NCBI GenBank assembly: GCA_963758495.1
Contig: CAVWVI010000003.1
Location: forward strand, 1,568,001-1,632,000
Source: Oligoflexia bacterium
GTDB taxonomy: Bacteria; Bdellovibrionota; UBA1018
Reading direction: 5' to 3'
DNA length: 64,000 bases
Shown: one piece after another, positions 1-64,000 of the stretch
Position numbering within the stretch: position 1 is the first letter of the stretch
Layout of the letters: each line of letters begins with the position of its first letter
Translations under genes and position numbers: made by a program
The notes under the pieces: model-generated
Told to the model about the DNA's origin: nothing
Database searches by the model: none
The model's input: the letters and a program-made list of their open reading frames with translations, nothing else

Positions 1-2
1 GA

Positions 3-707
3 TTTGGAATATTCAATTCCGCACTTTTTGCGAATATTACTACCGCCACTGGGTGTGGAGCAATAAACGCCGTGCTTGATAGCTTTACTCCTCTGGGAGG
101 GGTAGTCCCCCTTCTTAATATTAAGATGGGTGAGATTATTTTTGGTGGGGTGGGGTCAGGAATTTATGGAATGCTAACATTTATTATATTAACAATATTT
201 ATTTCAGGTCTCATGATTGGGCGTACGCCAGAGTATTTTGGAAAAAAAATTAGCATTCGTGAAATGAAGTACGTTATGTTATCTATTATTGTTCCTCCTT
301 TCTTTATCCTTGGATTGAGTGCGATTGCCTCGAGCAATAGGACTGCCCTTTCTGCATTAGGAAATCCAGGATTCCACGGATTCAGTGAAATAATCTACAC
401 TTATACTTCCGCCATTGGCAACAATGGGAGCACATTTGCCGGCCTTTCAACCCAATTACCCTACTGGAACTTAACTCTTGCACTAGGCATGTTTTTTGGA
501 CGTTATTTCACGATGATTCCAATGCTGGCAGTTGCAGGTTCTCTTGTCGAAAAAAGGAGTCATCCGGTAGGCGAAGGCACGTTTCCGGCAGAGGGTCCTC
601 TATTTATCACTCTGTTGATCGCTGTGATTTTAATCGTAGGTGCATTGACTTATTTTCCAGTTCTTGTTTTGGGCCCAATTGCAGAGCACTTTCAAATGTT
701 GAAATGA
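3..707 (+). CDS. kdpA: K+-transporting ATPase subunit KdpA, second copy (5' end outside window)
   Basis: Frame open from nt 3 ([33 protein letters not shown]); motifs [34 protein letters not shown]; collinear with the C-terminal part of KdpA at 9707-11416. Confidence 0.95.
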   Translation, partial: FGIFNSALFANITTATGCGAINAVLDSFTPLGGVVPLLNIKMGEIIFGGVGSGIYGMLTFIILTIFISGLMIGRTPEYFGKKISIREMKYVMLSIIVPPFFILGLSAIASSNRTALSALGNPGFHGFSEIIYTYTSAIGNNGSTFAGLSTQLPYWNLTLALGMFFGRYFTMIPMLAVAGSLVEKRSHPVGEGTFPAEGPLFITLLIAVILIVGALTYFPVLVLGPIAEHFQMLK

Positions 708-722
708 AAGGTACTATTCCAT

Positions 723-1331
723 ATGATAAAAATAGGGTTGTTCATTTTAGTGATTCTTACTTCTCTTCTTGTGGAGGGTGCGGACCTCCAACCGATATCT
801 CAACCGTCGCCGCAACCCTCTCCTGAACCGTCACCTCAAGTTGTGGAATCTCACGCGAATGTACCTATTGAATGTTTTTTATCAGCGAATGCATTGAATT
901 TAAGCTTTCAGCAAAGCATTCAGCTTTGTGCTAATGCTAAGTCACTGGCTCCTATCCGGTGCTTTAATCATGGATCTCTTACCGACGATCAAAGGATCAA
1001 TCTATGTCAAGGTGCTACTTCTGAAGCCCCCAGCGAGTGCTTTGCAGAGTCTTTTGACTTGCTGTTGACTATTGATGAACGGACCAAGCTTTGTAATGGT
1101 GCAATCTTCATCAACAATGCATCTTCTGGTCGTCCGACATTAGCGACAGCCCCTGTTTATTGTTTTAGAAGAGCTAAAGAGCTACCTCTTTCCCAGGACC
1201 AAAGAGTGATTCTTTGCGCCAATGCAGATTCAGATGATCCCGTGCGATGTTTTAACCGTGCGGATCATCTAGATTTGAGCTGGGACCAACGTGTCCGGCT
1301 TTGTACACAGCTGACTCCATCAAGCTGGTAA
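723..1331 (+). CDS. Secreted cysteine-rich repeat protein (5 x PxxCF...LC repeats, Pro/Ser linker)
   Basis: Hydrophobic N-terminal signal, QPSP linker, five ~29-aa repeats each with two Cys; paralogue at 1372-1902. Confidence 0.8.
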   Translation: MIKIGLFILVILTSLLVEGADLQPISQPSPQPSPEPSPQVVESHANVPIECFLSANALNLSFQQSIQLCANAKSLAPIRCFNHGSLTDDQRINLCQGATSEAPSECFAESFDLLLTIDERTKLCNGAIFINNASSGRPTLATAPVYCFRRAKELPLSQDQRVILCANADSDDPVRCFNRADHLDLSWDQRVRLCTQLTPSSW

Positions 1332-1371
1332 TTATATTTTAACGTAAGTACTGCAAGGAACTATTTACGAT

Positions 1372-1902
1372 TTAATTCTGCGATGCCGACGTTGTAATTT
1401 GTGTACACAACCTTACGCGCTGATCAGCAGTGAATCCAAGCTGCGCAGAGTTGAAAAAACAGCGAAGCGCCTCATCTGTCGTGGAGTCTGCACACAGAAG
1501 GACTCTTTGATCTAGAGTTAGAGACAGATTATTTGTAGAGTCGAAGCATTGGTTCGGATTTGTTGAAGGTGCAGTGCTACAAAGCTTAGCACGTTGGTCA
1601 ATAGTCAATCCTCGACCGTCAGAGTTTTCATAACATCGGAAAGGAGCATCGGAAGTCGCCAATTGGCAGAGACTCAGTTTTTGGGTTGTGGTCATAGTTG
1701 TTCTAGAAGTATAGGCAAAACAACGTGCAGGTGCATCGGATGTTGCACCACTGCAGAGGGTCAGTTTTTCTTTAACAGTGATGCCAGAGCCACTCATGCT
1801 CAAAACACATTCAACAGGGGGACTCACTATGAAGTCTGCAAAGGTAAATGCGCTCAGCATAAAGACATTCAGCAGCATTAAATATCTTAGCCCCATTTTC
1901 AT
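1372..1902 (-). CDS. Secreted cysteine-rich repeat protein (5 x 29-aa repeats)
   Basis: Signal peptide ending AFTFA, five 29-aa repeats, same DQRVRLCTQ ending as 723-1331; GGAG upstream. Confidence 0.8.
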   Translation of the reverse strand: MKMGLRYLMLLNVFMLSAFTFADFIVSPPVECVLSMSGSGITVKEKLTLCSGATSDAPARCFAYTSRTTMTTTQKLSLCQLATSDAPFRCYENSDGRGLTIDQRAKLCSTAPSTNPNQCFDSTNNLSLTLDQRVLLCADSTTDEALRCFFNSAQLGFTADQRVRLCTQITTSASQN

Positions 1903-2023
1903 AGAAGATCTCCAAAGGAATCCAAATATAGCTTCTTGCTCTTAAGCAATATTTATACTTGTCTTCATAGAGCTTGATGGAACTAGGATTAAGCTTAGCT
2001 GATTATGGTAAACGTATATTACT

Positions 2024-4078
2024 TTAGAGTCGCATTTCAAGACTCGAGTAAACTGCTCTTCCTGGTCCGCCTGGCATAGTATTCACTCCGGGAGTATAAT
2101 AAGTTGGAACATAATAGGCAGCATCCAATAGATTGGTTCCATATAAGGCCAGTTTCATATCAGGTGTAGAGCTACTCAAGGAAAGAAGCTGTTTCAAATT
2201 CAATGTCACATTTGCCGTTAAGAGATTATAGGCAGTTGATGCAGGATTTGTGACCAAATTGGCTGGAAAAGCAATCGCGTTACTCCCGTAAGCAGTGATA
2301 TAGGAATCAAACACGCCCAGAGAAACTGACTTCAGCTCATACCCCACTCCCGCCTTTGCGATCCAAGAGGGTGTGAACGAGACCCCGGTATTGCCATTTC
2401 CATCATTACTTTCTTGATAGGTAAGAGAACCTAGAAAATAAATATTACTGGTAGGTAAATATTTGGATTCTAATTCCATGCCCATTAAATTTAACTGCTG
2501 TGAATTATAATAAGATCTGTTAGTCGCACTTCCTATTTGTGGTTCTTGAACAATTAAGCTGGACTGATGACTATAGAAAAAACCGAGAGAGGATTGAAAA
2601 CTGGGGTGATTATAAAAGAATTGAAGATCTGCTGTATCGATGAATTCAGGAGATAAACTGGGATTACCTACCACATTGACACCACCTCCCAGCGGGATAC
2701 TTGCATCTGTTTGAGGAGGTGTAGGAGCATTAAATGCTTGTCCATAGAGTGCCTTGAGTCCGAATTCAGGTGTAAAATGAGCCACAGCACCTAAACGTGG
2801 CACAAAGGAACCTGTATAAGGGGTTTGATTGAATTGAGCGCCCGCAATCAATTTAAGACCAGGGGTGAGCTGGTAGTCGAGCTGAGAATAAACAGCATAC
2901 CAATATTGGACCCAGGCTAGATTCAAGTTGTCTATTTCACCTGACATTCTGTTGATGACCACTCCTGAAACCAAATTTAAGTTGTCTATCAACTTTCCTC
3001 GAACGGTGGTTTCCCATCGACTATCGTTCGTTCTATATTGATTGATAGCAGTGGGATACCCGAGAGGTTGATTGACTGATGACTTCAAGAGTAAGTCTGT
3101 GTATCCCCCGACATTGGAAATATGTGTTTCTAAGTTCCAATTTTGAGCTAGGTCTAATTTATAACCTAAATCCAAAAAGAATTTAGTATTACTGATCCAT
3201 CCCGCAGCTCCATCCGTAGGAAGTCTCCAGTCGTATTGATTCGTGTGGCCGTAAAAAGTAGAAAGCTCCAGATTCTTATAAGCAGCGGTGGTGGTGAACC
3301 CTACGTTTCCATGTTGGTAGGCATTCCCTGAAACATTGTGTCCGGTTACAGAGTTAGCGCTTAATAGCCAGCCGTCTGTGTCTAAATATTTCAAGGCACT
3401 ACTCACTCTTAAACCCGTTTCATCTGACTGAAAGTTTGAATAAGCTTCCACTGCTTTCGTATTAAAAGTGCCGTATTTGGGCGCAACCGATAAATGAACC
3501 CCTTGATCCTTTTTAGTGATAATATTGATCACACCAGAGTATGCATTGGTGCCGTAGAGGACTGAGCCGGGTCCTTTTACAATTTCGATCTGCTGAATGG
3601 CTGAAATTGGAAAAGAAGAATAAATAGCTTGATTATAGGCTCCTATATAACTATCTCGATTGATAGGATTCCCATCCATCAGGACAAGCATATGAGTATC
3701 AAATCCTCGGGGGGTATCTCCACGAACCAGAACGGTATTATTATTGGTGAAGGTCTCATAAATAGGTAAAACACTTGCGACACGGGAAAGTAACTCCGTC
3801 AAATCATTTGCACCAAATAATTCGATTTCCTTTGTTGAGATTACACTCGTTATGCCTGGTGAGTCATAAAGGCCTTCTGATCTTTTTGAAGAAGTGCTGA
3901 CGTCAATATTCATTAATTCCTCTAAAGATAAATCCAGAAATTTTGAATTTGATGCAAGAAGGGTCGCCTGCTCGTTTTCGCTGACGGTCGCAGCAGAGAC
4001 TGAAGTCTCAATTATGGTAAAAATAAGTAATGTAAATAATACAATAGGGCCAGTGAGCAGGGTGATTTTTATCATCAT
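2024..4078 (-). CDS. TonB-dependent receptor (plug + beta-barrel)
   Basis: LSLEELMNIDVSTSSK N-terminus, plug motif IEIVKGPGSVLYGTNAYSGVINIITK, NPSLSPE, C-terminal NLLDxxY...GRAVY. Confidence 0.92.
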   Translation of the reverse strand: MMIKITLLTGPIVLFTLLIFTIIETSVSAATVSENEQATLLASNSKFLDLSLEELMNIDVSTSSKRSEGLYDSPGITSVISTKEIELFGANDLTELLSRVASVLPIYETFTNNNTVLVRGDTPRGFDTHMLVLMDGNPINRDSYIGAYNQAIYSSFPISAIQQIEIVKGPGSVLYGTNAYSGVINIITKKDQGVHLSVAPKYGTFNTKAVEAYSNFQSDETGLRVSSALKYLDTDGWLLSANSVTGHNVSGNAYQHGNVGFTTTAAYKNLELSTFYGHTNQYDWRLPTDGAAGWISNTKFFLDLGYKLDLAQNWNLETHISNVGGYTDLLLKSSVNQPLGYPTAINQYRTNDSRWETTVRGKLIDNLNLVSGVVINRMSGEIDNLNLAWVQYWYAVYSQLDYQLTPGLKLIAGAQFNQTPYTGSFVPRLGAVAHFTPEFGLKALYGQAFNAPTPPQTDASIPLGGGVNVVGNPSLSPEFIDTADLQFFYNHPSFQSSLGFFYSHQSSLIVQEPQIGSATNRSYYNSQQLNLMGMELESKYLPTSNIYFLGSLTYQESNDGNGNTGVSFTPSWIAKAGVGYELKSVSLGVFDSYITAYGSNAIAFPANLVTNPASTAYNLLTANVTLNLKQLLSLSSSTPDMKLALYGTNLLDAAYYVPTYYTPGVNTMPGGPGRAVYSSLEMRL

Positions 4079-4261
4079 TTGATTCTAGAAGAGGAATCCG
4101 CAAAATCAAGAAGGAATGTTATTTTTTACGACTTTCAGTTATCTTTAAATAATCCGTTTTTTTGACATGCAATTTGCATATTGTATGATGAAAGTTATAT
4201 GCCTTGCATAGTAATTAATTTATGATTAAATATCTTCTACATTGGGTAGTTTCATCATTTA

Positions 4262-5659
4262 TTACATCCTGAAGCTTGCAGCCAAGGTAGCCCTGGTTTC
4301 GGAAGTGTTTAAATCAGGAGTAAAACTTGGATCGGGTAGTCCCCAGCCATTATTTGCATTAGTGGTCCCACTAGCTCCCGCATAAAAGGGTACAGTTGCA
4401 TGACGATCAGTAACTTCCGCTCGCAAAGTAAGTACTTCATTTGGCATATAATCTAACGTTGCAGTGTAATCCCAGGCTCTAAAATCAGTTCCAGGTGATT
4501 GATAACTTACGTTCGCCGTTGTGGTGGTATTTGATACTGCACTGACGGGTGGTACTAGATAGCGTCCTGGATTTGTTAAAAAACTTCCTCGTAGAGTGAG
4601 TGCAAATAGATTTTTTGCAAACCAAATACGATTAGCAATGGCGGTACCTAATATAAAATTTTTAGAAGAATCAAGTCCCCCCCCGTTCTCAAATCCATAG
4701 TGATTATTGATGCTGCATGCAGCTTTAGAGAAGAGCTGAGACTGAGGTGCATTCCAATATCGGAGTAAAAAACTATCATCATGATGAAAACGTCTTGCAT
4801 CAGGGTTTTGTTGTATATCCGCACCGTAATAGAAATTTGCTACGGTCGAAAAAACTTCAATGGGTCGGTAGACAATCGAAACTCCAAGTGCATTTGATTC
4901 ATTAAATTTTCCATAAGTTTGAAATCCATTAATAACCCAGGGTTCAATTTTAAGGTCTTTACGAGGAAAAATCTGTAGCCGCAGCCCATGAAAATAAAAT
5001 GGAGTAAAGTCACTGACCAATGAACGTTGGTAGCTCCAATTTTCCTGAGTTAAATAACTATCAAGACCCAAATAGGAAGGGAAAATGCCCGCTTCAAGAT
5101 TAATCCCATACATAGAATCCCAATGGTAACCGACTGCAGCTTCTCGAATGTATTTTAGATTATTCACGTTCAGGTTTCGACCACGGTTTACAGTGGGGTC
5201 TGTATCTTGAATAATGCTCAGCGTAGAACCAGTTTGTAAAGCCAAGCGTCCAATTGCATTTTTATAGTTGGCTTCAAATTCAATGCTAGCTAAATTAATT
5301 TGAAATTCATTATCCCGACCTATCGTGGCCGAGCCTGTAATTGTATGATCGATAGGTCGATTCCATGAATAATTGTAATAAGTATCTAAATAGAGGCTTA
5401 CAGTTAGATAATCGTTTTTAAATAAACTAGGGGTGTCTTTTTGTCGATTATTACCATTTAACCAAGAGAAATCAGCGAATGCAAAGGGCTCCTCCTTTTT
5501 TTGTGTTTCAGCTTTGGGCGTTTCAGCAATAGTTGTAGATGGCTGTTTCTCGTCTCCATATGCGAACGTGTGTTCGAGTTGAAAAATACCTGTTAGGCTA
5601 GTTAAATTTAGAATTAAAACAGACCTAAATAATCTTAGGTAATATTTCATGTGTGCCAA
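4262..5659 (-). CDS. Outer-membrane beta-barrel porin (DUF1597/BBP2-like), kdp-associated, paralogue 2
   Basis: EPFAFADFSWLNGNNRQ, FTPFYFHGLRLQ, WVINGFQTYG; clear paralogue of 5700-7070. Confidence 0.75.
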   Translation of the reverse strand: MAHMKYYLRLFRSVLILNLTSLTGIFQLEHTFAYGDEKQPSTTIAETPKAETQKKEEPFAFADFSWLNGNNRQKDTPSLFKNDYLTVSLYLDTYYNYSWNRPIDHTITGSATIGRDNEFQINLASIEFEANYKNAIGRLALQTGSTLSIIQDTDPTVNRGRNLNVNNLKYIREAAVGYHWDSMYGINLEAGIFPSYLGLDSYLTQENWSYQRSLVSDFTPFYFHGLRLQIFPRKDLKIEPWVINGFQTYGKFNESNALGVSIVYRPIEVFSTVANFYYGADIQQNPDARRFHHDDSFLLRYWNAPQSQLFSKAACSINNHYGFENGGGLDSSKNFILGTAIANRIWFAKNLFALTLRGSFLTNPGRYLVPPVSAVSNTTTTANVSYQSPGTDFRAWDYTATLDYMPNEVLTLRAEVTDRHATVPFYAGASGTTNANNGWGLPDPSFTPDLNTSETRATLAASFRM

Positions 5660-5699
5660 AATACTACCTAATGAGATTTAAGAAAACCACTACTTGCAT

Positions 5700-7070
5700 T
5701 TAGAGACGCACCATCATTGCTGCATTGATACGATTCTCTGAAGTTTGTAAATCAGGTTGAAACCCAGGGATTACGCTTCCGGGTGAGTTTTGGTTTCCTC
5801 CGGGCGGAGTCATGCCACCCGCTCCTGCAAAATAAGGTACATTTGCCTGACGGTGGATATACTCAAGACGGAACGTGATAAACTGACTAGGCATATAATC
5901 AAACGTGACTGAGGTATCCCACGCATTAAAAGGGTCACCAGGAGACTCCGTGAAATAAGGTGTGCCGCTGGAAGCAGTGGCTCCATTGATAGGCGGTAAG
6001 AGCACCAGATATCGACCTGGATTTGTAATTGCACCAGTACCTAGTGTTAAACCAAAACGATCCTTATCAAACCAAAACCTATTATAAGCCATGAAGCCCA
6101 AAAAATACTGAGCAGGGCTAGTTGGATCGTTTCCACCACAACTTACGCCTCCGCCATTTTCACATCCAGCGTCAGCGGTGAGCGAGAATGCTCCCTTACT
6201 GAAGAAATTGCTGGGGTTGTCATAATATTTGACCTGAAGGCTATTATCAGTGTGGATTCGCATCCGACTCGCAATGCCCATCGTGTCATGCCCATAGTAC
6301 TCATTAGAGACAATTGAAACAGATCCGTTTGGCCGCCACAAAAGTTGCCAGCCTACTCCGGGCGCTTCGTTAAATGTACCGTAGGACTGCCAACCGTTTA
6401 CGAGCCAAAACTCGGCTTTAAATTTGTCGCTCGGGAATAATTGAAGGCGTACTCCATTAAAAAACCACGGGGTATTAGCAGAGACATAAGACATTTGATA
6501 TACCCAGTTCTCATAATTATAATAACTACAAAGACCTATGTAAGACATAAAGATTCCCACATCGAGATTGATTCCATTCCAGACGTCCCAATGATATCCG
6601 CCGTAAGCCTCAGATACATAACGATAGGCATTAGAAAGATCCCATTGGCCACGCGATGGGCTTGAATCATTCCGAGGGGTCATGGTTGAGTACATTCCAA
6701 ATTGAGTAAAAAGTCTTCCTCGAATATTTTGATAATGGAAGTCTCCGCCAATACCTAATTGCTCAACCTGGAATTCACCTGTACGTCCTGAGTTTGTTGA
6801 ACCACTCAGGGTGTGATCGTTAGGACTTCTGAAGTCGTATACATAGTTGGTGTCCAAAGAAAACTCACCTGTAAATACCTTGCTGTCGAGAGGAAATTCA
6901 GTCTGACGGCTATTTCCGTTTAACCAAGTAAAGTCTCCAAAAGCGAATGGTTCAGTTGCTGCCTTCACTTCTTGTAGAGATGATAGAATGAACGCACAAC
7001 TTAATGTTCCTAGAAAGAGCGTGCGGTGAAAAAATGAATGCATCAACATAACGAAGGCTCCTTTAATCAA
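5700..7070 (-). CDS. Outer-membrane beta-barrel porin (DUF1597/BBP2-like), kdp-associated, paralogue 1
   Basis: EPFAFGDFTWLNGNSRQ, NTPWFFNGVRLQ, WLVNGWQSYG; abuts the kdpC stop (true start may be a downstream ATG). Confidence 0.75.
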   Translation of the reverse strand: MIKGAFVMLMHSFFHRTLFLGTLSCAFILSSLQEVKAATEPFAFGDFTWLNGNSRQTEFPLDSKVFTGEFSLDTNYVYDFRSPNDHTLSGSTNSGRTGEFQVEQLGIGGDFHYQNIRGRLFTQFGMYSTMTPRNDSSPSRGQWDLSNAYRYVSEAYGGYHWDVWNGINLDVGIFMSYIGLCSYYNYENWVYQMSYVSANTPWFFNGVRLQLFPSDKFKAEFWLVNGWQSYGTFNEAPGVGWQLLWRPNGSVSIVSNEYYGHDTMGIASRMRIHTDNSLQVKYYDNPSNFFSKGAFSLTADAGCENGGGVSCGGNDPTSPAQYFLGFMAYNRFWFDKDRFGLTLGTGAITNPGRYLVLLPPINGATASSGTPYFTESPGDPFNAWDTSVTFDYMPSQFITFRLEYIHRQANVPYFAGAGGMTPPGGNQNSPGSVIPGFQPDLQTSENRINAAMMVRL

Positions 7071-7651
7071 AGATGAAGGTTGTCCAGCTCTATATTTAAA
7101 AGTAGGACATTCACTACAGCATTTCCGAAAAGTCCCAATTGTGGCCCTTCTGTATGGTTTTTGACTAGCTTGCGAAGTTCATTAGTCGAAATTCCTCGTG
7201 CTTGAGCTACGCGGTCGACCTGAGCTTCTGCAGCTTCCGGAGAAATATGAGGATCTAACCCACTTCCAGAACTTGTGACAAGATCAACAGGAATTTCTCC
7301 CTTTTTCAAAGTAGGGTTTTCCATTAATACACGATCAATGTTCGATTTTAGTTCATCTGCCAACTTTTGATTAGTTGGACCAAAATTTGAACCCGAAGAG
7401 TTTGAAGCATCATACCCATTTCCAGTTCCTGCTGCGGAAGGTCTGCCGTGAAAATATTCTCGCTTTGTGAAGGCTTGCCCAATGAGTTTGGCTCCAATAA
7501 TTTTTCCAGCGCTATTGGAAATCATGCCTCCATTCGCTTTCTCATGAAAAAAAATGTTTCCTATAATTGTCACGAGTGCTGGATATACCCCACAAAGTAG
7601 AACTGCGAGGGTGAATGTTGCTACAAAAGAGCGATAGATCAATTTAAACAT
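7067..7651 (-). CDS. kdpC: K+-transporting ATPase subunit C
   Basis: LIGQAFT..YFHGRPSAAG, SSGSNFGP, DLVTSSGSGLDPHISP, VNVLLLN. Confidence 0.97.
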   Translation of the reverse strand: MFKLIYRSFVATFTLAVLLCGVYPALVTIIGNIFFHEKANGGMISNSAGKIIGAKLIGQAFTKREYFHGRPSAAGTGNGYDASNSSGSNFGPTNQKLADELKSNIDRVLMENPTLKKGEIPVDLVTSSGSGLDPHISPEAAEAQVDRVAQARGISTNELRKLVKNHTEGPQLGLFGNAVVNVLLLNIELDNLHL

Positions 7652-7661
7652 AATACTCTCC

Positions 7662-9686
7662 TTATGCTAGACCCAGGACAGAAACCAGTACGTCAATAAT
7701 TTTAATACCTATAAAAGGAATGATAATTCCGCCTAACCCGTAAACTAAAATGTTTCTTTGGAGGATTTTAGAAGCTGATTGAGGTCGATATCCAACACCT
7801 CGAAGAGCAAGCGGGATAAGAAAAATAATAATGAGCGCATTAAAGATGACCGCGGAAAGGATTGCACTTTGAGGACTTTTTAAATTCATGATATTGAGGG
7901 AGCCCAAAGCTGGCAGAGTGCTTGCAAAAATGGCAGGGATAATGGCGAAATATTTAGCCACATCATTGGCAATACTAAAGGTAGTTAATGAACCTCGTGT
8001 GATCAAAAGTTGCTTTCCTATTTCTACGATTTCTATCAGTTTCGTAGGGTCAGAATCCAGGTCAATCATATTCCCTGCTTCACGTGCGGCCTGGGTGCCT
8101 GTATTCATAACAAGACCCACATCCGATTGTGCTAATGCTGGGGCATCGTTTGTACCGTCCCCAGACATGGCAACCATTCTTCCCTCTAATTGGTAGCTTT
8201 TAATGAGCTTAAGTTTATCTTCTGGTTTGGCTTCTGAGAGATAATCATCAACTCCAGATTCCTGAGCAATAGCTGCAGCAGTGAGTCGATTGTCTCCTGT
8301 TATCATAACAGTTTTAATGCCCATGGCTCGAATTCGATCAAAGCGATCCCGAATGCCGGGTTTGACAATGTCTTTGAGATGGATCACTCCCATTATTTTC
8401 CCGTTTTTTGCAACGACAAGAGGAGTACCTCCTTGACTTGCAATTCCTTGAACTGCCTTTTCTACAGCTGGGGTAAGCTTTTCTTGAAATCCTTGAGACC
8501 AGCTTTGGATAGCATCCATGGCCCCTTTTCGAATGGAGGTGCCAGGATAGTCTACTCCACTCATTCGAGTTTCTGCAGAGAAAGGTATGACTGTAGCATC
8601 CTTTGGGATCGTGGATTTAATACCCATTTTATTAGCCAAAGTAACAATGGATCTTCCTTCTGGAGTTAAATCGACTGTGGAAGCAATTAACGCAGTTTCT
8701 GCTATTTCGCTGGTACTCACGTTTTCAGCAGGGATAAATGCTGTTGCCATTCGATTTCCAATCGTGATCGTACCCGTCTTATCGAGAAGTAAAACATCAA
8801 CATCGCCGGCAGCTTCAACGGCCCTTCCTGACATTGCCAAAACATTTCTCTGCACAAGGCGATCCATTCCCGCAATTCCTATTGCAGAAAGGAGTCCGCC
8901 AATAGTCGTTGGGATGAGACAAACTAAAAGTGATACTAATATGACTAAGGAAACAGGTGTATTTGCGTAAGTAGCAAAAGGTCTGAGAGTCACAGTGGCC
9001 AAAAGAAAAACAAGAGTGAGCCCCGCTAATAAAATATTCAGAGCAATTTCGTTAGGAGTCTTCTGCCGTACTGCCCCTTCGACTAAAGCGATCATTCGAT
9101 CTAAAAACGATTCACCTGGATTCGTAGTGATTTGAATCACAATTTCATCCGACAGTACGGTAGTCCCTCCAGTGACAGCACTGCGGTCTCCTCCCGCTTC
9201 GCGAATTACCGGCGCAGATTCCCCAGTAATGGCGGATTCATCTATAGAGGCCACTCCTTCGATGACGGTGCCATCAGCCGGAATCACTTGGCCTGCCTCA
9301 ACCACTACGAAATCTTCTTTTCTCAGTGCTGAAGAAGGGACAGATTCTATTACGCCATTTTTCGTACGTCTCTGGGCCATGGTTTCAGTACGAGCTCGTC
9401 TAAGATTATCCGCTTGTGCTTTCCCTCGGCCTTCTGCCATTGCTTCTGCAAAATTGGCGAAAAGTACGGTGAACCATAGCCAAAGGGTAATCTGTCCGCT
9501 AAAAAGTGCTTCGTGTTTTCGACCGGAAACGCAGTCAGAAATGAATGCGATGGTGGTAAGAACACTCCCGACTTCGACCACAAACATGACCGGATTTTTC
9601 ATCAATATTTTTGGGTTTAGTTTTTTGAATGAATCTTTGATTGCAGGCTTAACGAGGGCGGGATTCCAAATTGATGAGTTTATCAT
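7662..9686 (-). CDS. kdpB: K+-transporting P-type ATPase subunit B
   Basis: [35 protein letters not shown]. Confidence 0.98.
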
Positions 9687-9706
9687 AAAACATCTCCATA
9701 TTAAGA

Positions 9707-11416
9707 CTATTTATAAAAATGGCCATGCAGCATGTCAAAATGCTCGGCGATTGGACCTAATGAAAGGGCGGGGAAAAAAGTGAGAGCTCCCACTAAAATG
9801 ATAACGCCAATGAGAAGACACACAAAGAGTGGGCCATCTACTGGGAAGGTCCCCTCGCCTCCGGGATGAATTCTTTTCTTCACCATGGATCCAGCCACTG
9901 CCAGCATAGGAATCATCATGAAAAACCGCCCAAAAAACATTGCGAATGCTAATGTGAGATTCCAAAAGGGAGTGTTTGTAGATAACCCGCCGAATGCACT
10001 TCCATTATTTCCCGTTGCTGAAGTGTAAGCATACAAAATTTCAGAAAATCCATGTCCTGCTGGATTACCCAATCCTGTCAAAGCAGATGAATCAAGAGAA
10101 CCCCAAGCTGTAAAACCTAATATAGAAAGAGCCATCACGATCATGGAAAACATGACATATTTGACTTCTCTTCCTTCAATTTTTTTCCCTAAATATTCTG
10201 GCGTTCTCCCAACCATGAGTCCCGCTATGAAAACAGTGAGAATGACATACATCAGCATTCCATAAAGTCCAGAACCCACGCCCCCAAAAATGACTTCGCT
10301 TAGCATGATATTTATAAGTGGAACCATTCCACCCAAAGGAGTGAAACTATCATGCATGGCATTAACTGCTCCACAGGAAGCGTCTGTTGTGATTGTGGCA
10401 AATAAAGCGGAGTTAAATATTCCAAATCGAGTGTCTTTCCCCTCCATATTAGCGGAATTGGAGCAGCCCATGCTTTTAAAAATTGGATTTCCTTGATATT
10501 CAAAATGAGTACATAAAACTGCACCTGTGACAAAAACAATTGCCATGGCTGCCCAGATAGCCCAACCGTGTCGGATATTTTTTACTGTTTTACCCAACAA
10601 ATAAACAAGCCCGCTCGGTATTAAAAAGATTGAAAGCATTTGAATAAAATTAGAAAGAGGGGTGGGGTTCTCGTAAGGATGAGCTGCATTGGCATTAAAG
10701 AAACCACCTCCATTAGTTCCTAACATTTTTATAGCGACCTGGGAGGCTACTGGCCCTTGTGCAATGGTTTGCTTTAAGCCTTCTAAAGTGGTTACCTCTT
10801 GATAAGGGAGAAAGTTCTGGATCATGCCTTGTGAGATTAAAAAAACAGCAAAAAGGATACAAATCGGAAGTAAGAGGTAAAGATTCGCACGAATCATATC
10901 TGTCCAAAAATTTCCAATCCCTTTTCCCTCTTTTTTAGCAAGTGAGCGAATGAGAGCGACCGCCACTGAGATTCCTACTGAGGCTGAGATAAAGTTCTGA
11001 AAGGCAAGCCCGACCATTTGAGAAAAATAGCTCATGGTACTTTCGCCGCTGTAAGATTGCCAGTTCGTGTTTGTAGTAAAACTCATGGCGGTATTGAAAG
11101 CGAGATGAGGAGCAATTACCCCTTCAGACGCAGGGTTGAGAGGTAAATAGTGTTGAAGTCGTAAAACTGCATAAGTAAAGGCAAGGGTAATGGCACTAAA
11201 AACGATGAGGTGAATTGAATATTGAGTCCAATGTTGATCTTCATTTGGGTCATAACCGATGAGACGGGAGAATAATCGCTCAATAGGACCGAAGACAGGA
11301 GATAAAAAGGTAGCCTGTCCATTGAATACCCGTGCCATGTAGATTCCGAGGGGCTTTGCCGTCAGGAAAAGTATAAAAATAAAAAGTAACAGCTGAAAAC
11401 TGTCTCGCAGAGTCAT
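9707..11416 (-). CDS. kdpA: K+-transporting ATPase subunit A
   Basis: Four pore loops [29 protein letters not shown]. Confidence 0.98.
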
Positions 11417-11428
11417 AACTAACCTCAG

Positions 11429-11518
11429 TTAAAATCTTTCTGGATTGATCAAAGCATAGAGTAAATAAATAAATACAAGGCCCGATACTACTAATAGTCC
11501 GATATCAACAATCGTCAT
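11429..11518 (-). CDS. kdpF: KdpF small subunit (29 aa; below ORF-track cutoff)
   Basis: MTIVDIGLLVVSGLVFIYLLYALINPERF; canonical YLxYALxxPExF end; GAGGA RBS; directly upstream of kdpA. Confidence 0.92.
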   Translation of the reverse strand: MTIVDIGLLVVSGLVFIYLLYALINPERF

Positions 11519-11535
11519 ATTTTCCTCTCACTCAA

Positions 11536-11622
11536 TTATTTCAGCTTCTCACAAGCTTTAATAAATCCAATTCCTGCACCGAAACAGATGAGTAAGAAAC
11601 ATAAATTCATTAGATCAGTCAT
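11536..11622 (-). CDS. Small hydrophobic kdp leader peptide (28 aa)
   Basis: MTDLMNLCFLLICFGAGIGFIKACEKLK; AAGGA upstream; lies between the sigma54 promoter and kdpF. Confidence 0.7.
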   Translation of the reverse strand: MTDLMNLCFLLICFGAGIGFIKACEKLK

Positions 11623-11672
11623 AAGACCCAATCCTTCTCAAATTAAATGCATTATGTTCTAAGTTCCCACAC

Positions 11673-11689
11673 AGCAAAGTCTGGGCCAA
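11673..11689 (-). promoter_or_regulatory. sigma54 (-24/-12) promoter of the kdp operon
   Basis: Minus strand TTGGCCCAGACTTTGCT: GG-N10-GC, 50 nt upstream of the first ORF; adjacent divergent GAFTGA activator. Confidence 0.8.
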
Positions 11690-11936
11690 TTTAACTTAAA
11701 ATATTTGAAATGGAAGTCTATTCGTGATTTTAACTCCATTAAAAAGAAATAAGTGCGGATGGGCATAAAGAAGTATTACAAAATTTAATGTGGCATTCTA
11801 TTATTGTAATAATGATGACCCATTTAGATATTTTAATATTATTTATATATTCATCCACTTTTAGGCGAAATTTTGAAAAAACTCAGGTAAAGTCTGGACT
11901 TGTTTCAAATACTGTTTTTCATTAATCTCGCAGATT

Positions 11937-13067
11937 ATGGTAAATCAATTTGATGAGATTCTCGAGCGCCGAAAAAAGGGCTCTTTAAAGATATACCTCG
12001 GCTATGCCGCAGGTGTGGGTAAAACCTATGCTATGTTACAAGAAGCCCACCGCTTAAAGTCGCGTGGTTTTGACGTGGTGATTGGTTATTTAGAATCCCA
12101 TGATCGTGCTGATACAATCAACCAGATATTCGACTTGGAGGTGGTTCCGCGCCGCTATTTTACTTTCGGAGAACGATCTTGCGAGGAAATGGATATAGTT
12201 GGCGTCATTAAGCGGAAGCCTCAGATTGTGTTAGTCGATGAGCTCGCTCACACAAATGCTCCAGGGTCGAAAAACGAAAAGCGTTACCAAGATATTCTCG
12301 AGTTATTAGATCAGGAAATCAATGTTATTTCGACCATGAACGTCCAGCATTTGGAATCGGTAGCAGATAAGGTGAGTACTGGAACGGGGGCTGTTATTAG
12401 AGAGCGAGTACCTGACCTTATATTACAAAGAGCAGATCAAATTGTTAATGTCGACGTCTCCATTGAAGACTTGAGAGAAAGACTTAGAACTGGAAAAATT
12501 TACAAACAAGATCAAGCAGAGCGCGCACTTTTAAATTTTTTTTCCAATGCAAATCTCTCTATGCTGAGAGAATCGGTACTTAAAGAGGCGGCAGGAGATC
12601 AAAATAGAAGAATTGACGAACAGGCTCTTTTATCTCAGCAGGCTGCAAAACTTTCTCATGAGACTGTAATGGTATGTTTGAGTTCTGATCCAACCAATGC
12701 AGAAGTTCTCATCAGGCGCGGAACTAAAATGGCCGTTCAACTCTCAAGTCGCTGTTTTGTAGTTTATGTTCAAAGAAAAGCAGAACGCCCAACGACTATT
12801 GATGCGGCTCTTCAAAGAAAAATACAGAATAATCTTACTTTGGCAAAACAGCTTGGGGCTGAGGTAGTGACTCTTCAGGGAGATGATATCTCAGACGTAT
12901 TGGTTAATTTTGCGAGTGAAAATAATGTCCGCCATGCAGTATTTGGAAAATCTCGATTGTCGCCAATTAAAGAACGAATAAGAGGATCCGTAATCTTGAA
13001 TTTTACTTATGATGGCGTGGGTGTAGATGTACATATTCTAAGTACTATTGAAGGAAAACTTTCATGA
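11937..13067 (+). CDS. kdpD: Stand-alone KdpD N-terminal domain + Usp domain (no TM or kinase domains)
   Basis: LKIYLGYAAGVGKTYAML, LVDELAHTNAPGSKNEKRYQDI, STMNVQHLES; C-terminal Usp-like LAKQLGAEV..GKS. Confidence 0.9.
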   Translation: MVNQFDEILERRKKGSLKIYLGYAAGVGKTYAMLQEAHRLKSRGFDVVIGYLESHDRADTINQIFDLEVVPRRYFTFGERSCEEMDIVGVIKRKPQIVLVDELAHTNAPGSKNEKRYQDILELLDQEINVISTMNVQHLESVADKVSTGTGAVIRERVPDLILQRADQIVNVDVSIEDLRERLRTGKIYKQDQAERALLNFFSNANLSMLRESVLKEAAGDQNRRIDEQALLSQQAAKLSHETVMVCLSSDPTNAEVLIRRGTKMAVQLSSRCFVVYVQRKAERPTTIDAALQRKIQNNLTLAKQLGAEVVTLQGDDISDVLVNFASENNVRHAVFGKSRLSPIKERIRGSVILNFTYDGVGVDVHILSTIEGKLS

Positions 13068-14830
13068 AACCTATTGAGCCAATCTTTTCTTATCCTCCCC
13101 TGAGAAAAATTGTATTCAAACACTCACTCTTAATTATTGGCCTTTATACATTAGTGGGTGTGGTCATGATGGGAGCAGTCTTCTTGGCTAGCGGAATAAC
13201 ACCTAAGTTGATTCATTTGAATTATGATTCGATTGCAGCGGCAACGCAAATGAATACCGCTTGGGAAGCTCTTAAAAATCCGCAAGATCATAATGAAAAG
13301 CCTCAGATTGCATGGATCAAGGAATTTGATGACGCAATCTCATTTGAAGATCGCAATATTTCTGAACCTGGTGAGCAAAAAATTGCAAAAAATATTCGAA
13401 ATTTATGGATTACAGCTCAAAAGAATATCAATCAAATTGATCCACTCACCTTTAAAGAGATGAGATCCTATTTGAGTGAGTTAATTCACATCAATGAAGT
13501 CGGGATGTTTAATTTAGCGATAGACAGCAATATATTAAGTCATCGTGCCTTTATTGTAAGTACATTGCTTTTTGTCTTTTCAATTTTATTATCCCTCTAT
13601 TTAGCAGATAATCTTGCGATTACTATTACTACTCCAATAAAGGAACTTGCGGAAACACTGAGGCGTAAACCTCTTCCTGGTTCTAAGCTTAAGCTCCCAA
13701 AACCCACAAGTCTGGAAATGCGAATATTCACTCATGAAATGTTACAGCTCTGGGAGCGGGTTTCAGAGCTTCAGAAACTCAATTTGGAAAAGATATTTTC
13801 CCAGGGGAAAAAACTAGAAGCCGTATTATCATCAGTTGATGATGCTATTTTAGTTTTAGATAATCAAGATCAAGTCATTCATTGCAATCAAGGCATGGTT
13901 AAGTTAATTGGCTTGGATTTGAGTGACATCCTGGGTCAATGCTGGCAAGATCTCCCATCATTGAGTGCGAATTACATTCAACTGAGAAATTTGTTAAAAC
14001 CTGATATTATAAGCGATCAAGTCGCTGAGTTTGAGTTAGATCAAAGAATGAGAGTGTTTTCAGGTAGGTGTCGTCCATTCTTTGATGAGCAAGGACGCCA
14101 AATTGGATCCATTTATCTCCTTCATGATATAACGGAAATTCGACAAAAAGATCGACTCAAAGCTGAATTTATTGGGGTCCTTTCTCATGAACTTAAAACT
14201 CCACTTCAATCCTTAGGAACCGCATCTGAAATCCTCTTTGAGCGAAGAAATAAATTGGAAGAGGAGGAGAAAATGCTTCTCGAAACGATACATGAAGATG
14301 TAGGTCGAATCCGTGCAGTAGCAAATGAATTTGTCCAAGTAGGGTTGGTGGATCTTCACTCTTTGAGGCTTAAACTTGAAAAAGTGCCTATGAGCGATTT
14401 TCTTCCTCAATGGATACAGCCTTTTCAAGTTTTGGCAAAAGACAAAAATATAAAAGTACAATTTATCAAGGAAGGCTCTAACGTTATATTAGCTCAGATT
14501 GATACGGTAAAATTTCCCTGGTCAATTTCTAATCTGATTTCAAATGCAATTAGGGTATCACCCTTAGACGGGACAGTCATTGTTCGTTTGTCGGATCGAG
14601 AAAGTAGGGTAGATATTGACGTTATAGATGAAGGTCCTGGAATTTCTGAAGAAAATCAGAAAAAAATATTTGATCCTTATTTTCAAGGGAGCAAGGAATT
14701 GAGTGGTTTCTTAGGGCTGGGGCTAACCATTACTAAGGAGGTTGTTGAGGCACATGAAGGGCGAATTGAATACTATCCGAAACAACCTTACGGCTCTATT
14801 TTTAGAATTTCTCTGCCTTTGCCAGTGTGA
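13064..14830 (+). CDS. Membrane sensor histidine kinase (2 TM, HAMP-like, PAS, HisKA, HATPase)
   Basis: SHELKTPL, NLISNA, DEGPGI, GLGL; ATGA overlap with the kdpD-N gene. Confidence 0.92.
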   Translation: MKPIEPIFSYPPLRKIVFKHSLLIIGLYTLVGVVMMGAVFLASGITPKLIHLNYDSIAAATQMNTAWEALKNPQDHNEKPQIAWIKEFDDAISFEDRNISEPGEQKIAKNIRNLWITAQKNINQIDPLTFKEMRSYLSELIHINEVGMFNLAIDSNILSHRAFIVSTLLFVFSILLSLYLADNLAITITTPIKELAETLRRKPLPGSKLKLPKPTSLEMRIFTHEMLQLWERVSELQKLNLEKIFSQGKKLEAVLSSVDDAILVLDNQDQVIHCNQGMVKLIGLDLSDILGQCWQDLPSLSANYIQLRNLLKPDIISDQVAEFELDQRMRVFSGRCRPFFDEQGRQIGSIYLLHDITEIRQKDRLKAEFIGVLSHELKTPLQSLGTASEILFERRNKLEEEEKMLLETIHEDVGRIRAVANEFVQVGLVDLHSLRLKLEKVPMSDFLPQWIQPFQVLAKDKNIKVQFIKEGSNVILAQIDTVKFPWSISNLISNAIRVSPLDGTVIVRLSDRESRVDIDVIDEGPGISEENQKKIFDPYFQGSKELSGFLGLGLTITKEVVEAHEGRIEYYPKQPYGSIFRISLPLPV

Positions 14831-14859
14831 AGGATTCTAAAAATGGAAGGGATTTAAAT

Positions 14860-16212
14860 ATGGCGACCGATAATTTTCTTAAAGTACTCTTAGTGGACGA
14901 TGATTTAAATATATGCCGGACCCTGAATATTAGTTTGAAATCTTTAGATTGTAGAGTAACCCAGGCCCATTCTGTTACCGAAGCTACAGTCATTCTTAAA
15001 AGTCAAACCTTTGATTTAATCCTGACCGATTTTCGAATGGGAGACTCAACTGGAAGTGATTTAATTAAAGAGGCAAAGAAGTTGGATCCTCAATGCCTTA
15101 TTGCGGTCATGACTGCTTTTGCTTCGATCGATAATGCAATTGAAGTCACTAAAGTCGGTGCATTTGATTACCTTCCAAAGCCGTTTACACAGACTCAGCT
15201 CACTCATTTACTCAAAAAAGTAAAATTAGTTGTTTCATTAAAACAAGAGAATGAAAGATTAAAGAGATCCGAAGGTAATCGTCTTCTTTTTTCAGGTTTT
15301 ACTTCGGTAGCTAATCAAAGACTGGAGGAATTTGTAAACAAAGTAGCTCCTACGGATGCTACAATATTGCTTACAGGTGAGAGTGGAACAGGTAAAACGG
15401 AGCTTGCTCGGCTTCTTCATCAAAGATCTCAACGAAGTTCTAAGCCCTTTATAGTAGTTAATTGTACAAGTCTTGCTGAATCTCTTTTAGAGTCAGAAAT
15501 ATTTGGCCATGTTAAAGGAGCTTTTACAGGAGCTATTCAAGATAAAACGGGAAAATTTGAATTAGCCAATCATGGCACGCTTTTTTTGGATGAAATTGGA
15601 GATTTATCATTAAATTCTCAATCAAAACTTCTTCGTTTTTTACAAGAGAAGGTCATTGAAAGAGTGGGAAGTAATCACAGTATTTGTATTGATACAAGGG
15701 TCGTTGCAGCCACCAATAAAAACCTAATTGAAGCGGTGGAGCGTGGTCAATTTCGAGAGGACCTTTATTATCGGCTTAATATTTTTGAATGCACCTTAGT
15801 GCCCATTCGTCATCGCAGGGAAGATCTTCCTGTCTTAATTCAAAAATTTATTATGGAGTTCAGTAGGTTAGCTCACCTGCCTCAACCTCCTTTTATTTCC
15901 GAAAATGTTATGGAAACTTTATTAAAGTACAGCTGGCCAGGAAATATACGAGAAATCAGAAATGTTATGGAGCGCGTAATACTCCTTTCCGCAGGTAGAG
16001 AAGTTAAAATGAGTGACCTGCCTGATCAGATCGTCATCCCAAGAAAGACGTCATTATTTAAAAGTGAATCTCTCTTACCTCTTGCTGAAATAGAGCGTGC
16101 CCATATCAGCAAAATTTTGGAATTAGAGCCAAATCAAGAAAAAGCAGCCGAAATTTTAGGCATCACTAAAGTCACTCTTTGGAGAAAGCGGAAAGAGTAT
16201 GGGTTGCCTTAA
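14860..16212 (+). CDS. sigma54-dependent NtrC/AtoC-family response regulator
   Basis: Receiver (LLVDDD, LTDFRM), GESGTGKT, ESEIFGHVKGAFTGA, WPGNIRE, Fis-type HTH; ATG 14860 after GGAAGGGA (GTG 14827 alternative). Confidence 0.95.
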   Translation: MATDNFLKVLLVDDDLNICRTLNISLKSLDCRVTQAHSVTEATVILKSQTFDLILTDFRMGDSTGSDLIKEAKKLDPQCLIAVMTAFASIDNAIEVTKVGAFDYLPKPFTQTQLTHLLKKVKLVVSLKQENERLKRSEGNRLLFSGFTSVANQRLEEFVNKVAPTDATILLTGESGTGKTELARLLHQRSQRSSKPFIVVNCTSLAESLLESEIFGHVKGAFTGAIQDKTGKFELANHGTLFLDEIGDLSLNSQSKLLRFLQEKVIERVGSNHSICIDTRVVAATNKNLIEAVERGQFREDLYYRLNIFECTLVPIRHRREDLPVLIQKFIMEFSRLAHLPQPPFISENVMETLLKYSWPGNIREIRNVMERVILLSAGREVKMSDLPDQIVIPRKTSLFKSESLLPLAEIERAHISKILELEPNQEKAAEILGITKVTLWRKRKEYGLP

Positions 16213-16325
16213 TTAGATAAAATAAGTCAATTTTTAAAAAACTTAAGCACTCGATGCTTCTAAGTTAGATAGCTTTTACTATAAAAGTATATAAAATAAA
16301 ATATCATGCTTCAAAGGAGAAATGT

Positions 16326-17948
16326 GTGCATAGAGTCTTTCTATTAAATGAAACAAAGGATTTAGCCTACGACACCCTTATCTCTGAGCTTACGCTTTTA
16401 AATGAGATCGTTCCTATTGTCTCACATAATGCAGAAGATTTAGAAGCATCGATCAAGGAAAATCCGCTTGATCTTCTTTTAATTATTGTCGATCAAGCAC
16501 CTTCAGATGTATTAATCGATATCATTTCATTGAATCGTAATTTAATTTATTTACGTGAAACCCATTTTGTTTCTATTCACAGAAATGCCCTGGCTTCAGG
16601 TGTTCAAAAATCCTTGATGATGGGCTCAAAAAATATCTACTTGGAACCCATTGAAAGAAAAAGGCTCATTCGTGCAATAAGTGACTTAGTGAACGATAAT
16701 CCTACTTTTTTAGATATTCCTCCTGAATTTCATAAAGTTTCTCCAACTCCTTTTAGCGTCGAACTCTTTGGTCGAATTGGAAAAATCTATTCAGAACCGC
16801 TAGGAGATTTACATATTGAAACTGATGTCAACATCCATAATGGTCGAGCCATTGAAGTTCGTTCTCGTATTGCGCAAGACCTCGGGTTAACAGGGTTTCG
16901 ATACGTTATTTCCTCTACTTCTACTGTAGATATCTATTATAATTATAAATACAGTTACCATTTATCCTGGAATAGTGATGCTTCATTGAAAAAAAAACTT
17001 GCTACATGGATTTCTAGGAATAATCCATTTTTTGCATTGCCAAAAACCAAGGTTTTATGGATTACAGATCAATTCATAAAGAATCTGGAAGTAATTTTTG
17101 ACAAATCACTTTTCAGTGTACGTATTAGGGCTCCTGGTCGTCTCACGACTTCTTATTTGGATAGTTTAAATCCACAAATTATATGTGTGGGAGACCTGCC
17201 CGAGGTTACAGTAAATGTACTTTATTTATGGATTTCCGAGAAAGGTATCGAAAATGTGCTGCTCATAAGCACGACGGGTACTTCTCAGTCCAATTGGCAT
17301 TATATTCCGATGGATTCTATTGAAAAGTTTAAAAAGGAATTTGTTGCGCTTGTAAAACCTTTGCTCTTAACTCGAATTTCAAGCTCAATCAAAACTGCGA
17401 AGTATTTTAACAGAAACTCCCATTTTTCGAGGTGTGCCATTGCTTTTAGGCATGGAAAAGTAATTTCGATTTCAACTTCACACATGATCTTGGAAACAAA
17501 TATTGATCTTGGAAAAAATATTGTTTTTCAAGGGCATTGCTCTCTTTTGGAAAATCCAAATGGTATTGGACTTTATTTAAAAACCTTAAGTACTGAGCCA
17601 TTGCCAAATTCTTCACTATTTCATTCAATCTGTGAAATTATTCCGGTCTCTGATCAACCTAATACTGCCATTTCGAAATGGATTCAGTCTTTGTCAAAAC
17701 CAATGAGTGAGACACAAGCCTCAGAGTCTCCATGGCTTAATCCTCGTACGATAAAAAAATCCGTAGAGCTTTTCTTTCTCGAGGCGCAACCCTTCATAAT
17801 TGATATTGGAAAGTTAACGATTGGCGTCATTATTTTTGGTGTTCTAGGTATTTTAGCATATACTTTTATATCACCGCCCAACATTCACAGCAATTCTCCC
17901 GCAGAAATGAATGACGTTTTCAGTGCCATTAGAGGAGTTTTCAAATAG
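16326..17948 (+). CDS. Hypothetical protein; degenerate receiver-like N-terminus, C-terminal TM helix
   Basis: 540-aa ORF with AAGGAG RBS; PLDLLLIIVD...GSKNIYLEPI resembles a receiver fold; hydrophobic segment near the C-terminus. Confidence 0.6.
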   Translation: MHRVFLLNETKDLAYDTLISELTLLNEIVPIVSHNAEDLEASIKENPLDLLLIIVDQAPSDVLIDIISLNRNLIYLRETHFVSIHRNALASGVQKSLMMGSKNIYLEPIERKRLIRAISDLVNDNPTFLDIPPEFHKVSPTPFSVELFGRIGKIYSEPLGDLHIETDVNIHNGRAIEVRSRIAQDLGLTGFRYVISSTSTVDIYYNYKYSYHLSWNSDASLKKKLATWISRNNPFFALPKTKVLWITDQFIKNLEVIFDKSLFSVRIRAPGRLTTSYLDSLNPQIICVGDLPEVTVNVLYLWISEKGIENVLLISTTGTSQSNWHYIPMDSIEKFKKEFVALVKPLLLTRISSSIKTAKYFNRNSHFSRCAIAFRHGKVISISTSHMILETNIDLGKNIVFQGHCSLLENPNGIGLYLKTLSTEPLPNSSLFHSICEIIPVSDQPNTAISKWIQSLSKPMSETQASESPWLNPRTIKKSVELFFLEAQPFIIDIGKLTIGVIIFGVLGILAYTFISPPNIHSNSPAEMNDVFSAIRGVFK

Positions 17949-17959
17949 CGATACGAGCT

Positions 17960-18178
17960 TTAATGATCTCTCATTGCAACTTCACGAAGATCACAGCTCT
18001 CTGTTTCAGAGTCGAAAACGAGTCTGACTTTGCCTTCAACCAAGAGCTGATGTACCTGTTGTATTTTTGTTTCATGTTCGACTTCCTTCTCGCCATAATC
18101 AGTACCGTCACGCGAAACAAATTCATCAATAATAGCACGAAGTGTGTCAGATTTTAGATTTTTCCAAGGGACTTCCAT
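17960..18178 (-). CDS. yheU: YheU/UPF0270 family protein
   Basis: VPWKNLKSDTLRAIIDEFVSRDGTDYGE. Confidence 0.85.
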   Translation of the reverse strand: MEVPWKNLKSDTLRAIIDEFVSRDGTDYGEKEVEHETKIQQVHQLLVEGKVRLVFDSETESCDLREVAMRDH

Positions 18179-18223
18179 AATTAACAATTCCTGTTTTTAG
18201 CTGTATCGGACAAGCATATAGCA

Positions 18224-18239
18224 AGGAATATGTCATGCA
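18224..18239 (+). promoter_or_regulatory. Possible sigma54 promoter for the CBS-domain gene
   Basis: AGGAATATGTCATGCA, GG-N10-GC; predicted start just before the GGAGG RBS. Confidence 0.45.
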
Positions 18240-18268
18240 TGTAAAAGGTAGGAGGAAGCAATTCATTT

Positions 18269-18706
18269 ATGAAACAACTAAAAGAAATTATGACATCTGA
18301 TGTCCAGGTCATGAGACCAGACGCTCGTTTGACTGAAGTGGCCTCTCAGATGAAGAAACTGGATGTGGGAGCAATACCTATTTGTGATGAGGATCGGTTA
18401 GTCGGAATGGTTACCGATCGTGATATTGTCCTTCGTACTTTAGGTGAAAGCCAAGATCCTCGAGTCATGTTTGCCAAGGATGTGATGCATTCTCCTATTG
18501 TCTATTGTTATGAAGATCAAACCATAGAAGAGGCAGCACGGCTTATGGAGGTGAAGCAAATACGTCGGCTTGTGGTTTTGAATCGAGATAAAAGATTGGT
18601 CGGAATAGTTTCTGTAGGAGATTTAGCAGTAAAAACAGGAAGTGAAGAGCTTTCTGGAGAGGTTTTGGAAAAAATATCTCAACCTGCAAGGAAAATAGCG
18701 GCCTAA
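18269..18706 (+). CDS. CBS-domain pair protein (Hrp1/YhcV-like)
   Basis: DVGAIPI..LVGMVTDRDIV, MEVKQIRRLVV..LVGIVSVGDL; GGAGG RBS. Confidence 0.9.
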   Translation: MKQLKEIMTSDVQVMRPDARLTEVASQMKKLDVGAIPICDEDRLVGMVTDRDIVLRTLGESQDPRVMFAKDVMHSPIVYCYEDQTIEEAARLMEVKQIRRLVVLNRDKRLVGIVSVGDLAVKTGSEELSGEVLEKISQPARKIAA

Positions 18707-18738
18707 CTCAGAATCTCGTATCCACATAGTGCTTACCG

Positions 18739-18918
18739 TTAGGGGGTTTCACTGGGCGTGATGAGTTGAGTTAACTTATTGGATTCGATATTTCCGCCAC
18801 TTAACACACAGACGATGTGTTCGTGAGCGGGGTAGAACTTTTTCGTCATTAAGCCAGCGACGCCCACCGCGCCTCCGGGTTCTACCAGCCGCTTTTGATC
18901 ATGATACAAAACGCGTAT
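18739..18918 (-). pseudogene. 3' remnant of a PLP-dependent threonine/serine dehydratase
   Basis: Frame reads IRVLYHDQKRLVEPGGAVGVAGLM...HIVCVLSGGNIESNKL...stop; in-frame TAG a few codons upstream; the N-terminal PLP-binding part is absent. Confidence 0.75.
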
Positions 18919-19057
18919 GGAAGAATTTGAAGAGCAAATTATAAACGCTTTTTGTTTTGAGCCTGACTACTCTGGTTTGGTACTTCAAGCATTTCTCAGA
19001 GCAAATTAATTCTAAATAACACTGGTATTCATGTCGCACCGTTTATAGTGTGTGTGT

Positions 19058-20659
19058 ATGATCAGTACCTCTGGAGTAAGTTTAAGTTACGGAAGTCATA
19101 AGTTATTTGACGATGTGAATATTAAGTTCGTGCCGGGCAACTGTTATGGACTTATCGGTGCGAATGGTGCGGGAAAGTCCACCTTCTTGAAGATTCTTTC
19201 AGGAGAAAACTCCTCTTACCAAGGGACGGTTACGGTTACTCCTGGAGAAAGAATTTCATTTCTCCGCCAAGATCATTTTACTTTCGATGACATTCCAGTA
19301 CTCAAGACAGTCATTCAGGGGCAGCCTCGTCTAAACGAAATTATTGCCGAAAAAGACGCACTTTATGCAAAAGCTAACTTTACGGATGCTGACGGCGTTC
19401 GAGCAGGAGAGCTTGAAGGGGCTTTTGCTGAGTTGCGAGGATGGGAAGCAGAAAGTGATGCTGCCGTGCTTCTTGCCGGCTTAGGAATTGGGACTGCACT
19501 TCATGATAAATTGATGCGTGAATTGCGCGATACAGAGAAACTCAAAGTTCTCCTCGCTCAGGCGCTTTTTGGTCAACCCGACATTCTTCTTCTAGATGAG
19601 CCCACGAATCATTTGGATATACCATCGATTCGCTGGCTTGAGTCGTTTCTACTCGAATATGACAAAACTGTGATCGTTGTTTCCCATGATCGTCACTTCC
19701 TGAATCAGGTATGTACTCATATGGCAGACATCGACTTTGGAAGAATTCAACTTTACACAGGTAATTACGAATTTTGGTATGAATCAAGCCAGCTCGCGCT
19801 TAAACAGATGCAGGAAAAAAATAAGAAAGTTCAAGATAAAGCAGAGGAATTAAAGGCTTTCATCGCTCGATTTAGTGCGAATGCTTCAAAATCACGCCAA
19901 GCTACCTCTAGAAAGAAACAACTCGAGAAGTTGACATTAGAAGATATTAAGCCTTCCTCAAGAAAATATCCGTTTGTTGGATTTAAAGCTGAGCGTGAAG
20001 CGGGGGATCAGTTACTCAGAGTTGAAAATATTTCTAAGTCAATTGATGGTGTAAAAATACTAGATCGTATTAGTTTTACATTAAGAAAAGGTGATAAAAC
20101 AGTATTTATTGGCGATACAGAGCTTGCAGTAACTACTTTTTTTAACATTCTTGAAGGAGAAACCGCTCCAGATAGCGGGACCTTAAATTGGGGGGTGACT
20201 ACGACCCGTTCTTATTTTCCAAAGGACAATGCAAAGTACTTTGAAGGAGCTGACCTCAATTTAATCGATTGGCTCCGTCAATATTCCTCTGATCAAAATG
20301 AAAATTTTGTACGGGGATTTCTGGGACGTATGCTTTTCTCAGGCGATGAGGCGACGAAAAAAACCAAGGTGCTTTCAGGAGGTGAGCGAGTGAGATGCAT
20401 GCTTGCTCGAATGATGTTAAGTGGTTCAAATGTGCTCATCCTGGATGGCCCCACCAATCACTTAGATCTTGAGTCGATTACCTCTGTCAATAATGGTCTC
20501 ATTCGATTTACAGGTACAGTCCTTTTTTCTTCCCATGATCAACAATTTATTCAAACTGTCGCAAATCGAGTTATTGAGGTCGGTTCAAGTGGCGTGGTAG
20601 ATCAAGAAAAGTCATATGAGGAATATCTAGCAGAAAAACTAAGTTCTTCTAAATCCTAA
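19058..20659 (+). CDS. ABC-F family ATPase (YbiT-like)
   Basis: GLIGANGAGKST, LLLDEPTNHLD, VSHDRHFLN, LSGGE; two ABC domains, no TM. Confidence 0.92.
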   Translation: MISTSGVSLSYGSHKLFDDVNIKFVPGNCYGLIGANGAGKSTFLKILSGENSSYQGTVTVTPGERISFLRQDHFTFDDIPVLKTVIQGQPRLNEIIAEKDALYAKANFTDADGVRAGELEGAFAELRGWEAESDAAVLLAGLGIGTALHDKLMRELRDTEKLKVLLAQALFGQPDILLLDEPTNHLDIPSIRWLESFLLEYDKTVIVVSHDRHFLNQVCTHMADIDFGRIQLYTGNYEFWYESSQLALKQMQEKNKKVQDKAEELKAFIARFSANASKSRQATSRKKQLEKLTLEDIKPSSRKYPFVGFKAEREAGDQLLRVENISKSIDGVKILDRISFTLRKGDKTVFIGDTELAVTTFFNILEGETAPDSGTLNWGVTTTRSYFPKDNAKYFEGADLNLIDWLRQYSSDQNENFVRGFLGRMLFSGDEATKKTKVLSGGERVRCMLARMMLSGSNVLILDGPTNHLDLESITSVNNGLIRFTGTVLFSSHDQQFIQTVANRVIEVGSSGVVDQEKSYEEYLAEKLSSSKS

Positions 20660-20668
20660 GCAAGGCAT

Positions 20669-21316
20669 TTAAGCTGTTTTTCGGGTGCTATCCTTCATCG
20701 TGAGAAGGTGGATCACTTCGTCTTCTGTTAATTGTGAAAATTCTTCGTAGAAATTTCCTACTGCACCAAAATACTCTGGAACATCAAGTACGACTAAATC
20801 ATCTACGTGTTGACTTAAAAGCTCCACTGCCTCTTGAGATGCGACAGGCACTGCTACGACAATTTTACGAGGATTGACTTCTCGAATGGTTCTCACTGCT
20901 GCTAGCATTGTTGAACCTGTAGCAAGACCATCATCCACGATGATGGCAGTACGCCCCTTCAAGTCATTGAAGGCTAGAAGCGGCTTATAAAGCTGCCGTC
21001 GACGTTTCAGGATTTCTAACTCATTCTTTGCCGTTTCCCGAATATAGGCTTTCGGAATATTATAAATTTCTGCTGCTTTTGAAACATAAACATCTCCAAA
21101 CTCAGTAACTGAGCCAATCGCAAATTCAGGAATTCCTGGAGCACCAATCTTATGAACTAATACGACATTGAGATCCCCTTGCAATTGATCAGCTATAATC
21201 CTTGCCATAGGAACCGCTCCTCTAGGTATGGCAAGGATCATAGGCTTTTCATCTCCATAGCGTCTAAGGCGCTCACTGAGTTGATATGCGGCGTCTTCTC
21301 TGTTCTTAAATATCAT
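20669..21316 (-). CDS. Phosphoribosyltransferase family protein
   Basis: FKNREDAA, LAIPRGAVP, IIVDDGLATGST, AVGNFYEEF. Confidence 0.88.
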   Translation of the reverse strand: MIFKNREDAAYQLSERLRRYGDEKPMILAIPRGAVPMARIIADQLQGDLNVVLVHKIGAPGIPEFAIGSVTEFGDVYVSKAAEIYNIPKAYIRETAKNELEILKRRRQLYKPLLAFNDLKGRTAIIVDDGLATGSTMLAAVRTIREVNPRKIVVAVPVASQEAVELLSQHVDDLVVLDVPEYFGAVGNFYEEFSQLTEDEVIHLLTMKDSTRKTA

Positions 21317-21327
21317 AGTGATATATT

Positions 21328-21343
21328 TGCATTCAATATACCG
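21328..21343 (-). promoter_or_regulatory. Possible sigma54 promoter for the PRT gene
   Basis: Minus strand CGGTATATTGAATGCA, GG-N10-GC; predicted start within 1-2 nt of the ATG. Confidence 0.45.
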
Positions 21344-21364
21344 TCATGGAACAGGCTTAAGCTA

Positions 21365-23095
21365 TCAACGAATACCGAATCTTAGACTCCCCCTCTCGAC
21401 AGGAGGCTGAAGACGCGAATAGTATTCTTCGAACAGCGCTCTTTGTATTTGTGCTCGAGCGATACGATACGCAGCAATAGTGTCATTTACTTTAAGTTTA
21501 AATGGGTAGTAAACATTTAAAAACCACTGCAAATTACCCGCATTTGTATGAACTTCTTGTTGTGTCTTAGCGTTCATAATGGTCTCATATAGGAGAGCTT
21601 CACGGGTTTCGATCATTTTGATTCCAGGTTTTGCCACTTGATAGGTCTGAATTGCATAATTATAATTAAATACAGCATTTTCAGCCTTGGTTGCAACTGC
21701 GCTTTGAGTCTTTGTTCGTGTTACCATGAGTTCTTGGATAAAAGCGTTTGCTTTTGCAATATACGGAACTAGACTTACGCTGATACTTTGGTAGGGGAGT
21801 ACATCTGGATCTGTCCAATTAAAGTAAAATTCATTCCGCTGTTGTTGGGCATTATCAATCAGATAATCGAGCTGACGCAATTCAAGTGAGCGTTCAATCG
21901 CGAGTTGCACAAGGTCATTTTGTTCCTCTGGAGTTACTTCTTTGGCATTATCAATTGAATCATCATTTTCCTCTAGATCTATATCCAATACAGCCAGAGG
22001 ATTTTGAAATCCCATGGTCATTGATAGAGCGGTTTTATCAAGAACGAGTGCATTTTCGAGCCGATTTTCTTCTAGTTTCACGAAACTGAGAATAGGGCCT
22101 AATCGAAATGTGAGCTCATCAAACTCAGTCCCAATCTTTCCTAAGTCTTCGCCAGCAAGATCGACTAAATGGGTTCGTACGAGTTTGTATCGTTCAAAAT
22201 TCTGTTTGTAAAATGTATCGCTTATCCGATCTCGAGCATAGGTATAGGAGACACTTGCCACTTGGTATGCCAAGTCTGCTCTGAGAATGTCCATTGTTAA
22301 TTTCTCAGCTTCGTTAAGATCCTTTGCTTCTGTGACTTTCATCCAACGAGTAGGAATTAAGAATGGAATAAAGTCTGCAAAATATATTGGAATTGAGGCT
22401 GGATTTAGACTTGCCAATGTGAACAGATCTTTGAAATAAAAATGGGGAACTAAGTTATAATAAGAGGCTCGAGCGGCTTCTTTTGCTTCAATTACCCGTT
22501 GATATTCAATCCGAGAATCAAAACTCCTTGCCATGGCAATCTCAATCGCTTCTGAAAGTTTAAAGCTTTTAGGATCTTCAAAGACCACTGGTTTCTGCTC
22601 TGCGGAGAGGTACCCTGTAAGGGCAAAAGTCAAGGATTTGTCAATTGGGTTTGTGGCGTTTATAATAAATTCTGTCTTTGCAAAGCAAGCGGATAAACTA
22701 TATTTCCCGCTACCTAGATAGCATTTCCAATCGTTATTTTTCTTACTCTGTTGTGCTGCTGGTACTAGCTGATAGATGTCTTGACCCAGAGTTGGAATTT
22801 TTACCTTAATTTGATCATGATGCTTATTCCATATTACATCGATGGATTCAATTTTTTGGTGATGAGCATCCTCAATTGCCACGTGAGCGGAATATTTTTT
22901 ATCAAAAGTAATTTGTATCCGAACATTTTGTTTGAATAGTTGGCCATCATTTTTTTTAAATAACGTGCCTCCATACAGGCCAGTATCCAGATTGGGTTTG
23001 CAGGAAATCAGTACCTGTGAAAAAATAAAAATCCAGCCTAATTTGAAAATAGACCGAGATTTCGCCTTGAATTGTAGTTGTTGCGACATACCCAC
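21365..23095 (-). CDS. TolC-like outer-membrane efflux protein, lipoprotein with extra N-terminal domain
   Basis: Lipobox-like LISC; LSEAIEIAMARS and LVQLAIERSLELRQ duplicated helical repeats typical of TolC. Confidence 0.6.
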   Translation of the reverse strand: MGMSQQLQFKAKSRSIFKLGWIFIFSQVLISCKPNLDTGLYGGTLFKKNDGQLFKQNVRIQITFDKKYSAHVAIEDAHHQKIESIDVIWNKHHDQIKVKIPTLGQDIYQLVPAAQQSKKNNDWKCYLGSGKYSLSACFAKTEFIINATNPIDKSLTFALTGYLSAEQKPVVFEDPKSFKLSEAIEIAMARSFDSRIEYQRVIEAKEAARASYYNLVPHFYFKDLFTLASLNPASIPIYFADFIPFLIPTRWMKVTEAKDLNEAEKLTMDILRADLAYQVASVSYTYARDRISDTFYKQNFERYKLVRTHLVDLAGEDLGKIGTEFDELTFRLGPILSFVKLEENRLENALVLDKTALSMTMGFQNPLAVLDIDLEENDDSIDNAKEVTPEEQNDLVQLAIERSLELRQLDYLIDNAQQQRNEFYFNWTDPDVLPYQSISVSLVPYIAKANAFIQELMVTRTKTQSAVATKAENAVFNYNYAIQTYQVAKPGIKMIETREALLYETIMNAKTQQEVHTNAGNLQWFLNVYYPFKLKVNDTIAAYRIARAQIQRALFEEYYSRLQPPVERGSLRFGIR

Positions 23096-23241
23096 TTCCC
23101 TTCACTTTGTAGCCCCTTATCGATGAAAATCCTTTTTAGTGCCGTCGAATCGGTTCAAAGTCAATAAGTCTTTTTTAAGAATTTAATTTAGGCAAAGTTT
23201 TTCGAAAAGACTGGAAGTTTCGGGAAAAGTGGAGCTCAGAA

Positions 23242-23604
23242 TCAGCCTTTGGACTTAATCCCTTCTTTTTCAAGTAACGGTCTGATCAAATCTCTTTTAT
23301 CCCCCTGAATTTCAATCATGCCTTCTTTGCCATCCATCAAATAGGTGCCTCCAGAACCACATTTCTTTTTTAATGATGTAGTCAGATTTTTCAAAAATTT
23401 TTCATTTTTAGGAAGTTGGTCAATGACAGTCACAGTTTTTCCTCCACGTCCTGTTTTCTCCATTCTCAGGACAGCGACAAATTTATAAGACTTTGGATTG
23501 ACCTTTGGAGTGCATATGCACTCGGATCGCAACTCTTTGCATTTTAAGCATTTTTGATTCAATTCCGGGTCGGTAGAATACACAAGACGTGTGTTTTTTG
23601 TCAT
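23242..23604 (-). CDS. yciH: SUI1/eIF1-like translation factor
   Basis: LVYSTD, GRGGKTVTVI, LKKKCGSGGT, IEIQGD. Confidence 0.9.
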   Translation of the reverse strand: MTKNTRLVYSTDPELNQKCLKCKELRSECICTPKVNPKSYKFVAVLRMEKTGRGGKTVTVIDQLPKNEKFLKNLTTSLKKKCGSGGTYLMDGKEGMIEIQGDKRDLIRPLLEKEGIKSKG

Positions 23605-23676
23605 ATTTCAAATCTTTCCTTAAATAATTAAAAACTGATATTATTTATTATGTCATCTATTCCGGGGGGACTATCA

Positions 23677-24504
23677 ATGACTTTGAGTCGTATTTTCATT
23701 TTATTGTGCCTTTTTATTTCAGCAACCGTGTCCGCAAATAGTCGTACACTTTTGGATAGGTTAGCGCTTTATCCAAGTACTCAGGCGCTGAGGGAGGGAT
23801 CAACAGAGCGGAAAATATTGCCCTCAGGGTTAGAGGTGTGGATTCATCGACGTGCAGCATTGATTGGTACAAATGATATAAGACACTTCTCTATTATTCA
23901 TTTTATTGGCAATGCTTCCCGTGCAGAAGTTGAGACTCCAGGTATCAATATTATGCAACTATTTCCAGACGATATTGAACTGGAAGTTTGGTCAGTTAAT
24001 TATCCAGGTTATGGAGGCAGTCCAGGAGAGGCAACTTTTGCTTCGTTTGCTCCCAGCGCCTTAGAGGTTTATGATCATTTAGCAAAAACGACCGAAGATT
24101 CAAATATTCTCATCAGTGGAACAAGCATTGGTAGTTTAGCAGCTCTTTATCTTGCTTCTGAGCGTCCTGTGAACGCTTTGATTCTGCGTAATCCAGTGCC
24201 TTTAAAAGAACTTATTTTAGAGAATTACGGCTGGTGGAATCTATGGTTATTTGCAGGACCAGTATCGTTGCAGATACCGCCTCAACTGAATACGATTCGA
24301 AACGCTGCCAAAACTCATATTCCAGCACTTTTTCTGACCTCTCAAAATGATTCCCTCATACCTACTCATCTTCAACAAAAAATAATAGATAATTACAAGG
24401 GTCCTTATCAGCATATTTTTATAGAGGGGATTGATCATAATGACTATATCCCAATAAAAGCATTCCCTAAAATTCAAGATGCATTAAAAGTTCTTTTAAA
24501 ATAG
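23677..24504 (+). CDS. Secreted alpha/beta hydrolase
   Basis: Signal peptide, NYPGYGGS, GTSIG nucleophile elbow, D and H (HND) triad candidates. Confidence 0.85.
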   Translation: MTLSRIFILLCLFISATVSANSRTLLDRLALYPSTQALREGSTERKILPSGLEVWIHRRAALIGTNDIRHFSIIHFIGNASRAEVETPGINIMQLFPDDIELEVWSVNYPGYGGSPGEATFASFAPSALEVYDHLAKTTEDSNILISGTSIGSLAALYLASERPVNALILRNPVPLKELILENYGWWNLWLFAGPVSLQIPPQLNTIRNAAKTHIPALFLTSQNDSLIPTHLQQKIIDNYKGPYQHIFIEGIDHNDYIPIKAFPKIQDALKVLLK

Positions 24505-24533
24505 TGGGATTTTGAGCAACTTTTAAAGTTTCA

Positions 24534-25994
24534 TCAAATGATGAGATCTGCGGCAAAGAAATTGTCACTTGCATATTGAACTTCGTAATGAGTACCGTTT
24601 AGGCAATAAAGCGCACTTCCAGTTGTGGTGGTATTGCTGACGGAATGTAGGCCTAACACCATAGCCTGCCGATCCGACGTGCCCTCTGTTCTTTTGTTTT
24701 GGATGGTTTGTGTCATAGTATTGAAGCGCTTTTTTGAAGTAAGATCACAAATACTTCCTCGTATAATTTCTCCGTTCCCATCATTGACTGCATGATTAGT
24801 AACCACAAAGAAACCATTTTGGTTCAGGTATCTGGGAAAATAGTATTCCTTTTCATTAGTGTAGAATTGAAAATTTATTGCAGACTTCTGATCTGCTACA
24901 ATCAAATGATGAGAGGACGCTGGGCGATTCATTCCTTGGAGATTGTCGATGAATATTTTTACCTCTTCTACGGTATTACAGGTCTCGACTATGGTACGAG
25001 CCAGCAAATGATAAGGAACACCCTCTCGTGATGTTGCTCCCATTTCATTGATAATCGCAATGAGCCCGGAACTACTATGCGCTGTCAATGCTCCAATAAA
25101 TCCGGGGAATGTGTGTGATTCAATTTTCTTACCAGACGGCGTAGGATGTCGACGAATCAGGGAGAAAGCCCCCATCATTCCCATGGATAACCAGTCCAAA
25201 GTCCGACCTACGGTCATGGCTTGGGTACTCTTAATAACAGCGGTGCTACAGCCTATCGAGAGGTGGAATTTTTTTATACCTAGAACGCTTTGACAGCCAA
25301 TTGCTTTATAAACATTTGAAAATTTGTGGACTCGATCTAGGTCTTTTTCCCTGATTTTTACTTTTATTCCCGCGCGGGCTGAATACTCCTTAATACCAGC
25401 TAATATACCATCAAACTCTGTCTGATAGTTTTTGGGGACAAGTATATTTTTAGATTTTTTATTAAAAATCTGGCCGCTATAGTCACCCTTAAGAATTCTG
25501 CATAGAAAAATCATGGGTGCTAAGAACCTTTGAGATAACTCTAAAATGTCTGGAGCAAGTAAAAAGCCATGTGCATACCCCATCTCGAAAGGGTCATGGG
25601 TTTTTAAATCCAAAATCAACTGTGAACGACCATTTAAATCATTTTCATATCGTAACTCCCCTAGGACCTTTCCTTGAGAATTGTGGCAAACCTGCTCTTT
25701 GACTTGTCTGTAGGAGTTCCAATGATATTTAATTCCTAATAAATAAAGTAAAGGCACAATAAATATGGAGATCGGAATGTGTCTCCAACGATAAAAAATT
25801 CCAAACAAAATGAAAATACCTAAATCTCCAATAACTCTTGTCAAAGGCTGTACGTTCAGTTGGAATAGATTACTTGCTACCATAATGAGGATGAGTAAAA
25901 TTCCAAAAGTAGAAATTAAAATCGAGAACTCATCAATTTGATTTAAAGTGTAATGGATATGTTTTTTCATGGATTCTGAAATTTTTGAAGACAT
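24534..25994 (-). CDS. Ntn-hydrolase (peptidase C45 / acid-ceramidase-like) with N-terminal TM helices
   Basis: MGYAHGFLL, GCST autocleavage site, GRTLDW, FPGFIGALT, TNH. Confidence 0.75.
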   Translation of the reverse strand: MSSKISESMKKHIHYTLNQIDEFSILISTFGILLILIMVASNLFQLNVQPLTRVIGDLGIFILFGIFYRWRHIPISIFIVPLLYLLGIKYHWNSYRQVKEQVCHNSQGKVLGELRYENDLNGRSQLILDLKTHDPFEMGYAHGFLLAPDILELSQRFLAPMIFLCRILKGDYSGQIFNKKSKNILVPKNYQTEFDGILAGIKEYSARAGIKVKIREKDLDRVHKFSNVYKAIGCQSVLGIKKFHLSIGCSTAVIKSTQAMTVGRTLDWLSMGMMGAFSLIRRHPTPSGKKIESHTFPGFIGALTAHSSSGLIAIINEMGATSREGVPYHLLARTIVETCNTVEEVKIFIDNLQGMNRPASSHHLIVADQKSAINFQFYTNEKEYYFPRYLNQNGFFVVTNHAVNDGNGEIIRGSICDLTSKKRFNTMTQTIQNKRTEGTSDRQAMVLGLHSVSNTTTTGSALYCLNGTHYEVQYASDNFFAADLII

Positions 25995-26153
25995 GTTGAC
26001 TAGCCTCTCTATGCGAAGAATGGAATGTTTCCAACCTTATTTATAATACAACTCTTTGAGCGTTCGCCTTAATAATAATTTTTATTTATTTTTATCTATT
26101 TTCACGGTTTCGGTATGACTCTTTCAAGTCATTCAATCGGGAGGCATGTATAA

Positions 26154-28523
26154 ATGAGCCGAATCAGAAAAAATGACGACCCTATTCAAACTCTGCCCAT
26201 CTTACCTCTAAAAAGTTTCGTCCTCTTTCCTCAGCTTTTTGTCCCCCTTTCAGCTGGACGTTCTGGCTCACGAGCTGCTATTGAAGCCGCTCTGCGCAGT
26301 GAAGAAAAAACAATTGCGTTATTCACTCAAAAGGACCTAAAAATTGAACAGCCTCAGGATGGAGATATTTATGTAGTAGGCACCTTAGCAATCATAAAGA
26401 AAGTCACTCAGACAACAGAAGAAAATGTAAATCTAATCGTTCAGGGCGTCGAAAGGGTGGTGTTATTAAGACTTGAGCAGATGCAACCTTATTTAGTGGG
26501 TCGCATCCGGGGCTATCCAATTGAAAAAGAGGGCGCTCGCACAGAGATTGAAGCGCTTCGGCGTGCAGTTCTTGATCTTGCTACTCGAATTTTTCATTTG
26601 AGTCAGCCTCATACCTCATTGAACATTACAGAAATAGCAGATCAGGCAGGAAGTCCTTTGCACTTAGCTTATCTCCTCGCTTCAATGCTCAGTCTTGATA
26701 CGCAAAATGAACAAAATATATTGGAGGCCATGAGTACGACGGAAGCCCTTAGCTTGCTTTACAAATATATGAACCAAGAGGCCCAAGTTTTAGAATTACG
26801 TCAAAAAATAGCAACTCAAGCACAATCCGAAATGAATCGACAACAGCGGGAATACCTACTTCGACAACAACTTCGTGCTATTCAGGAAGAATTGGGCGAA
26901 GGTAATCCAGAAAAGGTCGAAATCGAAGAATTACGCAAAAAAATTTCTGAAGTGAATCTACCCGAAGAAGTTAAAAAAGAGGCAGAACGAGAATTACATC
27001 GCTTAGAACACTTGTCTCTCGCTGCTCCTGATTATCAAATTATACGAACGTATCTAGACTTTTTGCTCGATTTACCTTGGACTAAAAGTACAAATGATTT
27101 TATTGATTTGGCAATTGCTAGACGAGTACTGGATGAGGATCACTTTGATTTACAGGATATTAAAAATCGAATTCTAGAGCATTTAGCTGTACTCAAACTC
27201 AATCCTAAAGCAAAAGCTCCTATCATTTGCTTGGTGGGTCCCCCAGGAGTAGGTAAGACTTCGTTAGGACAGTCTATCGCTCGAGCCTTAGGTAGGGAAT
27301 TTGGTCGAATGAGTTTGGGTGGTTTACATGATGAGTCAGAACTCCGAGGACATCGCCGAACTTACATTGGAGCCATGCCAGGCCGGATACTCCAGGCAAT
27401 TCGACGCGCTGGAGTGAATAATCCACTCCTGATGTTTGATGAAGTGGATAAAATAGGGCGAGACTTTCGCGGAGACCCAGCCTCAGCGCTCTTAGAGATT
27501 TTAGATCCTGCTCAAAATTATGGATTTCGAGACAATTATCTAGATTTACCATTTGATCTATCTCGAATTTTTTTTATTACAACCGCCAATACACTAGATA
27601 CTGTTCCCGGCCCTCTTTTAGATAGAATGGAAACGTTAAGATTATCGGGGTACACTGAAGAAGAAAAATTCCAAATTGCTCGCCGATATTTGATTCCACG
27701 GAGACTTTCCGAGACGGGGTTAAAAGCAAGTGAACTTTTCATTCCTGATGAATCCCTCTTTTCAATCATTCGTAACTATACACGAGAAGCCGGCGTACGA
27801 GACCTTGAGAGAACTATTGGCAGAATAGCAAGCAAAGTGGCTCTTCAATTCGCAGAAGGAAAGTCTCAGGCTGTCAATTTGAAACCAGCAGATTTATCGG
27901 CCTTATTGGGATCTGAAAGATTTCGAACTGAAAAGGCGAGACAAGAGCTGCCTCCCGGAGTTGCTGTAGGATTGGCATGGACTCCGACTGGAGGAGAGGT
28001 TCTTTACGTGGAGTCAAGTCTCATTCCCAGGAGCGACGAACTCCGATTAACGGGTCAACTGGGTGATGTGATGCGGGAGTCAGCAAAAGCCGCACAAACC
28101 TATCTTATAGCTCATGCGGAAGAGTTCGGAATTGATCCGTCCATTTTTATAAATACTGGAGTTCATATTCACGTACCGTCAGGTGCAATTCCTAAAGATG
28201 GCCCATCTGCAGGTACTGCTATGATTGCATCTATGGCTTCAACTTTTATTAAAGTGCCTTGCCGAAATGATACGGCAATGACAGGAGAGATTACTCTGAG
28301 TGGGCTCGTTCTTCCAGTAGGAGGAGTGAAGGAAAAAGTACTCGCAGCGAGACGTGCAGGTATCCGTCGTATTATTTTACCTCGAGATAATGAAAAAGAT
28401 TTACAGGAACTCACAAAACAAGTTCAAGATGAGATCGAATTTATTTTAGTAGATAGAATTGAAAATGTTCTAACTGCTATCTTACCTGATTTGAAACTGC
28501 CTCTTCGTGCGATTGTTGCCTAA
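26154..28523 (+). CDS. lon: ATP-dependent Lon protease
   Basis: Lon N-domain, GPPGVGKT, RGHRRTYIGA, PKDGPSAG, GGVKEK; GGGAGG RBS. Confidence 0.97.
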   Translation: MSRIRKNDDPIQTLPILPLKSFVLFPQLFVPLSAGRSGSRAAIEAALRSEEKTIALFTQKDLKIEQPQDGDIYVVGTLAIIKKVTQTTEENVNLIVQGVERVVLLRLEQMQPYLVGRIRGYPIEKEGARTEIEALRRAVLDLATRIFHLSQPHTSLNITEIADQAGSPLHLAYLLASMLSLDTQNEQNILEAMSTTEALSLLYKYMNQEAQVLELRQKIATQAQSEMNRQQREYLLRQQLRAIQEELGEGNPEKVEIEELRKKISEVNLPEEVKKEAERELHRLEHLSLAAPDYQIIRTYLDFLLDLPWTKSTNDFIDLAIARRVLDEDHFDLQDIKNRILEHLAVLKLNPKAKAPIICLVGPPGVGKTSLGQSIARALGREFGRMSLGGLHDESELRGHRRTYIGAMPGRILQAIRRAGVNNPLLMFDEVDKIGRDFRGDPASALLEILDPAQNYGFRDNYLDLPFDLSRIFFITTANTLDTVPGPLLDRMETLRLSGYTEEEKFQIARRYLIPRRLSETGLKASELFIPDESLFSIIRNYTREAGVRDLERTIGRIASKVALQFAEGKSQAVNLKPADLSALLGSERFRTEKARQELPPGVAVGLAWTPTGGEVLYVESSLIPRSDELRLTGQLGDVMRESAKAAQTYLIAHAEEFGIDPSIFINTGVHIHVPSGAIPKDGPSAGTAMIASMASTFIKVPCRNDTAMTGEITLSGLVLPVGGVKEKVLAARRAGIRRIILPRDNEKDLQELTKQVQDEIEFILVDRIENVLTAILPDLKLPLRAIVA

Positions 28524-28534
28524 TTTCTTAGTTT

Positions 28535-29047
28535 CTAATCTCGCAGATAATGGCAAGTATATCCATCTGGGTTCTTTTGGAGATACTTCTGATGATACTC
28601 TTCAGCCGGATAAAACGGTGATGCTGGTATAATCTGAGTGACGATGGGGGCCTTCCATTTTCCTGATTGCTCAATGATTTCTTTGACTCTTAACGCAGTC
28701 TGTCTTTGTATTTCTGAATGGTAAAAGATCGCCGAACGATATTGACTGCCAGTGTCGTTTCCCTGTCGATTTTTGGTAGTTGGATCATGAAGCCGAAAAA
28801 AATACTTGAGAAGATCCTCGTAACTCAATGTTTGGGGATCAAAAATAATCTGGATTCCTTCTACATGGCCCGTATTCCCTTGCTTGACTCGATTATAGTT
28901 TGGATTTTCTAAGGACCCACCCGTATAGCCTACGGTGGTCTCCACGACTCCCTTGAGTTGTCTTAAAATCTCTTCCACTCCCCAAAAGCATCCTCCAGCC
29001 AGAGTAGCGGTTTCGTATTGAGGCGTAGACTCTTTAGAATTTTTCAT
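28535..29047 (-). CDS. msrA: Peptide-methionine (S)-S-oxide reductase
   Basis: GGCFWG, NRQGNDxGxQYRS, AEEYHQKY. Confidence 0.96.
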   Translation of the reverse strand: MKNSKESTPQYETATLAGGCFWGVEEILRQLKGVVETTVGYTGGSLENPNYNRVKQGNTGHVEGIQIIFDPQTLSYEDLLKYFFRLHDPTTKNRQGNDTGSQYRSAIFYHSEIQRQTALRVKEIIEQSGKWKAPIVTQIIPASPFYPAEEYHQKYLQKNPDGYTCHYLRD

Positions 29048-29124
29048 GATTCCCCCTTTCTGAGTTTCAGATTCTCAAAGAACAGATTATATGTTCTTTG
29101 CACTGTGAAAAGGAAATACAAATT

Positions 29125-30354
29125 ATGTCCTTAATTCGTCCGTTTCGGGCTCTGCGACCAGTCAAAGAAAAAGTTTCTCTCGTGGCTGCGGTGCCGTACG
29201 ATGTGGTCAATCAAAAAGAAGCTTTACTGATTGCAAAAGATAATCCCTATAGCTTTTTACATGTTTCACGTCCTGATATTGATCTTCCTGCGACTACTGA
29301 TCCTTATTCATCAGAAGTTTACGAACGCGGAGCGAAAAACTTCAAGTGGCTCACACATGAGTGCCCGCTTTTGCGAGAAGAAGAGCCGTCTCTTTACGTA
29401 TATCAATTAACCATGGGGCAACATGAACAAACCGGTATTGCAGGATGCTTTTCGTTGGATGAATATGACTCAAATTTAATTAAAAAACACGAACTCACTC
29501 GGCAAGTCAAGGAAGAGGATCGAACCCGTCATATATTAAAGTTGTCGGCACAAACAGGTCCGGCATTTTTAGCTTACCGAAGAGTGGTAGAAATTGATCG
29601 CGAAGTAGATAAAATTAAGACCCATTCTCCTATTTATCATTTTACAACGTCTGACGGCATCACTCACACTCTCTGGAAAATTTCTGATCCCACAGTTTTT
29701 GTGAAGTTATTTGATGCACGAATCTCTGCTCTCTATATAGCGGACGGGCACCATCGAGCAGCTGCTGCAAGTCGAGTGAGAAAGACTCTTGCCACACAGA
29801 ACCCAAATCATTCAGGAAGTGAAGACTATAACTTTGTGTTCGCCGTTGCATTTCCGGATAATCAGTTAAACGTTCTTCCGTACCATCGAGTCATTAAAGA
29901 CCTAAAGGGAATGACCCCCTCTCAGTTCTTAGAAAAAGTTCAGAGTTTATTTGAAATCCAATCTGGAAGCGCATCCTTGCCCCAGTCGGGCGAATTTGGA
30001 ATGTATTTAGTGGGGAATTGGTATCGGATTCACTCAAATGTTCAAAAAATAAAGGGTCAAACAAAAGGACAATTGGATGTCAGTATCCTCCAAGAAGCAC
30101 TTCTCAAACCCATATTGGGAATTTTAGATCCAAGAACAGATCCGCGGATTGACTTTGTGGGTGGTATTCGAGGGACGTCGGAACTGGAGAAAATGATTAA
30201 CTCTGGGGAAGGCGCCGTAGCCTTTTCAGTTCATCCTACGAAAATACAAGATGTCATGGAAGTTTCCGATGCAGGTGGCATCATGCCTCCTAAGTCAACG
30301 TGGTTTGAACCCAAGCTTCGCGATGGAATTCTTTCTCATCTTTTAATGCGGTGA
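29125..30354 (+). CDS. DUF1015 family protein
   Basis: IRPFRALRP, PYDVV, IKKHELTR, YIADGHHR, MPPKSTWFEPKLRDG. Confidence 0.9.
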   Translation: MSLIRPFRALRPVKEKVSLVAAVPYDVVNQKEALLIAKDNPYSFLHVSRPDIDLPATTDPYSSEVYERGAKNFKWLTHECPLLREEEPSLYVYQLTMGQHEQTGIAGCFSLDEYDSNLIKKHELTRQVKEEDRTRHILKLSAQTGPAFLAYRRVVEIDREVDKIKTHSPIYHFTTSDGITHTLWKISDPTVFVKLFDARISALYIADGHHRAAAASRVRKTLATQNPNHSGSEDYNFVFAVAFPDNQLNVLPYHRVIKDLKGMTPSQFLEKVQSLFEIQSGSASLPQSGEFGMYLVGNWYRIHSNVQKIKGQTKGQLDVSILQEALLKPILGILDPRTDPRIDFVGGIRGTSELEKMINSGEGAVAFSVHPTKIQDVMEVSDAGGIMPPKSTWFEPKLRDGILSHLLMR

Positions 30355-30373
30355 AAGGCTGATAGGTGCGTTT

Positions 30374-30739
30374 ATGAAGCTGATTCGATACTTACTTGGA
30401 AACACTTTTCTTTTTCTAAATCGTCTATTCTCACCTCGAAGTATTCAAAGGCCCGATGAATACCAAGCTAAAGTGGATAGTCAAACTCAAAAAATGGCCT
30501 TGTACGAATTTGAAGCATGTCCTTTCTGTATTAAAGTTCGACGCGCAATAAAACAAATGAATTTAAAAATTGAAATACGAGATATTAAAAAAAGTATTCA
30601 ATTTGAAGAAGAGCTAATGAAAGGGGGAGGGATCTATCAGGTTCCCTGTCTTCGGATAGAAAATCCTGATGGATCAACCCAGTGGATGTACGAATCATCT
30701 GATATTATCCGATATTTACGAGAACGCTTTTCAGAGTAG
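30374..30739 (+). CDS. Glutaredoxin / GST-N-domain protein
   Basis: ACPFC, QVPCLRI, WMYESSDII. Confidence 0.88.
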   Translation: MKLIRYLLGNTFLFLNRLFSPRSIQRPDEYQAKVDSQTQKMALYEFEACPFCIKVRRAIKQMNLKIEIRDIKKSIQFEEELMKGGGIYQVPCLRIENPDGSTQWMYESSDIIRYLRERFSE

Positions 30740-30803
30740 GATCAGGTTTTCAGAGTATAATAAAATAATAGTTGTTTCGCTTAGGTATCTAGGGAGCTTA
30801 CAG

Positions 30804-31493
30804 ATGAAGTATATTGTTATTTCTTGTTTTCTAGCATTGAGTGGGTCTCCAAACTTTGTTTTTGCAAGTCATTCTATTTGTAATGAATCTTCCATCAAAG
30901 ATGACATTTGCGAAGCTGAGATTGTAGATCTCCATCCTACACAAATGTCTGTAGGTATGATTGAGGTTCGAGAGAAAGAGTCTCGGTTAGAGCATGCGGA
31001 CTTGGGTCATTATAAAAAAACTCATCCCATCCCTACGGTGATTGGCCCTAAGGGAATCCTTTACATTATTGATCATCATCATTTAGCACGCGCGTATTTA
31101 GATTTACGAGTGAGTAGCGGCTACTGTCAAATTTATGCAAACTATTCTAATCTGACTGACGGTGATTTTTGGAACCAAATGGAACAAAATCATTGGGTAT
31201 ATCCCTATGATCAAGATGGAAAAGGACCGTTTCCTATCTCTAGCCTCCCAGTGACAGTAAGCGCACTCCAAAATGATCCTTACCGAAGCCTGGCGGGAGC
31301 AGTAAGGGATCAGGGAGCATATGATAAAACGAATACCCCCTTTTCTGAATTTAAGTGGGCAGACTTTTTTAGAACTCACATTCAACTTACTTCTTCTGAA
31401 ACTTCTTTGACTGAAGCAGTGATTGACGAAGCTAAAAAACTAGCACTGAGTCCCTTAGCGAAGGATCTTCCTGGGTATAAGGGAGTTCGATAG
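30804..31493 (+). CDS. Secreted ParB-like protein (ParBc_2-type)
   Basis: Start MKYIVISCFLAL after GGGAG; LHPTQMSVG, YIIDHHHL, NDPYRSLAG, PFSEFKWA. Confidence 0.8.
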   Translation: MKYIVISCFLALSGSPNFVFASHSICNESSIKDDICEAEIVDLHPTQMSVGMIEVREKESRLEHADLGHYKKTHPIPTVIGPKGILYIIDHHHLARAYLDLRVSSGYCQIYANYSNLTDGDFWNQMEQNHWVYPYDQDGKGPFPISSLPVTVSALQNDPYRSLAGAVRDQGAYDKTNTPFSEFKWADFFRTHIQLTSSETSLTEAVIDEAKKLALSPLAKDLPGYKGVR

Positions 31494-31511
31494 GCGTGCC
31501 TTTCATGATCC

Positions 31512-31625
31512 ATGTCCTATAGCGTGAGTTGGGGGCTAAATGCAACGGCCACTAACTTACAAGGGGATCCTCATTATTTAACAGGGGTCGCATTTCTTTT
31601 TGGATTAAAGAAATATTTATTTTAA
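31512..31625 (+). pseudogene. 37-codon ORF resembling the C-terminal strands of an outer-membrane beta-barrel
   Basis: MSYSVSWGLNATATNLQGDPHYLTGVAFLFGLKKYLF; alternating pattern and terminal YxF; no signal peptide. Confidence 0.35.
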
Positions 31626-31737
31626 CACGGCAGTGCTTCACTTCTATTAAATTTTTATTTTCCTAAGAAGGTTAAAGCTGACACAGGGAGCGCAGACAGC
31701 TAGCTAACTCTTGAAAAAATCTTAGGTTTAATTTCAA

Positions 31738-31753
31738 GGGCATTGAAACTGCA
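31738..31753 (+). promoter_or_regulatory. Possible sigma54 promoter upstream of ppa
   Basis: GGGCATTGAAACTGCA, GG-N10-GC. Confidence 0.45.
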
Positions 31754-31850
31754 AAAGCTGTAATCTAGAAAATGATTCCTTTAAGTAAAAATTATTTAAT
31801 GGTAAAATAATTAATATTATCATTAGGTAGATTTCATTAAGGAGAAGTCA

Positions 31851-32399
31851 ATGCATCCATGGCACGATGTTGAATTAGGGGGAGATGCACCACAGTTAAT
31901 TCCAGTAGTAATTGAGGTGCCAAAAGGTTCTAAGACTAAATATGAACTTGATAAAAAAAGTGGTCTCATTCGAGTAGATCGAGTTCTTTTTAGTTCAGTC
32001 CATTACCCTGCAAATTACGGTTTTATTCCAAAAACTTACTGTAAAGATCATGATCCTTTAGATGTTCTCGTATTGGGCCAAGAGGCAGTAGTGCCCCTTT
32101 CAATTTTGGTTGCAAAGCCTATTGGCGTTATGAAAATGTTAGATCAAGGCGTTGAGGATGATAAAATCATTGCTGTTCATGCAAACGACCCTGAGTATAA
32201 TCATTACAATTCCATCCAAGATCTTCCGCCTCATCGAATGATCGAAATCAAACGATTTTTTGAAGATTATAAAATTTTAGAGCACAAGTCTGTAGTCATT
32301 GAGAAATTTTTAGGTCCAGCGGATGCGATATCTGTAATTCAAACCGCAATCGAATACTATAACCAGGAGCGAGCTCATCTGATTTATCGGTCGAAATAA
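31851..32399 (+). CDS. ppa: Inorganic pyrophosphatase (family I)
   Basis: KYELDK, YPANYGFIP, DHDPLDVL, DDKII; AAGGAG RBS. Confidence 0.96.
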   Translation: MHPWHDVELGGDAPQLIPVVIEVPKGSKTKYELDKKSGLIRVDRVLFSSVHYPANYGFIPKTYCKDHDPLDVLVLGQEAVVPLSILVAKPIGVMKMLDQGVEDDKIIAVHANDPEYNHYNSIQDLPPHRMIEIKRFFEDYKILEHKSVVIEKFLGPADAISVIQTAIEYYNQERAHLIYRSK

Positions 32400-32498
32400 G
32401 AATGCATGCTGAAAAATTGACGATAATCTTGAGAAATGGATCAAATACTCGACATAACCTTTGATTCTTGAACCAAAAAATAGCATATTAGTCTTCTT

Positions 32499-33230
32499 AT
32501 GATACAGCTAAAGAAAGCAGTCACCTCGGCGGTGGGACAGAAATTTCTGATGGCACTCTCAGGAATTGGACTTGTCCTATTTATTATAGTTCACCTTCTG
32601 GGCAATCTGACTCTTTATAAGAGCGATGGATCGACATTTAATGTTTATGCCAATACTTTAGATAGTTATGGTTTGTTATTAACCGTGGCTGAAGTCGGGC
32701 TACTGGCTGTTTTTCTTCTTCATATTGTTACTGCCATTTTAGTGACTCGGAGAAATAGGACCGCCCGCCCTATTGGTTATCGTACCTGGCGATCTAAGAG
32801 TAATCAAAGCAGTCAAAGTAATGAAGCCAATCCTAGTAATATCTCATCACGAAATATGATTATAAGTGGATTGATTATACTGGGTTTTTTGATTTTGCAT
32901 ATTTATCAATTTCGGTTTGGTCCAGGAATTGAGCAAGGTTATGTGACTCAGGTTCAAGGCCATCAGATGGTTGATCTCTATCGATTGGTACGAGAAGTCT
33001 TTTCAAATCCTCTTTATGTGGGGATTTATATTGTTTCCATGATCCTTTTGGGAACTCATTTGAGGCATGGATTCTGGAGTATGTTCCAGTCCTTAGGTAT
33101 GATGAAAGCAAGAGCGAGTCGTCAAGTTTATTGTATAAGCTTCTTGATCGCATTTGTTCTCAGTCTTGGATTTTTATTAATTCCTGTTTGGATGTATTTT
33201 GGTGTCGCGAGAGGCGGAGTACTACAATGA
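32499..33230 (+). CDS. sdhC: Succinate dehydrogenase/fumarate reductase cytochrome b subunit
   Basis: [28 protein letters not shown]; five TM. Confidence 0.92.
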
Positions 33231-35152
33231 AGTTAGATTCTAAGATTCCCAGTGGACCGCTGGAGTCAAAGTGGGAAAACCATAAAGATCATATCAAGCT
33301 CGTTAATCCTGCAAATAAACGCAAACACACGATCTTAGTCGTCGGGTCTGGTCTTGCAGGCGCATCGGCAGCAGCCTCACTTGCTGAGCTAGGTTACAAT
33401 GTAAAGTGTTTTTGTATTCAAGACTCTCCCCGAAGAGCGCACAGTATTGCTGCCCAGGGGGGAATTAATGCCGCGAAAAACTATGCTAATGATGGAGATA
33501 GTATTTTTCGTCTCTTCTACGATACCGTAAAAGGCGGAGACTTCCGTTCCCGAGAGGCAAACGTATATCGTTTGGCACAACTCAGTGTTAATATTATCGA
33601 CCAATGTGCAGCCCAAGGTGTTCCTTTTGCTCGAGAATACAGTGGGGAGCTCTCTAATCGCTCTTTTGGCGGCGCTCAAGTTTCTAGAACTTTTTATGCT
33701 CGTGGGCAGACCGGCCAGCAACTTCTGTTAGGTGCTTATGGCGCTCTCATGAGGCAAGTCGATGCCGGTAAAGTGGAAATGTTGTCTCGTCGTGAAATGC
33801 TTGATTTAGTCCTTGTGGGCGGTAAAGCCCGAGGACTCATTATGCGTAATCTGGTGAACGGTAAACTTGAGCGTTATGCGGGAGATGCTGTTATTTTGGC
33901 GACCGGTGGTTATGGTCGAATTTATTACTTATCCACCAATGCTATGAATTCAAATGCAACGGCTGTCTGGCGGGCTCATAAACGAGGTGCTCTTTTTGCG
34001 AATCCTTGTTTTACGCAAATTCATCCAACTTGCATTCCAGTTTCAGGTGATCATCAATCCAAGTTGACACTCATGAGTGAAAGCCTCAGAAACGATGGTA
34101 GAGTTTGGGTTCCTTTGAAAAAGGAAGACGTTAAGAAATCTCCTGATCAAATACCGGATTCTGATCGTGATTATTATCTCGAACGGAAATATCCGAGCTT
34201 TGGCAATTTAGTGCCAAGGGATGTGGCTTCAAGAAATGCAAAAGAAGTCTGTGATGAAGGTCGAGGAGTGGGTGAAAGCGGATTATCCGTATACCTTGAT
34301 TTTCGAGATGCTATCAAGAGAGATGGAAAAAAACTCATTCAAGATAAGTATGGGAATCTTTTTGATATGTACCAAAGCATTACTGCGGAGAACCCCTACG
34401 AAGTGCCGATGAGGATTTATCCTGCAATTCATTACACTATGGGTGGTCTCTGGGTAGATTACAATTTAATGTCTACAATTCCTGGACTTCATGTATTAGG
34501 TGAAGCGAATTTTTCTGATCACGGTGCCAATCGTCTTGGAGCTAGTGCGCTGATGCAGGGCTTGGCGGATGGATATTTTGTCATTCCTTATACGATTGGA
34601 GATTATATAGCGTCAAATGATCTTCCAAAAGTGACAACGAACGCACCTGAATTCGTTGCGATTGAGTTGGAAGTAAAACAGCAAATTCAAACTCTATTGA
34701 AAGCTGGAAATCAAAAGGCTAAAAAAACTGTCAATGAATTCTATCGTGAGTTGGGTCTACTGATGTGGAATGATGTTGGCATGGCTCGTTCAGAACAGGG
34801 TTTACGAAGTGTGATTCAAAAAATCACTCGCCTCCGTGAAGAATTCTGGCAAGGTGTAAATATTTCAGGAAGCGCGGATACCCTGAATAAAAATCTTGAA
34901 GTTGCGGGAAGAGTCGCTGATTTTCTTGAATTGGGAGAATTGATGGCAAGAGATGCTCTTTATCGAACTGAATCTTGTGGTGGACATTTCCGAGTGGAAA
35001 GCCAAACTCCTGAAGGCGAAGCCAATCGAGACGATTCTCAGTTTTCGCATGTTGCGGCTTGGGAGTATAAAGGTGTCGGGAAAGAACCGGTTCTACATAA
35101 AGAACCTCTAGAGTTTGAAAATGTACACCTCGCACAGCGGAGCTACAAGTAG
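33227..35152 (+). CDS. sdhA: Succinate dehydrogenase flavoprotein subunit
   Basis: [39 protein letters not shown] coupling to sdhC. Confidence 0.96.
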
Positions 35153-35162
35153 AGGAGTTTTT

Positions 35163-35924
35163 ATGGCCAACACACAGAACATGACGTTAAATCTTGAAAT
35201 TTGGCGACAAAAAGATCGTGATCAAGCAGGATCTTTTGCCTCTTACGCCATCGCGGGAGTATCGCCCGATATGTCGTTTCTTGAGATGCTCGACTATCTC
35301 AATGAAGATTTGCTTAAGAAAGGGATTGAGCCCGTTGAGTTCGATAGTGATTGTCGTGAAGGGATCTGTGGTAGCTGCGGCTGTATGATTAATGGCCAAG
35401 CACATGGCCCAAAAGTAGGAATGGCAACATGTCAGCTTCATATGCGATCCTTTTCCGACGGACAAACCATTGTGATCGAGCCTTGGAGAGCTAAAGCATT
35501 TCCTGTGATCAAGGATTTGGTTGTGGATCGAGGAGCGCTCGATCGAATTATCGCAACGGGGGGATACGTTTCCGTTAAAGCCGGCCCTCATGTTGATGCT
35601 AACGCTATTTTAATTCCGAAGCCGATTGCTGATCAGGCCATGGATTCAGCAGCTTGTATTGGCTGTGGCGCCTGTGTAGCAGCTTGCCCGAACGCTTCAG
35701 TGTCTCTCTTTACGGCTGCAAAGATTAATCAAATGGCTCTGATGCCACAAGGACATCCAGAAAGAAAACAACGAGTGCAGCGCATGGTTGATCAAATGGA
35801 TCTTGAAGGGTTTGGAAACTGTACTAATATTGGCGAATGTCGTGCGGCTTGTCCTAAAGAGATTTCTATCGATACTATTGCGAGAATGAAAGAAGAATAT
35901 CGCCAGGCAGTCATTGGCAAATAG
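35163..35924 (+). CDS. sdhB: Succinate dehydrogenase iron-sulfur subunit
   Basis: [42 protein letters not shown]. Confidence 0.96.
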
Positions 35925-35927
35925 ACC

Positions 35928-38090
35928 GTGAATTGGCCATTATTTCAACGTTTACCTAAAAAAGAACAACTCACGAGCGACGTAGTTCTTGATCATTTTC
36001 TCGACTTTGTTAAAGAAAACCGCCTCGAATTGTATTCAGCACAAGAAGAGGCCATTCTTGAATTGTTCGCAGGAAAAAATGTAATTTTAAATACGCCAAC
36101 AGGGTCAGGTAAATCTCTTGTTGCGACAGCATTACATTTTTACTCGCTTGCCTTTGGAAAACGGTCGATTTACACCTGTCCTATTAAGGCGCTAGTCAAT
36201 GAAAAGTTCCTGGCACTTTGCCGTGATTTTGGTCCTGAACAAGTCGGAATGATAACAGGTGATGCATCTGTTAATCCTGGTGCTCATATTCTCTGTTGTA
36301 CCGCTGAAATTCTCTCAAATGATGCGCTTCGTTTAGGGCAACAAGCTGAGATCAGTGACATTATCATGGATGAATTCCACTATTATTCGGATCGTGACCG
36401 AGGAGTCGCGTGGCAAATTCCGCTTCTCACACTTCCACAATCCCGCTTTCTATTGATGTCAGCCACCTTAGGAGACACTGGCAACTTTGAAAAGGGTCTG
36501 ACCCAGCTCAATAATCGTGAAACGGTTGTGGTACGATCATCGGAGAGACCTGTTCCATTAATTTATGAATACGTTGAAACGCCCCTTCATGAAACAGTTG
36601 CAAAACTTATTTCACAAGATCGTGCACCTATCTATCTTGTGAATTTCACTCAAAGGGACTGTGCAGAAGAAGCTCAGAATTTCTTAAGTACGGACTTTTG
36701 CACTAAAGAAGAAAAGAAAAAAATTGCATTAGCATTAGAAGGTACAAAATTTTCAAGTCCATACGGCAAAGAAATTCAAAAGCTAATTAAACATGGCATA
36801 GGAATTCACCACGCAGGATTACTTCCAAAATATCGAATACTCATTGAACGATTGGCTCAAAAAGGGCTCTTAAAAATTATCTCTGGAACAGATACTTTAG
36901 GTGTGGGTGTGAATGTTCCGATTCGTACCGTGCTTTTCAGTAAGCTCTGTAAATTTGACGGTGAAAAAACTCAGATTCTTAGTGTTCGAGATTTTCAACA
37001 AATTAGTGGAAGAGCGGGTAGGCGGGGGTTCGATCATCAGGGTTCTGTCATTGTCCAAGCTCCTGAACATATTATTGAAAATTTACGAATGGAGCAAAAA
37101 GCAGCAGGGGATTCAAAAAAATTACGTAAAATAGTAAAACGAAAACCTCCTGAAAAAGGATATGTGCCCTGGAATAAGGAAACCTTTACGCGGCTTACCA
37201 CTGGACAGCCAGAGGCTTTGATCTCTCGCTTCAAAGTTTCACATGCGATGCTCCTGAATGTTTTGAGCCGACAAAATGAAAATGGGGGACGTGCGATGCA
37301 AAAGATGATTCGTAAATCCCATGAATCACCTTCTGCTAAGCGTCAGCATAGAAAAACCGCATTTCAGCTATTTAGGTCACTCGTTGAACGTAAGATCATC
37401 GAACTCTCCCCTCTGAGAATCAATATTGATCTCCAAGAGGATTTTTCGCTTAATCATACCTTGTCTCTTTATTTGTTGGATACAATTAAACTTTTAGATC
37501 CTCTTCATCCAAATTATGCATTGGACCTTTTAACGTTGGTTGAATCTATATTAGAAAACCCCGATCTCATTTTAAGAAAGCAATTAGATCGTATTAAAAC
37601 TGAAAAAATGGATGAGATGAAGATGGATGGTGTCGAATATGACGACCGGATTGCTGAGCTTGAAAAATTAGAATATCCAAAGCCCAATCGTGAGTTTATA
37701 TACGGTACATTTAATGAATTCGCATCTTCTCACCCGTGGGTGGGCCAAGAAAATATTCGCCCGAAATCCATTGTTCGGGAAATGTACGAAACTTTTCAAT
37801 CCTTTTCGGAATATATTCGAGATTACAATCTGCAGCGTGCTGAGGGATTGCTTCTCAGATACCTCTCTGACGTTTACAAAACGCTGATTCAAACTGTTCC
37901 AGAAAATTCAAAAAATGATGAAATAGATGCAATCATTGTGTATCTCGGATCTATGATTAGACAAATTGACTCAAGCCTACTCGATGAGTGGGAACGATTG
38001 AGAGATCCTAAGTGGGTCAGTCGCGAAATCGATGACACAAGCTCAAATGGGGATGAAAAATCAAAGAATTCGTCCAAAGGATTTTCCTGA
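35928..38090 (+). CDS. Ski2-like DEAD/DEAH RNA helicase with DUF3516 domain, N-terminal part
   Basis: [49 protein letters not shown]; stops before the family C-terminus. Confidence 0.9.
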
Positions 38091-38544
38091 TGTTACGCGG
38101 AATCGAAAGGCATTTACAATTCTAGTGCGAAATGAAATCTTTCGTTTTGTTAAATCTTTAGCAGCGAAGGATTATGAAGCCGTACTTGCTATTTTAGAAG
38201 GCGTACCAGAATCAGTGCCAGAATCTGGCCCAGATTCTGAATCAAATTCTGAACCAAATTCTGAAATAGAAGAGCCACAGTGGACGCTTGATAGGCTTGC
38301 AGACTGCATGCAAGATTATTATGATTCAGAGCACTTAAAGATGCGTACTGATACTGAGGCCCGGAGCGCAAAATTTACCTTGATCGAGTATCGTGAACAA
38401 GAGCAGCAATGGGAAATACAGCAAATCCTTGTAGACCCTGATGGTCACAATGATTGGGCAATTGATTTTTCATTAAATATTGAACATTCACGGCATATCT
38501 CAAAACCTGCTTTGAAATTAGTAAAAATTGGACCGCTTGGGTAG
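38032..38544 (+). CDS. C-terminal part of the same helicase in the +1 frame
   Basis: [19 protein letters not shown]...[13 protein letters not shown] matches the DUF3516 helicase tail; no RBS before the ATG. Confidence 0.8.
38203..38262 (+). repeat. Five imperfect 12-bp tandem repeats ([20 protein letters not shown])
   Basis: gtaccagaatca gtgccagaatct ggcccagattct gaatcaaattct gaaccaaattct. Confidence 0.75.
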
Positions 38545-38560
38545 TCAATTAAACTAGAGT

Positions 38561-38576
38561 TGGACTTGGAATTGCA
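38561..38576 (+). promoter_or_regulatory. sigma54 promoter candidate
   Basis: TGGACTTGGAATTGCA, GG-N10-GC, 14 nt before ATG 38591. Confidence 0.55.
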
Positions 38577-38590
38577 AAAAAATATCTTCT

Positions 38591-38821
38591 ATGAATTCGC
38601 TAGCCCATGATTCTATCAAAGAAGCTGAACTTGAAGTACAAGAACGAAACGAACATATGGAGGAGGTGTTGGATCAGCTTCAAGAAAAAATAGATAAAAG
38701 CATTCTTCGATTTTCAAAACTAAAACAAGCGGCAAAAAATCTTCCTGTCCTGGTAGGAATGGTTATTGTTGTTGGCATTTTTTTTGGTCAACTGATCAAA
38801 ATGTCTTTTAATAGTAAGTAG
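38591..38821 (+). CDS. Small coiled-coil protein with C-terminal TM anchor
   Basis: Acidic helix followed by LPVLVGMVIVVGIFFG. Confidence 0.6.
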   Translation: MNSLAHDSIKEAELEVQERNEHMEEVLDQLQEKIDKSILRFSKLKQAAKNLPVLVGMVIVVGIFFGQLIKMSFNSK

Positions 38822-38920
38822 TTCCTTTAGGGGTAAAAATTTGGATTCCCCGTGCAACAGGCCTCCTTACAGTCCTTACTATTGACTTAGCGAGAGCTTC
38901 TGCATTAATAAATAAAATCT

Positions 38921-40171
38921 ATGATAAATCCAAAAGTCCTCATGATTGGCTATGTTTGGCCTGAGCCACAATCCTCAGCTGCGGGACTCCGGGATTGGAA
39001 CCTTATTGAAACCCTTCTTCAAGCTCAATGGAATGTAAGCTATATTTCACCCTCAGCGCAAAATGCGTACTCTCAAAGACTGCAAGATTTGGGTATTCAT
39101 ACTTCTAGCTTTCTTCCAAATGATCCTCGATTTGATCAATTTATTCAGGAGTTACAGCCTGATTACGTCATCTTTGATCGATTTGTCATAGAAGAGCAAT
39201 TTGGATGGCGTGTTAAAGAGCACTGTCCACAAGCTATTCGAGTATTAGATACTCAAGATTTGCATTTTCTTCGAAGAAATCGTGAAAAAGCGCTGAAAGC
39301 TGGAAAAGCCGTTTCTGAAATTGCCCAATGCCAATTTGACCTTATTTCTGATGATACTTTACGTGAGCTAGGATCGATCTATCGAAGTGATTGCTCACTC
39401 CTTGTATCTAGCTTCGAAAAACAATTACTCATGGAACGGTTTAGTATCCCTCATGAATTGCTGTTTTTGCACCGGTTTCATTACGACAACCCTCCTTCTG
39501 TTCCAAGTTTTCATGAACGGGAGGACTTTATGATGATAGGAAATTTCAGGCATCCACCCAATGCAGATGGAATTTTATGGATACGTTCTGAAATTTGGCC
39601 CTTGATCCGTCAGCAGTTACCGACTGCGAAGCTTTATATTTATGGCGCTTACCCGCCCAGGGAGATGATGAATCTATCTGATAAAAAAATAGGATTTAAC
39701 GTGATGGGACCTGTCTCTGATCAATTTGAAACATTAAAACGGCATAGAGTCAACTTAGCTCCCCTTCGGTTTGGTGCTGGAATCAAAGGTAAAATTAGTG
39801 ATGGTTGGTGGTCTGGTACGCCGGTGATTACTACGTCAATTGGATCTGAAGGAATGGCGGAATCCTTACCTTGGGGAGGTGAAGTTGAAGACCAAGCTAT
39901 GATCTTTGCTCAAAAAGCAGTGGATCTTTATTCTCATGAAGCATCTTGGGTAAAAGCGCAAGAGAATGGATTTAGAATCATTCAAAAACTTTACAATAAG
40001 GCTAACCTTTCCCAGGAGTTCATGAATTTGCTTGCACACCTCAAGGAAAATAGGACTGCCTTAAGAAATGCGAATGTAGTTGGATCTATATTGGGTCACC
40101 ATTTATATAAAAGTACTAAGTACTTTTCAAAATGGATTGAAGAAAAGAATAAAAGGCCGCAAGGGCCATAA
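38921..40171 (+). CDS. Glycosyltransferase (GT-B fold, GT4-like)
   Basis: IGYVWPEP.SSAAG, IGNFRHPPNADG, APLRFGAGIKGKI. Confidence 0.88.
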   Translation: MINPKVLMIGYVWPEPQSSAAGLRDWNLIETLLQAQWNVSYISPSAQNAYSQRLQDLGIHTSSFLPNDPRFDQFIQELQPDYVIFDRFVIEEQFGWRVKEHCPQAIRVLDTQDLHFLRRNREKALKAGKAVSEIAQCQFDLISDDTLRELGSIYRSDCSLLVSSFEKQLLMERFSIPHELLFLHRFHYDNPPSVPSFHEREDFMMIGNFRHPPNADGILWIRSEIWPLIRQQLPTAKLYIYGAYPPREMMNLSDKKIGFNVMGPVSDQFETLKRHRVNLAPLRFGAGIKGKISDGWWSGTPVITTSIGSEGMAESLPWGGEVEDQAMIFAQKAVDLYSHEASWVKAQENGFRIIQKLYNKANLSQEFMNLLAHLKENRTALRNANVVGSILGHHLYKSTKYFSKWIEEKNKRPQGP

Positions 40172-40185
40172 TGATACGTAGATGA

Positions 40186-41076
40186 CTAAAAGGCTTTTGC
40201 AATAATAGAAGCTTGCAATGACGTGGCAGCCAAAGTGAGATTCGCAGGATAGATGTTAAGAATTGGATTTAAAGTAATGTTTTTTGTAATATCCCAACTG
40301 AATCCTGGTTCGACATCTACCGTAAAATTGCTCATTCCTGATATCAATCCAGTCCCACCATTTCTGGATATTTGAAACAAATCGACCCATAGCGTTGCTG
40401 CAAATTGAGAGTTGATCCGATAATTTGCATTAGGAGCACCGTAGATTTTGTAAGTAATGACATCAGGTGCTGCGGCCGAGGTGGGAATGAAATTTCTCAA
40501 ATAGGTTGAATATCCCACACTCAAATGAGTTTGAGGTACATTATAATTCGCATTTAACATCAGGGTAGTTGAAGCTGCCAAGTTACTTGGTTTTAGACTA
40601 TCTGCTGAAGTGAGAGCAAAAGTTAAATAAAATCTACCATTGAGAGTAAAGCCATCTTTATTGATTATATTTGTTTTTGAAATGAATAAGGCTGGATCAA
40701 GTAATTGTAAATTTTGCCCAGCGTCCACGGGTGCTTCCAAGGGATAATAGAAGAAGTGGCCGATTACCCCGATCATCCAATCATTTTTGATTTTATACCC
40801 AGTTGTTACTAAGCTTTCAATTTGTTGAGGATTTTTGGTATCTGGAGTTCCATCTATTTTGGGTTGAAGTGAGTTACTGATGTCTCCTAAAGAAGGACCT
40901 CGATAGATTCCGAAGTAACTCAGTGTGGCAGTGTCCGAAAGCTTATCCCAAATAGATCTATCAGATGAGATTGAAACATTCTCTACACTCTCAGCATTCG
41001 TATCAGCTTGGGCAATACAGCCAATCATTGCCGTCATTCCGCAGAATGCGAATCTACTTAGTGTGCCCCTCGCCAT
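40186..41076 (-). CDS. Secreted protein, probable outer-membrane beta-barrel
   Basis: Signal peptide (CIAQA), alternating aromatic strands, terminal Phe; GAGGGG RBS. Confidence 0.6.
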   Translation of the reverse strand: MARGTLSRFAFCGMTAMIGCIAQADTNAESVENVSISSDRSIWDKLSDTATLSYFGIYRGPSLGDISNSLQPKIDGTPDTKNPQQIESLVTTGYKIKNDWMIGVIGHFFYYPLEAPVDAGQNLQLLDPALFISKTNIINKDGFTLNGRFYLTFALTSADSLKPSNLAASTTLMLNANYNVPQTHLSVGYSTYLRNFIPTSAAAPDVITYKIYGAPNANYRINSQFAATLWVDLFQISRNGGTGLISGMSNFTVDVEPGFSWDITKNITLNPILNIYPANLTLAATSLQASIIAKAF

Positions 41077-41154
41077 AATTCTTTCCCCTCACTTGAACTC
41101 ACTCAATTTTTTCAATACTTGATTACTCAATTTCCTATCGAGTAGGGGCGATAA

Positions 41155-41170
41155 AGCAAGCTTCTTGCCA
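41155..41170 (-). promoter_or_regulatory. sigma54 promoter of 40186-41076
   Basis: Minus strand TGGCAAGAAGCTTGCT, near consensus. Confidence 0.7.
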
Positions 41171-41473
41171 AAGCTATTAGCAGCAGTCATTTTAGAGCAT
41201 GCTTATTGTTAGCTTCTAAAATTAAGAATATTTATAAGGGATATCATGTAGAATGGTTAAAATGTTATTCTAAAAAGTATAAAGTAATCTAAATTTAAAT
41301 TACTCAGATGTGCGTTAATTTTGATGTCAATACCAAGGACATGGTGTCATTTGTTCACCTCATTAGGGACATTTTGTACTTAAGACTAATTTGGAGCTTG
41401 GACTTGAAATACATTCAAGCTGCATAGCAATATAAATACTTTTATGTTATTAAAGTGTAAATTAAATTAGGTA

Positions 41474-42463
41474 ATGACCAATATGCAAACTGCCACTTAT
41501 TCTTTTGTAATTCCCATATATAATGAATCAGAAACTTTATTTGAACTTTTTGAAAGAATGTTACCTATTCTAGAAAAGTTAGATGGTCCTTCTGAAGTTA
41601 TTTTAGTGGATGACGGCAGTAAAGATAATAGTTACGACTTGATGAAGCAATTAAATCAAAAGGATAATCGATTTAAAACGATCTCGTTGTCTAGGAACTT
41701 TGGTCATCAAGTTGCTATTACCGCTGGGATGGACCACTCAGTGGGTCAGGCAACCATTATTCTTGATTCAGATCTTCAAGATCCACCTGAAGTCATCTTA
41801 GAGATGGTATCCAAATGGAAGGAAGGCTATTCCATTGTTTATGGTTTAAGAAAAGAAAGAGAACAGGAGACGCTTTTTAAAAAGGTGACAGCATCACTAT
41901 TTTATCGATTGCTAAAAAAAATCTCTGAAGTGGATATACCATTAGATACCGGAGACTTTCGATTGGTGGATAGAAAGGCATTAAATGCCTTTCTACAGCT
42001 TCGAGAAAGGAATCGTTATGTACGAGGGATGTTTAGTTGGATCGGTTTTAAACAAATTGGAGTTACCTATAAGCGGCAAGGGCGTTTTGCAGGAACTACT
42101 AAATATCCATTTAAGAAAATGCTTAGGCTAGCTTCCGATGGTGTCATTGGTTTTTCTACCTTGCCTCTCAGATTGTCTTTAAAACTTGGTTTTATTATAT
42201 CTAGTCTCTCTTTTTTAATTGGATTGTGGGCGATATTTCTAAAATTGACGGGCCTTTATACCGTTACTGGATGGACTTCTCTTGCAGTTATGGTCTCATT
42301 TTTGGGCGGCACTCAATTGGTCATGATTGGAGTTTTAGGAGAATATTTTGCTAGAATGCAGGATGAAATTAAAGGTAGACCCCTTTATTTAATTCAAGAA
42401 GCAAGAGGAATTGATATTCAGGAATTAATTCATCGCACCCAAGGCCTTGGGAGAAGGTCTTAG
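41474..42463 (+). CDS. GT2 polyprenol-phosphate glycosyltransferase (GtrB/YkcC-like)
   Basis: VDDGSKD, LSRNFGHQ, DSDLQDPP, DTGDFRL, two C-terminal TM, RPLY. Confidence 0.92.
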   Translation: MTNMQTATYSFVIPIYNESETLFELFERMLPILEKLDGPSEVILVDDGSKDNSYDLMKQLNQKDNRFKTISLSRNFGHQVAITAGMDHSVGQATIILDSDLQDPPEVILEMVSKWKEGYSIVYGLRKEREQETLFKKVTASLFYRLLKKISEVDIPLDTGDFRLVDRKALNAFLQLRERNRYVRGMFSWIGFKQIGVTYKRQGRFAGTTKYPFKKMLRLASDGVIGFSTLPLRLSLKLGFIISSLSFLIGLWAIFLKLTGLYTVTGWTSLAVMVSFLGGTQLVMIGVLGEYFARMQDEIKGRPLYLIQEARGIDIQELIHRTQGLGRRS

Positions 42464-42478
42464 CTTCCGTATCTATTT

Positions 42479-43207
42479 ATGATGAAATTCCAAGGAACGC
42501 TCTATTGTATACATGGATTCTTAGGACTTCCTTCTGATTGGGATGCGGTCATACCTAAAAGTATAAAATCTGTTAAATCGGATTTATTTTCTCCTCAGAT
42601 GAAGGAAGGTTCAATAAAACTAAATTTTAATGAACTTTCAAGGTGGATTAATATTCAAGTGGAATCTCTTTCTCAGCCTCGGGTACTCATTGGATATTCG
42701 CTAGGAGGAAGAATTGCATTGCATGCATTGCTCAACTCCCCTCAGTATTGGTCAGGTGCAGTGATTATTTCAGCACATCCTGGTTTATCCAATCAGAGCG
42801 AGCGAGATCAACGAATTCAAAGAGATTTTGCATGGGCCAAAAGGTTTGAAGAAAATGATTGGAATACGGTTATTTCAGATTGGAATTCGCAACCGGTATT
42901 TAAAGGAAGTATTCGTGAGCCAGAACGAAAACCATCTTCTTATTCCCGTCAACTGATTGCTGATTCTCTTCGTGGTTGCTCGCTGGGAGTTCAAAGTGAT
43001 CTTAGCAATAGACTGAAAGAATTCACAAAGCCAATTCTTTGGGTAGTGGGAGAACGAGATACAAAATTTCTTACTCTCGCTGAGGATTTGAAGTCGAATC
43101 ATTCTTCAATTCAAGTTGTCGTGGTACCACAATCAGGTCATCGGGTTCTTTTCGATCAACCCGAGCTACTGAGTCAAATTTTGATTCAGTATTTAGAACT
43201 GCTTTGA
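42479..43207 (+). CDS. menH: MenH-like alpha/beta hydrolase (SHCHC synthase-like)
   Basis: HGFLG, GYSLGGRIAL, SAHPGL, W..QPVF, GERDTKF, GHRV. Confidence 0.7.
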   Translation: MMKFQGTLYCIHGFLGLPSDWDAVIPKSIKSVKSDLFSPQMKEGSIKLNFNELSRWINIQVESLSQPRVLIGYSLGGRIALHALLNSPQYWSGAVIISAHPGLSNQSERDQRIQRDFAWAKRFEENDWNTVISDWNSQPVFKGSIREPERKPSSYSRQLIADSLRGCSLGVQSDLSNRLKEFTKPILWVVGERDTKFLTLAEDLKSNHSSIQVVVVPQSGHRVLFDQPELLSQILIQYLELL

Positions 43208-43275
43208 TGCCAGGGAAAAATTTACCTATTTTCAAGATAATAAAAAATATTTAGAATCTTAGAAAAGGGATTCAC

Positions 43276-44004
43276 GTGAAAAAGTATATATTCGAGTATC
43301 AAGTTATTTTCACTTTAATCATGGTTACTGTTTTTGCTATTATTGGTTGCTCCAATAGACAAACAGTCAATAATGAGGCTTCCCCTAATACAGTTGTAGA
43401 GGTAGAACCGTCAGTTGTTCCAGTATCTGAAGCCGATATGGTGCCGCATGTGGACAATGAAAAGAAGAACTCGGCATTAGGTGATCAGTCAGTAAGAAAT
43501 ATAGCGAATGATAACGTAGTGGGTCATGACGTAGCTACCGTAAGTGTAGCTAACGGAAGTCATGATCAGGAGGTTCAGCCAAAATCAGATACTCCCACGA
43601 TTGTAGATTCGCAGCCTACTGTGAATGTCCCAGTCAAACATCACAAGAAAAAACAACTGGCACACGTAGTAACATCTGAAACTACTCCTTCTCATTTAGA
43701 GCAACCCAGCGTTTTAGAACAGTCTAGAGTAAAACTTGACCAGCCTATGGCAAAACAACAGCCTGAAGTGATGAACGCACCCGTTTCTTTATCTCCTCCT
43801 CTAGTAACGTCATTACATGAGGTGCCATCGCCTCCAAAAGCTTCTGCAATTCAGACGGCAGGTTCAGAGTCGGATTTAAGTAAAGAGGTTGCTGAAACTC
43901 TCGAGGAACCTTTTTATAAAAAGAAGGTAGTTATAGCGAGTACATTGCTTTTAGGTCTCATTGGGTTACGGACTGTTCTTTTAAATCGCGGAAAAAAAGT
44001 TTAA
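43276..44004 (+). CDS. Low-complexity lipoprotein with C-terminal TM and basic tail
   Basis: Lipobox IIGC; P/S/V/E-rich middle; KKKVVIASTLLLGLIGLRTVLLNRGKKV. Confidence 0.6.
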   Translation: MKKYIFEYQVIFTLIMVTVFAIIGCSNRQTVNNEASPNTVVEVEPSVVPVSEADMVPHVDNEKKNSALGDQSVRNIANDNVVGHDVATVSVANGSHDQEVQPKSDTPTIVDSQPTVNVPVKHHKKKQLAHVVTSETTPSHLEQPSVLEQSRVKLDQPMAKQQPEVMNAPVSLSPPLVTSLHEVPSPPKASAIQTAGSESDLSKEVAETLEEPFYKKKVVIASTLLLGLIGLRTVLLNRGKKV

Positions 44005-44023
44005 AAAAATAGATGAGTCCAAC

Positions 44024-44608
44024 TTAATTCGGATACGGTTGAATGGTTCTACGAAGTTTGGTGATGTCATATTGCATAAGTCTAAGCTTATTGATCACAC
44101 TCTGAAAATTCGTGTGAGACATATTTGGGTTTCTGCTTAGGATACATAAATAATCTCTAGAGGGTTTTCCCACTACGGCATAACTGTAGCTTTCATCTAG
44201 GTCGATAATCCAATAGTCCTCTGAAAATGGCCAAAAGAAGCGAACTTTGAGTTTTGCATTTGTTTGAGGATCAGTTACCCATGCTTTTCCATATGAAGAA
44301 CGAAGGGGACCATCAAATTTTCTTTCGTGGCACTCATTGAGCACATCAATATCTCCATCAGATGATAAGCTGTAGGCAGCCGTAGTTGCCACACAGTTTT
44401 TCTGCAGCCTCTGAGGATAACTTGCGATCTCATACCATTTCCCTAAATAGCGATGTAAATCTACATGATGGACTACATTGAGTGGGGGACCCTTGGGCAC
44501 ATGAGCGCAAGACGTTGCTAGTGTAATCAGGTAACAAAATCCAATCCCAGAGTAAAAATTCTTTAAAATGTAGAAATTAGAAAAATTTCTTTTTAATTTT
44601 TTAAAAAT
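44024..44608 (-). CDS. blc: Bacterial lipocalin (start uncertain; frame open upstream of GTG 44500)
   Basis: VDLHRYLGKWYEIA, AKLKVRFFWPF, YSYAVVG; upstream in-frame lipobox LATSC. Confidence 0.8.
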   Translation of the reverse strand: MFKKLKRNFSNFYILKNFYSGIGFCYLITLATSCAHVPKGPPLNVVHHVDLHRYLGKWYEIASYPQRLQKNCVATTAAYSLSSDGDIDVLNECHERKFDGPLRSSYGKAWVTDPQTNAKLKVRFFWPFSEDYWIIDLDESYSYAVVGKPSRDYLCILSRNPNMSHTNFQSVINKLRLMQYDITKLRRTIQPYPN

Positions 44609-44790
44609 AAGACCCCCTTATATAAGACATACTACAAAATTTTTGCTCGCAGGACAGGAGCAAACTATTCATTCATTTGGCGATACCTGGTCCCTTAACT
44701 TAATGAATACTACAGAAATTGAAGGAGGCGAGCCTTGCCTTGTCCACTTTCTTTAGCATTTGAGAAGAAATGGGCGCTCCCCAAAACACA

Positions 44791-44824
44791 AAACCCCCTG
44801 AAATCATTCGACTTCAGAGGGTTT
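44791..44824 (-). terminator. Intrinsic terminator after tRNA-Arg
   Basis: Minus strand AAACCCTCTGAAGTC-GAAT-GATTTCAGGGGGTTT followed by TGTGTTTT. Confidence 0.75.
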
Positions 44825-44835
44825 AAAAGTTTTAA

Positions 44836-44913
44836 TGGCGGACCCGACAGGGTTCGAACCTGTGACCTCCACATCCGTAGTGTGGCGCTCTAATCCAACT
44901 GAGCTACGGGTCC
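44836..44913 (-). tRNA. tRNA-Arg (ACG)
   Basis: GGACCCG acceptor stem, GCTC/GAGC D-stem, CCACA-CTACGGA-TGTGG anticodon arm, GGTTCGAACC T-arm, encoded CCA. Confidence 0.97.
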
Positions 44914-45135
44914 CAAGCGCGTCAAATTACCAGAAGTGGAGTGAATTTTCGAGTTCTTTTTTCGAATCCTTTATATTTGACTCTCTTTGTTAGGTATGTA
45001 TTTGATATTTAAAGAGTTTCAGGGCTAATTTCATGAGGAAATTTTCAGAAAAGATTTTATGGAAGGGTTTACGGCTGGAGGCTGAAAATGTATTTTAAGT
45101 GGAGTTTTCGGGGATTCCTGTTTAAGTAAGTCTTA

Positions 45136-45621
45136 TTGATGGCTATTTTATCTTTTAATACGAGTATAACTCGATCTTTTCAGTTTGTTATTGTATTTTT
45201 TTTGATGCTCGCTTCCTCTTTGGGATGTGGTAGTTCTTCGGTTGTTCCGAGTGCGATCGATCCTGCTCTTACAGCATGTGGACCCGGAGAGGCTCGAATT
45301 TTAGTGGGTGATGGTTTTTTTCAAACTCTTTGTGGGTGTGTCCAAGCGGATGAAGCCCCTGGTAAAACATTCCCGTCTCCGGGGAATCTTACCTGTCATT
45401 TAGCTAAGAATCCTTCTTTAGTCTTGTTTTACTATTTAGGCACTGTCCTCTCGCATCAGATTGTGTCTTCCGGAAGCAATAGGTTTGCTCCGAGTCCTAT
45501 TCGTAACCCTAATGATTCAAATCCAATTCAAGTTCATGAGGTTTCGCTATCTCAGTCTGCAACGACTTATGAGTTTGTGGATATTTATAGCGGTATGACA
45601 GGTCAAATCTTCGTACCTTGA
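45136..45621 (+). CDS. Hypothetical lipoprotein
   Basis: Hydrophobic signal with SLGC lipobox; four further Cys. Confidence 0.6.
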   Translation: MMAILSFNTSITRSFQFVIVFFLMLASSLGCGSSSVVPSAIDPALTACGPGEARILVGDGFFQTLCGCVQADEAPGKTFPSPGNLTCHLAKNPSLVLFYYLGTVLSHQIVSSGSNRFAPSPIRNPNDSNPIQVHEVSLSQSATTYEFVDIYSGMTGQIFVP

Positions 45622-45691
45622 TTTGCTTCTGATTTCTCCGACTCTTGCAACACCTCTGTTTTTCGTTTTCCACTAGGTAAATGATTCCCTG

Positions 45692-45718
45692 TTAAGAATC
45701 AAACTAGACTGCCGATAG
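45692..45718 (+). promoter_or_regulatory. sigma28 (FliA) promoter
   Basis: TTAAGAAT-N11-GCCGATAG versus consensus TAAAGTTT-N11-GCCGATAA. Confidence 0.7.
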
Positions 45719-45751
45719 TTTAATTATAACAGGAACCAAGGAGAGGTTACG

Positions 45752-45943
45752 ATGACTACTGCGAAAGATACTCAAGGAAGAAACGTAAAAGAAGATCAAA
45801 CGGTTGAAGTCCTTTATCAAAAACTAGGAGATCGTTGGTATGCTTTTTCACTGATAAAAGATGAAGTATTTATGGGGTCAATTACTCAAGGCGAGCTTGA
45901 AGCAGCAGGCCGTAAAGATGAATCTTCTCCTATAGACTCTTGA
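45752..45943 (+). CDS. Small hypothetical protein (63 aa)
   Basis: AAGGAGAGG RBS; compact VEVLYQKLGDRWYAFSLIKDEVFMGSI core. Confidence 0.7.
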   Translation: MTTAKDTQGRNVKEDQTVEVLYQKLGDRWYAFSLIKDEVFMGSITQGELEAAGRKDESSPIDS

Positions 45944-45948
45944 ATGTC

Positions 45949-46125
45949 ATGAACGCAAAAGTTAAAAAAGGGGAGCATCATTCCAGAGCGCACGCAGAAA
46001 TTGAAGCGTTGCGCGAAAAGATAATTAAATTAGTGTTAGAGAATCCTAAAAAGGCAGCAACTATTTTAAAAAACTGGATAAATCCAGCTACGAATTATAA
46101 CAAAATCAGCAAAAAAGGTCGGTAG
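45949..46125 (+). CDS. Small protein resembling the FliF C-terminal tail
   Basis: LREKIIKLVLENPKKAATILKNWI; follows 45752-45943 under the sigma28 promoter. Confidence 0.55.
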   Translation: MNAKVKKGEHHSRAHAEIEALREKIIKLVLENPKKAATILKNWINPATNYNKISKKGR

Positions 46126-46132
46126 TTGAAGG

Positions 46133-46206
46133 TAAGAACTGCAAGGAGTCCTGTTGCGTCGAGATTCCAAATCTTTACGGCGCAATAGGACTCCTTGCAG
46201 TTCTTA
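46133..46206. repeat. Long palindrome (29-bp arms); REP/MITE-like element or bidirectional terminator
   Basis: TAAGAACTGCAAGGAGTCCTGTTGCGTCG ... CGGCGCAATAGGACTCCTTGCAGTTCTTA; two mismatches, both G-U pairs on + strand RNA. Confidence 0.85.
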
Positions 46207-46300
46207 TTTCCAAAGGTTCTCTGCATAACCCAAGAATTAAAGAACTCCTTCCGTACTCGTCGTGCTGGGACTTGTAATTATTGATGAAAATACTCAAAAT

Positions 46301-46792
46301 TTATAAATAGAATACGGATACGTCTCCTAGGTCTTTATGAGCATGTTCGGCGTAAAGTTTTAGGAATTTAACGAAGAGCTGATAAGCAGGATAAGATTTT
46401 AACTCCCGATCCACTGCACATCCAAAACGGACATAACGGCAATGGTTTTCAATAGAGGGCCTGGAGTTTTGTATTTTTACCTGGATTTCAAGATAAGTAT
46501 TTTGACTGAAGTAGAATCGAATGGGGATTTCATCTGTATCTTTAGGCCAAATATGATCAGGGTTATAAGGAATTTGAAAAGATAATCCGTCTTCACTCAC
46601 CTCGATGAGATCGATCGGGAGCATCTTACTTTCGCTGACCATAGAGAAGACACTTAATAAATTATGAAAAAATATCCGTTCAGTTGTTCGGCGCTTTTCT
46701 TCGAGGCGTTGCTCACGCGCTTGTTTAAAGTCGACGATGTGTTCTTCTTGGGTGGGGGTGCCACCATTCACGTTTCCAATCCTTGGGCTCAT
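46301..46792 (-). CDS. PilZ-domain protein
   Basis: RTTER (RxxxR) and EVSEDG (variant of D/NxSxxG); GGAGGA RBS. Confidence 0.75.
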   Translation of the reverse strand: MSPRIGNVNGGTPTQEEHIVDFKQAREQRLEEKRRTTERIFFHNLLSVFSMVSESKMLPIDLIEVSEDGLSFQIPYNPDHIWPKDTDEIPIRFYFSQNTYLEIQVKIQNSRPSIENHCRYVRFGCAVDRELKSYPAYQLFVKFLKLYAEHAHKDLGDVSVFYL

Positions 46793-46813
46793 ATTTAACT
46801 TCCTCCAAAGAGT

Positions 46814-46840
46814 TTATCGGAAGCAAGATAGAGACCCTAA
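46814..46840 (-). promoter_or_regulatory. sigma28 promoter of PilZ gene 46301-46792
   Basis: Minus strand TTAGGGTC-N11-TCCGATAA. Confidence 0.6.
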
Positions 46841-46867
46841 ATAAGCATCTTTTACCTAACTGCGTGA

Positions 46868-47284
46868 TTAATCGATTTGAACGATATGAGTGATGCTATC
46901 TAGTAGATGCAGCAGGTCAAGAAAGGCGTTGTAATTTGGAGATGATTTATTTTTAAACTCGGCGCCGACACGACGGGTGGAGCTTGTATTGTCGATACGA
47001 GCGACTTGAATAGATAACGGAATATAAAGCGATTGATTGAGGTAAAACTTTATATCAATAGAATCAGTCACTTGAATAGGGAAGTCTGATGAAGACTCAC
47101 CGTCTATGTCAACGTCAAAGGAAATTCCGTCTTCGCTAATATTTTGGACTTCGAGCTTATAAAGTCCTTTTTTGGGTATAACAACAAAAATTGAAAATGT
47201 GGTTATGATGGGTCTTCGAGTCGACCGCCGTCGTTCATTTTCATTGGATAAGCTTGAGTCAGTCTTTTTTATTATTTTAGTCAT
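46868..47284 (-). CDS. PilZ-domain protein
   Basis: ERRRSTRR and NISEDG c-di-GMP motifs, RVGAEF. Confidence 0.85.
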   Translation of the reverse strand: MTKIIKKTDSSLSNENERRRSTRRPIITTFSIFVVIPKKGLYKLEVQNISEDGISFDVDIDGESSSDFPIQVTDSIDIKFYLNQSLYIPLSIQVARIDNTSSTRRVGAEFKNKSSPNYNAFLDLLHLLDSITHIVQID

Positions 47285-48810
47285 AATCCATCTCTGCGTG
47301 GCAAGCCATTCAGTGTTAGAGGAAGCTTTTCAACTTGATCTGTTTTAGTCCTGAGTATCGAAATAGCCGTTTGCGCTAAAGCCGAAGCTTCACCGATTTG
47401 AATTTCTAAAGTTTTGGAATCAAGTGTCCCATTGAAATAAGCACGATGGAATCCATGAACTTTATCAATAGCCTGTCCGGTTTGTTGAATAAGAAGGTAC
47501 AAAGCTCCGTAAAAGTATTCTTTTTGAATCATATTAGGAGTCCATTTTTCTATGATCTGATTTAATTCAGCTTGAAGCATATTCCAATGGTGATGAAAAG
47601 CTTCCCATTCTCTTCTCTGTTTCGCGTTAACTTTTCCTTTCTTAATAGAAGCAAATTTATTCAGAGTTGAAACGAGCTGACTTTCCATTGTCATAGTAAA
47701 TTGTTTAACTTCTGAGATTTCATTGAATGTTTTATCACGCATCTTGTCATGAAACTCTTTCAATCCAGAGATGTAAGATGCGTCTTTGTCTCCCCCTAAA
47801 AAATAAGTTTTGTGAATAAGAACTTTCGTGTCTCTAGGCAGTTCTGGTGGAAGGGTTTGGATTTCAGTAACGACGGAAGCAAGGAACTCTTTGACTTGAG
47901 GAGGTTCGGGGTCTAGGGGAATTAAATAGACGACGTATTCACCTCGTGGAATGGGTTTATCGTCAAGAGCACGAATTGCAATTGTTTTGCCAAGTTTCTT
48001 TGTCAGCGTAATGTCAGTTTGTGTTTCAAAGGAGAGTTGATTGAGTAGGGTATCTGGATTCCCTATAATTTTAAGGCGAAACCTGGCGCCGTCCTGCAAA
48101 TTTGAAGAGACATAGAAGAAGGGTGTCAAAAGATCATTTTTAGAGAGCACGAGGCCAAATCGAGGGCCTGTGACTTCAATTTTGTCTCTCGCTGCGCTTT
48201 TAAGCTCTTCAAAATCAGTTTGGTTGACGTCCTCTAGGTTTGGAATCGGTGAGATCCATTTGCTTAAATAAGGAATCTTTTCTGTAAGCAGTAAAAGATA
48301 AGGCTGACTCAAGTGAGAGATGGAAACCATTCCTGCTCGAATTCGAGTGGATTTAAACCAGGAATTAAAAATTTCTGAATTGTAGCAAAGGATTATTCCT
48401 AAAGATATTCCAACTAGAGAAAAAATTTTGAGTAGTTTTGATGCTTTTCTGGTCTGAGTTTTTATCAAGTCTGTATGAGCGTCGATCTCTGATTTTGCCC
48501 TTGGTTTTGATTGATGAGTTGAGAGATCTAGAAACTCCGGAGGTTTGCTTTTAAGGTCTAATATAACATCATTTTGTAGTGCGTCATAAGATGTAATAAA
48601 AGAAGGAGATTCATGTGTCTCTTGAAAAATAGGGTTAAATTCGGCGATTTCATTGACGCATTGCCAATCCCTCATTCCTTCTTTCCATGCGTAATTTTTA
48701 GTTGAAATTTGGCCTTGGGTTGCCATTCCTTGAAGGTCTTCAAGAGAAAATGGACCTTCATGGTGATCAACTATATAAATGAACCATTTTTTTTCAGTAA
48801 TTCCATTCAT
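47281..48810 (-). CDS. GYF_2 (DUF4339) domain membrane protein
   Basis: WFIYIVDHHEGPFSLEDL...YAWKEGMRDWQ; single TM; helical C-terminus. Confidence 0.8.
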   Translation of the reverse strand: MNGITEKKWFIYIVDHHEGPFSLEDLQGMATQGQISTKNYAWKEGMRDWQCVNEIAEFNPIFQETHESPSFITSYDALQNDVILDLKSKPPEFLDLSTHQSKPRAKSEIDAHTDLIKTQTRKASKLLKIFSLVGISLGIILCYNSEIFNSWFKSTRIRAGMVSISHLSQPYLLLLTEKIPYLSKWISPIPNLEDVNQTDFEELKSAARDKIEVTGPRFGLVLSKNDLLTPFFYVSSNLQDGARFRLKIIGNPDTLLNQLSFETQTDITLTKKLGKTIAIRALDDKPIPRGEYVVYLIPLDPEPPQVKEFLASVVTEIQTLPPELPRDTKVLIHKTYFLGGDKDASYISGLKEFHDKMRDKTFNEISEVKQFTMTMESQLVSTLNKFASIKKGKVNAKQRREWEAFHHHWNMLQAELNQIIEKWTPNMIQKEYFYGALYLLIQQTGQAIDKVHGFHRAYFNGTLDSKTLEIQIGEASALAQTAISILRTKTDQVEKLPLTLNGLPRRDGL

Positions 48811-48847
48811 TTTTTTGAATTTCCAGGTAAAAGTAAGTTTAAGTCAA

Positions 48848-49705
48848 ATGTATACCCAAAGTAAATGTTGCATCATAGGAATTCCAGATCATCAAGCAGT
48901 AATTAATGTAGGGGGTCGTGTAGGAGCGGCTCGGGGCCCAGAGGTATTTCGGCGGAATTTTTCTCGTTTTCGAGGGCGAGTTGATCTTCTGGAGCTTGTT
49001 CATGATTATGGAGATGTAATTGGCTTCACGCCAGATGTAGTAGTGAACCATCGGCTTGCCGCAGATCTCATCTGCAAAGGACATCAAAAAGAAGGATTTT
49101 CAGTAGTTATAGGAGGGGGACATGATCATGGGTTTTCCCATCTTCTAGGAATTGCGGAAGCTCTTAAGTCGCGATCTAAAAAGTTCAACTTAGGATGTAT
49201 TAATATTGACGCACATTTAGATGTTCGAAAGCCCTCTCCAGTTATTACGAGTGGTTCACCTTTTTATTTAGCAGTGGAATCAGGAGTACTTCATCCTAGT
49301 CGATTTGTGGAGTTTGGAATTCAATCACATTGTAATGCAAAGGCTCTTTGGCAGTATGTCGATGCAAAGAAAATTAGAATAGTGCCTTTTTCAAAATTAC
49401 GTCAGGGAAAAGCAGTTGAAATCTTTAAAAGAGAGTTGAAGAAGCTTTGCTCTATTTGCGATGTCGTCGTAGTGAGTCTAGATTTAGATGCGCTTGCAGA
49501 TGCATTTTGTCCGGGAGTCTCTGCTCCTCAGGCTGAGGGATTTACTTCGATGGAAGTAGTAGAAATGATGGAAATTGCCGGTAAAGAGAAGAAAGTTAAA
49601 TCTTTGGGAATCTTTGAATTGAATCCCGAGCATGATCGAGATGACTGTACTGCTCGTCTTGCAGCAACGGCAGCTTACCATTTTATCGAGTCAGCTTTTT
49701 TTTGA
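48848..49705 (+). CDS. hutG: Formimidoylglutamase (arginase/ureohydrolase family)
   Basis: GRVGAARGP, GGGHDH, INIDAHLDVR, SGSPF, SLDLD, PGVSAP, ELNP. Confidence 0.8.
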   Translation: MYTQSKCCIIGIPDHQAVINVGGRVGAARGPEVFRRNFSRFRGRVDLLELVHDYGDVIGFTPDVVVNHRLAADLICKGHQKEGFSVVIGGGHDHGFSHLLGIAEALKSRSKKFNLGCINIDAHLDVRKPSPVITSGSPFYLAVESGVLHPSRFVEFGIQSHCNAKALWQYVDAKKIRIVPFSKLRQGKAVEIFKRELKKLCSICDVVVVSLDLDALADAFCPGVSAPQAEGFTSMEVVEMMEIAGKEKKVKSLGIFELNPEHDRDDCTARLAATAAYHFIESAFF

Positions 49706-50556
49706 GCTTTATCGAGCTGAGTGGCTTTATTTTTTAAATTTTGTAGTAATCGCGCTTCGCTGAGGAGTGCTTCTGTGGTTTTTGTAATAAATATATCCAT
49801 ATCATGCGTTGCATTAAAGACTTCATTGCAAGAATTAAATGCAGCATCCGCATCTGTTTTGATCAAATCTCTTGATTTTGCTGATGCGGTAGCTAAGATT
49901 TGGGCCGTTCGTATTAAGTCTCTAATATGTAAGCCCAGTTGTGTGAGAGTGGATTTTGCATCAGTGGACCAATTCATTAAAAATTCTGAAATTTCCCTTT
50001 CATGGGAACGTTCAGCAATGTTCTCCGTCTGTTTTTCCAATAGTTCGGGTGGGGATAATGAGGCTTTGGGTCTTATTATCAGACGCATGAGATTAAAAAG
50101 CAGTAGAAAAAGTCCGCCCAATGCCAAGTCGTTCTTTAAAGGACCATGGGATCCTAAAAATCCAGTATATCCAAGGTCAATTTGAACCCGTACTCCTTTT
50201 CCATGTTCAGGAATAAAAATTTTTGAATAGTTAAATTCCCCATTTTTCGAGTTGAACTCATAGTTTTCTGAGTTATTGATGATGAACTCGCTTTTGATGG
50301 GAGTGATCTCAATGGGGCGTTGATCCATGCCTACTTTGAAAAAACGCACGGCCCACGAGACGGGATCTTGTTCTTGTTTTTCTTGAGCGTATAGGCTCAG
50401 GGTTTCGACCTGCGTGACAATTTGTCTTGCTATTCGAAGACCTAGATTGATTTGATCTTGGGTTGAGTCTTTGACTTCAATCCAATAAGTCAATCCACTG
50501 ATGGCTCCAGCAGCAAGGAGAGATAAAATAATAGATAGAATACGGGTTATTCCCAT
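49675..50556 (-). CDS. Two-TM membrane protein with short cytoplasmic coiled coil (chemoreceptor-like topology)
   Basis: TM1, periplasmic segment, TM2, helical tail; sigma28 -10 TCCGATAA at 50566-50573. Confidence 0.6.
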   Translation of the reverse strand: MGITRILSIILSLLAAGAISGLTYWIEVKDSTQDQINLGLRIARQIVTQVETLSLYAQEKQEQDPVSWAVRFFKVGMDQRPIEITPIKSEFIINNSENYEFNSKNGEFNYSKIFIPEHGKGVRVQIDLGYTGFLGSHGPLKNDLALGGLFLLLFNLMRLIIRPKASLSPPELLEKQTENIAERSHEREISEFLMNWSTDAKSTLTQLGLHIRDLIRTAQILATASAKSRDLIKTDADAAFNSCNEVFNATHDMDIFITKTTEALLSEARLLQNLKNKATQLDKAQKKADSIKW

Positions 50557-50613
50557 CCGAAGAGCTTATCGGAATAAAAAGAGATAAATATGAGTCAAAA
50601 ATAGGAAGACCGA

Positions 50614-52098
50614 ATGGAATATATATTAGCCATAGATCAAGGAACAACAGGGACAACGTCGTTGCTGATGGATAGCAATTTGAATCGTATCGCAGAAGCA
50701 AGTGTGGATTTTGATCACTATTTTCCAAAGCCTGGTTGGGTTGAGCATGATTTGAATGATATTTGGACTACCGTTGTACAAACGGTAAGAGAAGTGACAA
50801 AACATATTGATCCTCGGAAGATTCTTGCTATCGGAATTACCAATCAGCGAGAAACTTTATGTTTTTGGGATAAAAAAACTTCAGAACCGATTGCGCGAGC
50901 CATTGTTTGGCAGGACCGTCGAACTGCGGATATTTGCGAACAGCTCCGTAGCCGTGGAATGGAGCCGTATTATCAAGATAATACAGGTCTTTTGATTGAT
51001 CCTTATTTTTCAGGGACTAAAGCCGCCTGGGCACTTCAAAATTGGGAAGAGGTAAAGAAAGCCTATAAATCGGGTCGCTTGGCTGCTGGTACGATGGATA
51101 GTTATTTGATCGCGCGGTTTTCTGATGGAGCCGTACATGCAACTGAACCGAGCAATGCTTCGCGGACTTTATGTTTTCATCTTCTAAAACATCGATTTGA
51201 TGCTGATCTTTGTGGACCACTCAATGTGCCACAAGATATCTGGCCAGAAGTTTATCCCTCAGTTGGGATTTTCGCAGTGACTAAAGGGTTCAATGGATTA
51301 CCCGATGGCATTCCAATTACTGGAGTCTTAGGTGACCAGCAGTCTGCTTTATTAGGACAAGCTTGTGTTAAGGAAGGAAGCGCCAAGTGTTCCTACGGAA
51401 CAGGGGCATTTCTTTTATTAAATACTGGTCGTAAACCCGTTAAAAGTAAACATCGTTTGTTATCCACGGTAGCATGGGCTATGACAGCCGATGATTATAC
51501 CTATGCTTTGGAAGGAAGTGCTTTCATTGCAGGAGCAGCAGTTCAATGGGTGCGTGATGGTTTAAAATTTATACGCGATTCAGCAGAAATTGAGGCCTTA
51601 GCTTCTTCAGTTCCTTCCAGCGATGGAGTTGTATTCGTGCCAGCTCTCACAGGTCTAGGTGCTCCTTATTGGGATCCTGGTGCGACCGGAATGTTTACAG
51701 GTATTACTCGAGGCACAACTCAAGCTCATATGGCAAGAGCGGTATTGGAAGGAATTGCATATCAAAATACAGATATTCTCGAAGCGATGAAAAAAGATTT
51801 AGGTAAGCCACTCACTTACTTGAATGTAGACGGGGGGGCATCAGCAAATAATCTTTTAATGCAATTCCAAGCAGATATGCTGAATACCATTCTCAGAAGA
51901 CCTAAATATCTTGAAACAACCAGTTTGGGTGCAGTATTTGCTGCAGGCTTAGGAGCAGGTTTGTGGACAGATCTTGCTGATATTGAAAGGACTTGGAAGG
52001 AAGATCGGGCTTTTACTCCACAAATGAATGAAGAAGAGCGAAAATTATCGATGGCCCGTTGGCATCAAGCTGTTGGGCGTGTGATTTATCGTGGCTAA
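50614..52098 (+). CDS. glpK: Glycerol kinase
   Basis: IDQGTTG, GITNQRET, DPYFSGTK, GDQQ, YALEGS, GLGAPYW. Confidence 0.96.
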   Translation: MEYILAIDQGTTGTTSLLMDSNLNRIAEASVDFDHYFPKPGWVEHDLNDIWTTVVQTVREVTKHIDPRKILAIGITNQRETLCFWDKKTSEPIARAIVWQDRRTADICEQLRSRGMEPYYQDNTGLLIDPYFSGTKAAWALQNWEEVKKAYKSGRLAAGTMDSYLIARFSDGAVHATEPSNASRTLCFHLLKHRFDADLCGPLNVPQDIWPEVYPSVGIFAVTKGFNGLPDGIPITGVLGDQQSALLGQACVKEGSAKCSYGTGAFLLLNTGRKPVKSKHRLLSTVAWAMTADDYTYALEGSAFIAGAAVQWVRDGLKFIRDSAEIEALASSVPSSDGVVFVPALTGLGAPYWDPGATGMFTGITRGTTQAHMARAVLEGIAYQNTDILEAMKKDLGKPLTYLNVDGGASANNLLMQFQADMLNTILRRPKYLETTSLGAVFAAGLGAGLWTDLADIERTWKEDRAFTPQMNEEERKLSMARWHQAVGRVIYRG

Positions 52099-53560
52099 AG
52101 TTAAAGTCCAATATTCTTGTCAGAATTGTGGTCATCTTTCCGCAAAATGGTTGGGAAAATGTTCATCTTGTGAAGCATGGAACTCTTATGTGGAAGAAAC
52201 AGCATTTGCCCCATCAGCCGGAAATGCACTTTCAGAGATGAGAGATGAATTCCGTGCCGCTCGAGAAGCTGCGCTTGAGTCCACCGGCTTACATGGGGCT
52301 CTTATAACAGGGCAAACAGTGGATTGGGTCGATCTAGATCCAGAAGTTCTCCCAGGAGGGAGCACTTTAGAGCAAGTGCCAAGGCTCTCTACCGGTATTT
52401 CGGAGTTAAACCGTGTCTTGGGTGGTGGATTACTGCGAGATAGTTTTACTTTATTGGGGGGAGATCCAGGTATTGGTAAAAGTACCCTTTTACTTCAAAT
52501 GGCAAAAGGTCTTCGAGAAGCAGAGGCTGACATTAAAATTTTTTATGTCAGTGGTGAAGAGTCAGTAGATCAAATTCGAGGAAGAGCACAACGCTTGGGT
52601 GTACGAGGGAAAGGTCATATTTTCTTTTCTGCTGAAACTCGGCTGGAAAGAGTATTTGCCTCGGTCAAAGAATTGCATCCAGATGTCTTAATTATGGATT
52701 CCCTTCAGACTTTTTCCAGTGGTTTTGTTCAATCAGCACCTGGAAGTGTGAGCCAAGTTCGTGAAGTAGCCGCAAGACTCATGGCATTAGCTAAATCAGC
52801 GGGAATTGCGGTCTGGCTAGTGGGCCATGTGACTAAAGAGGGAAATATTGCAGGCCCAAAAACAATTGAGCATATGGTCGATACGGTTCTCTATTTTGAG
52901 GGCGAAGGTGGGCAGAGTTATCGCCTGCTAAGAACAGTGAAAAATCGTTTTGGAAGTACACGAGAGCTGGGTGTATTTGAAATGAATGGAGAGGGTTTGA
53001 GAGAAGTAACTAATCCATCTTCTCTCTTTTTAAGTGAAAGAGAAACACCCGTTTCAGGAACCGCAGTTGCAGTACCTTTAGAAGGTTCGCGGCCGTTACT
53101 GGTAGAGCTTCAGGCATTGGTGACTCCATCGGGTCTTGCACTTCCCCGTAGAACCTCTGTCGGAATTGATGGGACTCGGGTTTCTCTTTTAGCTGCGATT
53201 TTAGAAAAACACATGAAGCTAAACCTAGCGGAGCAAGACCTTTTCTTTAATGTTGCAGGAGGATTACGCTTGAACGAACCTGCTTGTGATTTAGCGGCGG
53301 CTGCGGCGATCTGGTCCAGTGCAGAGGAACGAACACTACCGAGTGATGCTGTTTTTATAGGTGAACTCGGTTTAACAGGAGAAGTTCGTCGAGTAGCTCA
53401 AACTGACCTCAGAATTCAGGAAGCAAAAAGGCTTGGATTTAAGAAAATACTTTTACCTCAAAGCACACCTAAAAGTTCTTTGGAGGTCTTAATGGGAGAT
53501 GCAAGCATTAAGGTTACATTTTTGTCTAGGATTGATGAATTACCAAAAATATTTCGTTGA
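52091..53560 (+). CDS. radA: DNA repair protein RadA/Sms
   Basis: CxxC...CxxC zinc finger, GDPGIGKST, KNRFG, Lon-like C-terminus. Confidence 0.97.
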   Translation: MAKVKVQYSCQNCGHLSAKWLGKCSSCEAWNSYVEETAFAPSAGNALSEMRDEFRAAREAALESTGLHGALITGQTVDWVDLDPEVLPGGSTLEQVPRLSTGISELNRVLGGGLLRDSFTLLGGDPGIGKSTLLLQMAKGLREAEADIKIFYVSGEESVDQIRGRAQRLGVRGKGHIFFSAETRLERVFASVKELHPDVLIMDSLQTFSSGFVQSAPGSVSQVREVAARLMALAKSAGIAVWLVGHVTKEGNIAGPKTIEHMVDTVLYFEGEGGQSYRLLRTVKNRFGSTRELGVFEMNGEGLREVTNPSSLFLSERETPVSGTAVAVPLEGSRPLLVELQALVTPSGLALPRRTSVGIDGTRVSLLAAILEKHMKLNLAEQDLFFNVAGGLRLNEPACDLAAAAAIWSSAEERTLPSDAVFIGELGLTGEVRRVAQTDLRIQEAKRLGFKKILLPQSTPKSSLEVLMGDASIKVTFLSRIDELPKIFR

Positions 53561-53620
53561 TAATTCAATAACTTAATAGAAAACTCGATTTTTCTTCCGA
53601 ATCCCTGATAAAATTTAGGT

Positions 53621-57647
<4,027 letters not shown>

Positions 57648-57854
57648 TCAATGTTTTCAGCTCAGCAATTTCTTCTTGAGCTTTTTGCAGATCTTTCGCT
57701 AACTTGTGAAGTTCTGCCTGTAATGAGTTGGACTGATTTAAAGGACTGGAATTGCTTGATCGTCCCACCTCTGATGTGTTTATTCTCGTTTTGGTCATAA
57801 GTATGTAATCAATTGTATTTCCATGAGCTTTAAATTCAAGTAATCTTATTGTCT

Positions 57855-59150
57855 ATGGTGGTTCATTCAAAGACCCCCGAAGATCGGATACAGATTGGCT
57901 CAAAACGAAAAATTGCTTTCGTTTGTAGTGGTGGCGCGACTAAAGCTGGAGCTTTTCACTTAGGTGTAGCGTTAGCCCTGCAGGAACAAGGTTTTAAGTT
58001 TTACGGCGGTACTGCTCCAGTTTCGGGATTGCGTCCAGTTCCTGGGCCAATGGAAATATCGACTTATGTAGGCTCAAGTGCAGGATCTATTATTTCATCG
58101 TACTTGGCTGCAGGGTATTCATTGGATAATATCTTTAACTCGTTTCTAGGTCGGCGGCCGCAAGACAGTGATGTGGCAGATTTAACTCCAAAAATTCTGC
58201 CCAGACTCACCTATCAAAAGATGTTCAAACTCAAGCCAAGTTTGAAAAAATATCAAATCAGTCAATTAATTAAATTACGCAGATCTTTTTTTGATATTAT
58301 TGAAGGCAATTGGGAATCTCTTGTTCAATTTAAGTGGCTTAAAGCGACTGGAATTTTTTCTACTTCAGGAATTGAGCAATATATGAGGGAAGAGGTACTC
58401 CCTTCGAATCGTTTTCACGACTATTTAGCCGATCTTTTTATTGTGGCTACTCAATTGAATCATTCCCGCAAGGTTGTATTTGGAAAATATAGTTATCAGC
58501 CGCCTCCTAATGACTTAACGTGTCAATATAACAATGATGTAGGAATTGCAGATGCATGTGCAGCAAGCACAGCTTTACCTGTAATTTTTTCACCTCATGC
58601 CATTAAAAATTCGAATAACCAATTGACTCATTATATTGATGGAGAAATTAGAGATACCTTATCAACCCATGTGGCAGTTGACGGGGGAGCAGATTTAATC
58701 ATAGCGAGTCACACTCATCAGCCCTATCATGTTATACGTGAGCTTGATTCATTGATGAATCACGGATTGGCGGCTATTGCCATTCAGTCTATCTATTTAT
58801 TGATCGAGCAGAAAATCAACAACCACATCTATAATAAACAAGCTAATCGAAATGCAATAGATGCTGTTTCTGAATATTGCAAAAATCAAGGAATTTCTGA
58901 ACAACATCGGCTCCGCATCTGTCACATTCTTGAAGCACAATTACATCATCGAATGGATGTAGATACGATTTATATTCATCCCAAAGCGACCGATAAACAG
59001 CTTTTTTTTGGTGAACACTTCACTCTTTCTCCAAAGAAAATGACGGAGACAGTAAGAAGTGGCTTTCGAGCTGCAATTGAAACATTGAGAAGGTATGACT
59101 TTTTGGATCGAGAAAAGACACATGCTATTGGAATGACTGAAACGCTTTAA
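57855..59150 (+). CDS. Patatin-like phospholipase
   Basis: CSGGATKAG, GSSAG, ASTALP, DGE. Confidence 0.88.
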   Translation: MVVHSKTPEDRIQIGSKRKIAFVCSGGATKAGAFHLGVALALQEQGFKFYGGTAPVSGLRPVPGPMEISTYVGSSAGSIISSYLAAGYSLDNIFNSFLGRRPQDSDVADLTPKILPRLTYQKMFKLKPSLKKYQISQLIKLRRSFFDIIEGNWESLVQFKWLKATGIFSTSGIEQYMREEVLPSNRFHDYLADLFIVATQLNHSRKVVFGKYSYQPPPNDLTCQYNNDVGIADACAASTALPVIFSPHAIKNSNNQLTHYIDGEIRDTLSTHVAVDGGADLIIASHTHQPYHVIRELDSLMNHGLAAIAIQSIYLLIEQKINNHIYNKQANRNAIDAVSEYCKNQGISEQHRLRICHILEAQLHHRMDVDTIYIHPKATDKQLFFGEHFTLSPKKMTETVRSGFRAAIETLRRYDFLDREKTHAIGMTETL

Positions 59151-59398
59151 TGAGTAACGCGATGTTGTTCGTCAAATAAATCTGGATTGTGTTCTTGGAA
59201 GGAGTGAAAAAGTGACACGAGTGCCAAGTTTCCTAAGCTGCCGGCAATTTTAGTTGCTCCTCGGCTTAACCATTCCCAGCGTCCTGATCCAATCATAAAT
59301 CCCAGGATTAATGCACCTGCACCAATGACGAGCGGATCAGAAAAGCCACGATTTTTTAAAGAGTAAGGCTGATTCACCTTTTGATTTTCCACTTCCAT
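59147..59398 (-). CDS. Small membrane protein
   Basis: PLVIGAGALILGFMIG; AAGGAG upstream; own sigma54-like promoter. Confidence 0.6.
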   Translation of the reverse strand: MEVENQKVNQPYSLKNRGFSDPLVIGAGALILGFMIGSGRWEWLSRGATKIAGSLGNLALVSLFHSFQEHNPDLFDEQHRVTH

Positions 59399-59432
59399 AA
59401 TCTCATTTCTCCTTGCCGATCAATTTGGATCT

Positions 59433-59448
59433 TACAATGCTTGTGCCA
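59433..59448 (-). promoter_or_regulatory. sigma54 promoter (leftward)
   Basis: Minus strand TGGCACAAGCATTGTA (perfect -24 element, GT at -12). Confidence 0.6.
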
Positions 59449-59458
59449 TAGTTTTAGG

Positions 59459-59474
59459 TGGCATAGGCGTTGCT
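59459..59474 (+). promoter_or_regulatory. sigma54 promoter (rightward)
   Basis: TGGCATAGGCGTTGCT, near consensus. Confidence 0.75.
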
Positions 59475-59509
59475 TTCAGTTGTTTTTCTGAATGATAGGA
59501 GACTTATTT

Positions 59510-59758
59510 ATGGCTGAACGAATGAATACATTTCAAAATGACTCAAAAAGTAGCAGAGCGGACATGCTTTCAGATGCCACTGCTCAAATGCAAGAGGACA
59601 TTGAGCAGCTGGTTGAAGGGTTTGATTTAAAGGCTATTGCAAAAAGAGTTGAGGAGTTTGGGCGTGAAAACCCAGTAGGTCTTGCATTGACGGCACTTAC
59701 TCTGGGTGTTGCTGTTGGAATCCTGATGCATAACCCAAGACGTCTATTGAATCGGTGA
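59510..59758 (+). CDS. YqjD/ElaB (DUF883)-like tail-anchored protein
   Basis: VEEFGRENPVGLALTALTLGVAVGILM + basic tail; AGGAG RBS. Confidence 0.7.
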   Translation: MAERMNTFQNDSKSSRADMLSDATAQMQEDIEQLVEGFDLKAIAKRVEEFGRENPVGLALTALTLGVAVGILMHNPRRLLNR

Positions 59759-59766
59759 TACGGTTT

Positions 59767-60702
59767 TTATAAATTCATAAAAATTTCATTGATGTCTGGG
59801 ACTTTGTTAATAACTTCGACGCTCTTTAGTTGATCTGCAAGAGACTTCCAGCGATCTTTCAGCATAATTCCTAACCCTAGCTTCCTAGACTCTTCTGTTA
59901 AAATGAATTTTTTTTGTAACTTAGCACTCTCATTAAAAATATGGATATCCATTGAAGGGTTTAATTTATTCATGAATTCATTCGTATTTTCTGGATTATT
60001 TACGTACAGATTCCAACCTTCGCGGACTGCTTGTACCATGGACTTCGTGGTTTCTAAGTTCTTTTCAATAAATACTTTTCTGGCAATCAGGACAGACATA
60101 TAGGGGTTGAAGCCTTCACTTGAAACTAGAAAATTTGAACTCTCTTTACCTTGTTTTACTACTAAAAGTGGCTCAGAAGTGATGAGCCCCTGTTGAGAAA
60201 GTGTAGGGTTATGTAAAAAATTTGCAATCCCACCGAGATGAGGGACAATCGTTGCTTTGATGGGCCCCAGCTTTTTTTTAAGAAAAAGAAAAAATGGAAG
60301 TCCGCTTTGAAGCTCCAGTGTATCTTTAGACTTCAGAATGTCTTGAATCGATTTAAAATTTTGTGAGGGGTGGGACATAATGACTAGGGGACTATTTTGA
60401 TAAATAGCAAAAAGGGCGACAAGGTCGGTTCCATGAGAGCGGGAAACTAAAAGCTCTTCCGCACTAGCAATACCAAATTCAGCTTGCCCGGCTGCCACCA
60501 TTTGTACGGTCGGTGTGCCAGATCCTCCCGGAATAATTTTGACATCTAGAGATTTTTTATTAAATAAACTATTAATTTGGGCAGTATAAAATCCACCAAA
60601 TTGTGGTTCAGGTTTCCAATTGAGTACTAAATGTATTGGCTTTGCATAGGCTTGACTCAAGTAAAATAAACCTACCAAAAGAGATAAAATGATTTTTTTC
60701 AT
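59767..60702 (-). CDS. NMT1/THI5-like ABC substrate-binding protein
   Basis: Signal peptide, LNWKPEPQFGGFY, GGSG, VALFAIYQNSP. Confidence 0.85.
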   Translation of the reverse strand: MKKIILSLLVGLFYLSQAYAKPIHLVLNWKPEPQFGGFYTAQINSLFNKKSLDVKIIPGGSGTPTVQMVAAGQAEFGIASAEELLVSRSHGTDLVALFAIYQNSPLVIMSHPSQNFKSIQDILKSKDTLELQSGLPFFLFLKKKLGPIKATIVPHLGGIANFLHNPTLSQQGLITSEPLLVVKQGKESSNFLVSSEGFNPYMSVLIARKVFIEKNLETTKSMVQAVREGWNLYVNNPENTNEFMNKLNPSMDIHIFNESAKLQKKFILTEESRKLGLGIMLKDRWKSLADQLKSVEVINKVPDINEIFMNL

Positions 60703-60867
60703 TTAAAAATGATCCAATCTTTATTTCATAATTAATTTGTTCAGACCCATGCCGTCGTCTACAATAATAGCCAATTCAAGTAATAAATTCTAATTGAATC
60801 GTGTCTATTTGTAAGTAGTTCCATTTATTTTTAGTGCGCAGATCACGTATAAGGTAAGCTAGTTCTT

Positions 60868-61905
60868 ATGGAAACCTGTTCATTTTCAAATCTATCCCTT
60901 CCTTTTTCCTCGTCTTTGAGGGAAGCGAATCGCGAACTTTGGTTATCTATAAGTTTTGAATTGGCTGAAGAAAAGATGAAACAAATCAAAAAAAACCCAA
61001 AACCCACTTTTAATCTCAGCACCGTGATCGAAGAGGTTTATTTTTGTTGGTTGGAGCTTCTTTCTCAAGATCTGGATGAAAAGGTACCCGTGATTTCCCA
61101 ATGTAAAAACTTAAGCACTTACATTTTCAAATTTATCCTTTTTCTACAAAAAAAGTCGTCTAAATATCGAAAAATCTCAAAAATTTCATTTTTATTCACT
61201 CATACAAACTCGGATTGCAATGAGTATTTAAAAGACCCAAAAATACTTTCAAAAAAGGACGTCGTCTTTTTTCAAAGCAAACCCATCTTTATGAGTCAAG
61301 AAAAAGAAGTGATCTCAAATCCGCTCTATGGAGATGCTTCTCAGATTCAAAATTTCTGGAGTTCTTACGTTCTGAAAGATGAAGATCAATCGCTCAAGCT
61401 GCCTTTAGTGATTGATTTTCCAGGCACCTATTCTGGACAAACAGTCCGTTTGACGCTTGGACAAAGGAGTTATTATTCACTTCCCAACTCTGTATTGATA
61501 TTTGCCTTCAATAAGGACCAGCAACTCTTGCTTGTTCATCATAAGCAGCGTGGCTGGGAGTTGCCCGGAGGTAAAATTGAGCCTGGAGAATCCGCTGAAA
61601 ATGCAATCATTCGAGAAGTTCGCGAAGAAAGTGGTGTAATTATTGAAAAAGTTGAGCCTCTTGCGCAATACGAAATAATAAAAAGCGATTTATCTGATTT
61701 GAACCCGCAAACTACAAAGCGTATTTATTTCGCTCAAACTCATCAAGAAGCACTCATTACGGGAGAGGATACTGATGGTCGCCGTTTTTGTACCCCTCCC
61801 CTGCCGGAAGATGTCTACTTTGGAATAGAAAGTGAATGCTATAGCCTACTACTTAAAGACAATGTCTATAACATTGGCTTAAAACTCGCTTTAACTCAAA
61901 TGTAA
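60868..61905 (+). CDS. Nudix hydrolase with long N-terminal extension
   Basis: [29 protein letters not shown]udix box. Confidence 0.85.
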
Positions 61906-62289
61906 CTTCACTGCTCCTTGCTCTTCATTTTCCATATTTAAAATAGCAATCATTACTGAAACAAGCTGAATTGTAGGGTTTTTCTGGCAGAATTGCTTTT
62001 GCAGTAAGGCGTTGAGTTTTTGATAAAAAAACTCACTTAAAGTCTCACAAGTGGGAAACTCTCGCACGTTAGCGCTCACTTTTGAGTTGTCATTCAAGTA
62101 AGTCGTGCTCAACTCGTCAACCAAAAGCTGAATCTGATTTCTTAAAATGGGTATATCGGCGATTCGGCCCTCTATAGGCTGTCCCGTTAAACTGACCTCT
62201 AAACGCCAAAGATGGGGGTGTGGTATTTCATAGTCCGTTAAAGAATGAGAGGCTTCAAATCCAAATTTAAGAATGAGTTCTGTTTTCAT
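61891..62289 (-). CDS. PTPS/QueD-family protein, atypical (EIPHPH)
   Basis: FEASHSL, HPH, YLND, PTCETLS. Confidence 0.75.
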
Positions 62290-62302
62290 AAATAAAAATC
62301 AA

Positions 62303-62815
62303 CTAGTTTTTAATGGTTCTCGGGCGCCAAACGAAAGTCACACTATATCCAGGGATTTCTTCAATAGTCACTTCGACATCAAATACTCTTCTTTTTACTA
62401 AGTCCTGATCCAAATGACTGACAAAGCGATGACAAAATGTGGAAGCCAAAGCTTCTACACTGATGTTGCCTGTCTCTAAAAATACCACTTCATCAGTAGG
62501 AAGGACATAATGTTTCTTGCAAAGATAGAGTTCTATTTCATCCTCAGTTTTGGATATGATTTTCAAAAAAGAGCTTTTAGCAGGTAAAAGGAGCTTTTCA
62601 TTCCACTCCTTACAAACTTTCACAATAGAGTTTTTAAAATATTCAAAAGGGATTACTTCATCGGGTGATGAGTCATCAAGTCCTATAGAGACTTTTACCA
62701 CAAAAGTATGTCCATGAATAGTTTCCTTGGCCCCATCTCCGTAGATGGTCATGTGCCCTGAAGAGAAATGGAGAGATTGATCTGTGATATTAATCCTATA
62801 CATGAGTTGGCTCAT
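62303..62815 (-). CDS. PTPS family protein with PTPS-III-type motif
   Basis: FSSGH, ETIHGHTFVV, NISVEALA, VTIEEIPG. Confidence 0.8.
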   Translation of the reverse strand: MSQLMYRINITDQSLHFSSGHMTIYGDGAKETIHGHTFVVKVSIGLDDSSPDEVIPFEYFKNSIVKVCKEWNEKLLLPAKSSFLKIISKTEDEIELYLCKKHYVLPTDEVVFLETGNISVEALASTFCHRFVSHLDQDLVKRRVFDVEVTIEEIPGYSVTFVWRPRTIKN

Positions 62816-62855
62816 AACGGAGTATCTACCAAAGCCTTAGGGAAAAATCCACCCC

Positions 62856-62882
62856 TCAAGTAATTCTCATTTTTACCGACAA
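62856..62882 (+). promoter_or_regulatory. sigma28 promoter, apparently leaderless
   Basis: TCAAGTAA-N11-ACCGACAA, 7 nt before ATG 62890. Confidence 0.6.
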
Positions 62883-62889
62883 GAAGAAT

Positions 62890-63639
62890 ATGAGTCAGGT
62901 TTACGTGATTTTATTGGCAATAGCAGCGTTATTAATTTCTTCTATTGGGGCTATTTTTTCTATTGCCGGTTTGGCAAAGCTTTTTTCTGGAGCTTCGGTT
63001 TCTGTTACATTTATGGCGAGCTCTTTGGAGTTTGGCAAGATTATAGTCGCTGGATTTCTCTATCGATATTGGATTCATACTAATAGGGTAATGAAATACT
63101 ATTTAACCATTGCTCTCATGGTTTTGATGTGTATCACCAGTATAGGAATTTTCGGCTTTCTTTCAAATGCTTATCAAAAGTCTTCTCATGATTTGAAATT
63201 ATCTCAACTCAAGATAAGAATGATGGATACTGAAAATTTGAAAGTTTTAGAAGAAATTAAAGGCATTGAAAAATTTATCTCAGAAGTTCCTCAAAATCGG
63301 ATTTCAAAAAAGTTTGAACTTCAAAAAGAATCCGAACCCCGCATTCAACAACTTCGTCAACGTTCACATGATTTATTGACTGAGATGGGCAAAGTAAATC
63401 TTGAAATTTTAAATACTCAGACCAAAGTTGGACCTTTGATTTATGTGGCTGACTCATTACGTATAGATGTGGATACAGTAGCAAAATATTTGATTCTTAC
63501 GATTGTAATGGTTTTCGATCCCTTTGCTATTTGTCTAGTTTTCGCGTGGAGTCTCGCATCCCATTTAAATGAGAAGGAGCGTGCGAATGAGAGACTCATT
63601 GCTAGTCAAATCGTCGATAAGCCTATCGATTATGTTTAG
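62890..63639 (+). CDS. Membrane protein, 3 TM + coiled coil + TM (DUF4407-like topology)
   Basis: FSIAGLAKLFSGA, MASSLEFGK, ITSIGIFGFLS, VGPLIYVA, VFDPFAI. Confidence 0.7.
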   Translation: MSQVYVILLAIAALLISSIGAIFSIAGLAKLFSGASVSVTFMASSLEFGKIIVAGFLYRYWIHTNRVMKYYLTIALMVLMCITSIGIFGFLSNAYQKSSHDLKLSQLKIRMMDTENLKVLEEIKGIEKFISEVPQNRISKKFELQKESEPRIQQLRQRSHDLLTEMGKVNLEILNTQTKVGPLIYVADSLRIDVDTVAKYLILTIVMVFDPFAICLVFAWSLASHLNEKERANERLIASQIVDKPIDYV

Positions 63640-63644
63640 CTTTT

Positions 63645-64000
63645 ATGAAGAAATTCGAGCATAGGTTTTCCTGGGGCACTCAGTGGATTCAAAATAATGG
63701 TTACTATCTTGGGCTAATTTTCGTGAGTTTCCTGGTTTACCAGGCTCGTCGGACTTCACAGGTGTCTGAGCGTATTGTATTTATTTTTTATCTAGGATTC
63801 ATGGTGTGGAGTTCTATTAAGAAAGCAAGAACAGAAGCACTTTTAAAGCAGAGCGAACGAATGAATCAGGCCGCAGAGAAAGCGAGTCAAGCAAAATCCA
63901 TTTTTCTTGCTCATATGTCTCATGAAATTCGAACTCCCATGCACGGGATTATGAGTTTTGCCAAGTTTGGCCAGAAAAAGATTGGAGTTGTCTCAAATGA
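63645..64000 (+). CDS. Sensor histidine kinase, 5' part (runs off window)
   Basis: MKKFEHRF..., two hydrophobic segments, AEKASQAKSIFLAHMSHEIRTPMHGI H-box. Confidence 0.88.
   Translation, partial: MKKFEHRFSWGTQWIQNNGYYLGLIFVSFLVYQARRTSQVSERIVFIFYLGFMVWSSIKKARTEALLKQSERMNQAAEKASQAKSIFLAHMSHEIRTPMHGIMSFAKFGQKKIGVVSN

Follow-up and report, generated by a model that had tools for sequence, protein, structure and literature searches.

A kdp potassium-pump locus with a putative sigma-54 promoter, a short KdpD and a separate membrane kinase in a member of the Bdellovibrionota

Genes and signals of the locus

We analysed a window of 64,000 nucleotides from an Oligoflexia bacterium (contig CAVWVI010000003.1, positions 1,568,001 to 1,632,000), in which kdpFABC and two porin genes lie divergent from a coupled triad encoding a short KdpD (KdpD-N + Usp), a membrane histidine kinase and a sigma-54 response regulator (Table 1). 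The first-pass annotation had described the triad in these terms, as a soluble KdpD-N + Usp protein, a PAS kinase with its own sensor and a regulator with an intact GAFTGA motif, and the domains, the motifs and the ATGA overlap of the KdpD-N and kinase frames agree with it. The kdpFABC operon is intact, with Pfam or TIGRFAM matches, or both, to all four genes. The first BBP2 gene is probably co-transcribed with the pump genes, and BBP2 genes are found beside kdp again in relatives of both the short-KdpD and the canonical type. By motif position, Ser157 of KdpB is the equivalent of the inhibitory site S162 of E. coli; the TGES motif that carries it is present in 33 of 33 KdpBs compared and is general to P-type ATPases, hence non-discriminating.

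Table 1 Features of the kdp locus, in window coordinates
Feature	Position	Strand	Characteristics
BBP2 outer-membrane beta-barrel gene 2	4262..5659	-	PF07642; 43% identical to gene 1
BBP2 outer-membrane beta-barrel gene 1	5700..7070	-	PF07642; overlaps kdpC stop
kdpC	7067..7651	-	194 aa; PF02669, TIGR00681
kdpB	7662..9686	-	674 aa; TIGR01497; TGES 154-157
kdpA	9707..11416	-	569 aa; PF03814, TIGR00680
kdpF	11429..11518	-	29 aa; PF09604 and TIGR02115, both above cut-off
Putative sigma-54 -24/-12 box TTGGCCCAGACTTTGCT	11673..11689	-	GG 11687-11686, GC 11675-11674; kept in relatives
Enhancer-like palindrome ATTACAAAATTTAAT	11775..11789	.	~100 bp upstream of the box; PWM score 11.9
Weak second site	11796..11810	.	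One good half, TTGTAAT; 21 bp from the first; score -1.1
KdpD-N + Usp, soluble	11937..13067	+	376 aa; PF02702, weak Usp, NF038185 below cut-off
Membrane histidine kinase	13064..14830	+	TM1, four-helix sensor, TM2, helical linker, PAS, HisKA (H375), HATPase
Sigma-54 response regulator	14860..16212	+	Receiver D68, AAA+ with GAFTGA, Fis-type HTH

The host genome, which is 92% complete, carries rpoN and a single KdpD domain. It has no KdpE orthologue, the best match to the KdpEs of relatives being 33-36% identical, while eight of the nine KdpEs compared among relatives share 59-68% identity (one outlier, 39%). No canonical kdpDE pair that might control the operon from elsewhere, which would have told against the first-pass annotation, was found in this genome. 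KdpD/KdpE is the majority form within the phylum. A diadenylate cyclase was found in the host and in four of the five relatives tested.

The regulator is composed of receiver, Sigma54_activat and HTH_8 domains, with D68, Walker A (184-191), GAFTGA (231-236), Walker B and the R-finger intact, and is 50% identical to its counterpart in a Desulfovibrio-like locus (G659). Its longest open reading frame begins at GTG 14827; ATG 14860 is the more likely start, because an RBS-like GGAAGGGA lies upstream and the orthologues measure 448-455 aa.

A promoter conserved together with the regulator

The GG-N10-GC element noticed upstream of kdpF at first pass was recovered on the minus strand, and the box TTGGCCCAGACTTTGCT differs by one mismatch from the sigma-54 consensus TGGCACR-N4-TTGCW. 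Its position predicts a +1 at about 11662, 144 nt ahead of kdpF. A looser sigma-54 pattern occurs six times in the window, where 0.98 occurrences were expected; taken alone, the box would be modest evidence. The upstream palindrome is identical at 13 of 15 positions to the published D. vulgaris Miyazaki DvMF_2572 site, and its PWM score was equalled in none of 200 shuffles. The second site was assigned by spacing alone, which is that of the two Desulfovibrio sites. In a genome-wide scan with the window site's own score as threshold, the combination of box and site was unique to the kdp promoter (0.17 expected). Just one IHF match, with two mismatches, was seen near 11710 and was left out of the evidence.

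Box and site are present upstream of kdpA in 10 of 12 short-KdpD loci (each 0/200 shuffles) versus none of nine canonical kdpDE loci and none of four upstream-of-porin regions, all of these relatives being non-independent samples; a survey for co-occurrence of triad and promoter had been suggested at first pass. The two short-KdpD loci that lack the combination, G038 and G381, belong to the only two of 14 kinase-bearing genomes from which the regulator orthologue is missing. Sigma-54 output through the triad regulator, as claimed at first pass, is thus well supported, because the box is conserved, an enhancer-like site accompanies it, box and site are lost together with the regulator and Desulfovibrio provides a precedent. 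A metagenome profile scan yielded one full pump-plus-triad locus among 80 kept.

That the box arose by chance, kdpFABC being read constitutively or from a sigma-70 promoter and the regulator acting elsewhere, could be argued from the 38 boxes with at most one mismatch in the genome and from the AT-richness of the kdp intergenic DNA (30% GC). We hold this to be highly improbable: no sigma-70-like site reading towards kdpF was found, neither ydaO nor any other riboswitch was matched by Rfam in positions 1-20000 of the window, and the conservation and co-loss described above speak against it. Towards the triad, three sigma-70-like sites were observed against 3.1 expected, one overlapping the enhancer pair; autoregulation of the triad would be a guess.

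Roles of the membrane kinase and the short KdpD

The two transmembrane segments of the kinase (16-50 and 157-189) bracket a periplasmic four-helix sensor with the motifs NYDS, N-[TS]-EPGE and NE-GMF. The protein is 32-36% identical to Nitratidesulfovibrio kinases, with which it has the NYDS sensor and the H-box in common; one of these, WMW64913.1, is the accession next to WMW64914.1, the N. liaohensis KdpD-N to which the window protein is 63% identical. In a quick tree, the short KdpD groups with Nitratidesulfovibrio (17-row branch, SH-aLRT 100), apart from full-length KdpDs of the same family. The term "split KdpD" used at first pass is loose, because Pfam found neither DUF4118 nor GAF in the kinase, which is therefore not the C-terminal half of KdpD.

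The sensor alone gave no Foldseek match at E<=0.001, and a wide fold search returned generic four-helix bundles (NarQ, Z 12.0; NarX, Z 11.4). Searches with the whole kinase retrieved generic kinase cores and nothing else, as a scan of the genome contigs with this single query retrieved generic kinases only. Among 20 sensor regions scanned with Pfam, 4HB_MCP_1 was detected in three, the window protein not being one of these. The kinases of relatives carry the label KinB in the JGI automatic annotation; the KinB sensor was not among the matches listed by the Pfam or fold searches. The four-helix domain is a candidate new K+ receptor.

A signal other than K+, such as envelope or osmotic stress or another ion, might instead reach the kdp regulator through this domain, which has no characterised close relative and generic fold matches. 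Not every copy of the module is K+-specific: in two genomes (G251 and G311), a related pair with a different sensor sequence precedes a box and site that point to a VIT1-family gene. In D. vulgaris, moreover, the kdp promoter is bound by two further regulators, and the correlation of expression with DVU3334 is poor (PMC3333781). Such a signal is nevertheless very unlikely for the window locus, since the kinase lies beside a short kdpD in 11 of the 14 kinase-bearing genomes and beside kup in one more, and no other obvious K+ sensor for kdp was found in the host genome. In the kup case (G067) the pair is divergent from the Kup K+ permease, with the site present and no sigma-54 box (<=2 mismatches) between site and kup.

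No transmembrane segment was predicted along the 376 residues of KdpD-N + Usp. A short KdpD inhibits KdpB as an atypical serine kinase (PMC11018627), and the window protein retains all the residues concerned: G28 K29 T30 Y31, D101 E102 and R182, where G28 K29 T30, D101 E102 and R182 correspond to the published G36 K37 T38, D109 E110 and R190. They are kept by 113-114 of 114 short KdpDs, and KdpD-N is predicted to be an atypical serine kinase. Only part of the c-di-AMP motif SXS-X20-FTAXY is retained in the Usp domain: S249 and Y277 are invariant, and the other positions differ.

We consider it probable, on these sequence features, that kdpFABC is switched on via sigma-54 by the neighbouring kinase and regulator, and that the short KdpD is mainly a pump-inhibiting serine kinase. 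Founded on the observed genes, motifs and promoter elements and on the conservation and co-loss of these elements, the mechanism would run as follows. The periplasmic four-helix domain would sense low K+ or a proxy, and phosphate would pass from H375 to D68, the motifs being intact. By orthology with DVU3334, the regulator would then bind 11775-11789 and open the sigma-54 polymerase at 11673-11689, so that kdpFABC and the two porin genes are transcribed. At high K+, Ser157 of KdpB would be phosphorylated by KdpD-N, as in PMC11018627; KdpD-N may be controlled by c-di-AMP or docked on the linker-PAS stalk of the kinase.

A purely pump-directed KdpD-N leaves its tight linkage to the kinase unexplained. 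Within its clade, kdpD-N immediately precedes the kinase gene at 15 of 16 loci, and in the window, G085, G100 and G195 the two genes have moved from the pump as a pair. This linkage, the reading of DVU3335/3336 as one split kinase by Rajeev 2011 (PMC3333781) and the modulation of the E. coli KdpD kinase by its N-terminal domain and Usp are what the three-component sensor proposed at first pass would account for, in which KdpD-N/Usp binds the cytoplasmic part of the kinase and sets its kinase/phosphatase balance, transcription needing all three proteins. We regard it as unlikely. Three of the 14 kinase-bearing genomes, among them the one with the Kup permease beside the pair, have kinase and regulator without any KdpD domain or kdpA, the kinase has a conserved periplasmic sensor of its own, and KdpD-N stays intact at loci that have lost regulator and promoter. 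A C-terminally extended KdpD-Usp follows kdpC in four Desulfobacterota loci, separate from the kinase and regulator upstream of kdpA; the extension is an EIIA domain in the three scanned. A membrane anchor on kinase-uncoupled KdpD forms was considered and rejected, the ~560-aa forms having no transmembrane segment and carrying a PTS EIIA domain. With the serine-kinase residues kept, phosphorylation of KdpB appears the better-supported job of KdpD-N than modulation of the kinase, so that the role proposed for it at first pass is partly supported.

KdpD-N adjoins the kinase even in the two genomes without regulator, promoter and phospho-histidine; because the adjacency outlasts all three, it hints at a non-catalytic partnership. 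A physical link is plausible, given the gene linkage and the fact that KdpD-N in G038 and G381 is accompanied by kinase remnants lacking the sensor or the His. We entertain, tentatively, that kinase and short KdpD are a non-covalent counterpart of the tandem serine/histidine kinase of E. coli with an unrelated four-helix periplasmic K+ sensor, a single receptor driving sigma-54 transcription (His-Asp) and holding and controlling the pump-braking serine kinase through the TM-linker-PAS stalk. Since the kinase would then also control the pump brake, both these remnants and the sensor-less forms that recur among database proteins (P0052, P0305, P0321, P0327 and P0339) would be accounted for, and the natural variants offer ready-made tests of kinase control over the brake. 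Our literature search, largely outside subscription journals, found no paper on a non-catalytic kinase partner of a short KdpD or on a sigma-54 Kdp system in Bdellovibrionota.

Comparison with known Kdp systems

The closest system is DVU3339.1-DVU3334 of D. vulgaris Hildenborough, whose sigma-54 Kdp wiring was published in 2011 and 2015, with DVU3336 as KdpD sensor + Usp, DVU3335 as a separate kinase, DVU3334 binding its own kdp operon and a sigma-54 promoter at kdpF (PMC3333781, PMC4641369). The novelty implied at first pass is thereby removed, and the surprise is limited. The two systems share kdpFABC, a stand-alone KdpD sensor + Usp, a separate sensory-box kinase, a GAFTGA sigma-54 regulator, a -24/-12 box before kdpF and palindromic sites of the TTAC-A4/T4-GTAA type 21 bp apart, the proteins having been compared through stand-ins (N. 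liaohensis and G659) for the DVU proteins. They differ in host (Bdellovibrionota versus Desulfovibrio), in the placement of the triad (transcribed away from the pump here, after kdpC in D. vulgaris), in the two BBP2 porin genes after kdpC of the window, and in the distance from site to box (~100 bp versus ~70-90 bp), the second site of the window being weak. The kdp operator motif is conserved across phyla.

The short KdpD of Deinococcus geothermalis (Silberberg 2024, PMC11018627) likewise consists of KdpD + Usp only, with Walker A/B and the adenine-binding Arg, and is accompanied, as in the window genome, by the KdpB serine and a diadenylate cyclase. Its Trp39 is Tyr or Phe in the window type, where the c-di-AMP motif is partly kept, and its gene is downstream of the pump rather than upstream of a kinase. 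The word "sigma" is absent from the text of PMC11018627, and the present locus suggests an answer to the question left open there, how kdp is transcribed in short-KdpD species without KdpE. The split Kdp systems of Deinococcus radiodurans and cyanobacteria also combine a truncated kdpD-N with a separately encoded kinase and regulator, and the regulators of D. radiodurans point away from the pump as those of the window do; their kinase, however, corresponds to KdpD's C-terminal half, and their kdpD-N has remained within the pump operon (PMC5716572), whereas the window has an unrelated four-helix/PAS kinase and a sigma-54 enhancer-binding regulator. Compared with E. coli KdpD/KdpE, the pump and the N-terminal KdpD domain are the same, but KdpD has no TM, GAF or kinase half and there is no OmpR-type KdpE. 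Pseudomonas KinB/AlgB pairs a PAS kinase with an NtrC-type regulator, as the window pair does, with different targets. The window locus is thus a further example of a known, little-studied sigma-54 Kdp design.

The kdp locus and its sigma-54 promoter

The regulatory triad described in the first-pass annotation is present, divergent from kdpFABC: a short KdpD (KdpD-N, the soluble N-terminal part plus Usp), a membrane PAS histidine kinase and a sigma-54 regulator. Motif inspection confirmed the intact GAFTGA of the regulator and found its receiver D68, Walker A and B and R-finger, as well as the phospho-histidine H375 of the kinase, all intact. As for a canonical kdpDE elsewhere in the 3.66-Mb source genome (92% complete), only one KdpD domain is present and the OmpR-type proteins match the KdpE of relatives at 36% at best; rpoN and a diadenylate cyclase are present.

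Positions of the features in the window and, where prefixed, in source contig C3 (G000) or in fetched loci (L; relatives' genomes in brackets)
Feature	Position	Strand	Remark
kdpF	11518-11429	-	then kdpA, kdpB, kdpC, two BBP2 porin genes, same strand
Sigma-54 (-24/-12) box	11689-11673		TTGGCCCAGACTTTGCT, upstream of kdpF
Enhancer-like site	11775-11789		ATTACAAAATTTAAT, matrix match, 13/15 to Miyazaki site
Second, weak enhancer-like site			matrix match, 21 bp from the site at 11775-11789
KdpD+Usp protein		+	first of triad, 376 aa, no TM
Kinase		+	588 aa
Sigma-54 regulator		+	probable start ATG 14860
Orphan second kdpA	1-707; G000:C3:1567013-1568704; L104:9014-10708	+	
Cys-rich repeat proteins	723-1331; 1372-1902	+; -	
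Na+/H+ exchanger family gene	L104:6215-8620		just outside the window
Further TGGC-N7-TTGCW matches	25554-25569; 41155-41170; 47977-47992; 59459-59474		
Degenerate short kdpD	L093:9012-10085 (G011)		
His-less kinases	L084:7037-8470 (G038); L196:7639-9210 (G381)		
Long KdpD-Usp proteins	L197:7977; L198:8189; L199:9293; L200:8161		
683-aa KdpD locus	L202:5266-9899 (G527)		
Kinase-regulator pair by kup	L208:8234-13421 (G067)		
Related kinase plus regulator	L209:8898-13549 (G251); L210:6316-10917 (G311)		

The GG-N10-GC box claimed upstream of kdpF is present, together with an enhancer-like site and its weak partner. A matrix with four published sites, and no others, as input gave 112 sites scoring at least 11.9 genome-wide, alongside 38 boxes with at most one mismatch; at a threshold set to the kdp site's own score, the kdp promoter is the only box-site pair in the genome spaced 50-200 bp apart (0.17 expected). 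The proposed co-occurrence of triad and box was borne out among relatives: box and site stand upstream of kdpA in 10 of 12 short-KdpD loci (600 nt examined; 0/200 dinucleotide shuffles each), the weakest site scoring 5.7 (G063), and are absent from all nine canonical kdpA upstream regions (full-length KdpD, OmpR-type KdpE) and from four of four regions upstream of porins. Two of these controls carry three-mismatch boxes, but with negative site scores. G017 and G090 (contig ends), G011 (kdpA not found) and G071 (contig begins within kdpA) were left out. Of the 401 genomes searched, 14 carry the kinase, and all but two of these have a regulator orthologue; the two without one are G038 (95% complete) and G381 (91%), whose loci are the two devoid of the elements. 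The sigma-54 wiring of kdp is real and well-supported. In the window, TGGC-N7-TTGCW has six matches against 0.98 expected, an excess that suggests several sigma-54 promoters.

The orphan kdpA lies 9 kb from the pump, and kdpF, kdpB, kdpC and a sigma-54 box are absent there. Its 564-aa product shares 62% identity with the operon copy, has NTNTSWQ as first selectivity-filter motif versus [TM]TNTNWQ in five other aligned KdpAs, and may be a subunit variant whose affinity differs. It is followed directly by a convergent pair of genes for probably secreted Cys-rich repeat proteins, neither with a Pfam match; the exchanger gene, whose product ends in a cyclic-nucleotide-binding domain, is divergent from it.

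Roles of the short KdpD and the kinase

Silberberg 2024 (PMC11018627) showed that KdpD acts through its N-terminal domain as a serine kinase, inhibiting KdpB at S162; a KdpD/Usp-only protein was shown to act likewise under c-di-AMP control. Every residue named there has a counterpart in the window KdpD-N, always offset by 8, and 113-114 of 114 short KdpDs keep them, Tyr or Phe standing in for Trp39; the S. aureus c-di-AMP motif (PMC4686210) is kept only in part. Most likely, kinase and regulator serve transcription and the short KdpD serves as pump brake.

The kinase sensor is modelled as TM1, a four-helix bundle and TM2 (pLDDT 92, 20 sequences), and resembles NarQ/NarX-type sensors only at the level usual for helical bundles. 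N53, Y54, D55 and S56 (the NYDS motif), F88, N98, W115 and N144 are invariant in 113 relatives and are candidates for a ligand site; we infer that the sensor may bind K+.

The kinase directly follows KdpD-N in 15 of the 16 loci of the branch, including those where both have left the pump operon; the exception is G011, where KdpD-N is degenerate (Walker A and B altered) and kdpA was not found in the genome. In G038 and G381, which have neither regulator orthologue nor promoter elements, a His-less kinase directly follows an intact short kdpD. The G038 kinase has lost its entire periplasmic sensor in frame and its His (to Gln), keeps 15/16 conserved residues of the PAS and 24/26 of the ATPase part, and is 50-55% identical to its sisters versus 56-69% among them; that of G381 (His to Ser) has eroded sensor motifs and ends with the contig. 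Of five further sensor-less kinases, two have the His replaced, two keep it and one is cut before the H-box; as a hint only, P0052 may share a genome with short KdpD P0144, and P0321 with P0183. The gene linkage and the kinase remnants speak for a physical link between the KdpD-N and kinase arms, the more novel possibility and one that we consider rather unlikely; more simply, the remnants could be a co-transcribed gene decaying slowly.

A requirement of KdpD-N for transcription through kinase and regulator is counted against by three genomes that have the pair with no KdpD domain or kdpA, and by four Desulfobacterota loci with kdpD apart from the kinase. In G067, the orthologous pair, with no kdp, is divergent from a kup permease gene, and a phosphate cluster led by pstS lies downstream of the pair; position 11403 of L208 carries one enhancer-like site, and no clear sigma-54 box was found by kup. 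In G251 and G311, a related kinase of different sensor sequence and the regulator come first, then an enhancer-like site with a sigma-54 box, and after these a small membrane ORF and a gene of the VIT1 family, an order in which the regulator's DNA-binding specificity appears reused for another target.

Distribution and the Desulfovibrio precedent

KdpD domains occur in 90 of 401 genomes of the host phylum (short form in 12) and in 52 of 301 sampled Desulfobacterota; the kinase's named relatives fall in Bdellovibrionia, Oligoflexia and Bacteriovoracia, which makes the host Bdellovibrionota-like. Fifteen loci of the 52, picked for short or intermediate KdpD length, were fetched, and 11 carry a GAFTGA-type regulator in the stretch. 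A box stands upstream of kdpA in 6 of the 10 tested (kdpA and regulator in view; G659 also counts in the short-KdpD promoter set); within the 750 nt examined, none was found in G470 or in four loci with kinase and regulator upstream of kdpA. At L197-L200, where a kinase (H-box SHQL) and a sigma-54 regulator precede kdpA, KdpD-Usp proteins of ~560 aa follow kdpC and end in a PTS EIIA domain (by Pfam in the three scanned of the four). G527 is a hybrid of the canonical and sigma-54 wirings: a KdpD with TM and GAF present and the kinase domain absent, then a kinase of the NYDS type and a regulator of 231 aa that lacks the sigma-54 domain.

Desulfovibrio vulgaris is now placed in the genus Nitratidesulfovibrio. 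The window KdpD-N is 63% identical to WMW64914.1 of N. liaohensis, and the kinase 32-36% to WMW64913.1. A quick tree built from the N-terminal parts of 42 KdpDs groups the window protein with Nitratidesulfovibrio in a short-form branch of 17 rows (SH-aLRT 100), separate from the ten full-length KdpDs of its own class. The "split KdpD" of the first-pass annotation is therefore a shared alternative module rather than a fresh split. In the D. vulgaris Hildenborough triad (DVU3334-3336), DAP-chip mapped DVU3334 to its own kdp operon, and the kinase was viewed as split into DVU3336 (K+ sensor plus Usp) and DVU3335, according to Rajeev 2011 (PMC3333781), in which EMSA confirmed 15 motifs, the kdp motif possibly among them; Kazakov 2015 (PMC4641369) gives a sigma-54 promoter at kdpF and 15-bp sites in pairs, 21 bp apart. 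The sigma-54 kdp wiring is thus already described in Desulfovibrio, and so is not new.
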